Origin: Mytilus trossulus | Taxonomy: Eukaryota | Assembly (NCBI RefSeq): GCF_036588685.1 | Contig: NC_086374.1 | Location: forward strand, 38,006,001-38,070,000 | Length of the DNA stretch: 64,000 nt | Direction: 5' to 3' | Part shown: positions 1 to 64,000 of the stretch, one piece after another | How the letters are laid out: every line of letters begins with the position of its first letter | Position numbering within the stretch: position 1 is the first letter of the stretch | Notes under the pieces: model-generated | Databases searched by the model: none | What the model was told of the DNA's origin: nothing | Seen by the model: the letters and a program-made list of their open reading frames with translations, nothing else | Position numbers and translations under genes: made by a program

Positions 1-1963
1 GCTTTAGTCACTTTTGCGCGTGATAAAAATCAGCCTTATTTTTTTATAAAGCAAGGGATCTAGGATGTTTATCAAACTAGCTATACATATATGTCCAAGT
101 CCTTCAAGGACTAGTCTAGGATCTTTGAAGACTTTAGGATTGCTAATGTAGGCAGTTATTTGCAATATTGAATGAATTGACTGATGTGATGCTAAGATAT
201 GAAGATAAGAACAGGGATCTGGTAATATGGTCAAAACTTCACTTCAGTTATTTTCAGGGCACACCCCTTATCAACAAAAGTTGGGTGCCTTTATTTTTAA
301 CCACTGCACAAATGAACTTGTAACGACTTTTTCACTTCACAATCATTTATATCCTTGAAAATACGTTTTAATATCTATTTGGAATCAATTTCTTTAATAT
401 TGGATAGAAGGATCTGCATCTATACTTAATGGGACAATTCTAATGACTGTAGACTGTAGATCACGTTTACTTTCGATTTTTAAACGAAATGAAATGAAAA
501 CAGGAAGTGAAAATTGAATAATAATTTTAGAATAAAACCGGATTCATCTACGAACTTTTACGCATGCGCAATGCATTGAGCAGGAAGCACCTGTTCGCAA
601 GTGAAAATATTTACGTTTTGAATAAAGTTCATTCTTTTTAATCGAAGTTGTCGAAAGTTTTTGATGAATATATTTATATAAAGTATGACGAAAATACGTT
701 GAAATGACGAAACTACGACAATCAAACTGCAAATTATAATCCTAAGGGAAATATTGAAATTTAAATAAAGTTGAAATGTCCGGGAAGTTTATCAATCTTG
801 TTCAAATGACGAAAATACGCCTGAACTGTGAGAAATGATTAAAATGAAATGCTGACTGACTGATTTAACTTAAATAGATTATTATGATGGTCATTTATGA
901 GGTTTTATAATGAAAATTAAGGGATTAGTGACCCATCTGATTGGCGATAAGCGGATTACTTGTCATCACAACTTTTAACACCTTTGGTAAACGTTAATTA
1001 CCTGAGGGCCATAAACTTGTCAGAATCATAAAGACAGGTAGAATTCAAGTAATTTGATGTGTAAATACTTTTACACTTTCCAAATTTAAGTGACGAAATT
1101 GATATGAAATATTTTCGTCATTTCGAAAACCTTTTCGTAAAATACGAAAGTGACGAGCGCTAGCTAAATCACTGCTTAAAGATTTCTGTTATTTCAAAGA
1201 TCTTTCCTTAAAAAATTTGGCAGCTAATTTTTTTTGATTTTTTTTAACACTTTGACTTTTAAGACTAAAATATATAGAACCTTTCTCTCATTTATGCTGT
1301 GGTGGACTTCATTTATGCTGTTTAACATGAAATGTGACACATGTGAAGATGCAAGACCACAAAAGTGATTCCTATATGATGTTTCTACACCTTGTGCTGG
1401 GCAACACAAATAAAGATTGTAAACATTTAGTTGACAAAGACACCCAGTGTTAACCTTTATTACAGATTGTTTAAAATCTCTATCATTGTCTATAATTGAA
1501 CAGATATTTCATGAATAGTTGACAAATAGCTGCCTGAGCTAAGACTATAACCAAGCCTAAAATTAAGTACTTAAGTATCAATGGAAAAGTGTATGTACAT
1601 AAATTAGGTAGTAAGCACAAAATAATTGCCACCAACATAACCAAGTACCTGCATTTCAATAAATGAGCTCTGAACAATCTATAATAAAGTCAGTCAGTTT
1701 CCAGTGATAACTTTCTATCTAGTACATCTTATTTCGGTCTTTAAATGTATAACAATGTTGCAATACTACATAAAACTGATGACAATAAAAGTTCAGCATA
1801 TGTCAAAGTTACTGCTGATATACTGAGTCCAAGCAACAACTGTATCATGTGACTTGAATCACACAAGTTTCGCACCAAACATGATAAGTCCATATTAACC
1901 CTCCAAGCTTTAATGCCTTTTGAAGAGTGCTGACAACTCTGACAATTGAATTGATTGATCACT

Positions 1964-4900
1964 TCAGCCTTCTTTTTCACAGTATAGTTCTTTCAGTGCC
2001 TTCAATTCTTCAATTAATGTTTTATTTTGATTTTCTAACACTGCCACTCTGTTTTCTAAACACTTGACATATTCCTTTTTCTTAAGTCGACATTCTCTTG
2101 CTGCTTCCCTGAAATGAAGTATCGTACATATGTAATTATCTAAACCATATAACACAATTCTGTAATCTTTCTACTACACTAGACAGCATATTGTAGTGTA
2201 TTCATGTAATTACTTTTCTGTTTATGAAGAAATAACATTAAAAATGTGGTGCAGGCTGAATAACCAACCCATGTTAATTAAATAAGAGAAATTCAACCAT
2301 CAAGCATGAAAGTTTTCAGAATACAGCTATTGTATGCATGGTTTGTTGCTATTGCTACTTTTAGATGCAATGGGATGTGTCCCTGTAATGGTGGTGTATG
2401 TTCTTATGTTTTTCATGTTCAGGTTTTTGCTCATGCTGCCTCAAAACTTTGAAACAAAATTTGTATCATTAGAAAATACACCATATCTACGTAACTTTAT
2501 TCATATATTGTTCACACTAAAAATAGCTATAGATACATGTAGATCTTTAACAAATTTATCAATAAACTGCCACAATAGCCTTCTTATTTAAATCTACTGT
2601 AGATAATGTATGTATCACTTTCCTTCAAACAAGAATTCATTATAGACAATAGGTCTTTCTGAAGAAATACTAATAATGCCAAATTTGACAGAAAAGTGTG
2701 GTCTACTTGAAATTTCAGAAACAAAGTTAATAACGACATTAGTTTTCCCATTTGAATGGTTTTACACTAGTAATTTTGGGCCCTTCATAACTTGTTGTTC
2801 GGTGTGAGCCAAGGCTCTGTATTAAAGGCAATACATTGACCTATAACATGTATAATGGTTTACTTTTTAAATTGTTATTTGGATGGAGAGTTTTCTAATT
2901 GGCACTACATCTTCCTATATCTAATAACTACCTGTTTTTTAATAGTCTTAATTCCCTTTTCCTAGAGGCCTCCTCAGATAATGATGATGATCCTGTTAGA
3001 GGACTTCCCGTTGTTGCCATAACAACACCTTGAGGTAGACCACCAGAGGCTATCTGGTAAGCTTGTACAGTACCTATATATTGTAAAAAATCATCAGTAA
3101 TTTTTAAAATCATAACTGTTATAAATGCAATATATATATAAATTAACGTTTTTCTACTTTCCCCTCTTTTGTTTATATTTATCTTTATTTACAAATTGAG
3201 ATTGATTTCAACATCAACTGACTCCTTTTTTTCTTTAGACATGTTAGAATGATGTTAACTTGAACTTTGTAACATTTATTACATTGAGAAAATGAGATCT
3301 TTAAAAGTGAAATCAGTTCAAAGAATAATCTTTAAATAAAAGTCTTAAGAAGAATGTGTTTAAGGACACAAATGCCCAATCTTTGCAGTTTTCCAAGTAA
3401 AAAAGGGCATAACTCTAGACCAATATGTTTCTCACTACCTAAAATATGAACTCTGCCTGCTAGTTTTGGTTCTTACCTTAGTAGTATATGAGGTTCATTA
3501 AATTTGGGTGAGGAAAACATTAAGAGTGCAGAAACAACAATGGAAGACAGCCAAGGGTAATACTTTTAAATGTGTCATAAAAATATTGGCTATGTGTGTC
3601 AATATAAGGATATATATAAATTAGTGTTGTCAAATCGTACACTTTTGCCTAACCGGTTACTCGGATAATCGTTCGACCGATTAACCGGTTAACCGATAGT
3701 TTTAAGTTGTCGTTCGAAAGCCTTTTCAATAGTACCATACATGTACACATAGTTATAAGATGTGGTATAAGTGTCAATTTGACAACCTTTCATCCAAGTC
3801 ATAATACTACGATTAAAGAATTGAAGTTTGTCCTTTGGCATTATAAGGCTTTATCTTACATTGATCTTTTGATGTAGTCCCTTAGATTGCATTTCACAAT
3901 TTTTAAGGTAGCATTTCGTTTAAAGAAAGACTAAACCTTGCACTACTGAGGTCACACATTTAGATGTTTACACAATATTAGATCAAAAACGAAATAATGA
4001 ACTAATTAGTAAAATTTAATCGCATCTCTGATTTAAAGTTATTGTTAAAAAAACATGTTTACCAATCATGTTTTTTTAAGCTCCTGCCCCGAGCTCTTAT
4101 TAATTTCATGTATTTAGGATCAACAATAGCAATCAATATACTGGGCAATTGATCTGTCAAATAAATAATCACGACGACAATTTTAAAATAAAACATAACT
4201 ATTTAATGATTTCCATGCAAATTTATATCAAAACTATCAAAATTGAAAAAAAGTCCGGTTAACCGTTTAGCGTTTTTGGTATTCGGTATTCGGTCGTTCA
4301 ACCGGTTAACCGGTTAACCGTTGACAACACTAATATAAATTTGTTGCAACCTTTTCCAAATTTGTATGATTTGTATGAGTTGATACATAAATTTGATACT
4401 ACTTTATTACCTGGAATATAAAATTGTCCATCAGGCCCTTGTGCATACTGTACAATGGTAGCACCCTGTGTTGTTGATGATGTTGTAGGACTAGCATTAG
4501 ACATGGTAAATGTTTGTAACCCTGGGGATACTGATGTCTGTCCGTCAGGATTTGAGGTTATCTGAATCCCTCCTGCAGTAACTTAAATAAATAATAATAT
4601 GTTCTTGATTATCACAGAAACCACAAACAAATCTTAAATTGTAAGCTTACTTTAATAATAGAATATCACTGAAATTTATACATCTTAATAAAGGAGATGC
4701 AGGGTACGTCATAAAATTAAACACTAAGTTTAATAATAAACTACTAAACAGAGAAATGGAGGTTTTAAACAACTGAACACATTACAAAAGATGAAAAAGA
4801 AATAATTTAGATAAAAGAACTAAGTTCAAATGTCCCCTTCTTTGCAAAAAAATATTTCTTTCCAAGGCACAATATCAATTATATATCTACATAAAAGTTC

Positions 4901-7900
4901 TTTAAAACATTACAATTTATAAATATCTTAAAGAAATTAAGGCTTCAGAGCAAATGCAATGCAATTTCCTTTATAATTATTTTTTCCAAGGGGCATAACT
5001 CATAACAAACATTTGATCAGCACTGATTTTCCAAAATGCATCAGAAACATTGCTGATATAAATCTATGATATATAGGTCCCATAAATTTCTGGCAAGAAT
5101 TGTACACATGAGATTGCTAATAACACAATTTTCAATATACATGTACCAGGCATGCAAAGGGGACATGACTATTTAAAATATAATTGATAAGCACTGATTT
5201 TCTAACTCGTCCTGGACATTGCTGAAATAAACATAATCTTAAGTTAAATTAACATCTGGCAAGAACTGTACATGTGAGGTGGTTAACTAGACTGTGGAGA
5301 CGCACTGTATTTCTATATTCCCTACAACATGTACAACCTTTTGCGGGGGACAAAGAGACAACAGCCATATTTATACTAAAATAAACAATAAACAAAAAAC
5401 AATCTTCATGATGCTTTTCAGTTAATCCCCTGATATTCCATGGAACACAAATAAGCCATTTTTTTATTCTTTACCCAAATTAAACTTTGAATGTTTTTAC
5501 CTTGCTGATACAAGTGACTATTTGTAGTAAGATTTGTAGCTCCGTCTTGACTATCTCCATCCTGACTTAGGCTACTGTTTGATTCTTCTTCAATCTTAGG
5601 TTGCACTGGTGATGATAATTCATTTAAAATTTTCCTAAAAACCAACAAAAGAAAGACAAAATTAGCATCCTGAGACTATATTCATTTTTTTTCTGACTGT
5701 CTTGTTTCTATCAAAAGATAATCTATGAAGTGTCAGTGAGGCAATTACACTACAAAATAGTTTTCAATAATAAAATTAAATACTCCTAAAAATTTGTTTT
5801 CTGCATTCCCATGATTCCCAACGTTTAACTTTCTACACTTTTAGCATGTTTAGTGGTCAGACTGAGAGTCAAACTAAAGACTTTAATTTGGTGTTATTTT
5901 GTTTCTCAGCTAAGCACCTAACCTTCAGGAGTTAGAACAGGTCTGCATTTAATTAAGAGTAATATTAATGATTTTTTGGGTATGACAGCTAGGGGGTTTG
6001 TTTTTCAGCAGAAATTACTGGTGATTTGTGATTTTAACCCTTTAACCCCCAATCCCGCCTGTAGGCGTGATGGCGACAACCATTCTTTGATGGTCCGAAT
6101 GACCCTCGATACATTTTTTAAACCGCACCATCTGTACTGTCATGATAGCAGAGACTTCAACCAAGCAGTTCATGGTCCATAACCTGTTGTTAGAGGTCTG
6201 CTTATGAAAATATGGCACTTTTAAAGCCGTTTAAAAGTTAAAAATCGGAAAAACGTGAAAAGTAGTCAAAATCAGGTGGGGGTGGGCATCTTTTGATTGC
6301 CACTGCGTAACTGGTAGTCACTGCAGGTATAAACTATTATCGTAAATGCATGCATAGGTGGTATAGGAACACAAAGAGGCATGATATGGCCTATAGGATA
6401 CTAGTCTGTAAAATCTAGGTCACCGTTTTGTCAAAAATCCGTAAAAACACACATTTAGGCAGACCTGACTTGACAATAATAGTTTGCCAGCAAGACACTT
6501 AAGTCCCATATACTCCCAGTCAACATGAATGGACTGCAGTAACTGTAGGGTAAGACGTAAATGACATAGAAACACAGTCTGGTCAATGTTCACCTCTCAA
6601 GGTCGTTTTAAAATCGGAAAATAGACGGAAAATGACCATTTTTCAGTGGGGGTGGGTGCAAACCCACGAGAAAATCTAGTTTAATAGATAAGTATCAGTT
6701 ACAGCATCAAGAGTCTGCTCATTTGCATATAATTTGCATATGTTTGCAAATTTTCGAAAATGCCTGATTTTCCAAAAATCTCTTGGGGTCGAATGAGTTA
6801 ATCAGTGTTTTGTGGTAATAAGCATTGCATATATACGTTTTATCAGTGTTAAGTGGTAATAAGTGTTGTGTATAAATTTTATAACATTTGGTTGAAGCAG
6901 ACTAATGCAAGAGAAACAAACGAAAATTTCAGCAATTTTGGTAAAAGTGATGCCACCCAAATGCAACTTCCAACTTGATAGATCTATGTTTCATGGTTAT
7001 ACAGTTTGTAAGCATTGTGTATTTTTGTATTTATGTTTGGGGCAAACAAAAACACAAAAAAGTTTTAAGGACTTACTCGACTGACAGACAGGACAAATGG
7101 GAACAGACAAAAAAAGGGTTACACTTAATGCCCCTTCCACTACGACATGTGCATAAAAATAACGGACAAACCCCACTTTTATGGACACAAAATGAATTTT
7201 GAGGTTGAACATGTATTCATGTACCAGTGTTCTCCCCAGGTTATTAAAGGACCGCAGGCCTGCGATGTATAATTTTTTCCCGTGGTGCTATCGTTCTTAC
7301 CGCGATGTATAATTTTTCTCCGCGGTGCTAAAATTTTCAATGAAAAAATCGTAAATCGGTAAAGTTTTAAACGACTTGTCAAATCTTTTCCGTGCGGTAT
7401 AAGATTTGAGGTGAAATTTGACCAGTTCAATCCAGTTCAAACCGGTTCTACTTCAGTTGTAAAGATTGTTTACACCACGTGATCGATTTACCTTATGAAG
7501 TTAACCTTGTTGATTGGATTCAAACGAGCCGACCGTGCAAGGGCTGTATAGCCAGTCAAGGTCGTTAAAAACTTCCATTTGTTGATTCAAACGATGTAAT
7601 TAACACTTGTAACATGACCATCTCCATAGAAGGACAAGCTGTGCAAGACTTCAACTTCCCAGAATGTGTTAAGCTGTTTGGCAAGGCAAAGAACAGAAAG
7701 CTTACTACTGAGTAGTGAATTTTGTGACATTTGATGACTCTTAGTGCTTTGTAAAATGAAATGTCAATATTATATCTTGTGTTTAATCATGTGTTATTTA
7801 CTTAAAATTTAAATAACTTTTATGCAGTTATTCAAAAGTGACTTTTGTTTAATGACTACTAGTGCTTTCTTTCAAATGATGGTAAATGTGAATAATATAT

Positions 7901-10380
7901 AGTAGCTTTGTTTAGTGCTGGTATTTATAATATCATATCTTGTGTCTGCTAATGTTTATTTATTCTTAAAAGATATTAAAGTGCACAAACTGTTTATTGA
8001 TTTACTTCTTTTTTAACCAAAAGTTTTCTTACCCAAAGTCTACATAACACAGTACCACAGTAAACTCACTACATAACACAGTACCACAGTAAACACACAA
8101 CATAACACAGTACCACAGTAAACACAATAACTAACAAGAAATAAATACGCGACGCAACGCGACACAAAATATTGAAAAATTCAGTTCGTCACGCGTCACC
8201 CTGGTGCTATCCAAAATTCCTGGGGAGAACACTGCATGTACTAGTATAAGCAGGAAGCATAAAACCAGAGCTTCAGCCATTACATCATGTACATGTAAGC
8301 TGTTTTATTTTCAATTAATCTATTAATCAATCAATACTTAGGTTCAATGTTCTTTCCTCAATTACTTTGTTGAAAATTTGAATAAAGTCAAACTAATTAA
8401 TTAAAAAAAAAAAAAAAAAAAAAAACCCAAGTGGCTAGGGTTTGAAATATGCAGGGGCACACTTACTGATGGACCCTAAAATTCAGTGTTGGCTACAATA
8501 ATTCCTGCTTTTCACGTCAAGATCTTTATACATTGACTACCAAAATTTAAGCTGTTGGCTACATGACAAAATGTTTACCTCAACCCCTGAGTTCAAGAGG
8601 AAATATTTGAAAAACATTTTACCAAGGAGTTGGACAATGACAGATCCCAAATAATGACAACAGCTCACATAGAATTACAATACAACACAGAACTGAAAAT
8701 ACCTATATGATGGTCTCCTTGACAAAATTTCTCGTCTTTTCTTTCCTTCTGGGTCTTCTGTCAATTCATCATCTACTGGAGCTACCTAATAAAATATTTC
8801 ATAACATATTATATCAAATATATTTTATACTTGCATGTTTTCAAATCTTGATATTATTAATTAACCAACCCATTTCCTACAAATTTGTTGAGGATAGTGG
8901 TCTTCAAATGTTAAATTTAGAGGTACCTGATTTTGCAAAAAAACCCTATACAACTGCTATACTAAAGACACTGAAATCTTTTCTTTTACACAAGATTCAA
9001 TAGTGAAAAATGTCAGGTTTAGTCTTATGATGCAAGTTCATGCAACTTCAATGTACATTTTTTTGTTCATTCATACATGTACAATGGTTTGCCTACACTA
9101 ATGTTGATTTTCGCTGTTCACATTCCCATGTGGTACAGAATTAACCTGTACATGTACATTTGTACACTATATTTTAAACTCAAAAATGGCTTCTCTCAAT
9201 TCGAATTTTATCAAAGTCTGCCAATAATTGTTGATACAGAGATATGTGAGGCTTTTTTGTTCAGAATTAATTTTCAATAGTTTAAAGTGCAAATGCTGAA
9301 ATTTAAATTGTAACCCTCTATAACATGAAATCTATGCAAAAGTTTTAAAGTTAACAAACAAATACTGCTTGTTCAAGGCAAATACATGTAATATCCATGG
9401 CCTACATGTACATTTAATATATAAAGTACATGTACATTTATAAACCAGGTCGAACCCTAAACAGTTGGGGCAAGTATGGACACAACATTCCAGCCTGATA
9501 AAGCCCTGAATTTGGATTGTGATCAAATTTTTGACATAATTTGGGTTTCTGACACAAAACAAATGCCAAGATCTTACAATTTGTACAAATCTATCATGTC
9601 TATCATTTGTCTATAGTGCAATATTATACAATTACAAATTTCTTCGAACTTTCCAACATCTGGAAATTGAGAAATTTGGAGAGAAACAAGAAATGAAAAC
9701 TACTACCACCCCCCTTTTTTTGCAATTAGTCCAAAACCTGACATTTCTTTAAACATAATTAACAAGCAGTGTAAGGGAGGTAAATCAGAACATGCCCAAC
9801 ATGGTATATTAAATAATTTGAATTACCACCCTTACACTGCTTTTAAATTGTCCATTGACCAGAAAAACGTAGTTTCTCCCCTTTTTTGCCCCTAATTTCA
9901 AAACATTTTGAGCCATACCCCCCACAAAGTCAATACTAACTAGCCCTTCGTGTTTTGGAAACTTGTGGTATAACGACGACATGATAGCATTATACATTGT
10001 ACCACACAATTTTTTTTTGCGGTCGTATAAAAAACTGGTATAGCCAGTCAGGCTCATTAAAAACTTCCATCATCACAAAGAAGGACAGCAACAATCATGA
10101 CATTAGTGCTGTTTATTAACTTATTTTTTTTATTCCTACATTGTTTTTATACCATATGTACATCCATTTTTAAAATAACTTTCCCTTTCTAACCTGTTTG
10201 ATTAAAACTTACCCTTACGACCTGTATAGTCTGTACATTAGGTCCAGCTGTTTGAATGACTGAGGGTTGATTTGGGTGTATAACAGACTGTACTTGGATA
10301 GGTGTATTCATGGACATCTGTACAACAGATAAACCTTGGGATGTATCCAGGTCTCCATGAGATGGATGTACCTCTGTCAT
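1964..10380 (-). CDS. CREB: cAMP response element-binding protein (CREB1/CREM-like), 6 coding exons, 280 aa
   Basis: Minus-strand exons: 10213-10380 (ATG at 10380, in-frame TAA 6 nt upstream), 8703-8785 (KKRREILSRRPSYR, PKA site of the KID), 5501-5634 (KILNELSS), 4411-4581 (Q2: TIVQYAQGPDGQFYIP), 2932-3073 (RKRELRLLKNR), 1964-2108 (EAARECRLKKKEYVKCLENRVAVLENQNKTLIEELKALKELY, TGA). All introns are GT-AG with matching phases; total 843 nt. Confidence 0.97.
3622..4332. mobile_element. hAT-type MITE in a CREB intron
   Basis: Perfect 12-bp TIR TAGTGTTGTCAA...TTGACAACACTA; exact 8-bp TSD ATATAAAT on both sides; subterminal AACCGGTT repeats. Confidence 0.9.
6038..6797. mobile_element. piggyBac-like non-autonomous element in a CREB intron
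   Basis: TTAA on both flanks (6034-6037, 6798-6801); imperfect TIR CCCTTTAACCCCCAA / TTGGGGTCGAATGAG; GC-richer than its flanks. Confidence 0.65.
7225..8234. mobile_element. Non-autonomous TIR DNA transposon (hAT/P-like termini) in a CREB intron
   Basis: Perfect 16-bp TIR CAGTGTTCTCCCCAGG...CCTGGGGAGAACACTG; 7-bp direct repeat CATGTAC on both flanks; internal ~29-bp tandem repeat (acataacacagtaccacagtaaac, x3) at about 8042-8125. Confidence 0.88.
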
Positions 10381-12670
10381 CTCTTACTGACTCTGAAAAA
10401 TATAATAATAAAACTAGGATAAATCAGAGTGCCACAAGAGAAATATTATCACATACTTCAAATAGTAAAAGACCATCTTTTTCAGTTTCAAATGAAGTGT
10501 TTGTATTTGTAACAGTCACATTAACACATACATTTTTGACCTGCTACCAACACATAACATACATTACACAAACAAAAGTACATGTACATGTATAAACATG
10601 TATTTTAATGAAAAGAATCTAGTATTTGACAAAATATAAAATCATTTTTAATGTATACTGGTATGTGGTGGTAATTACATTGTATGCTCCCAACTATAAA
10701 ACTGTCATCTGTTGTAGTTGCACACAACTTTAATGAATGACACGTCACCTAGTATGGGATCAAAAACAATTTGTGCCGAAACCAGTGAAGATTGCAATGA
10801 TGGACCTGGAAAAAATCACCAGACTGACTTTTAGAGTGCTGTTTTTATACTGCAATAGCTTGACATACATGTATGCAAATATATGAGCTATCATTAATAA
10901 TAACAATTAACCAGATAAGGATTTACAGCTGATGAAATTGGAATAAGAAAACAGTTTTCCAATTCCATTGTTAAATATAATTACCAATGCATATAATGTA
11001 TCTGTTTAAGAGTAATAATTAAACTAAAATATCTTGTTTTGTTCTTTTCAACTTTTTCATAAATATATTTATCCTCCAAGAAATGTCAAATTAATGTACA
11101 CACAAGATTAGTAAACAATATTGTTTTCTGTATAATTTCTATGGAAAAGAAGCACAGTATTGTTGTATGATACAATTTCAGTAAAAATCTGTGTACATCA
11201 TTCAATTTAACTCGTCAAGGGCCTTACTCAAATAAAATTTCTTAGAAATCCTTCAAGAAATGTACCAGAGGCAGATTTGGGGGGGCCCTCTTCCCCCCCC
11301 CCCCCCCCCCCCCCCCCCCCCTTTTCCCTTTGTGGGAAAATTTTGGTTGGTTATTCAGGGAATCACTGAGATATGACAGGAGCGATCCTCCTCTTTGGCA
11401 GTCAATGGGCCAAAATAGACTATGTAATATTTATATTTATATTTAATTGCAAAAGTGTTTACCAGTATACAGTAAAAAATATATGAATTAATTGAGAAGC
11501 AGGACAAATCACCCTAAACTGGTTTACCAACTCGACCCACTTATAAATGAAAATTTATTAAATTATTTTTTATTGACATTGATGTGGCATGACTAAATTT
11601 GTCAGGACTTTTCTATTTTACATTTAAGTGGGACGAGTTGTTTAGACTTAATTCATCAGGATTTCTCTATTTTTCACATTTGGGGATACAAAATGTAGTT
11701 GGCACTATTCACGTCTCAGAGATACTCTCTTCTTTCAGCTTTATTTCAACAAAGAGAAAAGAACTACGAAACAGATATAAAAGGATGTACATGTTGTAAG
11801 ACTGCCAATGAGACATCTCTCCATAAATTTGTAAAAGAAAAACCATTATAGGCATGATACATGTAGGTTAAAGTAGTCTTCAACACTGTCAGAGCCTTGG
11901 CTCACAACGAACAGGAAGCTATAAACTGATAAAGGGCACCAAAATGACTACAGTAGTGTAAAAACATTCAAACAAGTATAGCATACTTATCGTAAAATTC
12001 TATAATCAGTTTCATATCACAAAAGAAAATGATGCCACAAAAAGAAAAGATTATTTCAAGTCGAATGGCTCACTGTCACTGATTTTCCAATTGTCAATAA
12101 GGCCTTTACAAATTACAGACAGTAGTGTTTTATGGCTGGTGACAGTGGTGCGGCCCACAGTGGTGTACATGTTTGATGTCAGATTGGACAATTTTTGCAG
12201 GACAACAAATTATGATTTTATTTTAAGTTAAATTTGAAAAATATTATAAGTTACCCAATAATAATCATATAATGTATACGCAATATAAACATGATATAAA
12301 CAATAAACTATACTGTTAACTCTTTATTTTGAACTGAAATATAACTGGGTAATGCATTTTAGATTTGAAGTCGTACAGTCAAATATGCTGAGTTGCTTCT
12401 CTGACATTTTGTTTAGTGAAACTGACCCATATTCTCTCTGCATTCTCCTGTTCTATTTTTACTTGTTGAAAAGTCCGATTTCCAGAGTGGGACAAGGTAC
12501 ATCAACAATCTGCTTCTTCCGGTTAATCTTCTGAGTCAGCTGTTGTTGCTCTCACAAAGTTCTTTTTGTGATATAAATCACATTCAAAAAATTTGATTTG
12601 ATCGTTTTGAAAATAATGATCCCCTCCGAAGATAAGCGTATTCTCTGTTATCAACTTGTTTGTTTTGTTT

Positions 12671-12879
12671 CGTCAGTGGAGTACTTACTTGTTACGTACT
12701 TTTCGTCACCAATTTTGCAGTAATCGGAGTGGATAAATTTGCAGAATACGTAGTCGCCACGTCAAAATCTGGCTGCAGCGTCACAATCAGGAACAACAAA
12801 ACTGCTGAATAATATATTCATCCGCGTGGATTTCCTATTGCACGATACCTGATTGGTCAACTTATCTCACATGACGTCA
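12671..12879 (-). promoter_or_regulatory. Putative CREB promoter / non-coding first exon with a full CRE and several half-CREs
   Basis: Palindromic TGACGTCA at 12872-12879; CGTCA at 12671, 12704, 12760 and 12779; CCAAT box (gattgg, 12851-12856); candidate minus-strand donor CAA|GTAAGT at 12689/12688. The ATG exon is preceded by an acceptor (10393-10394), so an upstream UTR exon is expected. Confidence 0.65.
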
Positions 12880-14413
12880 TACTGTCCAAATATAGACCGT
12901 ACTACTTTTTTTGTATCTTGCGGGGATAAAAATTGATTGAATTCAAACTGAATTTGACAAATTACTTTTTAAAGAATTATTTTTCTTTTAAATTTAATTA
13001 TTTACAATATGTTAGTTTATACGTAAATTTCAATTTCAACGTTTCATGTGATTTTATTATAGCGGCGTAGTTAGCTGGTTTAGTATTAAGTAATTCGCCA
13101 GGAAAGATTCAAAGTACTGTCACTCGAAATACACGGGTGTCTTACGGGGAGACCTATATTATGATCTATTATGTGATTTAATATGTATTCTGTCATTTAT
13201 TGGATTTTCATTTTTTGTTAAATTCTTTATGATCCCCAAGGGAAGGAGGAGGCAAAATTTGTTAATGAAATTTATCTGATCTTATATTAAACTGTGACTA
13301 CTATATTTAGAACACTATAGATCACTATATAGTGTTATAGTAGTCTCAGCTTATAATTACTCTTATTACTAGATATCATAATTAATTTGGGCCGCAATTT
13401 TTTTTCCTCACCGAAGATTTAAATTCAAATCATTAAATCCAAATATTGGATTGTAAACAATTAAGACAAACATGAAATCATTACATGCATACAATAGTAA
13501 AATCAAGTTAAACAACATATTCTATAAGACTATATTAAGATATTTTGGAGGATATGATACATTGGCTGCTGAAAACGAAATGTTATTTCATGATTTTTTT
13601 CATATCTCGTAGATAGTGCCCCTTTAACATTTTTTTAATTTCTATTATGGTTATTCTTAAATTTTATTTGTTTATTGGATATTATTGAACTATTGTTTTG
13701 TGTGAATCAATTTCGTTAGCCTAATAATTTTTTTTATTGTATTGAATTGGTTGTTTCCTGTTTTTGAAAGTAATTAGCACGAAATTTAAAAGCCACTAAA
13801 TAACACAAGACAAATATTGTTACTAATGGTACAACGATTAACTTCTAAACGCAATTAAAACATTTTAAAAGCAATATTCGATGTTAATTATTCGATTGAT
13901 TTTAAGTACTATATCTCGTAAGTTTATCAAATTATGTTTACACAATTCTAATAGGCCTTGTTGAGAATAAATATAAATGACCGTACTTTGAATGATTTAT
14001 ATTTCATTTTATTAATATGGAGATAATAATTAGAGTTATCGTTCTTTGAACGTATGTATTGTGACTTATTGTGTATTATATATAATATATGTTACAGGGT
14101 GTTTATTTCTCGAGGTTTATTTGATTACTTATAATAAACCAGTAGAACCCAACTCAGAGTTTATTACGCCCAACTTAATGAGTCTACATATATGGTTATT
14201 TTTATTTTTTATAAATTGTGACTTGGATGGAGTGTCCGAGAGTTGTCTCATTGGCACTCATTGTAAACAATGTTTTATTATGAAAAATACAAGACTTAGT
14301 ATAAATTATAAAATAAATACATTCACAATAAGGATCCAGAAACAAGCAATAATTGCTTATATTAATCTGTCTCATTGGTAAATTAAATACATTATACACA
14401 AATAAATCAAAAC

Positions 14414-15635
14414 TACGGAAGCGTATTAGCGCCACACATTTTTTTTTCTTCCTATGTTTGCGTTATAACGCAAACCTTTGCGTAACAACGCAAACCTTTG
14501 CGTTATAACGCAAACCTTTGCGTTGTAACGCAAACCTTTGCGTTTTAACGCAAACCTTTGCGTTATAACGCAAACATTTGTTTTATCTTATTTCTTATTT
14601 AAGATTCAAAGGAAACAGTAGTTATTAATGGAGGTGGCTGTATATATTAAAATTTATCACCTTTGTAGTCATTGCAAAGTAAAATGCTTGAATAATTAGA
14701 TCATATCAATGACTAATAATGAGCAAAATAATATAAGAAGGTGTGGTATGAGTGCCAATTAGAAAACTCCCCATCTAAGTCACTATTCGTAAAAGTAAAC
14801 CATCATAGGCCGAATTACGGTCTTCAACACGGAGCATTGGCTCACACAAAACAACAAACTATAAAGGTCCCCAAAAACGATATCCATGTTACTACTAGAC
14901 TAGTATATATTTACAAAGAAAATTGAGTAAATTGAGGTTTATTATACCTAAGAAAAAAATCAACCCTGCTAATATAGCTATAACCGAATATAAATATACT
15001 TCCAAAGTAAGCTCTCGTTTGAGAAATGTGTAAAGTAGGTTAGATTCCAATAAGCTACCCTTTGGCAATAAATGTATAGAATGAAGATGTTTTATTAATA
15101 AAATATGTTCTCTCTATTCACATTGCTACCCAAGCATCTTAAAAATACTACATTATATTGAAATGAAAATTCAATGACTTTCTATCAAAGAATCTTGATC
15201 ATATTCTGAGATTTAAAAAAAATATTTCCTTATTAATAATTCATTTTAAAGCAGAAAGATCATTTTGTCTATTTGACTTGGAGGTTTCACAATTGTATTA
15301 CATTATTTTTGATCTTTCAATTTAAATATGACTATATACTAAACTATATCTATTTTCTTGTTAAATTTTATACTTTTCTGATGCACAAATCAGTCTTATT
15401 TTATGAATATTTGCACTTCAAGTATTCCATTATTCCTATGCATATTTATTAAAATGAATTGGCCTTGTATTTATCTACTAGTAAATCACATCCGAAATGA
15501 ATGACTGACGGACATATATACAAAACTTAATGAATAATTGAAATCAAAAGGTTTGCGTTATAACGCAAAGTTTTGCGTTATAACGCAAACATAGGAAGAA
15601 GAAAAAAAAATGTGTGACGCTAATACGCTTCCGTA
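14414..15635. mobile_element. IS3EU-like non-autonomous element with subterminal 20-bp tandem arrays
   Basis: TIR TACGGAAGCGTATTAGCG...CGCTAATACGCTTCCGTA; 6-bp TSD CAAAAC; (ttataacgcaaacctttgcg) about x6 at 14457-14580 with inverted copies at 15549-15590. TAY...RTA ends with a 6-bp TSD fit IS3EU. Confidence 0.8.
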
Positions 15636-16496
15636 CAAAACTACATGCTCTGTTAAATAATAAAAATATTGATATTGTCAATTGAGTATAATACCGCATA
15701 ATGAACTGAAAAGTAAAGAAGAATGCAACTGATAAGACGAAATGCTTACAGGTTTATTGTGTGAGTCATTAATTTGTAAACCTTTTAGTTTTGATAATGA
15801 ACCTTTGTACCATGAGAAATCAAATAAACTAATGTTTTCTTCATTCGAAATTGCATCTGAGCCATTTAATATTAATTCAATGACCATTGGTGAGTCCGTG
15901 TAACACTTATCAATTCAAAGTTTTAAAAAGTTTTGAAATTTTAGATTTTTGGAATTTTGATCAAAGTTTTAAAATATCAAAATTTCAAATTGTGTTAAAG
16001 TTTTGAAATTTTGAAATTTTAACCAAATTGTTAAAATATAAAAATTCTAAATATCGTTTATAAATTTGATATTTTAGAAACTTGATCAAACTTTTAAAAT
16101 ACTAAACCTAACGAGCAATTTTGATTATTTCACTTTTTGAAAGTTTTATTTTTTAAATGTTTGCTTAAAATATCAAAAATATAAAGGGGCGACAAGAGGG
16201 GTACCTGTAATCACTGATGTAGACACGGCTCTGATAAGGACTATTCTTAGATAAAATAAATATCATGACATATATCAAATCATTCTTCATAACAAAATAA
16301 ATAATGAAAAGAAGAAGTCGGTTTTTTTATGAAACATATTAGACATCACATGGGATAACAGTATCCTGAAAATTTAAGGTTGTGCATCTATCAAAAAAAA
16401 AATATAATTAAACCTATTTAAACCGGAATCAACTACGCTGATTTAAATCTCTTATATAAGGTTTAGCGTTTGAGATAAATAATTCAAAGCCTTTTT

Positions 16497-16541
16497 GACG
16501 TTCCTGATGAAGGTAGATCCAGAAAAATCGCTTCGGTCGCA
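16497..16541 (+). ncRNA. Degenerate minimal type I hammerhead ribozyme motif
   Basis: gacgttc-CTGATGA-aggtagatcca-GAAA-aatcgct-TC-ggtcgc; core boxes intact, stems I and III imperfect. Confidence 0.5.
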
Positions 16542-16726
16542 TACAACTTAAAACGTTTTCCTTTCTTGTTTATCGATTGCATGATGATAATATATTGCCT
16601 TTTATGATTTATTTCAGTTCCAAGAAATGATACGGAAGGAATACTTAATATATAGCGTCGCAATGAAAGTTGTGCTAAGGTGTTTCAGCTGGCCCCTAGA
16701 CAAAAAAGTGTACTGGTTCAGTGAAT

Positions 16727-16945
16727 ATCTCGTTTCTCGTTTTGTTTATATAGATTAGACCGTTGGTTTTCCCGTTTGAATGGTTTTACACTAGTTATTT
16801 TGGGGCCCTTTATAGCTTGTTGTTCGGTGTGAGCCAAGGCTCCGTGTTGAAGGCCGTACTTTAACCTATAATGGTTTAATTTTTGAATTGTTGTTTGGAT
16901 GGAGAGTTGTCTCATTGGCACTCACACCACATCTTCCTATATCTA
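16727..16945 (+). repeat. Representative copy of an abundant SINE-like family
   Basis: Ends in ggagagttgtctcattggcactcacaccacatcttc. Related copies at about 2737-2925, 11780-11970 (-), 14730-14880 (-), 21275-21465, 28600-28790, 52105-52297, 60600-60770 (-) and 63340-63500. Confidence 0.75.
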
Positions 16946-18487
16946 TAGACGTAATACTAAACTCCGAAATATAACAATGAACTAAAATCAAAATCATACA
17001 AGACTTAGAAGGACAGAGGCTCCTGGATTGGGACAGGCGAACAAATGCGGCGGGGTTTAACATGTTTCGTGAGATCACAACCCTCCCCCTATACCTCTAG
17101 CCAATAAAGAATGAAAAACACACAGTAATACGAACAGTAAAACGCACTTTAATAGGAAATACAAGTCCTATGTCAAAATAGGAAACAAACTAAGAAACTA
17201 ATCAACATGACAATGATAATAAAATAACAAAGGACTAATATATATATATATAAGGCTAGCAGTTACTATCATACGTCAGCTTCAGACCTCAACTAAACTG
17301 ATTGAAAGGTTTTATATGTCTTCGTTATGCACACTCTCTCCCTGTTGCATTTATTGCTAATTTGTTCCGGAACATTCATGAAATATTTCTCACTGGCAAC
17401 AAAAAAAATCGATAATTTAAAATAGGTTGTTTACATACAAATTACGAAGAAACGTAAGATTAAACTTCCGAGGACAAAGTTTCCCTTATAGATGCATTTA
17501 AATATGTTTTAACTTCACATTGGTCAAACACCTCTTTAATTGTTTCGTTCTTATTTTTCTTGAATTTCAAATTTCAGTTTCAGCGTTCCGTCGGTGAATT
17601 CTTTACTTAAAATTCAGCGGTTTACATTGTACTAGTTTTTCGAGAGCAACATTGGTGTACGGCCAAAAATGGAAAAAAATCTATCATGCAGCTGACAGTG
17701 TGGCTTCTCTTTGCACGCCCCATTCTTACTGGATGTATACATGTGTACTTTTAGTTTGTTCAAAGTCGATTGTCGTACGATAACTTAAAAATACCCAAAT
17801 AACAAAATGCAAATACGGGACAATAATATCCTTTAATACAAAAAAAATCTATTCCTTTTTTTCACTATTATAAAACAGTGGTTGATTTAGAACCTATAAT
17901 GGAGCTACGTGTATGATAACCAGTCCTTTTGTTTAAGCACTAACAATTTTATTAAGTTTTTCATCGCTATTAATCAACTTGTCTGGTTCAACATTTAACA
18001 CTAAAAGGCATGGACAATTTTTCTTTTGTCCTCTGCTGGCACAGAATATTATATCATCAAATTAGGGATCAGAATATTTTAATGTACCATTATCGAAGCC
18101 CCTATAGTGGTAGTATCAAGTGAAAAAACAGGGACTATCTAAATATTGGTTCCCCAGAAGATTACCATTTATCGCTGATAGAAACTTTTGAACACAATTT
18201 TCAACTTTCAAAATGCCGGCACCTACAACTGGATAGATGGGTGCTTAATGTAGTACAGCGGCAACTATCATGTATAACATAAACACGAATGCAAGTTGGG
18301 TGCTTAATGTAGTACAGCGGTAAATATGAATGCTCGTGAAAATAATGTTTATGGTATACGTTTATATATGATATGAAAGGTTTCAACTTTTACAAAACCA
18401 GAGCTATACGTTGGATTAAAAAAAAAAAAATTATTTGGCCTTTTCAATTTTATTTGACTTTATTTGCCTTTTTAACTTCATTTGGTT

Positions 18488-18534
18488 CGAGTGTCAATGA
18501 TAAGTCTTTTGTAGACGAAACGCGCGTCTGGCGC
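18488..18534 (+). ncRNA. Degenerate minimal type I hammerhead ribozyme (retrozyme-type)
   Basis: gtgtca-ATGATAA (core mutated from CTGATGA)-GTC ttttgta GAC-GAAA-CGCGCG (palindromic stem III)-TC-tggcgc (pairs with gtgtca). Confidence 0.65.
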
Positions 18535-19914
18535 AAAAACCGGCAACATTTATATTCTGGTATCCATCTATGATGAGTTTTTGTAGATACCTTGTAACAG
18601 TATCTTGGTTCCAATTTGCTGATATTGGATCTTAGTACCGTCTTTTAGAGCCGTACGTCTGGTTTTTAAATAGATTATCTTCTTTTAAGAAATATTAATT
18701 TTGTCATTCAATTTTTCACCGCTTACAAATGTCTGTTTTATTTCATACATAAAGTTTTAAGTATCAGTATGTTTTTAATTCATAATGTTTCGTTTCGTTC
18801 CGCTTTTATTTCGTTTCGCTTTTTACAGGTATCCCTCTTATTGCCCCTTTTCTATTTTGATATTTTAAGCAAACATTTAAAAAATCAAACTTTCAAAAAG
18901 TGAAATAATCAAAATTGCGCGTTAGGTTTAGTATTTTAAAAGTTTGATCAAATTTCTAAACTATCAAATTTATAAACGATATTTAAAATTTTGATATTTT
19001 AATAATTTGGAAAAAATTTCAAAATTTCAAAACTTTAACACAATTTGAAACTTTGATATTTTAAAACTTTGATCAAAATTCCAAAAATCTAAAATTTCAA
19101 AACTTTTTAAAACTTTGAATTGATAAGTGTTACACGGACCTTGGTGCCGTTAATTTTAGGCTTCCAAATGATATTATCAGTTCCTGTCTTATGTCCGAGT
19201 ATAATGGGCAAAATAATAAAAATTGAGCTAGTTTCTAAGTCACCACAGCGACAATTAGGAGAAGAAACTAAGTTTCTTGGAAACAAGTGACAGTTTAAAG
19301 AACTACGTTTCATTCTAAGTCGAGCGTGATGAGTTTGGCCTTTTGGACATCCAGCATAAAAGTATAAAGGGACGCGATCGTTCTGATTTCAAATTTGTTT
19401 TTTGAATACAGAGATAGATTCACAATTTCTAACACTTAACGGTAAATGATTCTAGAATTTGATGGATGACGGAAGATAATAATCAGAATAAAGTTTAGTA
19501 CGTCACAGTGATTTAACCTGTAATAGATTATTACTTTGTCTTGTTCTGTGGTCGTGTCGACCACTGACATAGCCAGGGAATAGCTCTTGCAAATAATTTG
19601 GGGTTTTATTATTTACAATTTTATAAAGCAATATTAATTTTTGGTTACTTCTTCGATCGGAAAGTTTCTCCCATTGGGTTTCTTTATATACCATCGACGT
19701 ACTTGTGAGCTTATTCACCACTGTAACAATACGGGCGGCGTCCAACTGGATGTTTTCAAGTTTATTCATTAAAGATTGATTTCCTGAATCCCAGATAACA
19801 TCAGCATATTCAATGATAGGTCTTCATTGTCACTCATACCTCATCTTCGTATATCTATATATCATATTGATTTAGATCACAGCGTTAAAAGAGATAAGTT
19901 CTACTACAAGTTTA

Positions 19915-21015
19915 ATGGCACTTTACCCAATCTTAACTTTACTTGCTTTCGGAAATGATATGAGAAAGGTTAACTTATAACTGCTACATACACTGATCAA
20001 GAAACTTTGTATAATGCCATAATAAATGGACAAAATAAGAATATGCGACCACCAACAAATCAATCTAAGCCGACAAATATCTCCAAAGACTTTAGTCTTC
20101 ATACATTGCAGGAAATTGACGTAGTTGACGGAACTATGAGTTTAACTAACTGGAATCTTTTTTATTACATGGGACGCTGTCATCATGACATGAGACTACT
20201 TCCTCATACGGGGGTATAAAACACATGGGTGTGTCTATAGATTCTGTCTGGAAACCACCACTTATTAACTCAAATACAGCACATGAACAGAAAATTTTCG
20301 GAATACCGGGACTCTCTTTTAAACGTGTTATACGACGGAATAGTGTACTGGAATGCTGACGAAAAGTTGAAGTTCTCGTGTAATAGAGACACAATATACT
20401 TCCCCTTTGAATAGCTTTGATTCACAATCATGTACATTCAGAGTAAAGCCATTTGGTCTGGCGAAATTTGAAACGGAATTTACCTCTTCAGGCTATGTGC
20501 TGATCAATGATTATGGCTCTAACAGCGAATGGGAACTGTTGAGTTCTGTCATCACAGTAGATAATACGGATGGTTCACACATGAACGTCACTTTAAAGTA
20601 TAAAAGACGACCTCTGTTTTTGACTGGTGAACTTAGTGCTACCTATCATGTTGCTCGCAGTTTTAAATATCTTTGTTTTTATTTTACCTCCGGGATCAGA
20701 GGATCGTTTCGGGTTTTCAATAACAATTTTACTTGCTGCATTCGTGCTTATGACGATTGCACAAGGTTTACTTCCTGCAACTGCTCTTCCAAGATTGACT
20801 GCTTTGCGTATAATGCTGATGGTTGATATATTAATGAGTGGAATAATTCTTATATCTGTCATCATGGGTTTGTGGTTTTACAATAGACCACAAGATTGAA
20901 AACACCAACAACCAGAGTGTATAGTTGTAATATGGACAAAGAGAACAAAATAATAAAATGATCACGCCTGAAGAAAAGGTAATATGGCTAGACGTTGCCT
21001 CGTTATGGGACAAAC
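19915..21015 (+). pseudogene. Intronless nAChR-like Cys-loop receptor pseudogene
   Basis: Fragments in shifting frames: ETLYNAIINGQNKNMRP, WKPPLINSN, Cys-loop CNRDTIYFPF/DSQSC split by a 10-nt insertion, NSEWELL, KRRPLF, M1-M3 (NLVLPIMLLAVLNIFVFILPPGSEDRFGFSITILL...LLPATALPRL), KVIWLDVASLWDK. Several stops and frameshifts (e.g. AACT duplication near 20145); truncated before M4. Confidence 0.88.
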
Positions 21016-22697
21016 TTTTAGTCCTTGTATATCTATGATGAGTGAAATGATAAAAAATAGAAAAACAAAAATACCGAGCTCCCAGGAAAAATTCAATACG
21101 GAAAGTGCTTAATCCAATGCCAAAATCAAAAGCTCAAACACATTGAACGAATGGATAACAACTGTCATATTCCATACTTGATACAGGCATTTTTAAATGA
21201 AGAAAATGGTGGATCGAACCTGGTTTTATAGCTGTGTTACATAATTGTTTATCGTTCATATTTTGTATATTTATTAGGCCATTAGTTTTCTCCTTTGGAC
21301 TGTTTTATATTCATCATTTTGGGGCCTTTGACAGTTGACTATGCAGATGAGCTTTGCTTATTTTTGAAGGCTGTACAATCACATATTGTTGTTAATGTAT
21401 GTGTCATTTGGTCTATTGTGAAGATTTGTTTCATTGGAAAGTATACCACATCTTCTATTTTTATATCATAGGTAAAAATGTCAGAAATAGAGGAACATCA
21501 GTCATCATTGTGTTATAATCAAATCAATAAGAAAACAAAACAATTATGCCAACAAAGAAAAACAAATAAACAGATAGAGAAAGAACATTAGCAAAAACGA
21601 AGGACAAGAAAACAAAAAATTAATATGCCACGGTCTCACACGAAAAAAATAAAATCTAATTCATTTTTCATTAAAATAAAACGAGGAGCATTTAAATATT
21701 GAAAATTTGATAGAACATTTTGTATTTAGAGTAGTTTCATTGTGTACACATATTATTACAACATTGGATATCTTCCACTTTGATATAACAATTGGGAGAC
21801 ATTCTATTTCTACGTCAATTGTATTATTATTGTCTACGTTCAATAGCTCTCGGTAAAATGAAACTAAAACAAGCCACGAAGAAATAATCTTTAAAAGATT
21901 CGTGCCATAGAATATGACTTTGGAAAAACAAAATTTCGAACTCCAAGGGAAATTCGAAACGGAAAGTCTTTTATAAAATGGTAAAATCGAAAACGTAAAC
22001 ACATTCAACGAATGGAAAACAACTGCCATATTCCTCGGTACAGGCATTTCCTTATTGATGTCGAATATTTTGTTTATTCAGGCTCCTTTGAGTCCATGTC
22101 GTCTCTTTGTTCATCACAGGACAATTTCCTCTTTGACCATCATATCATATCGGATCCCCTTATCTTTAAATGGTGAACTATTAATCCATGAAGAATCGAA
22201 ATCTTCCGTTAGTACGTATTACACTTTTAAGAATCAAACGGTTCAAGTAAACAAGACTAATGCTAAATATTTATTTTTCATAAAGTTACAATTTCTCCTT
22301 TGTTAAATATTTATAAAAGACAAAGAGAAAGAACCATTCCCATTATCCTAAGTTTGAACATGAAATCGTTCTAAAGATGGAGTCAATATATATGTATATA
22401 TATGATCATAAATGGACGGTGATAAAAAGTAAAAGTCGATTATCATTATTAATCTTTTGAAGAGTGAATTTAAATGTTACAACGACTAAATAAACATTTG
22501 GGTACTAATTGTTGCGAGAGGATAAACATAATGTATGGTAAAGCAAACATATCATCACTCAGTGACAATGAGATGTAACATTATTTACGAAAAACCGCCA
22601 CATATAAATGCAATTGCATTTTACCCTTTAGCTTAATGAGACACAGACCACACACAGTTGTTTAGTTTCATTGGTGTGAAACGTGCCATCACTGCAA

Positions 22698-23960
22698 ATG
22701 GATTTGTGTCAACTTTTAAAGCCACAAATGCCACAGTTGCACAGATTGTTATTAGTATTACTATTAGCCTTTCAAATGATCAACGCATCTTATTTTACTG
22801 AAATCGATAGATTGCATAAAGATTTGATGACTGGATATAATAAAGATATATTGCCACAATGGAACAAATCACAACCAGTAGATGTCTCGATTGTATTTCA
22901 TTTACTTAATCTGAATGGAATAGACAGTGTAAAGGGAGTTATTGCCATTGCAGGATATTTTATTTTTCAATGGATTGACGTAAATATGCAATGGACACCA
23001 GCCAATTACACTTCTATAGAAAACATAGTCATACCCCTTGAAAAAGTATGGAAACCGCCTGTTATAAATGCTAATTCTGTCATGGAATATAAATTCTTTG
23101 GAGCCGCAGGTACCTTTGTTCGTGTTAACCATACAGGTCTGGTTACATGGACTCCAGGTATTAATTTGGAATTTTCTTGTAATATGGACACAACGAAATA
23201 CCCTTTCGATACACAGATGTGTGAACTGGAAGTTATGATATGGGGGTACAGTTCAGAAGAACTTACTTTTACGACGAGCAGAACTGATGTTGACATCAGC
23301 TTTTATCAATTTAACAATGAATGGGAATTAATGTATACTTCGGCTGTTGCGATCAATACAAGTAATTTAAGTCCGCTTGTGCAAATTGAAACCCACTTTG
23401 AACGTCGTTCTTTGTATTATGTAATGAATCTTATTTTCCCTGTAATGCTTTTAGCATTACTAAATTTATTTGTATTTCTTTTGCCACAGGATTCAGGTGA
23501 AAGGGTTGGATTTTCAGTTACACTATTGTTAGCAAATGTTATGTTTCTAACGATTGCAGAGAATATGCTCCCAGCTACAGCAATACCGAGAATGTCCGCC
23601 ATTTGCATTGCACTGTTACTGAATCTATGTTATAGCGGACTTATAGTCATTACTGTTATCATTAGCGGCAACATCTATCATAAGCCGGACGAGCAGGTTA
23701 TCTCTAACTGGATAGTGAAATTTGTACAAATAGGTAAATTATTTAGAAGTAACCATAAGCAAGTATCATCAGAAATGATAATTCCTCACGTTGAAAAGGA
23801 CTTCGATGGAGAAAAATACGAAAACAGGAAAGAAAATAACCTACACAAGGTCAACTGGCAGCAAGTTGCAAGAATGGTGGACCGTATTGCCCTTATCTCT
23901 TATATTACACTTTTCATATTTGGTTGTAGCGGCGTTTTTATAGATTGTTCCCGAAGGTAA
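22698..23960 (+). CDS. Intronless divergent non-alpha nicotinic acetylcholine receptor-like subunit (copy A), ~420 aa
   Basis: Single ORF, first ATG at 22698 (alternative at 22728). Signal peptide, WKPP, Cys-loop CNMDTTKYPFDTQMC, NNEWEL, ERR pre-M1, M1-M3, DSGERV cation-type motif before M2, NWQQVARMVDR before M4. No vicinal Cys pair in loop C. Confidence 0.95.
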   Translation: MDLCQLLKPQMPQLHRLLLVLLLAFQMINASYFTEIDRLHKDLMTGYNKDILPQWNKSQPVDVSIVFHLLNLNGIDSVKGVIAIAGYFIFQWIDVNMQWTPANYTSIENIVIPLEKVWKPPVINANSVMEYKFFGAAGTFVRVNHTGLVTWTPGINLEFSCNMDTTKYPFDTQMCELEVMIWGYSSEELTFTTSRTDVDISFYQFNNEWELMYTSAVAINTSNLSPLVQIETHFERRSLYYVMNLIFPVMLLALLNLFVFLLPQDSGERVGFSVTLLLANVMFLTIAENMLPATAIPRMSAICIALLLNLCYSGLIVITVIISGNIYHKPDEQVISNWIVKFVQIGKLFRSNHKQVSSEMIIPHVEKDFDGEKYENRKENNLHKVNWQQVARMVDRIALISYITLFIFGCSGVFIDCSRR

Positions 23961-24537
23961 AATTTTGTGTGTTGCTGTAAGGGGAACGTTATATAAATTC
24001 GAGAAATACTGTTAAATAAATCCGACATAATTTATAGTCTAAACTGTTAGAAAAGTCAAACAAATCATTGTCCAAACTGTAAGAAATAAAAGTGGCGAAA
24101 AAATAGACATTACTAGAGGTGCAGCGTGCAAAAACAAACCGAGGAAGCTATATAACAATAACCATGTCAAATGGTACATCCAGTGCAAAAGGAAGAAGAA
24201 AAAAGAATAACCAGACACCTACTTCATATCATTGACTGACGATATTCCGAACTAGTCAAAACAAAAACAAAACAAAAATAAACACAAAATTGTATTTTTT
24301 AACAAAATCTCAGTGTTGTATGCAAATTTTTGTTGAACAAAACTCACTTTTGTCCGTACAAAATTGAATTCAAGTACAAAACCAGAACAGTCCCATTCGG
24401 CGCCCGTACTAGCAGTCACTCGTTTATTGTTCAACCAAACAACGATAATTGTAACTTGCATAGGACATAATTATTAACTTATGTCATCTGATTTTAGTAT
24501 AGCACTGATTTTTCATAAAAAAAAAAAAGTGGTTGCA

Positions 24538-25153
24538 TTTTTATGCCCCACCTACGATAGTAGAGAGGCTTTATGTTTTCTGGTCTGTGCGTCCGCTTGT
24601 TCGTCCTTCCGTCCGTCTGTACTTCTGTCCGTTCGTCCCACTTCAGGTTAAAGTTTTTGGCCAAGGTAGTTATTGCTGAAGTTGAAGTCCAATCAACTTG
24701 AAACTTAGTATACATGTCCCTGTGATATGCTTTTTATGCCCCATTTATGGGCATTATGTTTTCTGGTCTGTGCGTCCTTCCATCCGTCCGTCTGTTCGTC
24801 TGTTCGTCCGTCCGTCCTTTTGTCCCACTTCAGGTTAAAGTTTTTGGTCGAGGTAGTTTTTAATAAAGTTGAGGTCCTATCTATTTGAAACTTAGTAAAC
24901 ATGTTGCCTATGATATGATCTTTCTAATTTGAATGCCAAGTGAGAGATTGTATCCATTTTCATGGTCCACTGAACATAGAAAATGATAGTGCAGATGGGG
25001 TATCCTTGTACTTGGGACACATTCTTGTTCTTATTTAGATGCCAGATTAGAGATTTTACCCCAATTTTTACACATAAAACACATTTAAGTACATTAAACA
25101 CAGAAAATGATAGTGCGAGTGGGGCATCCGTGTACTATGAACACATTCTCGTT
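24538..25153 (-). mobile_element. HINE/Helentron-like non-autonomous repeat, tandem partial copies
   Basis: Same family as 37160-37454 and 53021-53300 in the opposite orientation; (CCGT)n-type microsatellite, terminal TTATGCCC..GGGCAT palindrome, T-rich insertion site; absent from duplicate copy B. Confidence 0.65.
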
Positions 25154-26439
25154 ATACATTTTTCATTTTTAGTCTTTTCCTTAAAAAACACGAATCAGTC
25201 GGCTTTCACACGAAATTAACGGATTCATCTTATGTAGTGTAGATATAAATAATTTAAATAAAATATACGCTATAGAGGTAATTATTTTGTGTATTCAGTT
25301 AGATATTCAATAAATTGAATACACAAATGCTTTACCTGAAAACCAGTCTAATTATCAACTAACGTGATATATTAATGTTGATCAATTAAGACTGCATTTG
25401 AGTCGAGTTGAGTTCAATCAAAACTTGCACCTTTGAGTGTTATTGTTTGAAAATATCTTGACAGCTGTCTATCATACTAGTATTGAATCTCATTTTTCTA
25501 ATGAAAGAATGAAAATTTCAAAAAAATGTTGGAATTAACTTTGATATCAAATTTTATTCAATGGTTTACAGAAATATACATGATACTGACAAAACACTTT
25601 CATTATTCTTATCAACTGACTATTATATTAATAAAATTATCATTTTCCACATTAATAAATTAATGGCAATTTAGAATATATTTTGATTTTCTAAAAGGAA
25701 CTATATATATGCTATTGTGTATATATAGAAATAAAGCAGTTTTTCGCCTGACATTTTCTTAATTTAAGAACAAATAAATGAAACATTAGTATACCGCTGT
25801 TCGCAATATATTGCATGTTTGTGTTCCCAAGTATCTGATACTTCACTCAGACTCAGAAATAACATATCAAAAGTTGGCAGTTAATGATTGTAAAAATTGT
25901 GTTTCCAGTCATAGAAGCACACACTTATTTTCATTTTATGTCTTTTTCTAAGGATTTTGCACCATTCCGGTAAGAGGTGAAACCTGCGGAATCTCACGCG
26001 TTATCGTGAGAGGAATTCCATGTCTGTCATTCAAAATTCATGAATAGCAACATACTTGGTCGGTTGAGAACAAATCATTACTACCTACATATAGATGATT
26101 TAAGTTACTCAGTTGTGAACTTTTCGTTTCCTATCATGATTTCCTCGAATGGGGTAACCAATCACAAGGAAGCTATTTCACCAAGAGCTCCAAGTGGTGC
26201 GTTTGAATGCATTTGTGAAACAGTCAACTAAATCCCGATAGCGATCTTAACATTTTCAAAGAGATGCCTTCAACTTCACCACTTGTAACTCTTGGTTTAA
26301 TAGCTTCCTTGTAATTAACAATCTAATTCAAGAAAAAAATGATAGGCAAAATCCGGCCCGCAAAATCAATCCTTTAATTTGCAACCCATTTTAAAGGAAT
26401 TCATCATAGGCAAATCAATCAGTGACCTAGAACAAAAAC

Positions 26440-27352
26440 AACAAAACCTTAGAATCCTAATGATAAACTGTCAAAGCGTAAGAAATAAACGATCAAGCTA
26501 TGTGAGTGAAAGCAGTATAAAGATAAACATATAATACTTGCAGGAGATTTCAACCTCGTCATATTGACTGTGATAACAACACAATCAAATCAAGAAAAGC
26601 ACAAGTAAAACATCACCAATAGCGTCTTAAACTCATTGAAGAATTTGGCATGGAACAACTAAATGAATTATTTTTTTTACAAACCATTCAAGCCTTGAAA
26701 AGTCATGTACCAAACTACCTGGAATAACAAATAACAAAGATCATTTTTCTTAAAACAGACTTAAAACCGCAATACAATAAACCAAAACCAAGAGAAATAT
26801 ACGTTTACAAGAAATCAAAATGGGAGGTGAGCAAATATGGCATTATAAAATTGGGCTCTGACATCACCAATAGTAACACCTCTGTTGAAATTAGGAAGAC
26901 CAACCTCAAAAATAATATTGTAACAACACTCAATCTTAATTTACCAAAGAATATAACAATTAAGAGACATAAAAAGTAAAATCTCAAAAATAATGAATTC
27001 CGAAGAAAATTCAAAGCAGAAAGTTCGTAATGAAATGGCAAAATCAAAATCTACATTGGTTATCAAAAAACGTGAATAAAAAAAGGAAAAAACACAAACT
27101 GTTCCAGAAAGCTAAACAGACAGAATTGTCCGAAGACTGAGGAAAATTTAAATATAAAAAATAAAAAAGCTAACTGGCAGTATGACAACAAAATACTAGA
27201 CGCAGCTTTGGAGGACGGTAATAGTAAAACTTGCTTGCGATACATAAAGTCAGAACGTACTGACAAGGTATAGGTGTTGCTGGAATTAACAAACATGGAT
27301 TTTTTTTACACTAGGATATCAAATTTAAGGCAGACTTACTTAATGAGTAATT
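26440..27352 (+). mobile_element. Degenerate LINE ORF2 fragment (APE endonuclease region), copy A
   Basis: LRILMINCQSVRNK and IILAGDFNL motifs; many frameshifts; paralogous to 36140-37652. Confidence 0.75.
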
Positions 27353-30300
27353 TATGAACGCTAGAATGAATTTATCAGTGGCGGATCCGGAAATTTTCCT
27401 TAGAGGAGGACCCTGGACTTCTAAAGAGGGGACCCGCTCTATTCATGCTTCAGTGATTCCATAAAACACCCACATTTTACGAAATGAGGAGGCGGGCGCG
27501 TTGATGCTCCTCTAAATCTAGTTAAGGCATGTATAATTTAATTGCACTTGAATACGAATTAGAAAAAATCCTATCGGATTTAGAATTTCAATAGCTGTTC
27601 GGAAGACTCATGGAAAGATTGAACAGAAGTACCTTTTTTTTTCACTGACGTTCGGAAAAGTTCCTGTTTTATGTCCTACCTTATGGGCATTATATTTTTC
27701 GATCATTCTGTCCCGCTTCAGGTTATTGTTTTTAGTGAATGTAGTTTTTGATGAAGTTGAAGTCAAACCAACTTGACTTAATACACATGTTCCCTATGAT
27801 TTTTAATTTCTAATTACAAATGTATAATAAATTTATTTGTAAGCGATATTTTCCTAAAGTATTCCATTCTTTCACATTATGGATTTAAAATGTACAATTT
27901 CGAAACTGGAAGGTCTTCTCCAATTAGAACTTTCATATACATCTTTCTTTTTGATATGGTGGCATATTTTTCACACACTAAAATACAAATGAAATCTCTA
28001 TTCAATATTACTTTTTCTTTTTATTGATCAGCACTTTTAGACCATGTCAGCGTGTATCGTTGGTTACTGTCATTTTGTTTTTCGTTCACCTTTGTAGTAC
28101 CTGAGTTGGGCCATTATGTAATATTTTGTTTTATGAATGCAACTCTTTTTAGCATTTAAAACAAAAATGTGTTCATATAATGGACTATAACATCCCCATC
28201 TTATGTTAAAGGAGGACTGAACCCTCCGATATACATGGTTTACTCCACCACACTATTTATTTACTTGTCTTAATCTAGGAGTATGTACTCATTAGACAAG
28301 TGGATTGTTTTGATTGCTGTCCGTCAACATAATTTCCTGTTTTCGCAAAGACGGTTTGGATGAAATAAGTCTCCCCTAAAGAATGGCTGTGCCAATTGAA
28401 ATTGTATTTCATAGTGTTTTAATTTGTGTTACTTCGTTTTTTGATTGAGGTAAGCCTTCCAATTGATATTTTATAGTTTGTCTTTCTATGTTGTGATGTC
28501 ATACTATTGTTTCAAGAAAGGCAGAAGGTTTGGTACCATTTAAACGTTAAATCCCGGTAGAATTGTTTGCACATGTCCTAAGTGAGGAATCTGGTGCATA
28601 AGTGTTTCTCGTTTCTATATAGATTAGACCGTTGGTTTTCCCGTCTGAATGGTTTTATACTAGTAATATTTGATCGCCAAGGCTCCGTGTTGAAGGCCGT
28701 ACATGGACCTTTAATGGTTCACTTTTACAAATTGTTACTTGGATGGAGAGTTTTCTCATTGGCATACATACCACATCTTCTCGTATCTAATTAATAGTAA
28801 TTTTAATATTAAGGTTGCTCTCTCAATTTTTATTCTATAAATATCTCACCTGACGTAGACGTAGAGAAGTACATTAAAGTGACTTGAAAAAACTACTTAC
28901 CAAAGACAAACAACGACTCCCAAATGTTAAATTGATATCTATACGCACATGTGTTATCTAAATGAAAATTAGTAACATAGCTTCATTAATGATGAAATGG
29001 TAAAGATTTGAAGACAATGACAGTGGAAGAAACAGTTCACACTGGATCCATATTTGAAATAACATTTTTCTATTCATTTCAAGTGCCGATGGAGAGAAAT
29101 AAGAAGAACCAACCAATGCAGAAATGCTTACTATAAACTGATGTAAGTTAAGTCTAGTTGAGCCGCTCTGTGTGGCTAAAAGGGGGAACATTCATCGGAC
29201 AGTGGTTGTTTTTGTCTATAAAAACACGCATTACAATTGCTACAAACAATAATCATAAAATATGTCACAGCCTCACACGAAAAAAAAAATCTAATTCATT
29301 TTCTTGCTCATTGAAGAAAAACGAGGAGTCATAACGGAAATATGACTGAACATTTTGTATTAAGAATAGTTTCATTGTATATGTTGTGTAAGAGAGAGCA
29401 ACCGTAATATTAAAATTATTATTAATTAGATTTTTTGTACAAGTTATTAGTGTTTTATGACCTGCTGAACAAAAATGGATGATGCAAGCACACAGTATTT
29501 TGCTTCGCATATTTCTCTCATATTTTCACAACTTCATGATACAGTCTAATACTGAGCATTGATACAAACACATTACAAGACAACATAAAGATTTTGTATG
29601 GATATGCATATGGTATAAGGAAAATAATTAAAAAAGAATTTAAACTATTCAGGTATCCTCATTTTTAGGTTGAACACAAGGAGAATAGCACTTAATGTTA
29701 GGTTTATGTATACTTTTTTTGAATTTAAATCATTACACTGGTACATTTTGTAAGATAAACATGTATCACTTATTGCAACTATATAGGTTTTTAAAACCTT
29801 ATAACTTGTACAAAAACCCTGTACAAATTATAATTTGTAAACATATTATAACAACATTGGATATCTTCCACTTTAATATAACAATTGGGAAACATTCTAT
29901 TTTTACGGCAGTTGTATTAGTTTATGTAATGCCTACGTTAAATAGCTCTCTGAAAAAGTAAGCTTAGCCAAGCCACGAAGAAATAGTCTTAAAAAAGAAT
30001 CGTGCATAACCAACACTCCGAACTCCAAGGACATTTGAAACGGAAAGTCTTTTATAAAATGTCAAATGCAAAAGCGTAAACACATTCACAAATAGAAAAC
30101 AACTGTCATTTTCGTCTCTCTCTCTCTCTATCTTTCAAGAATCAAACGGTTTAAGTAAACAAGACTAATGCTGAAATATTTATTTTTCAATAATGAAGTT
30201 ACAATTTCTCCTTTGTTAAATATTCAAAAAGACAAAGAGAAAGAAACATTCCCATTACCTTACGTTTGAACATGAATTCGTTCTAAAATGGAGTCAATAT

Positions 30301-30607
30301 ATATATGATCATAAATGGACGATGATAAAGTAAAAATCAATAATTATAATTAATCTTTTGAAGAGTGAATTAAAATGTTACAACATGGGTAACAATTCAA
30401 ATGAACATTTGGGTACTAATTGTTGCGAGAGGATAAACATCATTTATGATATAGCAAACATATCATCACTTAGTAACAATGAGATGTAACATCAATTACG
30501 AAAAGCCACCACATATAATAACAATAACAATTACCCTTCAGCTTAATGAGACACAGACCAAACACAGTTGTTTAGTTTAATTGGTGTGAAACGTGGCATT
30601 AGAACAA

Positions 30608-31870
30608 ATGGATTTGTGTCAACTTTTAAAGCCACAAATGCCACAGTTGCACATATTGTTATTAGTTTTACTATTAGCCTTTCAAATGATCAACGCATCT
30701 TATTTTACTGAAATCGAAAGATTGCATAAAGATTTGATGACTGGATATAATAAAGATATATTGCCACAATGGAACAAATCACAACCAGTAGATGTCTCAA
30801 TTGCATTTCATTTATTTAATCTGAATGGAATAGACAGTGTAAAGGGAGTTATTGCCATTGCAGGATATTTTATTCTCCAATGGATTGACGTAAATATGCA
30901 ATGGACACCAGCCAATTACACTTCTATAGAAACCATAGTCATACCACTTGAACAGGTATGGAAACCGCCTGTCATAAATGCTAATTCTGTATTAGAATTT
31001 AAATTCTTTGGAGCCACTGGAGCCTCTGTTCGTGTTACACATACAGGTCTGGTCACATGGGCTCCAGGTCATAATTTGGAATATACTTGTAATGTGGATA
31101 CATCGTACTACCCTTTCGATACACAGATGTGTGAAATGGAAGTTATGATGTGGGGGTACAGTTCAAAAGAACTAACTTTTACGACGAGCAGAACTGATGT
31201 TGACCTCAGCTTTTTTCAATTAAACAATGAATGGGAATTAATGTATACTTCAGCTGTTGCAATCAATAGTAGTACTTTAAGTCCGCGTGTGGAAATTGAA
31301 ACCCACTTTGAACGTCGTCCTTTATATTATGTAATGAATCTTATTTTCCCTGTAATGTTTTTAGCATTACTAAATTTATTTGTATTTCTTTTGCCACAGG
31401 ATTCAGGTGAAAGGGTTGGATTTTCAGTTACACTATTGTTAGCAAATGTTATGTTTTTAACGATTGCACAGAATATGCTCCCAGCTACAGCAATACCGAG
31501 AATGTCCGCCATTTGCATTGCACTGTTACTGAATCTATGTTATAGCGGACTTATAGTCATTACTGTTATCATTAGCCGCAACATCTATCATAAGCCGGAC
31601 GAGCAGGTTATCTCTAACTGGATAGTGAAATTTGTACAAATAGGTAAATTATTTAGAAGTAACCATAAGCAAGTATCATCAGAAATGATAATTCCTCACG
31701 TTGAAAAGGACTTCGATGGAGAAAAATACGAAAACAGGAAAGAAAATAACCTACACAAGGTCAACTGGCAGCAAGTTGCAAGAATGGTGGACCGTATTGC
31801 CCTTATCTCTTATATTACACTTTTCATATTTGGTTGTAGCGGCGTTGTAATAGATATTTCTCAAAGGTAA
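30608..31870 (+). CDS. Intronless divergent non-alpha nicotinic acetylcholine receptor-like subunit (copy B), ~420 aa
   Basis: Tandem paralog of 22698-23960 (offset 7910 nt, no indels); Cys-loop CNVDTSYYPFDTQMC; same transmembrane architecture. Confidence 0.95.
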   Translation: MDLCQLLKPQMPQLHILLLVLLLAFQMINASYFTEIERLHKDLMTGYNKDILPQWNKSQPVDVSIAFHLFNLNGIDSVKGVIAIAGYFILQWIDVNMQWTPANYTSIETIVIPLEQVWKPPVINANSVLEFKFFGATGASVRVTHTGLVTWAPGHNLEYTCNVDTSYYPFDTQMCEMEVMMWGYSSKELTFTTSRTDVDLSFFQLNNEWELMYTSAVAINSSTLSPRVEIETHFERRPLYYVMNLIFPVMFLALLNLFVFLLPQDSGERVGFSVTLLLANVMFLTIAQNMLPATAIPRMSAICIALLLNLCYSGLIVITVIISRNIYHKPDEQVISNWIVKFVQIGKLFRSNHKQVSSEMIIPHVEKDFDGEKYENRKENNLHKVNWQQVARMVDRIALISYITLFIFGCSGVVIDISQR

Positions 31871-33455
31871 AATGGTGTGTGTTGCTGAATGAACAATTTA
31901 TTAATTCGAGTAATGCTAAAAAACAAATCCGACATTATGCATAGTCTAACTTTTTAGAAAAGTCCAAGAAATCCAATATCGTTATCCAAACTGTAAGAAA
32001 AAAAGGGGAGAAAAATGAGACAACACTAAAGGTGCAGCGTACAAAAACAATAAATCAGGAAGATGTAACAAAAACCATGTCAAATTGTATATCCAGTGCA
32101 AAATGTAGAAGAAGAAAAATAAGCAGCCACCTTCTTTATATCATTGACTGACGATATCAATCATAGTCAATCAGATCATTAGGATTAGAATACAGCATAT
32201 ATAAGTAATTACAAACCAACTTTAATATGAAACCCATTACTGGATTCAATTGCAATCTGAGGTTGTAATTTGTAAGCAGAGCAAGCTTATATTGATGACA
32301 CAGGCTGCCTTAATTTGACAAAAATATTTCTAAAAGAGCCATATATATAACATGGTCGCCAAGCTGTTCGACGCCATTCATTTAAAAGTAAAATATGACC
32401 TTCGGAAATATTGCGATAAGGTACACCTACAGCTTGGGTTGATTTTGCTTTGTCCACCGGCCCACCATGGAAGTGGCAAAGACTTGCAAGTATTATCACT
32501 TGAAAAAAAGCAGATAAGCATTTGTAATCAATTTTTTTACAAAAAAGAGATCATAGCTAGAGTGGGCAGGTGGAAAAAGCAAAATCCACTCGGGCTGTTG
32601 TGTACATTGTACCAACGTTATCAATCGGATATTGATTCTTAAAATTTCTAAAAAAAAAATCTGCTGTAAAATCTTCAATTACAATCTTGAAAATTTAATA
32701 CTTATAGTAATATTAAAACTTATATTTTTTCTACGCTTATCACTTCCATTCACCACACTCAATTTTCTTATTCGTCCCATTAAGTGTAGTATTTTCTGTA
32801 AAGTGTATTTGTTGATACAAATGTTTTGTTTTAGATCATAAAAATACCATACTGTGTGGAAAAGATTACAAAAACAATATCACTGAGGTTGATATCAACC
32901 AAATGCTTGTCTCTTTGCTCGAAAACATGTTTGTTAGAATTGGTTTTTTCTGTCTTCTTATCTTTTATGTTTGCTAATATGCTTTGTCTATATGCCTTTT
33001 TGTGCTTTTTTGTTACATATTTGTTTGTTTTTATAGTTATTCAGATTAAAACACAATGTTGACAGCTGTACCCCTATTTTTTTTTTTACATTTTTACCTA
33101 TTACTTTTGTTGTCATTGTCAATATAATGTATTTTGATGTGACTGTCATATAAGTGAGAGGTTAAGATAGCTTTAAACCCAGGTTAAATATTTCGTTGTC
33201 AACAAAAGAAAATGCTTGTACCAAGTCAGGAATATGACAGTTGACATTTATTCGATTGATGTTTTCGAGCTTTTGATTTTGTCATTTGATTAAGGAATTT
33301 CCTTTTTTAATTTTCCTCGGAGTTCAGTATCTTTATGATTTAACTTTTTGATATGTCAACTGAACAGACAGTTGGTATTCCCATGGGTACTTATTGTTTT
33401 TAATAGAAAAACTTCTCAAAGTCGAAAAGGGAAAAAATCTCGAAAAGTTGTTTAA

Positions 33456-34557
33456 GGACCGGTAAGGGCCGATTTTGGCCTCAAATTTCAGGTTCATCTA
33501 ACGAAAGATTTTGGACAATTTTTAAACACTTAAGTATCTATTTCAATTGATTCAGTTAGTTTATGTGACAGAATTTAACTGATTAAGTTTTTAAAACTCC
33601 TCCGATTAAGTTTTTAAAACCCCTCCTATCAATATGAAAACAACCGTCACTTTTCATGTGTTTTTTGTCAAAAATGAAAGTGGTCGCATTTGTGTTCCTT
33701 ACTCAACCTTTATATACATGTTATGTATTATCATCAAATGCAACTTACATTTCAATATTATGAATGAACACAAATGCGGCCACTTTTATTTAAGACGGAA
33801 ACCGTCTAAAATTTAACTAAAATGCTAAATTAATGATGTTAGTACCCGATATATGTGCATTGTTTTGTCAAAAACAGCCCACTATTTTGCAAAACTGCTA
33901 TATTTTGGGGCCAAAATAGGGTCTTACTGAACCTACTCCTTTCAATTTCCGGAAAGTTTGATGAAGTCCTAGCTGTCACTTGTTTATTGTTGGCTCGCGG
34001 GTACAAACAAATCAGCAAAAAAATTAACATTTGTTTTTTTTTATTACAAATATTATTTATTACACTATTAGTTTTAACTTTATAACTTGTTACAAAAATC
34101 ACCAAGACAAATCGATTTGGGTTGGCCACAAATGACTTTAAAATTGTTTTTATAGTAACATTAAAAAAGCTCGAAATTATCTCCCTTTGGTGCAAAAATG
34201 TCATTTTTTGACGTTTAAATTGAAACATCTTTTTTAACTCATAGGTGACCAATATTTTTTATTATTGTTTTCAAACAAGCTATACATAAACTTAATAATT
34301 GTAAAACTTAAGCGGTTTCTGTAATTAAGTTCTTTTCTTATTTCGATATTACCAATATTTCTCTATTAGTTCAACAGAAAAAAGGACATTTACAGTAATG
34401 TATGCTTCTTTCGGAGGCAGATTGTGAGCTTACATGAACGATGACCGCATGTTTTTATTTCATATTTTATTAGGTATAAGATAGTGTTTAATCATAGAAA
34501 AAAATAGCAAAATTCTATATTAAAAACAAAAGTTGATTTAGAACCTCGGGCCCCTTT
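33456..34557. mobile_element. Two adjacent Kolobok-like MITEs (~33456-33942 and ~33991-34557)
   Basis: Imperfect inverted ends (ccggtaagggccgattttggcc / ggccaaaatagggtcttactgaacc; ggctcgcgggtacaa / ttagaacctcgggccc), TTAA at the outer flanks; absent from copy A. Confidence 0.55.
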
Positions 34558-34922
34558 AAATAGGACATAATATTATCTCATCTGATTATAACACTGATTT
34601 TATATGGTCGCATTTTTATACATATTTTATTTTAGTATTTCCTTAAAAAATCCCATATCTTAGGAATCAGTCAGCTTTCACAAGAAATTAACAGTATCAT
34701 CTTATGTAGTGTTGATCAAAATAAATAACAGTTACTCTATAGAGGTAAAGATTTTGTGTTTTGAGTTAGATATGTGATTAATTGAAAACACAAATAAAAT
34801 GCTTTACCCCAACTAGCATGATATATTAATGGTGATCAATTAAGACTGAATTTGTCCGAATTATCATTGATATGGTCATATTTATAAATTAACTGTTAAC
34901 AAAACTTCTTTTTTTTAAATAC

Positions 34923-35271
34923 TAATAACATTAACGGTACCAAATTTCCTGCACCAGATGCGCATTTCGACAAAACATGTCTTTTCAGTGATGCTCGTGG
35001 CCAAAATATTTGAAATCCAAAGCTTATATAAAGGTTGATGAGCTATACCCAAAGATTTCCAAAAAGAAGAGCAAAATCCGTGAAAGGAATCAGAGCTTTG
35101 CATGAGGGAGATACATTCCTTAATTTATAATAATTTCTAACATGTTGTAACAGAAAATTTTAATAACACAATAAAACCCTCGTAGATTCATGCCAGTAGC
35201 GAGGTACTGGCTACTGGGCTGGTCATACCCTCGGAACTAACAGTCCACCAGCAGAGGCATCAACCTAGTAA
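34923..35271 (-). mobile_element. ~350-bp retrozyme-like monomer with a hammerhead, inserted antisense into another hammerhead-bearing repeat (~34855-35382)
   Basis: Contains the minus-strand hammerhead at 34951-34997; the host repeat carries a plus-strand hammerhead at 35296-35342; the whole composite is missing at the paralogous site (~25400). Confidence 0.65.
34951..34997 (-). ncRNA. Minimal type I hammerhead ribozyme with a single core mutation
   Basis: Minus strand: GCATCA-CTGAAAA-GACA tgttt TGTC-GAAA-TGCGCA (palindrome)-TC-TGGTGC. All three stems pair; the core has A where CUGANGA has G. Confidence 0.75.
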
Positions 35272-35295
35272 GGCTTTTCTACTTTTTTTTGGATT

Positions 35296-35342
35296 CGAGC
35301 ATCATTAATGAGTCATTTGTAGACAAAACGCGCGTCTGGCGT
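35296..35342 (+). ncRNA. Degenerate hammerhead ribozyme, same family as 18488-18534
   Basis: gcatca-TTAATGA-GTC atttgta GAC-AAAA-CGCGCG-TC-tggcgt; both core boxes mutated; shares the downstream ctggtatc..tatgatgagttt tail with the 18.5-kb copy. Confidence 0.6.
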
Positions 35343-36139
35343 AAATACAAAATTTAATCCTGGTATCTATGATGAGTTTATTGAATGAAGTTGAATCCAA
35401 TCAAAATTTGCAACTTTGAGTGTAATTGTTTGATACTGACAAAACACTTTCACTATTCCTATCAACTGACTAGATTTGATCAAAATTATATTTTCCACAT
35501 TAATACATAAATGGCAATTTAGAATAAAGGAACAATATGCAAGTGTTTATCTAAAAATAAAGAAGTTTTTGGTATGACTATTTCTTAATTTAAGAACAAA
35601 TAAATATTAGTATACCACTGTTCGCAAAATTCTGCATGTTTGTGTTTCCAAGTACCTGGTACTTCAATCAGACTCAGATATAACATATAAAAAATGTCAG
35701 TTAATGATTGAAACGGTGATTCCAGTTTCTGCAAGACATAGAAGCACACAATTCTTTTTCAAACTATGTCTTTTATTTAGGAATATGCACCATACCGGTA
35801 AGGGTCGAAACGAGCGGAAGCTCATGCGTTATTGTGAGAGGAATATCATGTCTGTCATTCAAAATGCATCAATGCAACATACTTGGTCGGTTGAGAACAA
35901 AACTTAACTAGATAGAAATGATTTCAGTTACCCAGTTGTGAACTTTTCATCTCTTAGTTGATACGATATTTCAGAAGTGAATTTCCCATCATGATTTCCT
36001 TGAATAGGGTTGCCAATTAAAAGGAAGCTATCTAATCAAGAGCTCCAAGTGTTGAAGTTGGATGCATTTTTGGAACAGTCAACCAAATCCTGATGGCGAT
36101 CTTGAAATTTCAAAGGAATGCCTTCAACTTCCCCTTAAA

Positions 36140-38430
36140 ATCTAAATGATAAACTGTCAAAGCGTATAAGAAAGAAACGATCAGACTAAACGAACGTGTC
36201 GAATACATCAAACCTGATGTTATATCATAGGATGTGATTCATGGTAATCAAATGAAAACCGAACGACAGAAATCTTTCCCAAAGGGTACAACAAAAATGA
36301 GTTTCGCAAGGACAGAAACAAAAACGGGGCAGTCGAATGCAATGCAGTCCATGATACTAATGCCTCCGATGACAACAGTAAAAATTTATAGTGAACTACA
36401 ATGGACAGAAATCCAAACAAAGACAAAATCAGTCCCTATTGGTTGCTTCTACCGTCCACCAAATGCAAGCATATACGCATATATATAACCTCATAACATC
36501 AGTACTATAAGAGTGAAAGCAGCAAAGATGAATTTTTAACACTTGCAGGAGATTTTAACCTTCCTCATATATAATGGGGGAAAACAACAGTCAAATCCGG
36601 AAAAAGCACAAGTAAAACATCACCAATAGCTTCTGGAACTCATTGAAGAATTTGGAATTGAACAACTACAAAAAAAAACAAGTTGGTAAAACAACATCAA
36701 TGACTTATTTCTTACAAACCATGCAAGCCTTGTAAAGTCATGAAGCACACTACCTGGAATATGAGATCACAAACATCATTATTCTTGATACAGACTTAAA
36801 ATCACAATTTAATCAACAAAAAACAAGAGAATTATACGTTTAAACTTTACAAAAAAGTAAAATGGGAGGTGATCACAGCTGACATTATAAAATTAGGCTT
36901 TGAAATCACCAATAATGACACCTCTGTTGAAAATAAGTTGACAAACCTTAAAAATGGTATTGTAACAACACTTATAAAAAATAAGAGAAAATCACAAGAA
37001 ACTCCGAAGAAAATTCAAAACAGAAAGTCCCTAATCAAATGGCAAAATCAAAATCTACATTGATTATCAAACAACGTGAAAAAGAAAGTAAGCAGAAAAC
37101 ACAAACTGTTTCAGAAAGACAGAAAAGCCCGAGGACTGATGCAATTTAAAGAACATAAAAACAAGAATGTGTCCCAGTACACGGATGCTTCATCCGCACT
37201 ATCATTTTTTATGTTCAGTGGACCATGAAAATGGGGGAAAATCTATAATTTGGCATTTAAATTAAAAAGGTCATATCATAGGATACATGTGTACTAAGTT
37301 TCGAGTTGATTGGACTTCATCTTCATCAAAAACTCCCTCGACAAAAAACTTTAACCAAAACGTTAACCTGAAGCGGAACGAACGGACGAACGAACGAATA
37401 GAGTGCCGGACGCACAGACCAAAAAACGTAATGTCCATTAATGAGTCATAAAAACTTCACAGAAAGCTGTACGACAAACTGACTGGCAGTATGTCAACAC
37501 AGTAATAGACGCAGCTTTTGAGGAAGGTAATGGAAAACCATTTTGGCGATGAATAAAGTTTAACTGTACTGACAACACAGGTGTAGCTAGAATAATTTTT
37601 TTTTTTTACATCAGGACAGCAAATGTTTGGCAGCCTTACTTAACGACCAATTCAAATCAGTCCTCATCACTTTGAAGACCAACTACCACAGACACATGAA
37701 TCAAAATATCCAAGTATGAACAACATTAAAACCGAAGTTCTGGTAGAAAAATATTGATGAAATTCAACATCAATAAAGCTTGCGGACCAGACGGCATCGC
37801 AAACAAAGTATAACAGCTATGCTCAACTGAATTAGTACCAGTAGTGAATTACATATTTCAGCTTAGTCTAGACTCAAAAACACTACAATCTGACCAAAGG
37901 AATGCGAAAATCAGTCCAATACTTAAAAAGGGATTATATACAAAGCAGCATATTACTGACCTGTATCACTCACTTGTGTAGGCAGTAAACTCCTTTAACA
38001 TATAGTTTGCAAGCCTATCCTGAAACACCTGAGGCACACATTATACTTATGTAATTCCAACATAGCTTCCGTAGTGGCCATTCCTGCAAAAGTCGGCTTC
38101 TTATTACTTACTATGCATGACATCATGAAATCTTCCGATGACATCAAGGAAATTGATTGAACCATACTGGATTTTAGTAAGACATTCGAAACTGTGCCTC
38201 ATCGAAAAGTTTTACACAAAATTAAGAACTAGGGAATTGAAGATAATACAAATGCATAGATTAAATTAATACTATAATGCAACGTGACAAGCGAGTTATG
38301 GTCGGAGGATCTTTCCTCTTTCCCCTTTATTGCAATGGCATATTAATGACTGTGTAAAATCACAAGTACATCTGTTTACCGACGACTGCCTCCTGTATAA
38401 TTCCATAAACACACCATATGACCAATTTCA
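36140..38430 (+). mobile_element. Degenerate LINE ORF2 (endonuclease plus reverse transcriptase), copy B
   Basis: MINCQSV, IGCFYRPPN, LAGDFNLP, KACGPDGI, PVSLTCVGSKLL, FQHSFRSGHSC, ILDFSKTFETVPH and LFTDDCLLY motifs in broken frames; interrupted by the repeat at 37160-37454. Confidence 0.85.
37160..37454 (+). mobile_element. HINE/Helentron-like repeat inserted into the LINE remnant
   Basis: aacaagaatgtgtcc...(GAAC/GGAC)n...cataaaaa; inserted in an A-run; absent from the paralogous LINE in copy A. Confidence 0.7.
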
Positions 38431-38770
38431 AATACTGTGGATTTATTAATATTCGTTGGATACCAATTTTTAAGGGTTTCGTGGGGACAGGAGAACCACG
38501 AATTTAAATGTTCAACTGACTACTTTTAAGAGTATCTATGACAAAAACGCCTTGTGTATACAACTCCTTTGGGACCATATTTAAAATAAACAGCTGTGCC
38601 AAGAGAGCATGATACGACCGTGGTTTAAAAACTAATCAATGTCATATAAGAAATTCATGAAAAACGATCTTAATAGATATAAACCAAAATTTCATGTTAC
38701 TGCTCAATGCATTGTACGAACAGTAAAAATCAACCCTTTTTATAAATAAAATCACACAACTCCAAAGCAT

Positions 38771-39551
38771 ACAAGAGGCTGTCACAACGACAGCAAACCG
38801 GATTTATTAACATTTACTTGTAGTTTAAACATATTTTATTGTTCAAAATGACAAAAGGATCAGACACAAGTTTTACAACTTAGTAACGTCTTCTCCAAAA
38901 CAAATACAAAATATGCACATTAATTAATGAACATATGAAATATTTCTTAGTAACAAATAATTTAAGAATAAAGACATGAAAACAAAAGGAAAAATTTATT
39001 TGTATCCTGCCAATATCACAAGAACCATAACTGATGAACGGTGAAAGTGAAAATCGTCAATATCAAATTTGACCTCCATTTTGTCATCAGTATCAACATA
39101 TTAAAATTTAAAAAGCTTAGGTTGAATGGTTCATGAGTAAATGCACGGACACGACTGGAAAAGCAATTTTTCAATCTTTCAAGAACCATAACTCTTGAAC
39201 GGTCAAAGTCAAAATCGTCATTATTGATCTTGACCTCCATTTTGTCATGAGTAACAACATATTTTAAAAATTTGGGAAGCTTTGGTTGAACAGTTAATAC
39301 TTAAATCCACGGACATGACTGGAAATGCCATTTTTAAATCTTTCAAGAACCATAACTCCTGAACGGTAAAAGTCAAAATCGTCATTATTAAACTTGACCG
39401 TCAATTTGTTGTCTGTACAAACATAGCTTTGGTTGAATGGTTCATGAGTAAATGCAAGGACAACATTTGGTTGCCGCCCGCCCGGCCGCCCAGCCACCAT
39501 ACATCCCCAAATCAATAACTGACATTTTTGTCACAAAAATCCGGTTAAAAA
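38771..39551 (+). mobile_element. HINE-like element with three ~162-bp internal tandem core repeats
   Basis: Units start with caagaaccataact at ~39019, 39180 and 39344; followed by a (CGCC)n-like microsatellite; subterminal inverted aaccggattt / aaatccggtt. Confidence 0.7.
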
Positions 39552-42238
39552 TCAAATAGGAAGCTTTCCTCAATTGATAGAAACTATTTATCAAAGTTTC
39601 ATAAAATCATTACCATCATGTGTAGTTGACAGCATTATCCTGAAATTTTAATTTGACAATTTTATAGTACTTTCATCATGTACTATCTTACCATAATGAC
39701 ACATTGCATCAAACAATCATTTATTCAACAAGGGATTTTGTTTTGGCGTAAAATAAAACTAGGTGTCTTCTGAACTTACTAAGCGTTTTAACCAGTATGA
39801 TTTTCACCGTCTATTACGGTTTTCAAGATACAAGACAATTAATGCTTTCACCACTATGTTCTTTGTTTACCTCTGGTTGTCATACTGGTTGATTAGGAGG
39901 AACAAAATTGACAGAAATGTAACTAAAATACTTTTAGGATCATTCAGGTAAAGTTTGTTTAAAATTGGTCCTGTGTTTTCAATGGAGAAGACATTTGAAA
40001 AATTCCAAACAATGACTGACACCAATTGATTGCAAAAGCTAATTTGGCACATAGGGACAGGTTAGCTAAAGATGTGTGGAGGCATAGGTGTGCATTTCAT
40101 TTATTGTAAAAATCTCAATGCTTGTTCTTTTAATTATAGAATGAATGACAGCTGTTTATGCTATTGTAAATTTTTTATTGCATCACTTAAAATTTGGTGT
40201 ATTTTAAAGTAAAATGAGGTATACATATATAAATAAAATTGGTACCCACATCCACATGCTATATATATATGGTCAATCAAGTTGTTATCAGAATTACTGT
40301 TGTCAGTCAAAGAAATCTTTAAGACATATTGTAACTGCAATCCTATAAACTATTGACTAATAAATCCTTAATGATTACCCTCATCATGATCTTATGTAAG
40401 TGTAGAGTTATATATTAAGAGTACAATTTCTGGTTTACATACATCACTTGTTTCACATCAGTGGCTATCAAATGCACATGAGCACTTTTTAATGCTCTGC
40501 CTGTAATAGTATTTGAATCTGTTTGTGTCTGTTTCTCTGTTCATCATGTCAGTCCATAATCACGTTTAAGTTAAGATAGCTTTCAATGAAGCAATAGTCA
40601 TTTGGTAAACAATGGTAACGGTAGCTCAACATGAATTTGTGGTCACATCTACTTGAAACATAATACATACATTTATTGTTATATGAACTTTCTTAACATA
40701 AGGACATAGTAGGATTTTAACCACATTTCCCAGTTCACTGAACTCAAACATTATGAGCTGGCCAGTTTGTCCTCATGACATGTTTTCATTCAATCTATGT
40801 GAGCCCAAGAGAACATTAGTATTGGAAATAATATCTTAGGGTATTTCACCAAACAGAAAACAATCTATTTTTAGAAAGAAATTGTCTAGAAAATATCAGT
40901 TTAACCAATGAAAGTATTAAGAGAGGATAAAAAAAATGGCACTTTTTAACTTCTCCATTTCAGAAAGACCAATCCATTGTTTTTTTTCCACAATCATTAT
41001 AAAGAATAACCTCATGTCTGCTGCAGGTTTAAAAGATTACACAACTCCTAACAAAATTTAAAAAAAATGGTTGAAATAAAAACTATAAAATGACAAGGTT
41101 ATTTTTCTGAATTAAAGGAATTATAAAAGATTCAATATAATAAAAGAATATTCACAACTTTGATATACTTAAATATCACACAGTAAAGGTTTTGTGTATT
41201 GGTTCAGTCAGCACAAGATTAAAACCAAATTAGGCATGTATTTATGACAAATAAGCCTTCTTCAGTAAGTCTAAAACTATTCAAAGGTTCTAAATAGTAT
41301 CTAAAAGAAGGTAAGTTGAGCTTTTTCTGCCTATAATATGTTAGATTATGTATATAGCTCTAATGAGCAGATTCAAACACAGGATAAAAAAGAAAGGAAT
41401 TTAATAAAAAAATAAAATAATCAGTACTTGGTCAACACCAACGAGACATATTCTCTATTTAACTTTTGTTATATTATAAAGGATAAAATCCTTCCTTTTT
41501 AAGTAGACTTTGCCAAATAAAAGTGTGATAAACCATAATGTAATGGAACTTTCAGGTCAACAGGTTCAAATATTGGTTCAATTGATTTATACATGCTTCA
41601 TACAAATCTAGTTACTGTGGATTCATTTATTTACATGGGTACCAATGTTTGTGGATTTAGAAAACTTCCATTTTTAGGTATAAGATTTTCTATTGACTTT
41701 TGTTATTTTTTGGAACATATTTTCTGATTTCTTGCATCCATATAATCTGTGAAAATTGGTATTCAACAAATAATAATGAATCCACAGTACCTGTAATGAT
41801 AATCTTTTCCTTAGATTATTAAATAACAGCATGTGAATAAATGGAAACTGTTGTAGCAATTCTAGAAGAAAATTAATTAAAGGGGTTTTAACATAAAACT
41901 GAAAGGTGGTTGCTAGTATTATAATTATTGTTTGGGACTATAAATGTAAAATAGAAATTTTACCAAATGGGTGGCTAAAATGGATATAAAAATATATTTG
42001 TAGTATTTCCCCCACAAGTAAAAATATATTCAAGCCAATCATGCTTTCCCTCATATAAGTACCAAATAAGTCCCTGGAAAAAACTTTGACATCAATGTAC
42101 CATTTACACATATCACAGTTGATAACAGAAATAGTAATACAATAAATAGTTTTTAAGTCCCACATGAACCCAAAAACATTATCATGAAATCAAATATTAT
42201 TTTTAATTTCTGAGATATCAAGGATTTATGCTTATTCT

Positions 42239-45200
42239 TCAAGGTGTTAATCCATTCTTGTTGCATACAGTTTGGTTGAAATTCTGAACGCATTTGTTGA
42301 TATCCAGAATAAATGGAGATCTATTCAGAAGAGTTCCAAAAGAGAAACAGTTACCGCCTCCTCCAATCACAACAAATCTCCCGTCGCCAAGGTAACAGAT
42401 CTGGTGCTGGTGTAACAATATCAAAAAGTCAGGATCTGGTACCTTGAGAAGAAAAACAAAATTTGTTAACATAGAAATATGTCTTGCTAGCTCTACGAAC
42501 AATAACTTCATTGTCTGTCTTTAATACTACATATTGGTGTAGATAGCTAGTACTTTTAAAACTCTTCATATAACACTGAAGAATGATTACTGGAATATAT
42601 AGATGATGGATGTTGGTTGATGTCCAGCGACATTCAGGATGAGAACACATTAATGCAATATGAATATGAACCTTGCTTTGTACTAGATTGCCTTTTGACA
42701 TGCTGGTTCACAAGGTAACAATCTGCAAATCACTATACTAGTATGCAATATTTAGACCCCAAGAAAAGTTGTATTTATTCTTATTCCTTAATGCCCTGTG
42801 TTTAAAGGAGTTGCACAAAAAAAATTTGAAAGTGTTTGGTTTGAATTGGTAGTGAATAAAACCAAGGAAATCCCACACTCAAGTCTAGCATGCAGCCAAT
42901 AGACCACTGAGGCAGAAATAAAGTTTGCTTTAACAGTAAAACCATGTTAGATACTAATTCGTCAGCATTTCAAAGAGTCTGTTATAGGTTAGCCTTTGGT
43001 ATGTACAACAAAAAACAGGAAACATTTGAAAAATTTGAAAACATAAAATTTATGCAATTCACTGAATGAATTCTAAGGTATCTAAAAAAACCTAAGCAGC
43101 CTAATTTTTCAAATATGATAGTTATTGTGCAATAAAATTCCTTTTTAAATAGCTGAGTTTCAAATATTGTTAATCAAAACATCAAGATTAATTTTTACAT
43201 GTTTTATGGGCTAAGTATTCTGTTTCACTCTCCGTATTTTCATTGCTTGACAACCCATAGGTCAAGAAATTTATGTAATGTATACCCGGTCTAGAAATTA
43301 ATGTAATGTTTACAAAAACTTTTAATCTGCACAAAGTTATTTCAAGATTAATTGATTGTTGGTGTTTTATATATATGACACACACTGTAAGCTTAATTTG
43401 CCAGAAAGCAAGGAACTATAATGTATTACACAATTTATAAAATAAATTTATACATACAGAAAGTGCATATTCTGCACATGCACCTGTCAAAAGGTTGATG
43501 ACAGCAACACCTGGTGACTGATGACACAAGTTGACTCCACCAATCAAGACTAACAGATTATCTATGACTTGAGCTGTGTGAGAATATCTGTTAAATAAAT
43601 ATATCATCCATTTGTAATCCAGTATGATTTGTACAGAATTCAAATAATTAAAGAAAATAACATGAGAATAAATATGGAAAAATAAATGTTGATTGTTGAT
43701 TCTTTATGAAGAGCTCACATCATTTTTGACAGGCTAATAAAAACACTCACATGTTTAAGTTGCAAGGTCCAGTAACTCAAAAAGTTTTAATCTTCTTTTC
43801 ACCAAAAATTATACAGATTGTTTGACGAGCATATAAAACAATTATAAAAAACTTCATGAAATTTGGATAAGTTGTTCTCAAGTTACTGTGTGACATGTAT
43901 AGGACAGACAGATGGACATTTGTATACCATAATACATCCCATTAAAATTTTGACAGGATAAGAAAACAATAATGTACCAATATCTTCTAAAAAAAAAGTA
44001 CAGGCAGTGTAATAAAACATTAATATTCCTTGGCTTAGGAAGATATGAAGATTTGTTCACCCTCGAAAAGTCATATTTCCCTGGGTTGATGCCCTAGTGA
44101 AATAATTTTTCTTTGGTAAACAAATCTTCATATCTCCCTCAGGCACAGGAAACAAATGTATAATTTAAACAAATATGAGATAGCTTTTATGTAGCATGTG
44201 TAGTATAACATACCTTGGTAACAGCTCTCCAGTAACATCAAACCTGCTCCACACCAGGTTTTCTACATCCAACATACATATACTGTTTACAGGTCGTAGC
44301 TGAAGGTCAAGACCCCCAGCAATGATAACATGATTGTTCCAGATAGAGGCTGTATGTGATTGTCTGTATCCTGGTCCTGATACAGAGTTACAAACCTTAA
44401 AATATAAACTAGCTAAATAAGATGTAATGTTGGCATTTAATATATTTGTACATGGACTTTGGTTATAGATTATAATTTGTTAAATTGAAAGATTTTTTTC
44501 ATTCATCTTGAGTATAATAGTTCACACACTGAAATGTCTCCCCTACTTTCAGACCATTGATTTTAAGTTGATAGCTTCACTACAAACTATATTTGATAAT
44601 TGCATGTAATCAATACCTTAGTAAAGTTTAATAATTCATATTATGCCAACCTATGTCAGGGGGCATAACTTCTGAATCATTATTTCTGAAAATGTAACTT
44701 GCTAGACTTATATTAAAGATACGTTTTGTTTAAATTAGAGTCTTTTATTCATATTAAGGCCATAGTTGTTTTTTTATTTGTTTTGCGTCCGCGTGCGGGT
44801 AGGTTTTCGGCCAATTTGTGTCAAAAACAAACACAAACTTTTTTTTGTTCGTCAGTAGAAAATCCGTATTTTCCGGGTTTTTCCAGCCGTGTTTTTGTGT
44901 ATTCTTATACTCAAATCTATTTTGCGCTTTAAATAACAAGTACGCTCCTTATTTAAAGCGTTTAAGCGATCTTGACTTCGATACATGTGACAGCAGAAAT
45001 GGCCAGTATAAATGTGCCGGCGAGCGAGATCGTTTGTGTTTCACTTTTCAAAGATAAAAGGATCGTTCTGGCTCCATATGCCTTTCCGCTCGCCGGCACA
45101 GAAACTTTTTCTCAGATCCTAGAGAGCCTTTACGTAGCCAGCATAAGAGACACGTTAAATACAAGATTCAATGAACCTATCACCATAGGGGATAAAACTC

Positions 45201-48200
45201 TGATAAAATGTTATGTTTCATCTAGCTCTAACGGGGAAAAAATTGAAATGAATACATCTATCAAGGCTATAGATGCTGTTAAAATGTTTGGTGCATATGT
45301 AAGCTTTGAACTGACTGACAAATTTTGTGAAAAAACTAATTCAAATCAACAAAAGAGTGCCTTTGATGTGCTTATGTCTTCAAAAACACCTTTATACTTT
45401 AGTTCTCATGTTAAGTTTTGATTTATTTGTTTTAAATTTTGTTTTAAGAATTGTTTTCAATTAATAAAACATTTGAATGTATCAGAGCTTTTATTTAATA
45501 TTAAGATTCACTAAATTTGATATTGAAAAGATCAACCAATTTCACTGTAATGGTTCTTCCTTGGTACAGGTCTTACAGTAGGCGTTCCTTACTTGCTTGA
45601 AGAAAGAGTTACCTCCCATTTGCAAAGTTATCTTATTTTATAATTGAAATAAATTTTTATACTTTTTTAAATGAAAAATAGTAGTTTTTGCAAATATTTC
45701 TAATAAATTTCTTTAAATGATATCTACTGTCTGATAGGATAGGATAAATTAGTATGTACATTTTTAATTCCACAAGATATTAAGATATAAAACATAATTT
45801 CATTAGTTTATTTTCTGAAAAAAAAGTATGCAGAACAAAATATTAATATATTGCCAAAAAGTTTACATAAAGTATTTAAATTATAGGAAGATAACTCTGC
45901 AAATGGGAGATAATTCATGCTTAAAACATTATTGATTTGATACAGGGAATTATTGATTATACATAGGTTTTAATACAACATGACACATCTCAGATCAAAA
46001 CATGTCTCTTCTCAAAGGCTTCAGTATAAATGGGAAATGTTTGAAATACCAAGGCCATTTATGATTTCTCAGAATATAGTCATATCAAGTTTGTACATTG
46101 CTAAATTTCCTGTTTGTCATGTTTGCTCTTTCACTTAGATATGACAGTATTGATCTAAAGTCACTGTTAATCAGTCCAGAACTTAAGCAGACTCTTGTGT
46201 TATTTTCTTTGTGTGTGTTTTTTTTCCTTGCTGTCTGGTAGGTTTTCTCAGAATCAGTTGACACAAAACAAAGAAAAAAACAGACACGGCCTAAACTAAA
46301 GACAGCACATTTGGAAGCTATTATTTTTTATTATGGATACTGTTTGATTATATAGATAACGTTCTAATAATTTTAGTCTGCTTCATTGTCCTTCTCCATT
46401 TAGTTCTAATTGTTGATTTTTTAACTAAATGTGACTATTTCTTACCTGATTCAACTGTCCATTATCTGGATCAAACATATATCCACAGTTCAAGGCCAGA
46501 TGTGTCTCATTCCTTCCTCCGTATACAAATATCATTTCTTTACCTGTTTAGAAATGAAAAATATTTAACATACTGTAGATTATTCATTGTTTATATTTGT
46601 TAGATAACAATTTTTGTGGATTCTTTAGTTACAGGAGGACATTTAATGTAAATTTTTTATGGGAATGCATGCAGTCTTTGGCAAAACCACAAAATCAAAT
46701 ATTCACTGAAATGATGGTTTTCCTCAATAGACGAAAATTGATAGTTACAAACATAATTGAATCCACAATATTGAAAGATAAAAATTGATGTGGTTAAAGT
46801 TTAATTAATAATCATTAATGTAAGTTGTATTTCTAAATAAAACATACTCAGTCTAAATTGCCCTATATATATTTTGTTATATACATTCCCTCCTTAAAAA
46901 TAATTGATTTAATGTTTTATAAAATTGCAATAAAAGGACATCATGCCTTAGAATAAAATTGGACTTTAAAATAGCCCCCAATATTTTTTAAAACATAAAA
47001 ACTCTTTTTTTTTTATAATTCATTTGTTGACACTTTGAAAACAAAATCAACAAAAAGTTCACACTAACATCTCTGTCATCCATTAATTAAAATACTGAAA
47101 AACATACCAGCTTTCTGGCAGACAACTGCAGAGTGGCGCCATCTAGGAACTGGAATGTATCCTGTTTGTTTTATCACAGAACAAGTTAATGACATAGATT
47201 CAATATCCTTCATCTCCTTATTATCACAGCTCATGTTTTCCAAAATAACAATGTCTTTTTTATCACAGTTTGAGTTTATTTTATTACTGTCTAAGTCTAA
47301 ACTATCAGATAAACATTTAGTTTTTTCCTTTATGTTTGTATCTGATACATTATGTCTATCTATAGTATCTTTTTTTGAGTGTGTTTCATTAGATTTTGCA
47401 TTGAGATGTGAAGTAGTTAAGTTTGTTTTTTCAATCTTAACACAATTTTTATCAGAATGTCTGGAATCTGAACTCAGAATTAATGTTTCCTTTTGTGCAC
47501 AGTTCAGATTATTAGATTCATCTTTATTCTGATTTACTTTCTTGTCTTTTCTATTTAAAAATTCATAATTTGAGTCCTCTATTTCGGTTTCTCTTGATGC
47601 ACCATTTAATATATCTCCATGTGCCAACTCTGTAGATGTATGTGAACCTTTACTTAAACTATTTTCTGTCCCATTTGTGCCGTTATCTTTTGTTTGAAAA
47701 GATGTCTCAGATCCTTCAGTTAATTTTCCTGTTGACTCATGACAATTAATCAGAAGCTGAACAACTTGTTTACAAGAATAGGTAGGTGACATTCTTCCAC
47801 CAATAAGAATTGTTGAGCCATCCTTCAGTGAACACAATGTATGTCGAAGTCTTACTACTGCAAGAAAAGATTATTTATTCTACACACATTTTGTCATTCT
47901 AATAGGAATAATGGATTATTATGTTTTCTTGAAAAAAATATCTTTTTTCATGTATTGTACAGAGGGAAGGGTAATAAGAAGATTGATTTGTGGTCAATAG
48001 GGAGACATCAAACTCTACATTGTATCTGGTTTTTGTATAGATCTTCATGTGAGTGACTTTTGATTGTTCTTTTATTATTATTGTCAAGAATAAGTGTTAC
48101 AATGTCAACAAGTTGGATGTATTTGATAAATTCATTGAAGCTTAATATTATCACAACTTATCTTTCATTTGTCTTTTTAGTGCTACAGATCTGTAGTATT

Positions 48201-51200
48201 GTTTTTTTGTAAGCAGAATGATAAAGGTGTAAGGAAATTTACAATTTTTAGGTAAGCACATGCATGCCATGTAGAGATCAATGTGGTAATGTGTCCAGAA
48301 CAGTTGGTTGACTATTCCTCTATGGATAGTAACCAACTATTACTTCTATGATATGTGTCTGAATTATTTTCAGTCAATAAGTGCTTAGTATTTTTAATAT
48401 ATAGCTGAGCAATTTTGACCAATGTCCTTGTGGTGGAACCTAACATTACAGGGAGATAACTCTGTAAATATCAGATAAGCGTTTTAATCACATTGTCTTG
48501 TTAAGGAAATATTAAGCTTCTCATTGACCAAAATTACTGTTTGTTAAACTGCTGTAAAACCAATGAAATTTTTCTGATGAAGTGGTTGGTTCAAATTTTT
48601 TGAATATTTATATTTTGTGAAAGGGTCAAAGTAAACATTTTAGACATTAGTTAACTCTTTACAAACATCTTAAAAATCAATTTTTAAAGGCCTTAATAAA
48701 AATAATTAAAAAATTCAATGCAGATGTTTTGGAAGGTAAAAAATTTCTTCAAAATTAGGTAAGATAGGAAATAGTTTAATCTTTAGGGGCAAAAGATGGT
48801 TTGATATCAAACATACAGTTGCTTTAACATCATTTGTGCTCTGGTGGATAGTTCTCATTGACTATCATATCACATCTCATCTCCTTCATAAGTTCCTAAT
48901 GTATCATTATTTCTGATCCGAATCTAGAAGTTTCAATAGATTCCACATTTTAAAACCATTGCAGAAGACATATTACAACTACACTTACATATGCTACTTC
49001 AGTATTGATTGATTTTTGTGTTAAAATGCCACTTTTGGGCTATTTTGTAACAGTCGGTTTTTATTTGTGGAGGAAGCTGATGTGCCCAGAGAAAACAACG
49101 ACCTTCCATAAGAAAACTTACAATCCTAGTCAATTAAGATAGGGTTCGAACTCACTACCGCAGTGTTGACTGGCTAGTGATTACAGTAGTAACCACTTGG
49201 CCAACGAGGCCCTGATACTTTAGTATTATGACATCATAAAGCTTAAAGACAGAATAGTTTAACTTACTTTCAATTTGATCAAGATCTACATCTAGATTTA
49301 ATAACTTTGATTTGAATGTTTTTGCATCTGTAACCACAATTGATGACAACCTTTGATGTTTACCATACTCCTCCCCAAAACCTGCTACAGTAACTATGAC
49401 ATCATTGACCACTGTACTGGCATGACCAATTCTCAAAATACTTGTCAAATTAGAAACAGGTTCTATGGTCACACATGATGGAATGACATGAGAAGAGACA
49501 GAGACATCTTTTGTAAAACCTACAATACAATAGGATTGGTTCTTTCAGAATTAAACAATTAAACGTAATTATATAATGAATAGAAAAATATCTCTTAAAA
49601 AAGTAAATTGATGGTTTCAGTCATACTTGGATAATAATGTATTTGTATTCCTACAACTCTTTGCAGTTTTTAAGTTGTCTATTGATTATACCTTTTGTGT
49701 ATTATTTCTACCAAACCAGCCATTGTTCATTAAACACTTAAGGGAGTTCGCTTCTCAGTTTCAAAATAATAAAACTTTTCAAAACACTAGTTTATATTGA
49801 TTGGGGATTAATAAAGTAATAAAGTGATCTTATCTAGATTCTAGAGTTTCATTATTATCTAATATCCAATGATAGTAATTCTGTAAGATTAACTGTAAGC
49901 ATACAACACCATGTAGTGTGTAATCAAAAATCAGATATCAGTTTAAATCAATACATGGCAATATAGATAAAATTCAGAATTTTTGCTGTAAGCAAACAAC
50001 AATATGTAGTGTGTAAATAAAGTGTTTGTTTTACCTGATAACAGAGATTGACCTGTTTTATTGTAAGCACACAACCCTATGCAGTGTGTAATAAAATTAG
50101 TGTGTAATTTATCTGACAACAGAGATTCACATGTTTTGCTGTAAGCACACAACCCTATGCAGTGTGTAATAAAATTATAGAGTTTAATTTATCTGACAAC
50201 AGAGATTCACATGTTTTGCTGTAAGCACACAACCCTATGCAGTGTGTAATAAAATTAGTGTGTAATTTATCTGACAACAGAGATTCACATGTTTTGCTGT
50301 AAGCACACAACCCTATGCAGTGTGTAATAAAATTAGTGTGTTATTTATCTGACAACAGAGATTCACATGTTTTGCTGTAAGCACACAACACCATGTAGTG
50401 TGTAAATATATTATGTGTTTTACCTGACAGCAGAGATTCACATGTTTTGCTGTAAGCACACAACACCATGTAATGTGTAAATAAAGTGTGTGTTTTACCT
50501 GACAACAAAAATTCACATGTTTTGCTGTAAGCACACAACACCATGTAATGTGTAAATAAAGCGTGTGTTTTACCTGACAACAAAGATTCACTTGTTTTGC
50601 TATAAGCACACAACACCATGTAATGTGCACATTTCAGGTGCCATTCTTCATATTCATCAAAAGGCTCTAACCATTCCACTCTATTTCGTTCTTCTTCAGA
50701 AACTAAGTTATAATAAAATTGATTCATATCCATAGCTTCTGACTGCTCCCAACCCTGTGAAGTATAATTATAACTAATTTAAACTGAATGCGACACATTT
50801 GTATAAATAATTTACTTTTAATGTCAGAAAACTTATTGTGGTCAGGTAAACATGTCAGACCAAATTGAACTCAACGTGTAGTTGAAATATTCCTCATAGT
50901 TAGGAGCAACAACTAAAATCAAATTAATAGCACTGAAAAGATTACTTTTAATTACTTCCAAGAACTTTTTTGCAATGATTCTTAAGAAAAAATATTGAAA
51001 ATCTATTTCTCAAAGTAATGATAAAGATCACCTATTTGCAAATACTATTTATGGATCAACAAATCATTTAAATGACATTACGGGAAACAAACATGAACAT
51101 TTTCATTAAATAATGACTATTTCTTGAAGTTCATGTTATTTTGAGAAACTGGAACTTATTTTGAGGCTCAGTATAAAGGTAGCAGTTTCCTTCTTTTAAG

Positions 51201-54200
51201 AAAATAAATAGCCATTGTAAACAAACCAATGTAACAACTGTACATACTGTTTCTAGGTTAATATTTCATCCTTTCAATGGTCAAAGATAATTTTTCAACT
51301 CACAATTAATTGGCAACATAGCTAATATATCTGACACTTAAACCATCTTGTTTTTGTAAAATTTCAACCTTAGACAACAGATTTGTCTTTGCAACAAATA
51401 AAACACTTGTTTATAATAAAATTTTAACTTACCAACTGTTTAAATCTTTGTAACTGAGAATCCATGGTGGGGAATGCATTGATACATTTTAGAGCTGAAC
51501 CTATAGTTCTGAAATGGTTCTGCATAAATAATCCAAAGGAATCATTTGGGTTTATCTGAAAAAAACAAAAAACAAATATATAACTGCTACAAAATACTAT
51601 GTTAACAAACCAGTATTGGTGTTAGTAATAGCCAATGACCATGAATTCTCAGGGCACTTTTTATCATTTCTATTGCCTTAACCAAATGTATATAACTATG
51701 ACTCAAATGAGCAATAGTACATATCATACATAATTCATAATATTTATTTTTGTATTATTATAAAGTTATGTTGCAGTAACATGAAAAAGTGATAGATTTG
51801 TATCAGGAACTTTTTTCATGTTTATGAGTTTTTTTTAAATTTATGATAAGTTTTAAATGTCATTTGTCCAAATATAGCAATTGATGCAGAACTACATTCT
51901 AAAGTATAAAATATTGTTGAATTTGTTTATAACCTCTAACCCCTAACTTCCTCCATCTATCAAATATCAAATTCTTTGATTCTACCAAACATCAAACATG
52001 TGTAGAAATAAAACGTTTAAAATGCCTCATGATCATTTCAAATTGCAGACAAGAACTGATATAAGACCATCAACACAAAATACTATGTTGTTTAAATACA
52101 TAAATAAGGCTATTAGTTTTCTCAGTTGAAATGTTTAACATTGTCATTTCAGGGCCTTTTATAGCTGACTATGTGGTATGGGCTTTGTTCATTGTTGAAG
52201 GCCGTACATAGACCTATAGTTGTTAATTTCTGTGTCATTTGGTCTCTTGTGGAGAGTTGCCTCATTGGCTATCATACCATGTTGTCTTTTTCATACATCA
52301 AGTCTCTAACCTGTTCATATAATACAAAAGTAGAGTTGGTAAATGTTTCAGATGCCCACTGGATCACATTTGAGGAACTGAAATAGAAATTGAATCAATG
52401 TACATTACAAAAGAGAAACACTGGATTTAAATCACAAGCATTGACAAGTATTAATTGTAACTAAAGGAAAACTTATTTTGAAATGATATTCATCAACATA
52501 TTAAGGGTATCAAAATGGTTCAGAACTTTTAAATTCAAATTAAATAAATCTTGAAAATCATTACAAACAACTTGTTACAACTTTTGTTTTACATCTAATA
52601 TTTCAAATAGGAGGATTTTTAATGATCAGACAACATAATATTTACCATCTTTTTGTCATGTAGGTCAACACACATTCTGATAGCAGCAAAGTTGGATAAT
52701 CAAAATTTATACCACATATTTTCAATAAGGCTTCCAATGTATTATGCTGGGTCAAATCCACACCTAGCAACTTATATCCGTCTGTGTTTATTTCTGGAAA
52801 TAACAATAAGAAGTTGTACTAATGACCATTGCTAATTAATTGTACCCTCAATCAATGATGTTGGCAAGCAGGAAGCAGAATATTTAAGGAACTTACAATG
52901 TTGAACTGAGGAAGGTATAACCAGGTGATGCTGATTGCCATACATATATTAAGAATGTATATGACTAGTAGTTGCAGATTAAAATGTGACAAAAGTTTCA
53001 TATATTTGCATGACATTTTGAACAAGAATGTGTCCCCAGTACACGGATGCCCCATCCGCACTATCATTTTCTATGTTCAGTGGACCGTGAAAATAGGGTA
53101 AAATCTCTAATTTGGCATTAAAATTAGAAAGATCATACCATAAAGAACATGTGTACTAAGTTTCAAGTTGATTGGACTTCAACTTCATCAAAAACTACCT
53201 CTACCAAAAACTTTAACCTGAAGTGGAACAGATGGATGAACGAACAGACGGACGAACGAACAGACCAGAAAACATAATGCTGATAAATTGGGCATAAAAA
53301 TAGAAATTACAAAATCTCATTCAGAAAGATAAGGTTACAATAAAAATATAAGAGATATTTTGTATTTGGTATTGTCAGAGATAAGAAAACTTAAAGCATG
53401 AAAACCATGAGACAAGAACATTTTGTAACTTTTAAATGTAGAACCTAAATTAAACTGTTGTACCTATGTTTTGGATTTTGTCAAAAATGTATGTAGTATT
53501 TTTTTTGTCACTAATTGATACAACATTTTCCTTATTGTTTTTTATTGTTTATGATCCTCAAAATGGTTCAAACAGAAAACTTTTAGTAAAAGTGGACACA
53601 ACTCTTTATAAAGATTGGAGACAACTCACAGGTACAGAAAACTTACCAATCAAGGGATCTTCTTTCTCTGACTGTGTGAAATATCCTGATATCAAACTAT
53701 TCAGGGTAGAGTTTGTACTGATCACAGTGTGTTTTCTCTTTACTACATCACAAAAATCTATCTGTAAAAATAAATAAATATGTATGTCCTGCACAAAAAT
53801 ATCAGTTCGTAACTGTTTAACTATGCAATACATGTACAATAGAAAGGGAAAAGGGAAATCGACTGATGTCATCTGCTCTTTGGTAGGGTTGTTATCTCTT
53901 TGACATATTCCATATTTCCATACTCAATTTTATGGTAACTCTTACTATTTTGGCAAATTTGGGGTTGTTTATACTTGTCTTGAAAGTGAAGGCATCTCTC
54001 AAAATAGAGGACAAGATGGTGGACTTTTAGATATTTTAGTTTTTATGAATTATACTTATGGTTCTGTAAAATCTTCTTTTCTTACCTTATTCTTTAAAAC
54101 TTACCTCACAGAACATAACATCATCAATAAGTCCTTGAGATTTTAATCTGAAGTAAGCTGAATCAAACCCTGCACCTATTGATAAAATCTGAAAATAAAT

Positions 54201-57200
54201 AGATAAATCTGAATCAAATCCTGCACCTAATGAAAATCAATAGACAAATCTGAAACAAACACTGCACCTAATGATATAAATTGCTTCGCTCAGCACAGAT
54301 TGATACAAACGCAGAGGTCCAACCCTGAATAGTTGGGGCAAAAAGGAAATGGACACAATATTAGCACTTGAAACATGTCTGAATTTGGATTGTAATTAAA
54401 TATTTGACACATAAAAGGTTTCTGACATAGAATAATTGTAGTCAAAGAACTTAGATTTTGTTATAGGATTTGAAATTATATTCATTTTTTTGCTTTTGTG
54501 CAATACACTATGCTGTTGCAAATTTCTTGTCTATTCATTTACTATATTTTCTTGAAATGCTGATTATTTTATTACTACCTCCTACAGGCTGATTATTTTA
54601 TTACTACCTCCTATAGTTTTCCAAGTTTTAAATTGACCGCAAAAAGAGTGAAAATATATATTTCAGGGGCAATTACTCATTAACAGGATGACATATTTCC
54701 CTAATATTTGAAGGGTTAATAGATCTTGTTGTGCTTATCATTTTTGCAGTTTACTTATTTAACCTAGCTTATACATTATTCACAATAATGTTCAGCCAAA
54801 AATTGCAAAAAAAAATAAAATTCAGAGGAAACAGACAGGTACATTTTTCTCAAATTTCAAAATAAGGTAAATTGTTTAATGATAGAACAATGCACATTCA
54901 AAAAAAGGTAAAAAGGCACTCTACAAAAAAAATATTGGTATATATGAAATATAATCACATAAATAATACCCTCTAAAAGAGTGACCTCGCCTACTGAAAG
55001 AAAAATAAAAGTATTTGGTTTAACTGGTATAGAGATCATTCATTCTCGTATCTATTTAATACCTGTTTCTTTTTAGAATCGGATGATAGAAATTTCTTCA
55101 GTAAAAAGTCTATGGCTGTTGCTCTGATGAAGTATCCCCTGGAAAATACAAAATGAGGTTTTAATCTACAATTCTGTATTCTGTATTCTGTAGTCACTTT
55201 ATTCCTAATTTTAAACAAAGTGTAGCATACACCCTGTGTTTGGAATCATAAAGATCCTATAAATGTAGTTCTTACTTAGATGACCCACCATCACCATTTT
55301 AAATTGCAACACACATGTTTTATTGATACAGGGGTAAAATATTACAACATGAATGTCAGCTTTATCATCTAACCATATTGGAATACCAATGACCATAAAT
55401 GATTCTCCTGATTTATAAACATTATACTTATGACATCTATCTTCATGTTCCTTTATTACTTTTCCTAAATGCTAATGTAACTTTATTATCTACATTTCTA
55501 AAAAAAATAATAATTTGTAATAGGAATTTAATCAAAAAGTCAATACATTTTGTACAATGCAATAAGAATATTTTAGATAGTTTCCGGCAAAACTTAGATT
55601 TTTGGAAGATGTCTTCATGATCACTTTTGCTTTTTTAAAGGTCTATACCTACTACAGGATCTAAATAAAACATGTAAAAATAAATCAATTTTGTCCTTCA
55701 AGGGTAATTACTCCTAAATGGAGTTGACTGAAGTAAACAGATGTACATCGTCATATTAATTTACATAACTGCTTTTTTTTTCTGATGACTTTTTTAGCGA
55801 ACTAGTTTCTCTATATCTTTTAATGCAAATTCTGGGCCAGGTGTCGGAGCTAAAATCAGATTTTCACCTAACAAACAAACAATGTATGGTGTAAAAACAT
55901 CTTCAATAGGTAAAAGTGAATAACATGACCAACATTCTACAGCTGATGGTAATGATCATAGATTTTCTTTAGCAATACATTTAACTAACAATTTTCTCAA
56001 AATTAGAATATAATTAGAAAAAGATTAAGATTATAAATAAAATGAGATATACATTAGTACCTGAACCATTAATCCATTATATATTTCAGAAACAAATTAT
56101 AAATGTATGGTACCACAAATGCTTCAAATGCTCATTCTTAAATGGTAATAACAATTTTCTCTAATAACATAAAATTTAAAAAAAATTAAGCTGTAGAAAA
56201 TTTAACCATAAAGTAAAACTGGTTTCGTTTATGACTTTGACAAATTGAAAGATAAACACTTAACAGTGAATAATAAAAGTCTTGTCATCTGTTGCAATAT
56301 CCTTTATTTGTAGATTTCGATTGAATAATTTCACAACTGTCACTTGAATACCTTTGCAACATATTGTCATCATCATAGTAAACAAACTTATTATTATAAC
56401 TTTAGCAATCAGAAAAATAATACCAATAACATTGTCCTAAATAAGATAAGCTAGAACATGTAGGATCTTTGCATTATTGAAACATAAAAAGACAGAATAA
56501 CTAAATTCTTGCTAATTGGGCTAGAAAATGCTAGTCTTAAAGACTGTAAAGCATACTGCATAAATATGAATAAAAATGTGTACCGGTACATCTATTGAAA
56601 AAGGTTTTATCTAAACATGTGGTTGCATAGATCTCCATGTTCATTTGTCATGTTAATTGTATCTGTGAGCAAAAGAGGGGAGGTGGTCTGGGGTTGGAAC
56701 ACCCTTTTCTAGGACGATCAATGCATTTGAATGGGGACATATGGTTGGAACCCAGCCTTTTTAAAATGGCTGGATCTGCCCTGAAAATTGTTTTCTAATA
56801 TTTCAGTAATACATGTAATAAATGCGTCAAATGATTCATTCTATTAATTCTTTCAGGTGGTCATGGATGGCTACCCCATATCCTTTCATTTCTTTTCTAT
56901 CATAATAAACATTTACCTGTTAATTAATGGAGACCTCTTTGCTGTCTTGGAAACAAACTCTTTCAAGAATGGATCATTGAAGTAACCAGCCGTTGCCATG
57001 GAACACTTACTAACAATAGAACTGTCATTTGTTCCTTGAACCTGAATAATAGAATTGGTGGCATGATCATGATGATACAGGTTGTGGTCTTCTCTATCTT
57101 ACGATGGTATGATACTAAACACCTAACAGGAGGGATTGTGCTTGATTTTCATTTGATAAAGACATAATCTTTTAATTAGTTTACAATTGAGGTCTGAAGC

Positions 57201-59027
57201 TAGCCCGGCATGTCAGTAACTGCTAGTAGCTCTTTGCTAATCTATGTATCCTTGTCATTTTGCTTCTACTTTTCTAGCATTGGATTCAGACATCTCTTAA
57301 ACAGAGATTCACTGTGTGTATTGCTGTGTGTTTGTTCATTCTACATCGACTAGAGGTATAGCTGAGATTTGAGACCTCACAAAACATTTTTAACTTAGCA
57401 ACATTTTTTATGTCCATGATGTCTGTCTCAAATCAGAAGCCTCTAGCATTTGTTAGTGTCTTGTATGTTTTTTTTAAAAAAAAATAAAAATTTTGGTTCA
57501 TTTGTATGTTTCTGAGTTAAGTGTGACGTCCATTTTCACTGATCAAGTACGCATCTTTATTTCGGGGCCAGCTGAAGTCCATCTTTCTCGCTTTGATGAA
57601 GACCCATTGGTGGCCTTATGTGGTTGGTCAAGTTGTTGTCTCTTTACCATGTTAACACATTCCCTGTTTCCATTCTTAATTTTATGGAAATAGTATAATT
57701 TTGCATACAGAATATTTATGATACCTTTGAATAAAATTATTATAGATCTACATGAATGCCCCATACTGCATATTAAATCATTTGTATTCTATCAGGTTGG
57801 CTACAACACACCTCCCCATATAATTTAATCCTTCAATTTAGTGATCATTTGATAAATGCAAAAACAAAATGTTCTTACATTTTACCTGACTTTTTTTAAA
57901 ACTTAAAATGGGATACAATCATAAAAAATGCAGCAACTTTTCAAATAGATAAGTAGCCTATACCTGGTTCACTGAAAAGTAAACAGTGGATGACAAACGT
58001 GTTTAAGGTAATTACTTAAAAAAAAATTAGAGTTTCATGTATGGTTCTTAGAAAGAAGAAGTTATTTCATTTTAAGCATTTAATTTCAAATGATTACTTA
58101 AATGTTAAAATAGATATAAATATTTTACTTTAAATAAATTACACATTTTGGTATAAAAATCTTTAATTGACTTAATACTTTTTAAGTTTTATCAAAATAA
58201 TTCTGTAACTACTAAATAATACAGTCTACTATGAATAGAGCTTCTCTTACTCAGAAATATCAATATAATTAGTAGAATTTTCGTCCAACGGGATCGCCGT
58301 TTTTTATTTCACGTTCCACATGTTTTTACTTCTTTTTTTACGTTCAGTCGTGCAAGACGGGTGCCTCGTTCAACATGTTCTGCTAATTTAATTTTACGTG
58401 CATCGTGATTTTAAAAGTGTTATTTTGCGTGCTCAGTATTTTTCAAATAAAATTCAAACACTTTGCAGGGATCATCTCAATTTTTTTTAAAATCTGTATT
58501 ATAAATGTGTATACTAAATCGGGAATATCAAGTAAAACAAAGAGTTGATATATACAAGAAGGCAGTGATTCAGTCACAAAAAGGTTGACATAATAGTATT
58601 CATTTTTCGTGCAACGTTCATTACAGAAATTATTTCACGTTCAACGTGAAATTATGTCTTACTTCATGTTTTTGTTCGTGCAAGCACCCCCCCCCCCCCC
58701 TCATATAATCAAGATAAAAATTTATAAATATTTAAAAAAATATTATCGACCTTTTTTCTCTTTTTTAAATATTTTTTTTAAATTGAGGCCGAATCGACTT
58801 TCAACCATGGGCCGAACTGTCGAATCGACATGAAGATTTTTTTCAGAAATAAATTTCTGACGATGATGTGTATCAAATTATACATAAAGGCTACAGCCGT
58901 ACAGGAACAGAACACAAGTTAAGTGTACAGTGTAGAGAAGGGAAGTTGTTGTTTAAAACGGAGCATAATTATTTACCGCTGTTTCCCTTCTACTTTTACC
59001 ACTTTTGAATTTCTTCTGTTGTTCCAT
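42239..59027 (-). CDS. LCMT2: tRNA wybutosine-synthesizing protein 4 / leucine carboxyl methyltransferase 2 (LCM domain plus Kelch repeats), 15 exons, 861 aa
   Basis: Minus-strand exons: 58977-59027, 56917-57041 ([14 protein letters not shown]...RSPLINR), 55063-55138 (GYFIRA), 54105-54188 ([15 protein letters not shown]), 53647-53761, 52646-52793 (LLGVDL...[13 protein letters not shown]), 52311-52377 (FVLYEQ), 51433-51555, 50574-50754 ([16 protein letters not shown]), 49268-49519, 47108-47857 (PRWRHSA), 46446-46543 (VYGGR), 44214-44395, 43458-43587 (RYSHTA), 42239-42442 ([14 protein letters not shown]). All GT-AG with consistent phases; total 2586 nt. Confidence 0.95.
44758..46291 (+). mobile_element. 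PIF/Harbinger-like non-autonomous element in LCMT2 intron 12, carrying a 140-codon ORF
   Basis: Imperfect ~32-bp TIR (GGCCATAGTTGTTTTTTTATTTGTTTTGCGTC vs GGCCGTGTCTGTTTTTTTCTTTGTTTTGTGTC); TAA on both flanks; ORF 44999-45421. Confidence 0.72.
49880..50627 (-). repeat. 75-80-bp tandem repeat (~10 units) spanning the LCMT2 exon 9 / intron 9 boundary
   Basis: Unit landmarks (acctga/atctga) at 50572, 50497, 50422, 50347, 50269, 50191, 50111 and 50033, with degenerate units down to ~49880. Confidence 0.95.
53021..53300 (+). mobile_element. HINE/Helentron-like repeat, apparently complete copy, in LCMT2 intron 5
   Basis: Closely matches 37160-37454 and the reverse complement of 24538-25153. Confidence 0.7.
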
Positions 59028-59263
59028 CGTGGCCTATACACAAATCAGGCTATTCAGACCATTCGTTACTTTCCCTTTGCGGAAGAAAAATAAAGAGAAC
59101 ACCGAAAGTAGACATCCCAAAAGCGCTTAAAATTAAGTCATTTTACAATAGCTCTGAAGTAAAGCATCAAAGTGACGTTGATGTCAACAATATGGATGCC
59201 AAATTTTCAGCATAATTTTTGACAGATTTATTTTCATGAAAGTCTCAAACATTAGTGATTATC
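59028..59263. promoter_or_regulatory. Bidirectional promoter shared by LCMT2 and MINDY3
   Basis: Divergent ATGs at 59027 (-) and 59264 (+) are 236 bp apart; ETS-like GCGGAAG near 59079 and half-CRE TGACG at 59173. Confidence 0.75.
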
Positions 59264-62200
59264 ATGGCTACCACATCAGGAAAACTCGACGAAGACACGT
59301 TGATGACATTAAAAAACATTATATGGGGAACAGATATCAAAGATGAAGTGTTTAAAAGATGGACACAGGGTATTTATGTTCAGAGTGTGTCAAAACAAAA
59401 ACAAAAGTGAAACTAGGTTTAGACGTTCGAATGTAATTCAAGTACTGACTCTTTGCATTTTTTATTCACTATATTGATATGGGATATCGTGTAACTGATG
59501 ACTTACACAATAAATTATATAGCAGTACAATTTCTTCTGGTCACTTTTCACAATTGGGACTCTCTTAGACTTAGTCCAAATAATTACTCTTTAATCTCTC
59601 TTACCCCAAATAATTACATGTATGACGTCTTGCAAGATGTCATAATTATGTTGAGTAAGACCCCCTATGATGCCTTATGGCCTTAAATCATGCATGAGTC
59701 TCTGGACTCGCCTTCAAAAGTGCTTTGTGAAAACCCAGCAGGTCCATATGATTTCACTGTATCCTCAAAAATATTTAGCTGGACCTGGACACTGGAACAG
59801 GTCCTGTCAGAAAAACCCAAACTGACCTATCCATGTAATAACAGGCATATATTTTTTTTAAAACATTTATGTACAAGATATATTGACATGCTTTACAAAT
59901 ATTGTTTTAAAGGAGATTGTTTTTATTTTTGTTCATCAATGTAACGTAATATTACTGAAAAATTCTATCTTTTAAATTGTATATACATGTACACCAAGTT
60001 GTTTTTCTTGCAGCTTTTGAAAAGGGCAGGTTAATCTCTTCTCAGAGGGCAAAAAACACATACATATATTATAGTCAAAGATATGACTGAGTGCAGAAGA
60101 TACAAAAATGTAGATATTTCTAGCTGTTTTCATGGTTTTTTTTTACACAATCAGAGTTAAAATGAAGAATTACAACATTCAAATGCCAGGTAAACAGCAT
60201 TTGAATAACTAATTTGGCTATTAAACATAAGCCACTACAGATGAATAGCAATTTCATTTATGCAGAAATGAAATTTCAAGTTTTACGGTTGAGCATATAT
60301 GTGACGTGAAGGAAAAGCACAGATTATATATAATATATTTACATTTCTTTTCATTTACTCTAGTTTATTTTCAGGATTTGTATTTAGTGAAGATGAACCA
60401 ACAGCATTGGTACAATTCGATGGAGGTCCATGTGCAGTTATTGCACCTGTTCAAGGTTACATAATAAGACAAGCTCTGTTTACTGAGAATCCTGTCGATA
60501 ATTTATCTACATTAACAGGTAAGCAAAATTTATACCTTTGTAAGAATTAAGAAAATAAATAAAAGTTTCATGTAGACAAATAAGTAGATATAAAATTAAA
60601 GGATGAGGTATGTTGAGTGCCAATGAGACAATTGCAACTCTCCATTCAAGTCACAATTTATAAAAGTAAACCATTATACCACCAAAGTATGGTCTTCAAC
60701 GCAGAGCTTTGGCTCACACTGAACAGCAAGCTAAAAAGGACCCCCAAAAATTACTAGTGTAAAAGCATTCAAAAGCCATGAATTTACGGAGTGTTTTAAG
60801 AAATAGATTTAGATATAAACTTGAATTCACAGTTACATGTAACATGGTTAAAGCCCAAGTCAGCAAGCAAAAAATCCTTTGACTACTATGATGAGCTTTT
60901 TATAATCTGAAAATACTATGAATAGAGCAAAAATATAAGATTTCTTTTAAATAAACATTCACATGATCAAGAGAGAAACGTTAACATGCCCTTCATTTTA
61001 GAATTTTTCATCATTGGCTGTAAGTCCTAGCTGGAAACTAAAAGTTGAATCGCACATGTTTAATCCATCTTCATTCTTTATTTGTCTGTCCCAAACCAAG
61101 AGAGCCTGTAGTTCAGTGCAAGTTGTTGTCATATTTGGTTTTGTAGGCAGGCCGAGTTGATAATTCTAAAAATTAATGTTGCTTTAATACAGCAATCGCT
61201 CTTTCATACATCATATATATATAACGTAATAAACGTTACCAACAGCAGTGTCGTCAAGGGCATTGTTAAAACGCCGCCTGAAGATTACCAGAAGGCATGA
61301 AAGCGCTAGTGACAATATTTTAATGAACTGTTGTTATTTGATGTGAAATATAGTTTGCGAATTTAAAAATTTTATTATATATATATGTTGTTTTCATGCA
61401 AAATGAAAGGAAATGATTTTTTTCAGCCTGTATAAGATCAACGTTTGAATGAATTTCAGACCTACAATGTATAATGAGTATTGTAAAAAAAAGGCCCTAT
61501 TTCTTAAAAATAGTTTGTATGAAATAAATACTGAATAATACATGACACTCACTGAAGATAAAGTAGAGGTTCTTCATCCAAAATTACTTTACTAAAATTC
61601 AGGGCAAATGTCAAACTACAAATCAAATGTCCATCTTTTTACAGAGGAAAAGGCTAATGAACTGTTAGGATCAGCCCTAGTAGAAATCATGTTGGAAGTT
61701 TCATCTAAATCTGGTGTCTTTTCCGTAATCTACTTAGAGGATGATAAAAATGACGACGATACAAATAAAGATGAAAGTTGTAGTACATCAAAGGAAAACA
61801 GTGAGACGAAAAACGGCGAAAGTTGTGCCAAACGTCCTAAATTAGATGCAGACTTATTCCATACTAGAATAAGGTAATTTAAATTAAAATTTGAATAAAT
61901 AATATGTACTTGTAATTATACAGAATCAAAATGTGTTATGGTACATGTAAGAGGTATGCTAATGGACTGTTGTTGATCTTTTATAACTATAAAAAAAAAC
62001 TTCTTTTCATTGAATGTTTAATATTATTGAGAACTCAATGTTTACTAAACAAAAGAGTTCCATTCTGCAATAAGATTGTATGAGCTAGGTTTATTTATGC
62101 ATATATAATAGCCAAGAATCATTGTTTTATTATAAAATATGAAATCAGCCATCTTAAAACCCTTTCCTCCATAGTGACACCTTTTGACGCCACCCCCTTT

Positions 62201-63260
62201 ACTCCATAATGACGCCGTTTGACGCCTGTGTAGTACCTCAGTTGAAACACTTTGACTACAAAGTGTCTGGAGTAGACTAAATAAAATTTGTATCCAATAT
62301 GAAAAGGAATATCATAAGAATATCTGACTTAAATTTATTTGATGAAATATTTGTTTTTCACAATGCATTGATACTTTAAAGCATATTATCAGAATTTTAT
62401 TGAAAAATCCTATGCGAATCAAGTATGCAAAAAAAAAATTCAATGGAGGAAAGGGTTAATCTGAATTTCCCCCTTTTTGTTTGACCAGTATATTTGAGTG
62501 ATGAGTCAACAGTAGTGTTAAAACTTTGACTTTTTTTTTTATAATTGTGGACTAACCATGGTCAAAATTAAGAGTCCAGTCACAAGAGTCACTGGACTCT
62601 TCTGAAAGAAATCTGGTACCTTATACTTTTCCTTTAAGTCCAAATTGAAAAAGAAATAGCTACAACATTTCTACAAGGTTGTCTAGTTAGCTGACTCATA
62701 TACCTTTGGTCAGACAAGCAAATAAGGTCAGTAAAAGTAGACAAAAATTCAGCAGAAAACCACATAGATAAAATCAACTTTCTTTGAAATATTATAAAAT
62801 TGAGAAAGGAAATGGTGAATGTGTCAAAGCGACAACAACCCAACCATAGAGCAGACAACAGTCTATTTACCTTTGATGAACTATTGGTACCAGTCTATGT
62901 GATGTGACTTATGTTAGATATTCTTTTTTATTTCATGAATGTTGAGCAATACATTTTAATATTGTGATTGAATTAATCTATGGAAACATCTTGACTTTCT
63001 TGTTATATATACATGTCTCTATATGTTTTGATTATGTTCCCAGTTGTACTATCTTCTTTCTAAAGTTGTGAACATTACGCTAAGATTATTTGTACATTTT
63101 AGTTTTGTAGAAAACATTTAATATTATGTAAGTTTTATTTTACAGATGCACCAAATGTGAGAATGAAGATGATTTGAGAACTTATGTTAAGTCCAAGCTA
63201 TCAATGTTTCAGGAGACCTTTGGGGTTGTGCTGTATTTATATTCCATAATATTAACTAAG
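59264..63260 (+). CDS. MINDY3: Ubiquitin carboxyl-terminal hydrolase MINDY-3 (FAM188A), first 4 exons; gene continues beyond the window
   Basis: Exons 59264-59369 (IIWGTDIKDEVFKRWTQG), 60375-60518 (FVFSEDEPTALVQFDGGPCAVIAPVQ, catalytic Cys motif), 61645-61873 and 63146-63260 (FGVVLYLYSIILTK); GT-AG with consistent phases. Confidence 0.93.
61273..61313 (+). ncRNA. Penelope-type minimal hammerhead ribozyme motif in MINDY3 intron 2
   Basis: gccgc-CTGAAGA-ttaccagaaggcat-GAAA-GCGC-TA-gtgac; core intact, palindromic stem III, imperfect stems I and II. Confidence 0.55.
62160..62455. mobile_element. piggyBac-like MITE in MINDY3 intron 3
   Basis: 13-bp TIR CCCTTTCCTCCAT...ATGGAGGAAAGGG; TTAA on the right flank, TTAAAA on the left. 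Confidence 0.7.
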
Positions 63261-64000
63261 GTGTGTCTCTTACATATACTAGTATTCTGATATTTATATT
63301 CCATTTTGTTATTCAGGTTTTTAAGAAATTTTCTCTTTCCGCTAAAACTTGTTCAGTGGCCTATTATAGCTGACTATGTAGTATGGGTTTTGCTCATTGT
63401 TGAAGGCTTTACATGTAACCTATAGTTGTCAATTATTGTGTCATTTGGTTTCTTGTGGAGAGTTGTTTCATTGGCCATCATACCGCATCTTCTTCTTTTT
63501 TATAAAAGTATGTTCTTTGTTAGTACTAAACATGTATCACACATGTTCCTGACTTTTCCTGTTTAAATATGGTGTATTGATTGTGAGATGAATGAATTGG
63601 TCGAAATCTTTATGAAAAACTGCCCTTGTTGAAACCAAGATTTGTCCTTACACAAACATCCTGAAATAATGATTCATTCAGATTACTCACTTTGCTTTCA
63701 AGGAAGTTTTCTGTAAAAAAATTTGTTTGAATACTTAAAATTTCAAGGAGTTATCTCTCATATATTTCATTTCTTGTGAAAATAGTGTTTGATTGTATAT
63801 AGCTTTGGTATTTGAATTGATTTGAGTGGTATCTTTACATCTTTACGAAATATTTTTCACATCAAATTTCCAATATAGATGTAATATGTCCAGATTGACA
63901 TAAAAAAAATTTGGTGTTCACTGTTGGCATTTTTAGTTGAATCATTATGATTAGAAGTATTTTCAAAGAAACAGTCATATAGTGTTGTGATTTCTATACA

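What the first reader, a model, noticed from the sequence alone, without database searches (positions are those of the whole stretch)
19915..31870. Cluster of intronless nAChR-like receptors lacking most of the ACh-binding signature: candidate bivalve chemosensory ion channels
Seen: two intact single-exon genes and one pseudogene in tandem, inserted between conserved multi-exon genes. Both intact proteins keep the Cys-loop and a cation-type GER motif before M2. They lack the loop C YxCC..Y motif (loop C is short and carries an N-glycosylation sequon, INTS or INSS), lack the loop A Tyr (WKPPVINANS), and have Tyr at the apparent loop D Trp position; only the loop B Trp (WGYS) remains. Known: bivalves have large intronless nAChR expansions, and cephalopod chemotactile receptors are tandem, nAChR-derived, ACh-insensitive sensory channels. 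Inference: these may be an independent, uncharacterised family gated by environmental chemicals and undergoing birth-and-death evolution.
Basis: partly seen in the sequence, partly recalled or inferred. Interest (0 to 1): 0.8.

Follow-up and report, generated by a model that had tools for sequence, protein, structure and literature searches.

The report
Mussel intronless nAChR-like gene pair
Two neighbouring single-exon genes and one dead relative in a mussel genome encode nicotinic-receptor-like ion-channel subunits that lack the usual acetylcholine-binding residues, but this is the normal state of a hundred-strong, already described bivalve gene family, so the cluster is ordinary and its sensory role remains untested.

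Summary
Two intact 425-codon ORFs (22683-23960, 30593-31870; 91% identical) and a frameshifted paralog (about 19974-21082) are Cys-loop receptor genes with a Cys-loop, a GER pre-M2 motif and loop B Trp, but no loop C Cys-Cys, no loop A Tyr, and Tyr at the loop D Trp position.

The window is from a Mytilus genome holding at least 99 similar, mostly uninterrupted ORFs in tandem arrays. Among 86 paralogs of at least 340 aa, 0 have the loop C Cys-Cys, 1 has loop A Tyr and 4 have loop D Trp. The signature loss is therefore family-wide, not special to this cluster.

This is the bivalve intronless nAChR expansion of Jiao et al. 2019. A 2026 preprint already notes divergent molluscan clades with altered ligand residues and suggests chemosensory roles.

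A and B form a narrow Mytilus-only twig. They appear transcribed at low level and unspliced, and are under purifying selection (dN/dS about 0.3-0.6). Gene conversion has partly homogenised them, including a 269-nt identical tract.

No tissue data, no tree with cephalopod chemotactile receptors and no ligand data could be obtained. A chemosensory role is untested. Another first-stage note (s1-826928) covers the same stretch.

The parts
22683..23960 (+). Gene A: uninterrupted ORF for a non-alpha, cation-type Cys-loop (nAChR-like) subunit. Likely ATG at 22728 (410 aa). Signal peptide, ligand-binding domain, M1-M3, short intracellular loop, M4.
   Evidence: model pLDDT 88.4 with the canonical topology; TM-score 0.77-0.80 to nAChR chains
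30593..31870 (+). Gene B: tandem paralog of A, 91% identical in protein, no indels within the ORF.
19974..21082 (+). Pseudogene: old divergent paralog of the same 12-member clade, with at least 4 frame changes and 2 in-frame stops. Loop B Trp replaced by Phe. M1-M3 still readable at 20624-20896.
   Evidence: no contig of runs X1-X3 or X16 lies on 20200-20799
22224..24245 (+). Duplicated gene block of copy A (ORF plus about 460 nt upstream and about 285 nt downstream), 90.5% identical to 30132-32157.
   Evidence: upstream flank 406 identical of 474 aligned columns, downstream 231 of 294
30132..32157 (+). Duplicated gene block of copy B.
23668..23936 (+). 269-nt tract identical between A and B (intracellular loop to M4): a recent gene-conversion tract.
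   Evidence: 0 of 10000 permutations reach this length. dS 0.030 for codons 244-425 against 0.123 in the ligand-binding domain
22767..24214 (+). Stretch covered by exact or near-exact contigs of three small, transcriptome-sized runs: apparent unspliced transcript (ORF plus about 250 nt of 3' UTR). AATAAA at 24015, 24085 and 24277.
   Evidence: tables 2 and 8
21622..27352 (+). Extent of the older tandem duplication unit (copy A side). Seven colinear same-strand matches to 29259-37652, with flanks at 73-78% identity.

Best explanation
This is a small tandem cluster of the large bivalve expansion of intronless nicotinic-receptor-like genes. Genes A and B encode non-alpha subunits of pentameric, probably cation-selective, ligand-gated channels. 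Their own principal face cannot make the canonical acetylcholine site: it has no loop A Tyr, no loop C Tyr pair and no Cys-Cys.

The pair arose by tandem duplication of a segment of at least 5.7 kb. It has stayed under purifying selection and has been partly homogenised by gene conversion, most recently over the M1-M4 half. The third copy is a much older paralog that has decayed. Gene A appears to be transcribed at low level as an unspliced message.

Shown here: family membership, residue states, duplication and conversion history, selective constraint, and family-wide loss of the signature.

Inferred: that the proteins form channels; that they are gated by something other than ACh, or serve as complementary or structural partners; and cation selectivity.
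For: Pfam LBD and TM domains. Nearest solved chains are nAChR alpha6, alpha1 and alpha7 at 2e-45 to 1e-40. Confident model with the canonical fold. At least 99 scored matches of 324 candidates in the same genome, nearly all uninterrupted and in tandem arrays. One clade of all 86 paralogs plus oyster sequences, SH-aLRT 98; A and B in a 4-row Mytilus-only clade (100) inside a 12-row clade (99). Family-wide residue states: CC 0 of 86, loop A Tyr 1 of 86, loop D Trp 4 of 86, loop B Trp 74 of 86, Cys-loop 86 of 86, -1' Glu 82 of 86. Only one other 50%-identity cluster above 42% identity among 1.84 billion representatives. No indel column in 1278 ORF positions against 44 of 768 in the flanks (p 9e-20). 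A against X16: 16 non-synonymous and 14 synonymous differences over N 682 and S 185 (p 0.002). Mosaic divergence with a 269-nt identical tract. Contigs of X1-X3 confined to 22767-24214 among low-copy bins. Published description of the expansion: PMC6896357.
Against: The RNA nature of runs X1-X3 is the tool's guess, not on record. A against B alone gives dN/dS 0.58, only marginally below 1 (p 0.053). The set of 86 paralogs is the set most like gene A and excludes multi-exon canonical subunits, so 'family-wide' means this intronless clade and not all nAChR genes of the genome. 11 of the 30 X16 differences equal gene B's base, so that comparison may mix orthologous and paralogous or converted sequence. 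No functional data of any kind. The tree used the quick search with SH-aLRT only.
Confidence: 0.85

Rival explanations
1. One reading: A and B form ACh-insensitive channels in sensory epithelia, gated by environmental chemicals. That would make them a bivalve analogue of cephalopod chemotactile receptors.
For: Loss of the ACh aromatic box and Cys-Cys, a short glycosylated loop C, and intronless tandem genes. These features are also reported for CRs (passages in PMC10338036 and PMC11526382). A/B differences are concentrated in the ligand-binding domain: 30 of 40 differing codons lie at 38-243. The lineage is narrow and fast-evolving. The preprint PMC13174522 raises the same possibility for divergent molluscan clades.
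Against: The same residue losses occur in essentially all 86 paralogs, so they do not single out a sensory subset. dN/dS is the same (about 0.58) in the binding domain and the channel half, and the mosaic is explained by lower dS in the 3' half. There is no special sequence affinity to CRT1: 116 bits against 158 for alpha6, and CRT1 is absent from the best 60 of the family profile search (though that profile included vertebrate rows). No tissue information. Apparent expression is low (contig depths 2-6). Jiao 2019 reports the highest expression of such genes in gill, and responses to stress and infection.
Confidence: 0.15
2. A and B are complementary or structural (beta-like) subunits that assemble with alpha-type subunits into otherwise conventional ACh-gated channels.
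For: They are non-alpha by definition, having no Cys-Cys. An aromatic residue (Tyr) sits at the loop D position of the complementary face. The genome encodes a canonical alpha-type exon with GSWTYDG and a vicinal Cys-Cys (L101) and closer canonical relatives at 43-56% identity to vertebrate alpha6. The gating scaffold is conserved: Cys-loop FPFD, pre-M1 Arg, M2.
Against: About a hundred such non-alpha genes is far more than the partner role needs. Loop D Trp, conserved in the vertebrate alpha3/alpha6 and 5-HT3A references and, from recall, in the known complementary subunits, is kept in only 4 of 86. A and B are only 25-26% identical to the vertebrate references.
Confidence: 0.3
3. A and B are functionless retrocopies on their way to decay, like the neighbouring pseudogene.
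For: A pseudogene lies next door. dN/dS is fairly high for the pair (0.58). Apparent expression is low. Jiao 2019 reports that more intron-poor genes have little or no expression.
Against: Both 425-codon frames are open, with no indel, although the flanks carry 44 indel columns in 768. An 88% identical full-length protein exists in M. galloprovincialis and an 83% one in another assembly. Non-synonymous differences are under-represented against X16 (p 0.002). All structural invariants are kept.
Confidence: 0.05

Closest known systems
Bivalve/lophotrochozoan intronless nAChR expansion (Jiao et al. 2019, BMC Genomics, PMC6896357)
   Same: Intronless coding region, tandem arrays, lineage-specific duplication, pseudogenes, and most members without the alpha signature or the principal ACh sites. 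The Mytilus genome here has at least 99 such ORFs, and A and B nest inside them.
   Different: Nothing of kind. A and B are a Mytilus-restricted twig: the nearest other cluster is at most 42% identical among representatives, and the nearest paralog in this genome is 47%. This Mytilus genome was not among the species analysed in the parts of that paper I read.
Cephalopod chemotactile receptors (CRT1, PDB 8eis and 9e6b; van Giesen 2020, Allard 2023, known to me through passages in PMC11526382 and PMC10338036)
   Same: nAChR-derived, intronless, tandemly expanded, lacking the ACh-binding signature, and pentameric cation-channel architecture.
   Different: No special sequence affinity: 115.7 bits against 158.1 for human alpha6. 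No evidence of sensory expression or of hydrophobic-ligand gating. Clade relationship not tested. CRs are described as a predominantly cephalopod clade, with a separate 'CR-like' clade that includes bivalves (PMC13174522, section 3.4.4). Whether A and B belong to that clade could not be determined.
Alpo4, orphan nAChR-like receptor of the annelid Alvinella pompejana (eLife 2023, PMC10338036, passages read)
   Same: A lophotrochozoan nAChR-like subunit without the loop C Cys-Cys. No response to ACh or serotonin, and the ligand is unknown. Cited there as an example of the expanded, functionally unassigned repertoire.
   Different: Alpo4 keeps the aromatic residues of loops A, B, C and D (F103, W159, Y199, Y205, W65). 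A and B keep only loop B Trp, plus a Tyr at the loop D position.
Vertebrate non-alpha nAChR subunits (beta2, beta4, delta; PDB 5kxi_B, 8zrn_B, 9dmg_D)
   Same: No loop C Cys-Cys, a Cys-loop, a -1' Glu, and the same fold.
   Different: From recall, those subunits keep loop D Trp and the WxPD motif of loop A and have a long intracellular loop. A and B have Tyr and WKPP, and only about 60 residues between M3 and M4.

Membership tests
[quoted passage not shown] | Extracellular ligand-binding domain followed by a four-helix transmembrane domain | tested here: met
   Pfam PF02931 (4e-41) and PF02932 (3e-15). The model has a beta-sandwich plus helices 228-251, 258-278, 291-317 and 377-408. TM-score 0.77-0.80 to nAChR chains.
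[quoted passage not shown] | Cys-loop: two cysteines 13 residues apart, with FPFD | tested here: met
   C-NMDTTKYPFDTQM-C in A. Both cysteines are present in 86 of 86 paralogs.
nAChR alpha subunit | Vicinal Cys-Cys at the tip of loop C (YxCC) | tested here: not met
   Loop C reads AINTSNLSP in A and AINSSTLSP in B.
ACh-binding nAChR subunit (canonical aromatic box) | Loop A Tyr, loop B Trp, two loop C Tyr, loop D Trp | tested here: not met
   Only loop B Trp is present. Loop A Tyr is Ala, the loop C tyrosines are absent, and loop D Trp is Tyr.
Cation-selective pLGIC | Glu at -1' before M2 (GEK/GER type) and no PAR motif | tested here: met
   SGERVGFSVTLLL in A and B. Glu is present in 82 of 86 paralogs. 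Selectivity itself cannot be tested with these tools.
Bivalve intronless nAChR expansion (Jiao 2019) | Coding region without introns | tested here: met
   The uninterrupted ORF runs from signal peptide to M4. There are no joints within 22767-24214 in the contigs of X1-X3. A 5' UTR intron is not excluded.
Bivalve intronless nAChR expansion (Jiao 2019) | Tandem array and placement within the bivalve-specific clade | tested here: met
   Three copies lie within 12 kb. The clade of 98 rows (86 Mytilus paralogs plus 12 database proteins, oyster ones among them) excludes the vertebrate, amphioxus and nemertean references, SH-aLRT 98.
Cephalopod chemotactile receptors | Membership of the CR clade in a phylogeny | not tested
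No CR sequence could be brought into an alignment. By score there is no special affinity.
Cephalopod chemotactile receptors | Expression in peripheral sensory epithelium | not testable with these tools
   Run metadata are coded and carry no tissue. Only presence in three runs of one study could be shown.
Cephalopod chemotactile receptors | Insensitive to ACh; gated by poorly soluble environmental molecules | not testable with these tools
   This needs electrophysiology.

The most novel reading that the evidence does not exclude
A and B, perhaps together with their 12-member clade on the same chromosome, form ACh-insensitive cation channels in exposed epithelia of mussels or their settling larvae. 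These channels would be gated by waterborne or surface-bound chemicals. That would be an independent, bivalve recruitment of the nAChR scaffold for chemosensation, parallel to cephalopod chemotactile receptors.
Probability: 0.12. Interest if true: 0.75.

Novelty: new member of a known kind. Interest (0 to 1): 0.25.

Why it matters
The cluster adds no new kind of gene. It is one small example of a described expansion, and the idea that such divergent receptors bind other ligands is already in print as a suggestion.

What matters more is the general point made measurable here. In one Mytilus genome, essentially the whole intronless clade (86 ORFs examined) has given up the canonical ACh site while keeping the gating scaffold and the cation motif. 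A large orphan channel repertoire therefore awaits deorphanisation.

The A/B pair is a convenient test case. It is short and intronless, has two close paralogs that differ mainly in the binding domain, and has an identified alpha-type candidate partner in the same genome.

Tried and rejected
No orthologous locus could be fetched, so no multi-species codon analysis and no test of whether the tandem arrangement or the pseudogene is shared between species.

Tree with cephalopod CRs: not possible. CR sequences appear only as PDB hits, which are not stored proteins, and were not among the proteins returned. I judged a further word-based search unlikely to reach them and did not spend it.

Diversifying selection on the binding domain was considered and rejected as the cause of the mosaic. 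dN/dS is 0.58 in codons 38-243 and 0.58 in codons 244-425. What differs is dS, 0.123 against 0.030.

The pseudogene as a recent dead copy of A or B was rejected: it is 26-54% identical, and no closer to A or B than to L003-L005.

The profile search of PDB is of limited value for ranking, because the alignment contained vertebrate alpha6, alpha3-like and 5-HT3A rows.

Pfam on ORFs 4301-4582(-), 5421-5675(-), 19506-19823(-), 42242-42520(-) and 49158-49544(-) gave nothing.

Literature searches for a functional bivalve chemosensory nAChR-like channel found none. This covers only the held open-access library.

Additional files S3/S4 and Table S1 of PMC6896357 (binding-site alignments, expression) and the supplementary clade tables of PMC13174522 could bear on which named clade A and B belong to.

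Papers seen:
- PMC6896357: abstract, outline, and Results parts 1-2 of 3.
- PMC13174522: abstract, outline, section 3.4 in full, plus passages.
- PMC11682238, PMC10338036 and PMC11526382: passages only.
- All others: search listings only.
- van Giesen 2020, Allard 2023 and Kang 2023 were not read; they are known here through citing passages and recall.
Full report
WHAT IS THERE. The window is G000:C2:38006001-38070000 of a 1.30 Gb genome in 541 contigs. The best named protein match is a Mytilus galloprovincialis hypothetical protein at 88% identity, and another is a Mytilus coruscus 'CHRNN' at 48%, so the source is a Mytilus mussel. Two open frames of 425 codons lie at 22683-23960 and 30593-31870 on the + strand. 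They are the longest in the 64 kb; the next is 253 codons. With a stop-codon probability of 0.077 per codon, the expected number of such frames by chance is about 2e-10. The tool's start is a GTG. In-frame ATGs lie at codons 6, 16 and 32, and the database holds a 410-aa protein identical to gene A, which fits a start at codon 16 (22728).

Both products match Pfam Neur_chan_LBD (4e-41 and 2e-40) and Neur_chan_memb. They are 384 of 421 residues identical.

A third copy is broken. Pieces matching residues 27-171, 100-142, 169-240 and 242-332 of the family lie in three different frames between 19974 and about 21082. There are two in-frame stops in the first piece and at least four frame changes.

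THE RESIDUE CLAIMS.
- Loop A is WKPPVINAN where alpha6 has WKPDIVLYN.
- The loop D Trp position holds Tyr.
- The loop B Trp is kept.
- Loop C is short (9 residues against 14 in the measured span) and has no Cys-Cys and neither of the two tyrosines. It carries N-x-S/T sequons.
- The Cys-loop has the 13-residue spacing with YPFD.
- SGER precedes M2.

A 75-sequence alignment gave an AlphaFold2 model with mean pLDDT 88.4 and pTM 0.77. It shows an N-terminal helix, a beta-sandwich, M1-M3, a short partly disordered intracellular loop (low confidence at 353-369) and M4. Foldseek puts it on muscle, alpha4beta2 and alpha7 nAChR chains with TM-scores of 0.77-0.80.

IS THE SIGNATURE LOSS SPECIAL? No. A six-frame search of the same genome with gene A gave 99 scored matches out of 324 first-look candidates. 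Nearly all are uninterrupted frames of about 350-470 codons, grouped in tandem arrays on contigs C2, C3, C7, C9, C10, C11 and C12. I fetched all 99 and took the longest open frame of each. Of these, 86 of 99 are at least 340 aa; the 13 shorter ones were dropped as broken or cut. Among the 86:
- 0 have the loop C Cys-Cys.
- 1 has the loop A Tyr.
- 4 have the loop D Trp.
- 74 keep the loop B Trp.
- 86 have both Cys-loop cysteines.
- 82 have the -1' Glu.
- All have a loop C span of 5-10 residues against 14 in alpha6.

The caveat is that this set is, by construction, the genes most like gene A, and multi-exon canonical subunits score lower. The genome does hold canonical types. A search with turtle alpha6 found a 545-codon open frame at 43% identity and a cluster on C4 at 46-56%. 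Of the two stretches I could still fetch, one (L101) has GSWTYDG and a vicinal Cys-Cys, and the other (L100) is a canonical non-alpha with WKPDIVLFN.

PLACE IN THE FAMILY. I built a tree of 106 rows: the 86 paralogs plus 20 database proteins. It used IQ-TREE quick search, LG+C20+F+G4, SH-aLRT support only, and a 5-HT3A outgroup.
- All Mytilus paralogs and the oyster sequences fall in one clade of 98 rows (support 98). The vertebrate alpha3/alpha6, amphioxus and nemertean references fall outside it.
- A and B sit with the M. galloprovincialis protein and one unnamed assembly protein in a 4-row clade (100).
- That clade is sister to a group holding the M. coruscus protein and L003. It lies inside a 12-row clade (99) whose genomic members (L003-L007) all lie on the same chromosome-sized contig C2.

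The exhaustive HMMER search of 1.84 billion cluster representatives found 1,139 proteins at E of 1e-30 or better. Only one (88%) was above 42% identity. A and B are thus a narrow, Mytilus-restricted twig of a very large family. The pseudogene is 26-54% identical to A, B and L003-L006 alike. It is an old member of the same neighbourhood of the tree, not a recent dead duplicate.

HISTORY OF THE PAIR. Seven colinear, same-strand matches link 21622-27352 to 29259-37652. The flanking segments are 73-78% identical and the gene block (22224-24245 against 30132-32157) is 90.5% identical. Inside the block the divergence is a mosaic:
- The immediate flanks have 10-25 differences per 100 nt.
- The middle of the ligand-binding domain has 6-16.
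- The stretches 22709-23008 and 23409-23908 have 0-3.
- There is a 269-nt identical tract at 23668-23936, a length reached by 0 of 10,000 permutations.

Nei-Gojobori estimates give dS 0.123 and dN 0.072 for codons 38-243, and dS 0.030 and dN 0.018 for codons 244-425. dN/dS is therefore 0.58 in both. The fourfold drop is in synonymous change (Fisher p 0.006-0.027, depending on rounding). This points to gene conversion of the channel half and not to selective diversification of the binding domain. It also answers the separate first-stage note on this stretch (s1-826928).

CONSTRAINT.
- The ORFs contain no indel column in 1278 positions, against 44 of 768 in the adjoining flanks (p 9e-20).
- A against B gives 42 non-synonymous and 19 synonymous differences over 972 and 258 sites (p 0.053).
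- Contigs of a large run from a related organism (X16, about 96% identical) differ from gene A at 30 listed places in about 878 covered nt: 16 non-synonymous and 14 synonymous, over N 682 and S 185 (ratio about 0.3, p 0.002).
- Eleven of those 30 equal gene B's base, so this comparison may include converted or paralogous sequence.

Taken together, the genes are under purifying selection that is weaker than is usual for synaptic receptors. That last comparison is from general knowledge and was not measured here.

EXPRESSION. The run search listed no holder on record as RNA. Three runs of one study and one organism (X1-X3, 57-74 million letters of contigs, guessed RNA) hold 42-59% of gene A's words. 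I laid them on 20200-26199.
- Their contigs, with 0-4 mismatches (the four of X1 with 0-1), lie only between 22767 and 24214, plus the high-copy repeats at 21000-21400 and 24400-25200.
- Of 16 low-copy flank bins, X1 covers 0, X2 covers 2 and X3 covers 1. One of X2's two is the ORF start itself. The other X2 bin and X3's bin coincide with repeat depth in X16.
- The pseudogene bins are bare.
- X16 covers 26 of 30 bins, including the unique flanks.
- No joint falls inside the gene.

This is the pattern of a low-abundance, unspliced transcript ending about 250 nt past the stop codon. The RNA nature of the runs is a guess, contigs cannot give strand or level, and tissue is unknown.

WHAT IS KNOWN. 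Jiao et al. 2019 (PMC6896357; Results parts 1-2 read) report the following:
- There are 99-217 nAChR genes in five bivalves, mostly intronless or intron-poor and in tandem arrays. [quoted passage not shown]
- In C. gigas only 33 of 132 are alpha-type, and only 13 keep the principal ACh sites.
- Expression is highest in gill, with responses to stress and infection.

Perez-Moreno and Katz 2026 (preprint PMC13174522; section 3.4 and passages read) sort 3,586 molluscan sequences into 15 clades. They describe a cephalopod CR clade and a 'CR-like' clade that extends to bivalves, and note substitutions at ACh-coordinating positions in several divergent clades. They write that an ionotropic chemosensory contribution of divergent nAChR clades 'merits systematic functional exploration'.

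The Alpo4 paper (PMC10338036, passages) shows a lophotrochozoan nAChR-like orphan that responds to neither ACh nor serotonin, and it draws the same parallel to CRs. A 2024 bivalve sensory transcriptome paper states that CRs are only known from cephalopods (PMC11682238, passage). My searches found no functional test of any bivalve member.

VERDICT. The sequence observation is correct and well above chance. The genes are ordinary members of a described expansion. For these genes it is untested. By sequence score A is closer to nAChR alpha subunits (158, 156 and 144 bits) than to octopus CRT1 (116 bits).

My best account is a pair of constrained, weakly expressed, non-alpha cation-channel subunits with an unknown ligand, shaped by tandem duplication, gene conversion and pseudogenisation. 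Whether they act as orphan non-ACh channels, as partners of alpha-type subunits, or as chemosensors cannot be decided with these tools.

Noticed in passing
window 15894-16210 and 18823-19139: Inverted repeat pair, 94.6% identical over 317 nt, enclosing about 2.6 kb just upstream of the pseudogene. These may be the ends of a transposable element.
   Followed up: no
window 21000-21400 and 24400-25200: Very high-copy repeats. Summed contig depth reaches about 5.8e5 in run X16, and they are also present in the RNA-like runs X1-X3. There is an internal tandem copy, 24567-24735 against 24750-24923, at 80%.
   Followed up: partly
window 44168-44479, 47079-47870, 50341-50733 (minus strand): Kelch-repeat exons (Pfam) and an ORF in which a peptide of about 20 aa is repeated several times. 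This is the neighbouring gene that another first-stage note (s1-827075) calls LCMT2, with a tandem repeat.
   Followed up: partly
window 60305-60547 (+): An exon-sized open frame matching the MINDY-3/4 deubiquitinase conserved domain (2.5e-6, 27.1 bits against a cut-off of 27).
   Followed up: no
window 19506-19823 (-): A 106-aa open frame between the inverted repeat and the pseudogene. It has no Pfam hit. By eye it looks like the tail of a retroelement protein, which is recall and was not tested.
   Followed up: partly
L015/L016 (G000:C9:63.23 and 56.07 Mb); L092/L094 (G000:C6:48.64 and 58.91 Mb): Pairs of nAChR-like loci megabases apart give identical or nearly identical scores. L015 and L016 share the same internal TGA, and L092 and L094 have branch lengths of 0 and 0.015. 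These are either very recent large duplications or assembly redundancy.
   Followed up: no
L100 (G000:C9:52202477-52203946) and L101 (G000:C4:77566533-77567297): Canonical-type nAChR sequences in the same genome. L100 is a non-alpha with WKPDIVLFN in a 545-codon uninterrupted frame. L101 is an alpha-type exon with GSWTYDG and a vicinal Cys-Cys, in a cluster of at least 4 matches on C4.
   Followed up: partly
window 24098: One base is left out relative to the window in the contigs of X1 and X2 but not X3. This is a 3' UTR length polymorphism among samples of the same organism.
   Followed up: no

Follow-up and report, generated by a model that had tools for sequence, protein, structure and literature searches.

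Bivalves carry 99-217 nAChR-like genes each, and the ligands of their products are mostly unknown (Jiao et al. 2019, PMC6896357). In that study, the genes are described as intronless, tandem and lineage-specific, with diverse ligand-binding domains that for the most part lack a full acetylcholine site, a description that also suits the two genes of Mytilus trossulus considered here. The terms 'gene conversion', 'positive selection' and 'Mytilus' do not occur in its main text, and nothing on the nAChR-like family in Mytilus was found among the literature matches listed. Tandem receptors with converted C-terminal parts are known from an unrelated protein family, the TLR1 family (avian TLR2A/B and TLR1A/B, mammalian TLR1/6), whose ligand-binding region is described in PMC3125219 and PMC6107061 as avoiding conversion; in TLR2A/B both ends are converted and the central region is not (PMC3125219). 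The TLR pattern recurs in all four birds and twelve mammals listed and the ligand differences are known, whereas the mussel pattern comes from one lineage and is mirrored in a sister species. A divergence island between homogenised tracts, as in the mussel pair, has also been described for the red/green opsins, Drosophila CG18281/CG17637 and copepod GOT1p1/p2 (PMC3924837, PMC2588116 and PMC3728101). Causal residues are known for the opsins and the Drosophila peak is common to two species, while the mussel pair stands at the suggestive level of GOT1. Among molluscs, the cephalopod chemotactile receptors (CRs, such as CRT1) are likewise nAChR-derived subunits, and bioRxiv 10.1101/2025.10.28.685082 reports diversifying residues in the outer pocket and non-acetylcholine ligands.

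The window analysed here is a 64,000-nucleotide stretch of M. trossulus contig NC_086374.1. Within 12 kb it holds an array of two intact copies, A and B, and one broken copy (Table 1). The intact copies lie 7.9 kb apart in tandem, each as one open reading frame without an intron, and their closest relatives fall within the lineage, as in the bivalve expansion. Named relatives above 80% identity are all from Mytilus, and a metagenome scan for relatives gave 208 pattern matches and no relative. In the database annotation, copy A starts at Met11 (P0001, 410 aa). The broken upstream copy was considered as a conversion donor and ruled out because its identity to A (28-48%) makes it too distant. A-type contigs over 22938-24138 were seen in a further run, X6, which is RNA by guess only and is not counted as expression evidence.

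Table 1. Features of the nAChR-like gene pair and its surroundings, in window positions
Feature	Coordinates	Strand	Remarks
Copy A, Cys-loop subunit gene without introns, nAChR-like of non-alpha type	22698..23960	+	ORF, 420 aa
Copy B, tandem paralog of A	30608..31870	+	ORF, 420 aa, 91% identity to A
Duplicated unit around A	21622..27352	+	Non-coding blocks vs B unit: 0.09-0.23 differences per site, many indels
Duplicated unit around B	29259..37652	+	Counterpart of A unit
Third nAChR-like copy, broken	19974..20935	+	Frameshifts and stops; 28-48% aa identity to A
Unconverted island in A, codons 109-239 (loops A, E, B, F, C and Cys-loop)	23022..23414	+	26 aa differences, dS 0.18-0.21
Unconverted island in B	30932..31324	+	Nearest M. 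coruscus P0015 (15/131), A further (26/131)
Recently homogenised tract in A, M1 through the greater part of M4	23415..23936	+	4 differences/522 nt; contains identical 23668-23936
Homogenised tract in B, matching A's	31325..31846	+	Identical core 31578-31846
5' tract in A, probably older or partial conversion	22695..23021	+	8 differences/~328 nt; synonymous 3/67, P=0.012 vs 0.139
5' tract in B, matching A's	30605..30931	+	
Unconverted 3' tail of A, marking the tract's 3' end	23937..23960	+	6 differences/24 nt vs 31847-31870

Both copies encode subunits of Cys-loop pentameric ligand-gated ion channels. Each carries PF02931 and PF02932 above cut-off as well as C161 and C175, 13 residues apart and aligned to C128/C142 of alpha1. 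A structure predicted with a 20-row alignment (pLDDT 76.7) contains M1-M4 and MX, and with this model Foldseek finds nAChRs at an E value of 5e-31 and a TM of about 0.7; a single-sequence fold reached pLDDT 40 and was unusable. Glutamate at position -1' and leucine at 9' of M2 predict a cation channel, and in the pair both residues align to alpha1. Loop C has no cysteine and is four residues shorter than that of alpha1, leaving the copies without the vicinal cysteines of alpha-type nAChRs. The alpha-type aromatic cage (Y93, W149, Y190, Y198) is likewise incomplete in a sequence alignment: W149 is retained as W182, Y93 is replaced by A125 and Y198 by L/R227, and the Y190 position holds no tyrosine. 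From these residues, A and B would yield cation-channel subunits without the acetylcholine cage. The two copies may differ in ligand preference. Pocket-equivalent positions with differences include L/R227, T/A152, N/T144 and I/M181. Copy A scores up to 158 bits against vertebrate nAChR alpha chains and 115-116 bits against CRT1 or 8eis, and no CR appears among the 37 Foldseek matches listed.

Between A and B, 61 nucleotides and 37 amino acids of the coding sequence differ. Codon 16, in the signal region, accounts for one amino-acid difference, codons 31-239 of the mature extracellular domain for 30 and the part from M1 to the end for six (codons 251, 288, 324, 414, 417 and 419), three of them within the last seven residues. 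A sequence-only reading of the window had put these numbers by eye at about 30 in the extracellular domain and at six, three of them in the last seven residues, from M1 on, and had called 23668-23936 identical to 31578-31846 and the flanking non-coding DNA diverged; the counts agree, 269 of 269 bases are the same, and 390 of 2799 aligned sites in the non-coding part of the duplicated unit differ (0.139). The same reading placed the densest divergence around loop E, the Cys-loop and loop C, but the stretch that it quoted, codons 128-167, runs from beta5 through loop E and beta6 into the first part of the Cys-loop and excludes loop C (~216-229, four differences). The pore module that it took as one is not strictly the same in the two copies, given E/Q288 at M2 19' and G/R324 where M3 ends. 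When the 61 differences are placed uniformly, an identical run of 269 nt arises in 4 of 100,000 placements; with synonymous sites only, the longest gap has P=0.009 and two adjacent gaps P=0.002. Amino-acid divergence is concentrated in codons 109-239 (26/131). With only five differences in codons 1-108, the divergence forms an island flanked by similar DNA on either side. The low count across M1-M3 is normal for the nAChR-like family, as A and B differ there at 3/86 positions and either copy differs from full-length relatives at 1-5/86. The unusual feature of the pair is the intracellular loop plus M4, with 0/88 differences between A and B and 14-19 in 81-88 positions between relatives and the pair; P0003, which is frameshifted, and P0016, a fragment, were set aside.

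Identical tracts in tandem copies are a typical signature of collapse, in which assembly or polishing would have used one copy's reads for both over the channel half. Three DNA runs (X1, X2 and X3; three samples, one of them possibly the source sample, from two studies) bear on this explanation. In each run, two contigs cover 22993-23286, with 0 and 30-36 other letters, and one covers 23415-23936; with likeness cut off at 80%, no second contig covers 23554-23883 in any of the three. Relative to the mean for the two contigs over the island, the depth of the single contig, a rough guide only, is 1.92, 1.58 and 1.41, where 1.79 is expected with four differences. Since contigs drop bubbles, isolated differences could be hidden. 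The sequence-only reading had proposed a check of reads for collapse, and the short-read contigs speak against an artefact: the copies are separate over the extracellular middle and single over 23415-23936 in 3/3 runs, so the identical tract is not assembly collapse. An artefact is largely refuted and now very improbable.

Synonymous divergence separates the two halves of the gene. Within the island, synonymous differences (14/87) do not depart from 0.139, placing island dS at the neutral level of the duplication. Codons 240-413 have 1/117 (P=5e-7 against 0.139), and four-fold sites give 0/64 versus 8/45 in the island. The segment trees, for which limits and clades were picked after the data were seen, conflict in the same manner. 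In the island, A groups with M. edulis P0010-P0013 (99/98) and B with M. coruscus-type rows (97/95), and an A+B grouping is rejected (p-AU 0.002); outside it, support goes to A+B (96/95), and the groupings seen in the island are the ones rejected (p-AU 0.0001 and 0.003). Six residues (P330, Q333, F369, Y374, N376 and V394) are common to A and B and absent from 9/9 other rows examined. Within the tract the paralogs are closer to each other than to orthologs, synonymous sites included, and the duplication is older than speciation, the cross-species part being at protein level only and M. edulis orthology resting on sequence and accession adjacency rather than synteny. Given the synonymous contrast, the segment-tree conflict and the separate contigs, a recent conversion across the channel half, with one copy likely overwriting the other, is well supported.

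The reading that we favour, with a probability of roughly 0.55, is that recent ectopic conversion homogenised the channel halves and did not reach the middle of the ligand-binding domain, which shows the age of the duplication. An intronless copy was duplicated with ~6-8 kb of flank, and the neutral DNA has since diverged by ~14%. Strong purifying selection on M1-M3 and M4 may then have kept the coding copies pairable while the indel-rich flanks dropped out; PMC3924837 describes purifying selection as favouring conversion within coding DNA. After the split from M. edulis, at least one conversion tract over 23415-23936 would have brought the six lineage-specific residues into both copies, and a weaker, probably older tract may have covered codons 1-108. 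Codons 109-239 would have gone on diverging under relaxed purifying selection (dN/dS ~0.5), and their ~12% nucleotide difference would now resist conversion. The mosaic can be explained without selection for a ligand difference, and the data do not need it.

Most binding loops do lie in the island, and converted DNA flanks it at either end, as would be expected if selection blocks conversion (PMC3924837, PMC2588116). The sequence-only reading had joined conversion of the channel half to selection that keeps the pockets different; the former part has held up along three independent lines, synonymous heterogeneity, mutually rejecting segment trees and short-read contigs, and the latter has fared less well. 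Under the Teshima-Innan model, conversion would run along the whole coding sequence and tracts over codons 109-239 would be purged as A and B bind different ligands. This is a tentative possibility, for which the flanking converted tracts, the pocket-equivalent differences (L/R227 aligns with alpha1 Y198) and a layout like that of avian TLR2A/B (PMC3125219) all argue. Taken across the complete extracellular domain, binding loops are enriched in differences (16/76 vs 14/133 elsewhere, p=0.04), but not inside the island (13/64 vs 13/67), where core pocket positions give 3/8 vs 23/123 (p=0.19). Five estimates of island dN/dS give 0.47-0.59, near 0.5, with a confidence interval of 0.31-1.21 that spans 1; codons 128-167 reach 0.8-1.05, and island pN is below the non-coding rate (P=0.019). 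Among the island differences, 14/26 are states also present in other Mytilus species, and sites of the A-edulis/B-coruscus (trans-species) type lie in the island in 9/10 cases against 2/9 of the shared-derived type (p=0.005); because trans-species states cluster there, the island escaped conversion for a long time. At protein level, these sites would fit a peak that sister species share in position, yet the M. edulis and M. coruscus copies have homogenised islands: P0010 and P0012 of M. edulis mirror the pattern (island 5/131, intracellular loop 10/66, p=0.008), and P0015 and P0016 of M. coruscus differ at 7/111. Of the five M. edulis proteins and the one M. galloprovincialis protein obtained, none joins B in the island tree.

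A more specific version, in which the pair are nAChR-derived chemosensory channels of the mussel akin to octopus chemotactile receptors, with selection shielding the pocket while pore and intracellular domain are copied, so that two specificities (e.g. through loop C residue L/R227 and loop E residue T/A152) share one channel module, seems unlikely. Less probable again is that B is a chimera that took its island, by unequal crossing-over or import, from an older third paralog or an introgressed haplotype, in place of channel-half conversion between A and B. M. coruscus-type sequences are indeed the nearest to B's island (15-17 differences), and donors existed, since M. edulis has no fewer than three types of copy. 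Against such an origin, B's 3' tail, where Q419 is also M. coruscus-like, and all flanks are as distant from A as the island is; the simplest reading is that B is an old gene in which internal tracts were replaced, by conversion or by double crossover with the same outcome.

The family expansion and the conversion pattern (TLR2A/B, TLR1/6, opsins) are both already published, and the pair is a clean new example. As the pair shows, nAChR-like arrays swap segments, so whole-gene trees and copy ages of the family can mislead. The pair is also a ready-made experiment: its subunits have nearly the same pore but differ at 26 positions in the middle of the ligand-binding domain. Should their ligands differ, specificity in an orphan family could be mapped with the pair; otherwise, it adds a further case of partial gene conversion to those known.

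In copies A and B, two tandem receptor paralogs, Pfam detects the ligand-binding and the membrane domain of the neurotransmitter-gated channel family. Their best matches are nAChR alpha chains by sequence and by fold (TM ~0.7; predicted model, pLDDT 76.7), and every named relative above 80% identity is a Mytilus protein. Aligned to muscle alpha1, the two copies retain the Cys-loop (C161-C175), the loop B tryptophan W182, and the M2 -1' Glu and 9' Leu, whereas both lack Y93, Y190, Y198 and the vicinal cysteines. They are therefore non-alpha nAChR-like subunits and belong to the tandem, intronless expansion in bivalves that PMC6896357 describes.

Receptor copies and neighbouring features in the window
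Feature	Coordinates	Strand	Description	Basis
Copy A ORF	22698-23960	+	420 aa, single exon	ORF scan
Copy B ORF	30608-31870	+	420 aa, single exon	ORF scan
Duplicated unit around A	about 21622-27352		paired with 29259-37652	
Duplicated unit around B	about 29259-37652		paired with 21622-27352	
Third, distant nAChR-like copy	about 19974-20935	+	broken by frameshifts and stops	sequence comparison
Inverted repeat pair	15894-16210 and 18823-19139		317 bp, 94.6% identical, ~3.2 kb span	
Tandem array	49981-50627		~75-78 bp units, 8.4 copies	

The two copies differ at 61 of 1263 nucleotides and by 37 amino acids. A sequence-only reading had counted by eye about 30 extracellular differences and six from M1 onward, and both figures hold (30 in codons 31-239, 6 after M1). 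Their profile falls into five parts. After the 5' flank, which is diverged, codons 1-108 show 8 nucleotide differences; next come an island of 26 amino acid differences (codons 109-239) and a channel half with 4 nucleotide differences (codons 240-413); a 24-nt tail, diverged together with the 3' flank, closes the series. The base-for-base identity of 23668-23936 with 31578-31846, also noticed by eye, is confirmed in the window sequence; the chance of so long a run is 4 in 100,000, and its length far exceeds chance. On the predicted model the stretch runs from the end of M3 through MX and a short, disordered loop into most of MA/M4.

Contigs from four of 20 listed runs, one possibly the source sample, were compared with copy A at an 80% likeness cut-off; the three DNA runs X1, X2 and X3 represent three samples from two studies. 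Over 22993-23286 each gives two contigs, one with 0 letters other than those of A and a second with 33, 30 (to 23263) and 36, respectively, the A-B differences in the window over matching ranges being 31 and 30. Over 23554-23883 the summed depth is that of one contig in all three runs, carrying 4, 3 and 0 other letters among the pieces listed; its depth relative to the mean of the island contigs (1.41, 1.92 and 1.58) is not a copy number. Two island contigs but one over 23554-23883 mean that a second, diverged intracellular loop is absent from these animals, while base-for-base identity stays unproved by the runs since contigs drop bubbles. At codon 324 (31577) B has Arg, A and 8 of 9 other alignment rows have Gly, and M. 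galloprovincialis P0003 has Ser; at this site X1, X2 and X3 show the A letter in their collapsed contigs. In other animals the tract of identity may extend to 377 nt; alternatively, this variant may have been dropped as a bubble.

Non-coding blocks of the duplicated unit differ at 390 of 2799 sites (0.139), in line with the diverged flanks of the sequence-only reading. Divergence at synonymous sites is not uniform along the gene: the island (14/87) is no different from 0.139, and codons 1-108 (3/67, P=0.012) and 240-413 (1/117, P=5e-7) fall below it, a deficit that protein constraint cannot explain. The M3-M4 loop, rightly taken to evolve fast, is the most variable segment across relatives (27 of 67 sites among the nine other rows), yet A and B are identical throughout it; six residues common to both occur in none of those rows. 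In the island tree, copy A falls in with M. edulis P0010-P0013 and copy B joins the M. coruscus-type rows, the A+B pairing being rejected (p-AU 0.002); outside the island that pairing has support of 96/95, and the two island groupings are rejected in their turn (p-AU 0.0001 and 0.003). The trees used 11 and 10, respectively, of 15 rows, with P0017 and P0019-P0021 excluded from both (near-duplicates or fragments), P0016 also excluded outside the island, P0003 masked downstream of its frameshift, and segments and groups picked after the alignment was inspected. Together, the synonymous contrast, shared residues and conflicting trees place the duplication before the M. edulis split and the homogenisation of the channel half after it. 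Gene conversion of that half, as first proposed, gains further support from the X1-X3 contigs; the only hints of a direction, from A to B, come from P363 and a 57/47 branch, and no direction is put forward. Given that the similar tracts start 3 nt before the first ATG (22695) and stop 24 nt before the stop-codon end (23936), conversion is nearly limited to coding sequence.

The likeliest mechanism, with a probability of roughly 0.55, is an old tandem duplicate with a recent conversion tract: conserved membrane helices would keep A and B convertible, the intracellular loop would have been carried along in the tract, and what conversion left out would be the island. The main rival, distinctly less probable, is that selection for two ligand preferences holds the island apart, as the sequence-only reading supposed. 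In its favour, L/R227 (A/B) corresponds to Y198 of alpha1, and old states also present in other species make up 14 of the 26 island differences. Island dN/dS is 0.55 (NG86), 0.52 (LWL85), 0.53 (YN00), 0.47 (ML) or 0.59 (own count), all below 1, with a bootstrap interval of 0.31-1.21 that includes it. With transition bias allowed it is 0.69-0.75; for codons 128-167 the values are 0.83-1.05, their intervals being wide. Such ratios are high for a receptor domain and can be accounted for equally by loosened constraint or by selection at a few sites. Across the entire extracellular domain, with loop limits from the nAChR literature mapped by alignment to alpha1, loops are richer in differences than the rest (16/76 vs 14/133, p=0.04); inside the island they are not (13/64 vs 13/67), and core positions differ at 3/8 vs 23/123 others (p=0.19). 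As a general rule, selection fits poorly with M. edulis P0010 and P0012 (island 5/131, loop 10/66, p=0.008) and M. coruscus P0015 and P0016 (island 7/111), proteins from different assemblies with orthology not fixed by synteny; conversion or re-duplication has struck different segments from one lineage to another. The likeliest mechanism and selection share the well-supported conversion step and differ only over why the island persists. Import from a third copy is improbable, and an assembly or polishing artefact, against which the X1-X3 contigs argue, is very unlikely indeed.

Copy A has seven private amino acid changes in the island at 23022-23228 (codons 109-177), five of them (131, 159, 160, 167, 177) at sites invariant in B and the nine other rows, and three of these five in or beside the Cys-loop. 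The X1-X3 contigs match A exactly at its private changes, which are therefore not errors and could stem from a loosening of constraint or from a recent burst of adaptation.

Turning to the neighbourhood, the third copy has 28-48% identity to A and stands nearer to further Mytilus members of the family (up to 63% in the membrane part) than to A or B. The inverted repeats look like DNA transposon ends just upstream of the receptor array. The tandem array overlaps the minus-strand ORF 50341-50733, repeating its 3' part; the start of this ORF and ORF 47076-47792 presumably resemble exons of an LCMT2/TYW4-like gene, an identity for which Pfam gave no confirmation. Among relatives, P0010 bears a second, partial membrane domain resembling that of P0014, P0003 has a frameshift near its end, P0016 is truncated, and P0018 (53 aa) lies in the P0004 cluster without visible likeness. 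The receptor array seems to be in rapid turnover.

A search of literature with few subscription papers in it gave no match for conversion among Cys-loop or chemoreceptor paralogs; the supplements of PMC6896357 may list related genes. Partial conversion sparing a ligand-binding region is described in PMC3125219 and PMC6107061 for TLR1/6, TLR1A/B and TLR2A/B; in TLR2A/B both ends are converted around a central island (PMC3125219). Theory and other cases of divergence under conversion appear in PMC3924837, PMC2588116 and PMC3728101, and diversifying pockets are shown in a report on octopus CRs, nAChR-derived molluscan receptors (bioRxiv 10.1101/2025.10.28.685082). The mosaic of copies A and B is a real, further case of an already known kind.

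Follow-up and report, generated by a model that had tools for sequence, protein, structure and literature searches.

Minisatellites that start across an exon–intron boundary and carry copies of the splice donor into the intron have been described in human genes. In intron 7 of human F7, the first monomer of a 37-bp VNTR spans the boundary and the donor is reiterated in the intron; in mutation tests the pseudo-donors were functional but unused, and the next donor took over once the first was lost (Borensztajn et al. 2006, PMC1557585). The same source describes LMNB2 (100-bp unit) and PDGF intron 4 (81-bp unit), where the authentic donor alone is used, and CBS intron 13 (31-bp VNTR) and intron 2 of the interferon-inducible gene 6-16, where the two nearest pseudo-donors are used as well (PMC1557585). 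A CBS allele is named c.1444_1467+7(16_21) in a second source (PMC2630376).

Here we analyse a stretch of 64,000 nucleotides of Mytilus trossulus DNA (the window), in which intron 9 of the LCMT2/TYW4 gene holds such an array. The array matches the F7, LMNB2, PDGF and CBS type, having a junction-spanning first monomer, reiterated donors and a dominant first donor. As in F7, the most upstream donor is used. However, the F7 unit consists of 4 exonic and 33 intronic nucleotides and breaks the frame, whereas the mussel unit consists of 54 and 21 nucleotides and its proximal copies keep the frame. In addition, the mussel array contains a mutated sub-block without donors, and donor use is known from RNA contigs only, whereas silence and back-up in F7 were established by mutation. 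LMNB2 and PDGF have units of similar size, likewise start with a monomer across the junction and use only the authentic donor, but they are mammalian and have 10–18 copies, whereas the mussel array has about 9.5, only three of the extra ones with GT. The CBS allele name implies a mostly exonic unit (24 + 7 nt), as in the mussel, and the CBS and 6-16 repeats also span the junction; use of the nearest two pseudo-donors, seen in both, is not seen in the mussel contigs, whose depth leaves room for minor use.

The locus adds a further natural case, here in a mollusc, of identical donors in a row with the first one used, and fits the upstream-first rule known from human F7. It reveals no new mechanism, but as a test case it has a small advantage over most: donors 2 and 3 would give in-frame products without a stop, so NMD would not hide a leak, and a leak could be counted in raw RNA reads. 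Searches for Mytilus LCMT2 and for Mytilus intron minisatellites or length polymorphism returned no published description of the array. Our preferred reading, with a probability of about 0.7, is that the array is a minisatellite made of the end of exon 9 and its donor, that the RNA that can be placed is spliced at donor 1, and that the downstream copies are likely neutral intronic decoys.

The host gene

Of the 861 residues of M. trossulus XP_063422761.1, 859 lie in fifteen exact peptide runs (59027 to 42242, minus strand); residues 200 and 408 fall between runs. The window therefore encodes this protein, and the repeat-bearing exon is exon 9 of 15. Exon boundaries were set from the exact runs:

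42239..59027, minus strand: LCMT2/TYW4 gene (tRNA wybutosine-synthesizing protein 4), 15 coding exons, start to stop codon
51433..51558, minus strand: exon 8, 5′ edge approximate (joint 50753/51432 in runs X2, X3 and X14)
50574..50754, minus strand: exon 9 (181 nt), which contributes its last 54 nt to unit 1
49520..50573, minus strand: intron 9 (1054 nt, phase 1, GT..AG), holding units 2–10 (a joint in run X2 skips the 1054 nt)
49268..49519, minus strand: exon 10 (linker and first propeller strands), acceptor 49519

The exon 9 peptide matches Mytilus LCMT2/TYW4 at 97–98%. The XP_063422761.1 model uses donor 50574, although this RefSeq model was perhaps built on the same assembly and is not fully independent. 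Pfam finds PF04072 (LCM, E 4.2e-19) and Kelch families, and the yeast LCMT2 structure 2zw9 matches residues 10–433 (E 4.7e-42). The host gene is thus an intact TYW4/LCMT2 of ordinary domain order, with the LCM methyltransferase domain at the N terminus and a Kelch propeller after it. The identification as LCMT2, made in an earlier sequence-only reading of this DNA together with the derivation of the array from the exon 9/intron 9 junction, is supported by the peptide runs and by the position of unit 1. Compared with its family, the normal product is ordinary save for a long Ser/Asn/Lys/Asp-rich insert (residues 448–623, pLDDT below 50), encoded by exon 11 (about 47106–47855, minus strand), that interrupts the propeller of Mytilus TYW4.

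In an AlphaFold2 model (22-row alignment, mean pLDDT 67), the copied peptide corresponds to the last methyltransferase strand (308–314) and a short helix (318–322). The junction is predicted to lie at G324, at the start of a coil (323–337) that leads from the methyltransferase domain to the first propeller strand. The span between the motifs KCxHY and RxGH, measured in 22 of 23 homologues (one has no second anchor), is 44 residues in all seven Mytilus proteins, 45–51 in nine other homologues and 134–208 in six. The linker thus carries 90–160 extra residues in 6 of the 22, and an insert at this point might be tolerated.

Anatomy of the array

The array is a head-to-tail repeat of about 9.5 copies of a 75–80-nt unit on the minus strand of 49880–50627. 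TRF reports it at 49981–50627 (period 75 nt, 8.4 copies, 90% matches, score 842). The window contains nine copies of a 21-nt core motif with at most three mismatches, each of them within 49979–50613 (expected 0.00 from 100 shuffles). Together with the cut into units, these results confirm the array of junction repeats that the sequence-only reading had described. The unit consists of the last 54 nt of exon 9 and about 21 nt of the intron start, and the first monomer spans the boundary, with the exon end at 50574:

50553..50627, minus strand: unit 1 (75 nt), authentic donor, exon end 50574 (joint 49518/50573 in run X2, CT..AC, side 181)
50478..50552, minus strand: unit 2 (75 nt), whose pseudo-donor at 50499 is intact and in frame
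50403..50477, minus strand: unit 3 (75 nt), whose pseudo-donor at 50424 is intact and in frame
50075..50388, minus strand: four near-identical monomers R4–R7 (78, 78, 80 and 78 nt; re-registered), delimited by pairwise distances and matched by the 108-nt contig of run X1
50014..50088, minus strand: unit 8 (75 nt), diverged, intact distal GT, exon-end position 50035
49880..50013, minus strand: unit 9 (93 nt), decayed and lacking a donor, then the partial unit 10

Before re-registration, the units start at 50627, 50552, 50477, 50402, 50324, 50246, 50166, 50088, 50013 and 49920 on the minus strand, and measure 75, 75, 75, 78, 78, 80, 78, 75 and 93 nt, followed by the partial tenth. Eight units have a donor-equivalent position. 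The last exon-like base is followed by GT at 50574, 50499, 50424 and 50035, and by AT at 50349, 50271, 50193 and 50113; unit 9 is without a donor. Donors 1–3 are identical from −3 to +9, and the donors of units 2, 3 and 8 equal that of unit 1 from −3 to +6. An in-frame TAA, private to unit 4, comes after the first AT position. This agrees with the earlier description of three proximal 75-nt units with intact donors, four subsequent AT positions and a TAA. Some details needed correction. The distal donor, placed earlier at 50033, is indeed intact and would introduce an early stop, but its exon end is 50035 and its GT occupies 50034–50033. The later units do lengthen to 78–80 nt, but unit 8, which carries the distal GT, returns to 75 nt, and 78 nt is a multiple of three and keeps the frame.

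Units 2 and 3 differ from the exon at 3–4 positions per 54 nt, and unit 2 has one Ser-to-Phe change (KTCEFLLS). The exon 9 of the window differs from copies 2–7 at two positions, 50592 and 50602 (minus strand). At one of them exon 9 encodes Ser; Cys is found there in the copies and in four other Mytilus species or haplotypes, so the intronic copies appear to retain an older exon state. Unit 8 (50054–50074, minus strand) has Asn where the exon has Ser (AYNKT), and the same Asn is found in exon 9 of M. californianus and in the protein P0004. This Asn could be a kept ancestral state, in which case the distal copies would be old, or a convergent change. Each unit in 50054–50538 (minus strand) also contains a TTACAG stretch, resembling a weak acceptor, 26 nt upstream of the donor position.

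Donor loss and reading frame

Joining donor 50499 or 50424 to the acceptor at 49519 would add 75 or 150 nt without a stop. The earlier proposal that donors 2 and 3 could extend the protein by 25 or 50 residues, in frame, between the methyltransferase and Kelch parts is correct as a coding prediction. The sequence-only reading went further and proposed that selection keeps donors in frame-preserving units and removes them from others, with copy number tuning a functional isoform or an NMD switch. Two observations speak for this: neither proximal pseudo-donor would break the frame or bring in a stop, and GT is present in each of the four 75-nt units, AT in each of the four longer ones (nominal p = 0.029).

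However, the AT monomers R4–R7 differ from one another by 0–4 changes (two are identical) and from the GT monomers R1–R3 and R8 by 10–15, and they have in common the GT-to-AT change, a 3-nt longer spacer and three neighbouring substitutions. Being near-identical and far from the GT monomers, they are one mutated monomer amplified four times. The p value of 0.029 is therefore discounted, because it counts one event four times. Frame is no better a predictor of donor state (Fisher's p = 0.49, 8 positions). The first lost donor (50349) would add 225 nt in frame and without a stop, whereas the distal donor that was kept (50035) would add 539 nt and give a premature stop at codon 137; in addition, the longer 78-nt units keep the frame, and unit 2 has changed Ser to Phe.

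A unit that keeps the frame and has no stop is not uncommon by chance. Among 411 intronic 21-mers starting with GT, 282 are stop-free in frame; multiplied by 1/3, this gives a chance of about 0.23 that a junction duplication keeps the frame and is stop-free. Units 2 and 3 are young or homogenised with the exon, as their 3–4 differences per 54 nt indicate, so that an intact GT is the expected neutral state; at their divergence we estimate a neutral expectation of about 0.86–0.9 per unit. As RNA, the three proximal units fold no better than shuffles do (z = 0.06), giving no support for masking of donors by structure. Selection on the splicing outcome is thus very improbable. The sequence-only reading had itself set selection against amplification of a single mutated unit, and it is the latter that the near-identity of R4–R7 shows. 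A switch dependent on copy number is likewise not supported, with the AT block a single event and the spanning RNA contig described below passing through donor 1.

Donor use in RNA contigs

Twenty-four sequencing runs were listed (shares 0.07–0.14), and four of them (X1, X2, X3 and X14) were placed on 48900–51800. The data are assembled contigs (depth 3–40), labelled RNA by guess, in which joints at GT..AG introns are visible and from which rare forms are dropped.

In X2, a single 1056-nt contig runs across exons 10, 9 and 8. Its joint at 49518/50573, with 181 letters on the shorter side, identifies donor 1 unambiguously. X3 has a 1033-nt contig that spans exon 8 and continues through exon 9 to 50573; a 117-nt contig shares 30 nt with it and extends into exon 10. 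The exon 9 contig of X14 stops at 50572 with 20 unplaced letters beyond it, which fits donor 1; no joint to exon 10 is listed for this run. Within the limits of these data, placeable RNA is spliced at the first donor, 50574. Exclusive use of this donor, which the sequence-only reading had named as evidence against its proposal, is thus what is seen in the contig of exons 8, 9 and 10, bearing in mind that contigs drop rare forms. Spacers 1 and 2 have no contig cover in the four runs, where the listed pieces explain all depth in the six bins of 50161–50742; we do not count this absence as evidence. No transcript with one or two extra monomers is found among contigs of these runs, which drop rare forms.

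One X3 joint, 49519/50349 (CT..AT), was considered as use of an AT donor and rejected. Its 29 exon-9 letters overlap the contig of unique exon 9 and were probably misplaced on unit 4. The locus illustrates a pitfall: when short contigs stem from other alleles, they can be assigned to the wrong repeat unit and so imitate alternative donors, including an AT donor that does not exist.

X3 shows some further features. It has two variants of exon 10 (49372–49519, depth about 25 and 14) but one upstream path only; the second variant has no upstream contig in place, a point against our preferred reading. An intronic contig (49737–49928) reaches the partial unit 10 with an 8-nt deletion at 49903, and the run has no contig from the array interior; the array of this animal may differ from that of the window. 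In all four runs, two intronic stretches, 49737–49820 and about 49090–49200, attract many contigs that are very deep and have numerous loose ends; these stretches are probably fragments of dispersed repeats or mobile elements.

The junction contig of run X1

The sole junction contig of X1 is placed at donor 2 (joint 49518/50498, depth 3.4, side 41), and the unique part of exon 9 has no cover in this run. A second, intronic contig of 108 nt is identical to 50203–50310 (0 differences), within units 5–6. Its end at 50310 lies 40 nt upstream of a donor position, at the point where the junction contig also ends.

To read the joint we used simulated 31-mer graphs. A junction sequence that equals units 4–7 at positions 11–41 from the donor and unit 1 at positions 1–10 accounts for the side of 41 as well as for the two ends of the intronic contig. 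With units 4–7 in the graph, unit 2 of the window gives a side of 43, unit 3 a side of 38 and unit 1 a side of 181; unit 1 or unit 2 gives 41 only if a coverage stop and the opening of the intronic contig happen to coincide. Translated, the fitted sequence reads KTCESLLS, as exon 9 does in M. edulis and M. galloprovincialis, whereas unit 2 of the window encodes KTCEFLLS. The simplest reading of the X1 joint is an ordinary junction from another allele, but the contig lacks an upstream anchor and may instead come from donor 2 of the haplotype that this animal carries.

X1 bears on a second explanation, in which donors 2 and 3 are used leakily in a minor share of transcripts, giving TYW4 extended in frame by 25 or 50 residues that are tolerated in the linker and have no function. 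The identity of donors 1–3 from −3 to +9, the stop-free inserts, the predicted insertion point at G324 on the methyltransferase–propeller boundary and the range of linker lengths among homologues (44–208) all speak for it, and two of the five human cases, CBS and 6-16, are precedents (PMC1557585). The placement of the X1 joint at donor 2 also speaks for it, but the ends of the X1 contig are reproduced by an exon 9 allele, and by unit 2 of the window only with a coincidental break. The X2 contig joins across both spacers via donor 1, and none of the proteins compared below is extended by the repeat. We consider leaky use possible but rather unlikely. A regulated or allele-dependent use of donors 2 and 3 in M. 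trossulus is quite improbable. In the TYW4 isoforms that it implies, the last methyltransferase strand and helix would be present once or twice more before the propeller, minisatellite copy number would set the interdomain length, and a coding repeat would be in the course of arising from a splice-junction minisatellite.

The same run also argues that the array is real. Its 108-nt contig comes from an independent source and is identical to the interior of the array. That the array is a false expansion of the exon end during assembly could be read from the other three runs (X2, X3 and X14), which have no array-interior contig beyond junction overhangs, but this is weak, as introns can go uncovered in RNA. 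The units carry ordered, shared substitutions, and independent contigs from another haplotype contain the spacer and the start of a second copy (below). An assembly artefact is therefore hardly credible.

Mytilus proteins and other haplotypes

In all seven junction-spanning Mytilus proteins (P0003, P0004, P0022–P0025 and P0037), LLSG is joined directly to FTKD. The seven comprise proteins of four named species and one Logan protein, and 4 of the 19 members of the Mytilus cluster lie outside those listed. None of the proteins P0003–P0038 has the motif twice. Among all 53 proteins, the motif occurs twice only in the read-through translation of the window itself and in two genomic read-through ORFs, P0039 and P0045, from Logan contigs of 1113 and 1779 nt. 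These two read [18 protein letters not shown] and then end, and the shared last residue suggests a true stop.

Another Mytilus haplotype thus has the spacer and the start of a second copy, but its frame closes 16 codons past the donor, before a second donor (codon 25) would be reached. The duplication is therefore older than the haplotype of the window, and the in-frame ladder is not conserved, which argues further against selection for it. The ending of P0039 and P0045 resembles the partial unit 10 of the window ([10 protein letters not shown], then a stop), and the other haplotype may have only the exon copy and one partial copy. This comparison is at the protein level and concerns a different, truncated second copy.

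A protein search with the repeat part alone gave no match among 704 candidates at E ≤ 0.01, and the read-through ORF of the window, in either of its two forms, is absent from the protein collection. The repeat core had no match in the metagenome scan. An alignment-based metagenome scan returned 23 loci, all 47–68% identical to the query and none from Mytilus. Fourteen of them carry the anchor motif and have the 54-nt segment once; several read on without a stop and are perhaps not comparable.

A model for the origin of the array

In our preferred reading, the array would have started with a 75-nt duplication across the exon 9/intron 9 junction, before the haplotype of the window arose. Slippage or unequal crossing-over between direct repeats 75 nt apart could then have enlarged it. 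One copy would have lost its GT, gained 3 nt and several substitutions, and been amplified four times, while the two proximal copies are either young or have been homogenised with the exon. The copies would be silent because, among several identical donors, the one furthest upstream is chosen, as found by mutation in human F7 (PMC1557585). The decoy donors would then act only as a back-up, if donor 1 were damaged.

Neighbouring features

TRF finds other tandem repeats in the window, at 24567–24917, 39019–39407, 14457–14580 and 8040–8136, with periods of 187, 164, 20 and 29, respectively. At its 5′ end, LCMT2 (start codon at 59027, minus strand) lies head to head with a plus-strand gene that starts at 59264, the two start codons being about 236 nt apart. 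The exons of this neighbour resemble MINDY3/FAM188A, its putative identity. The arrangement suggests that the two genes share a bidirectional promoter.
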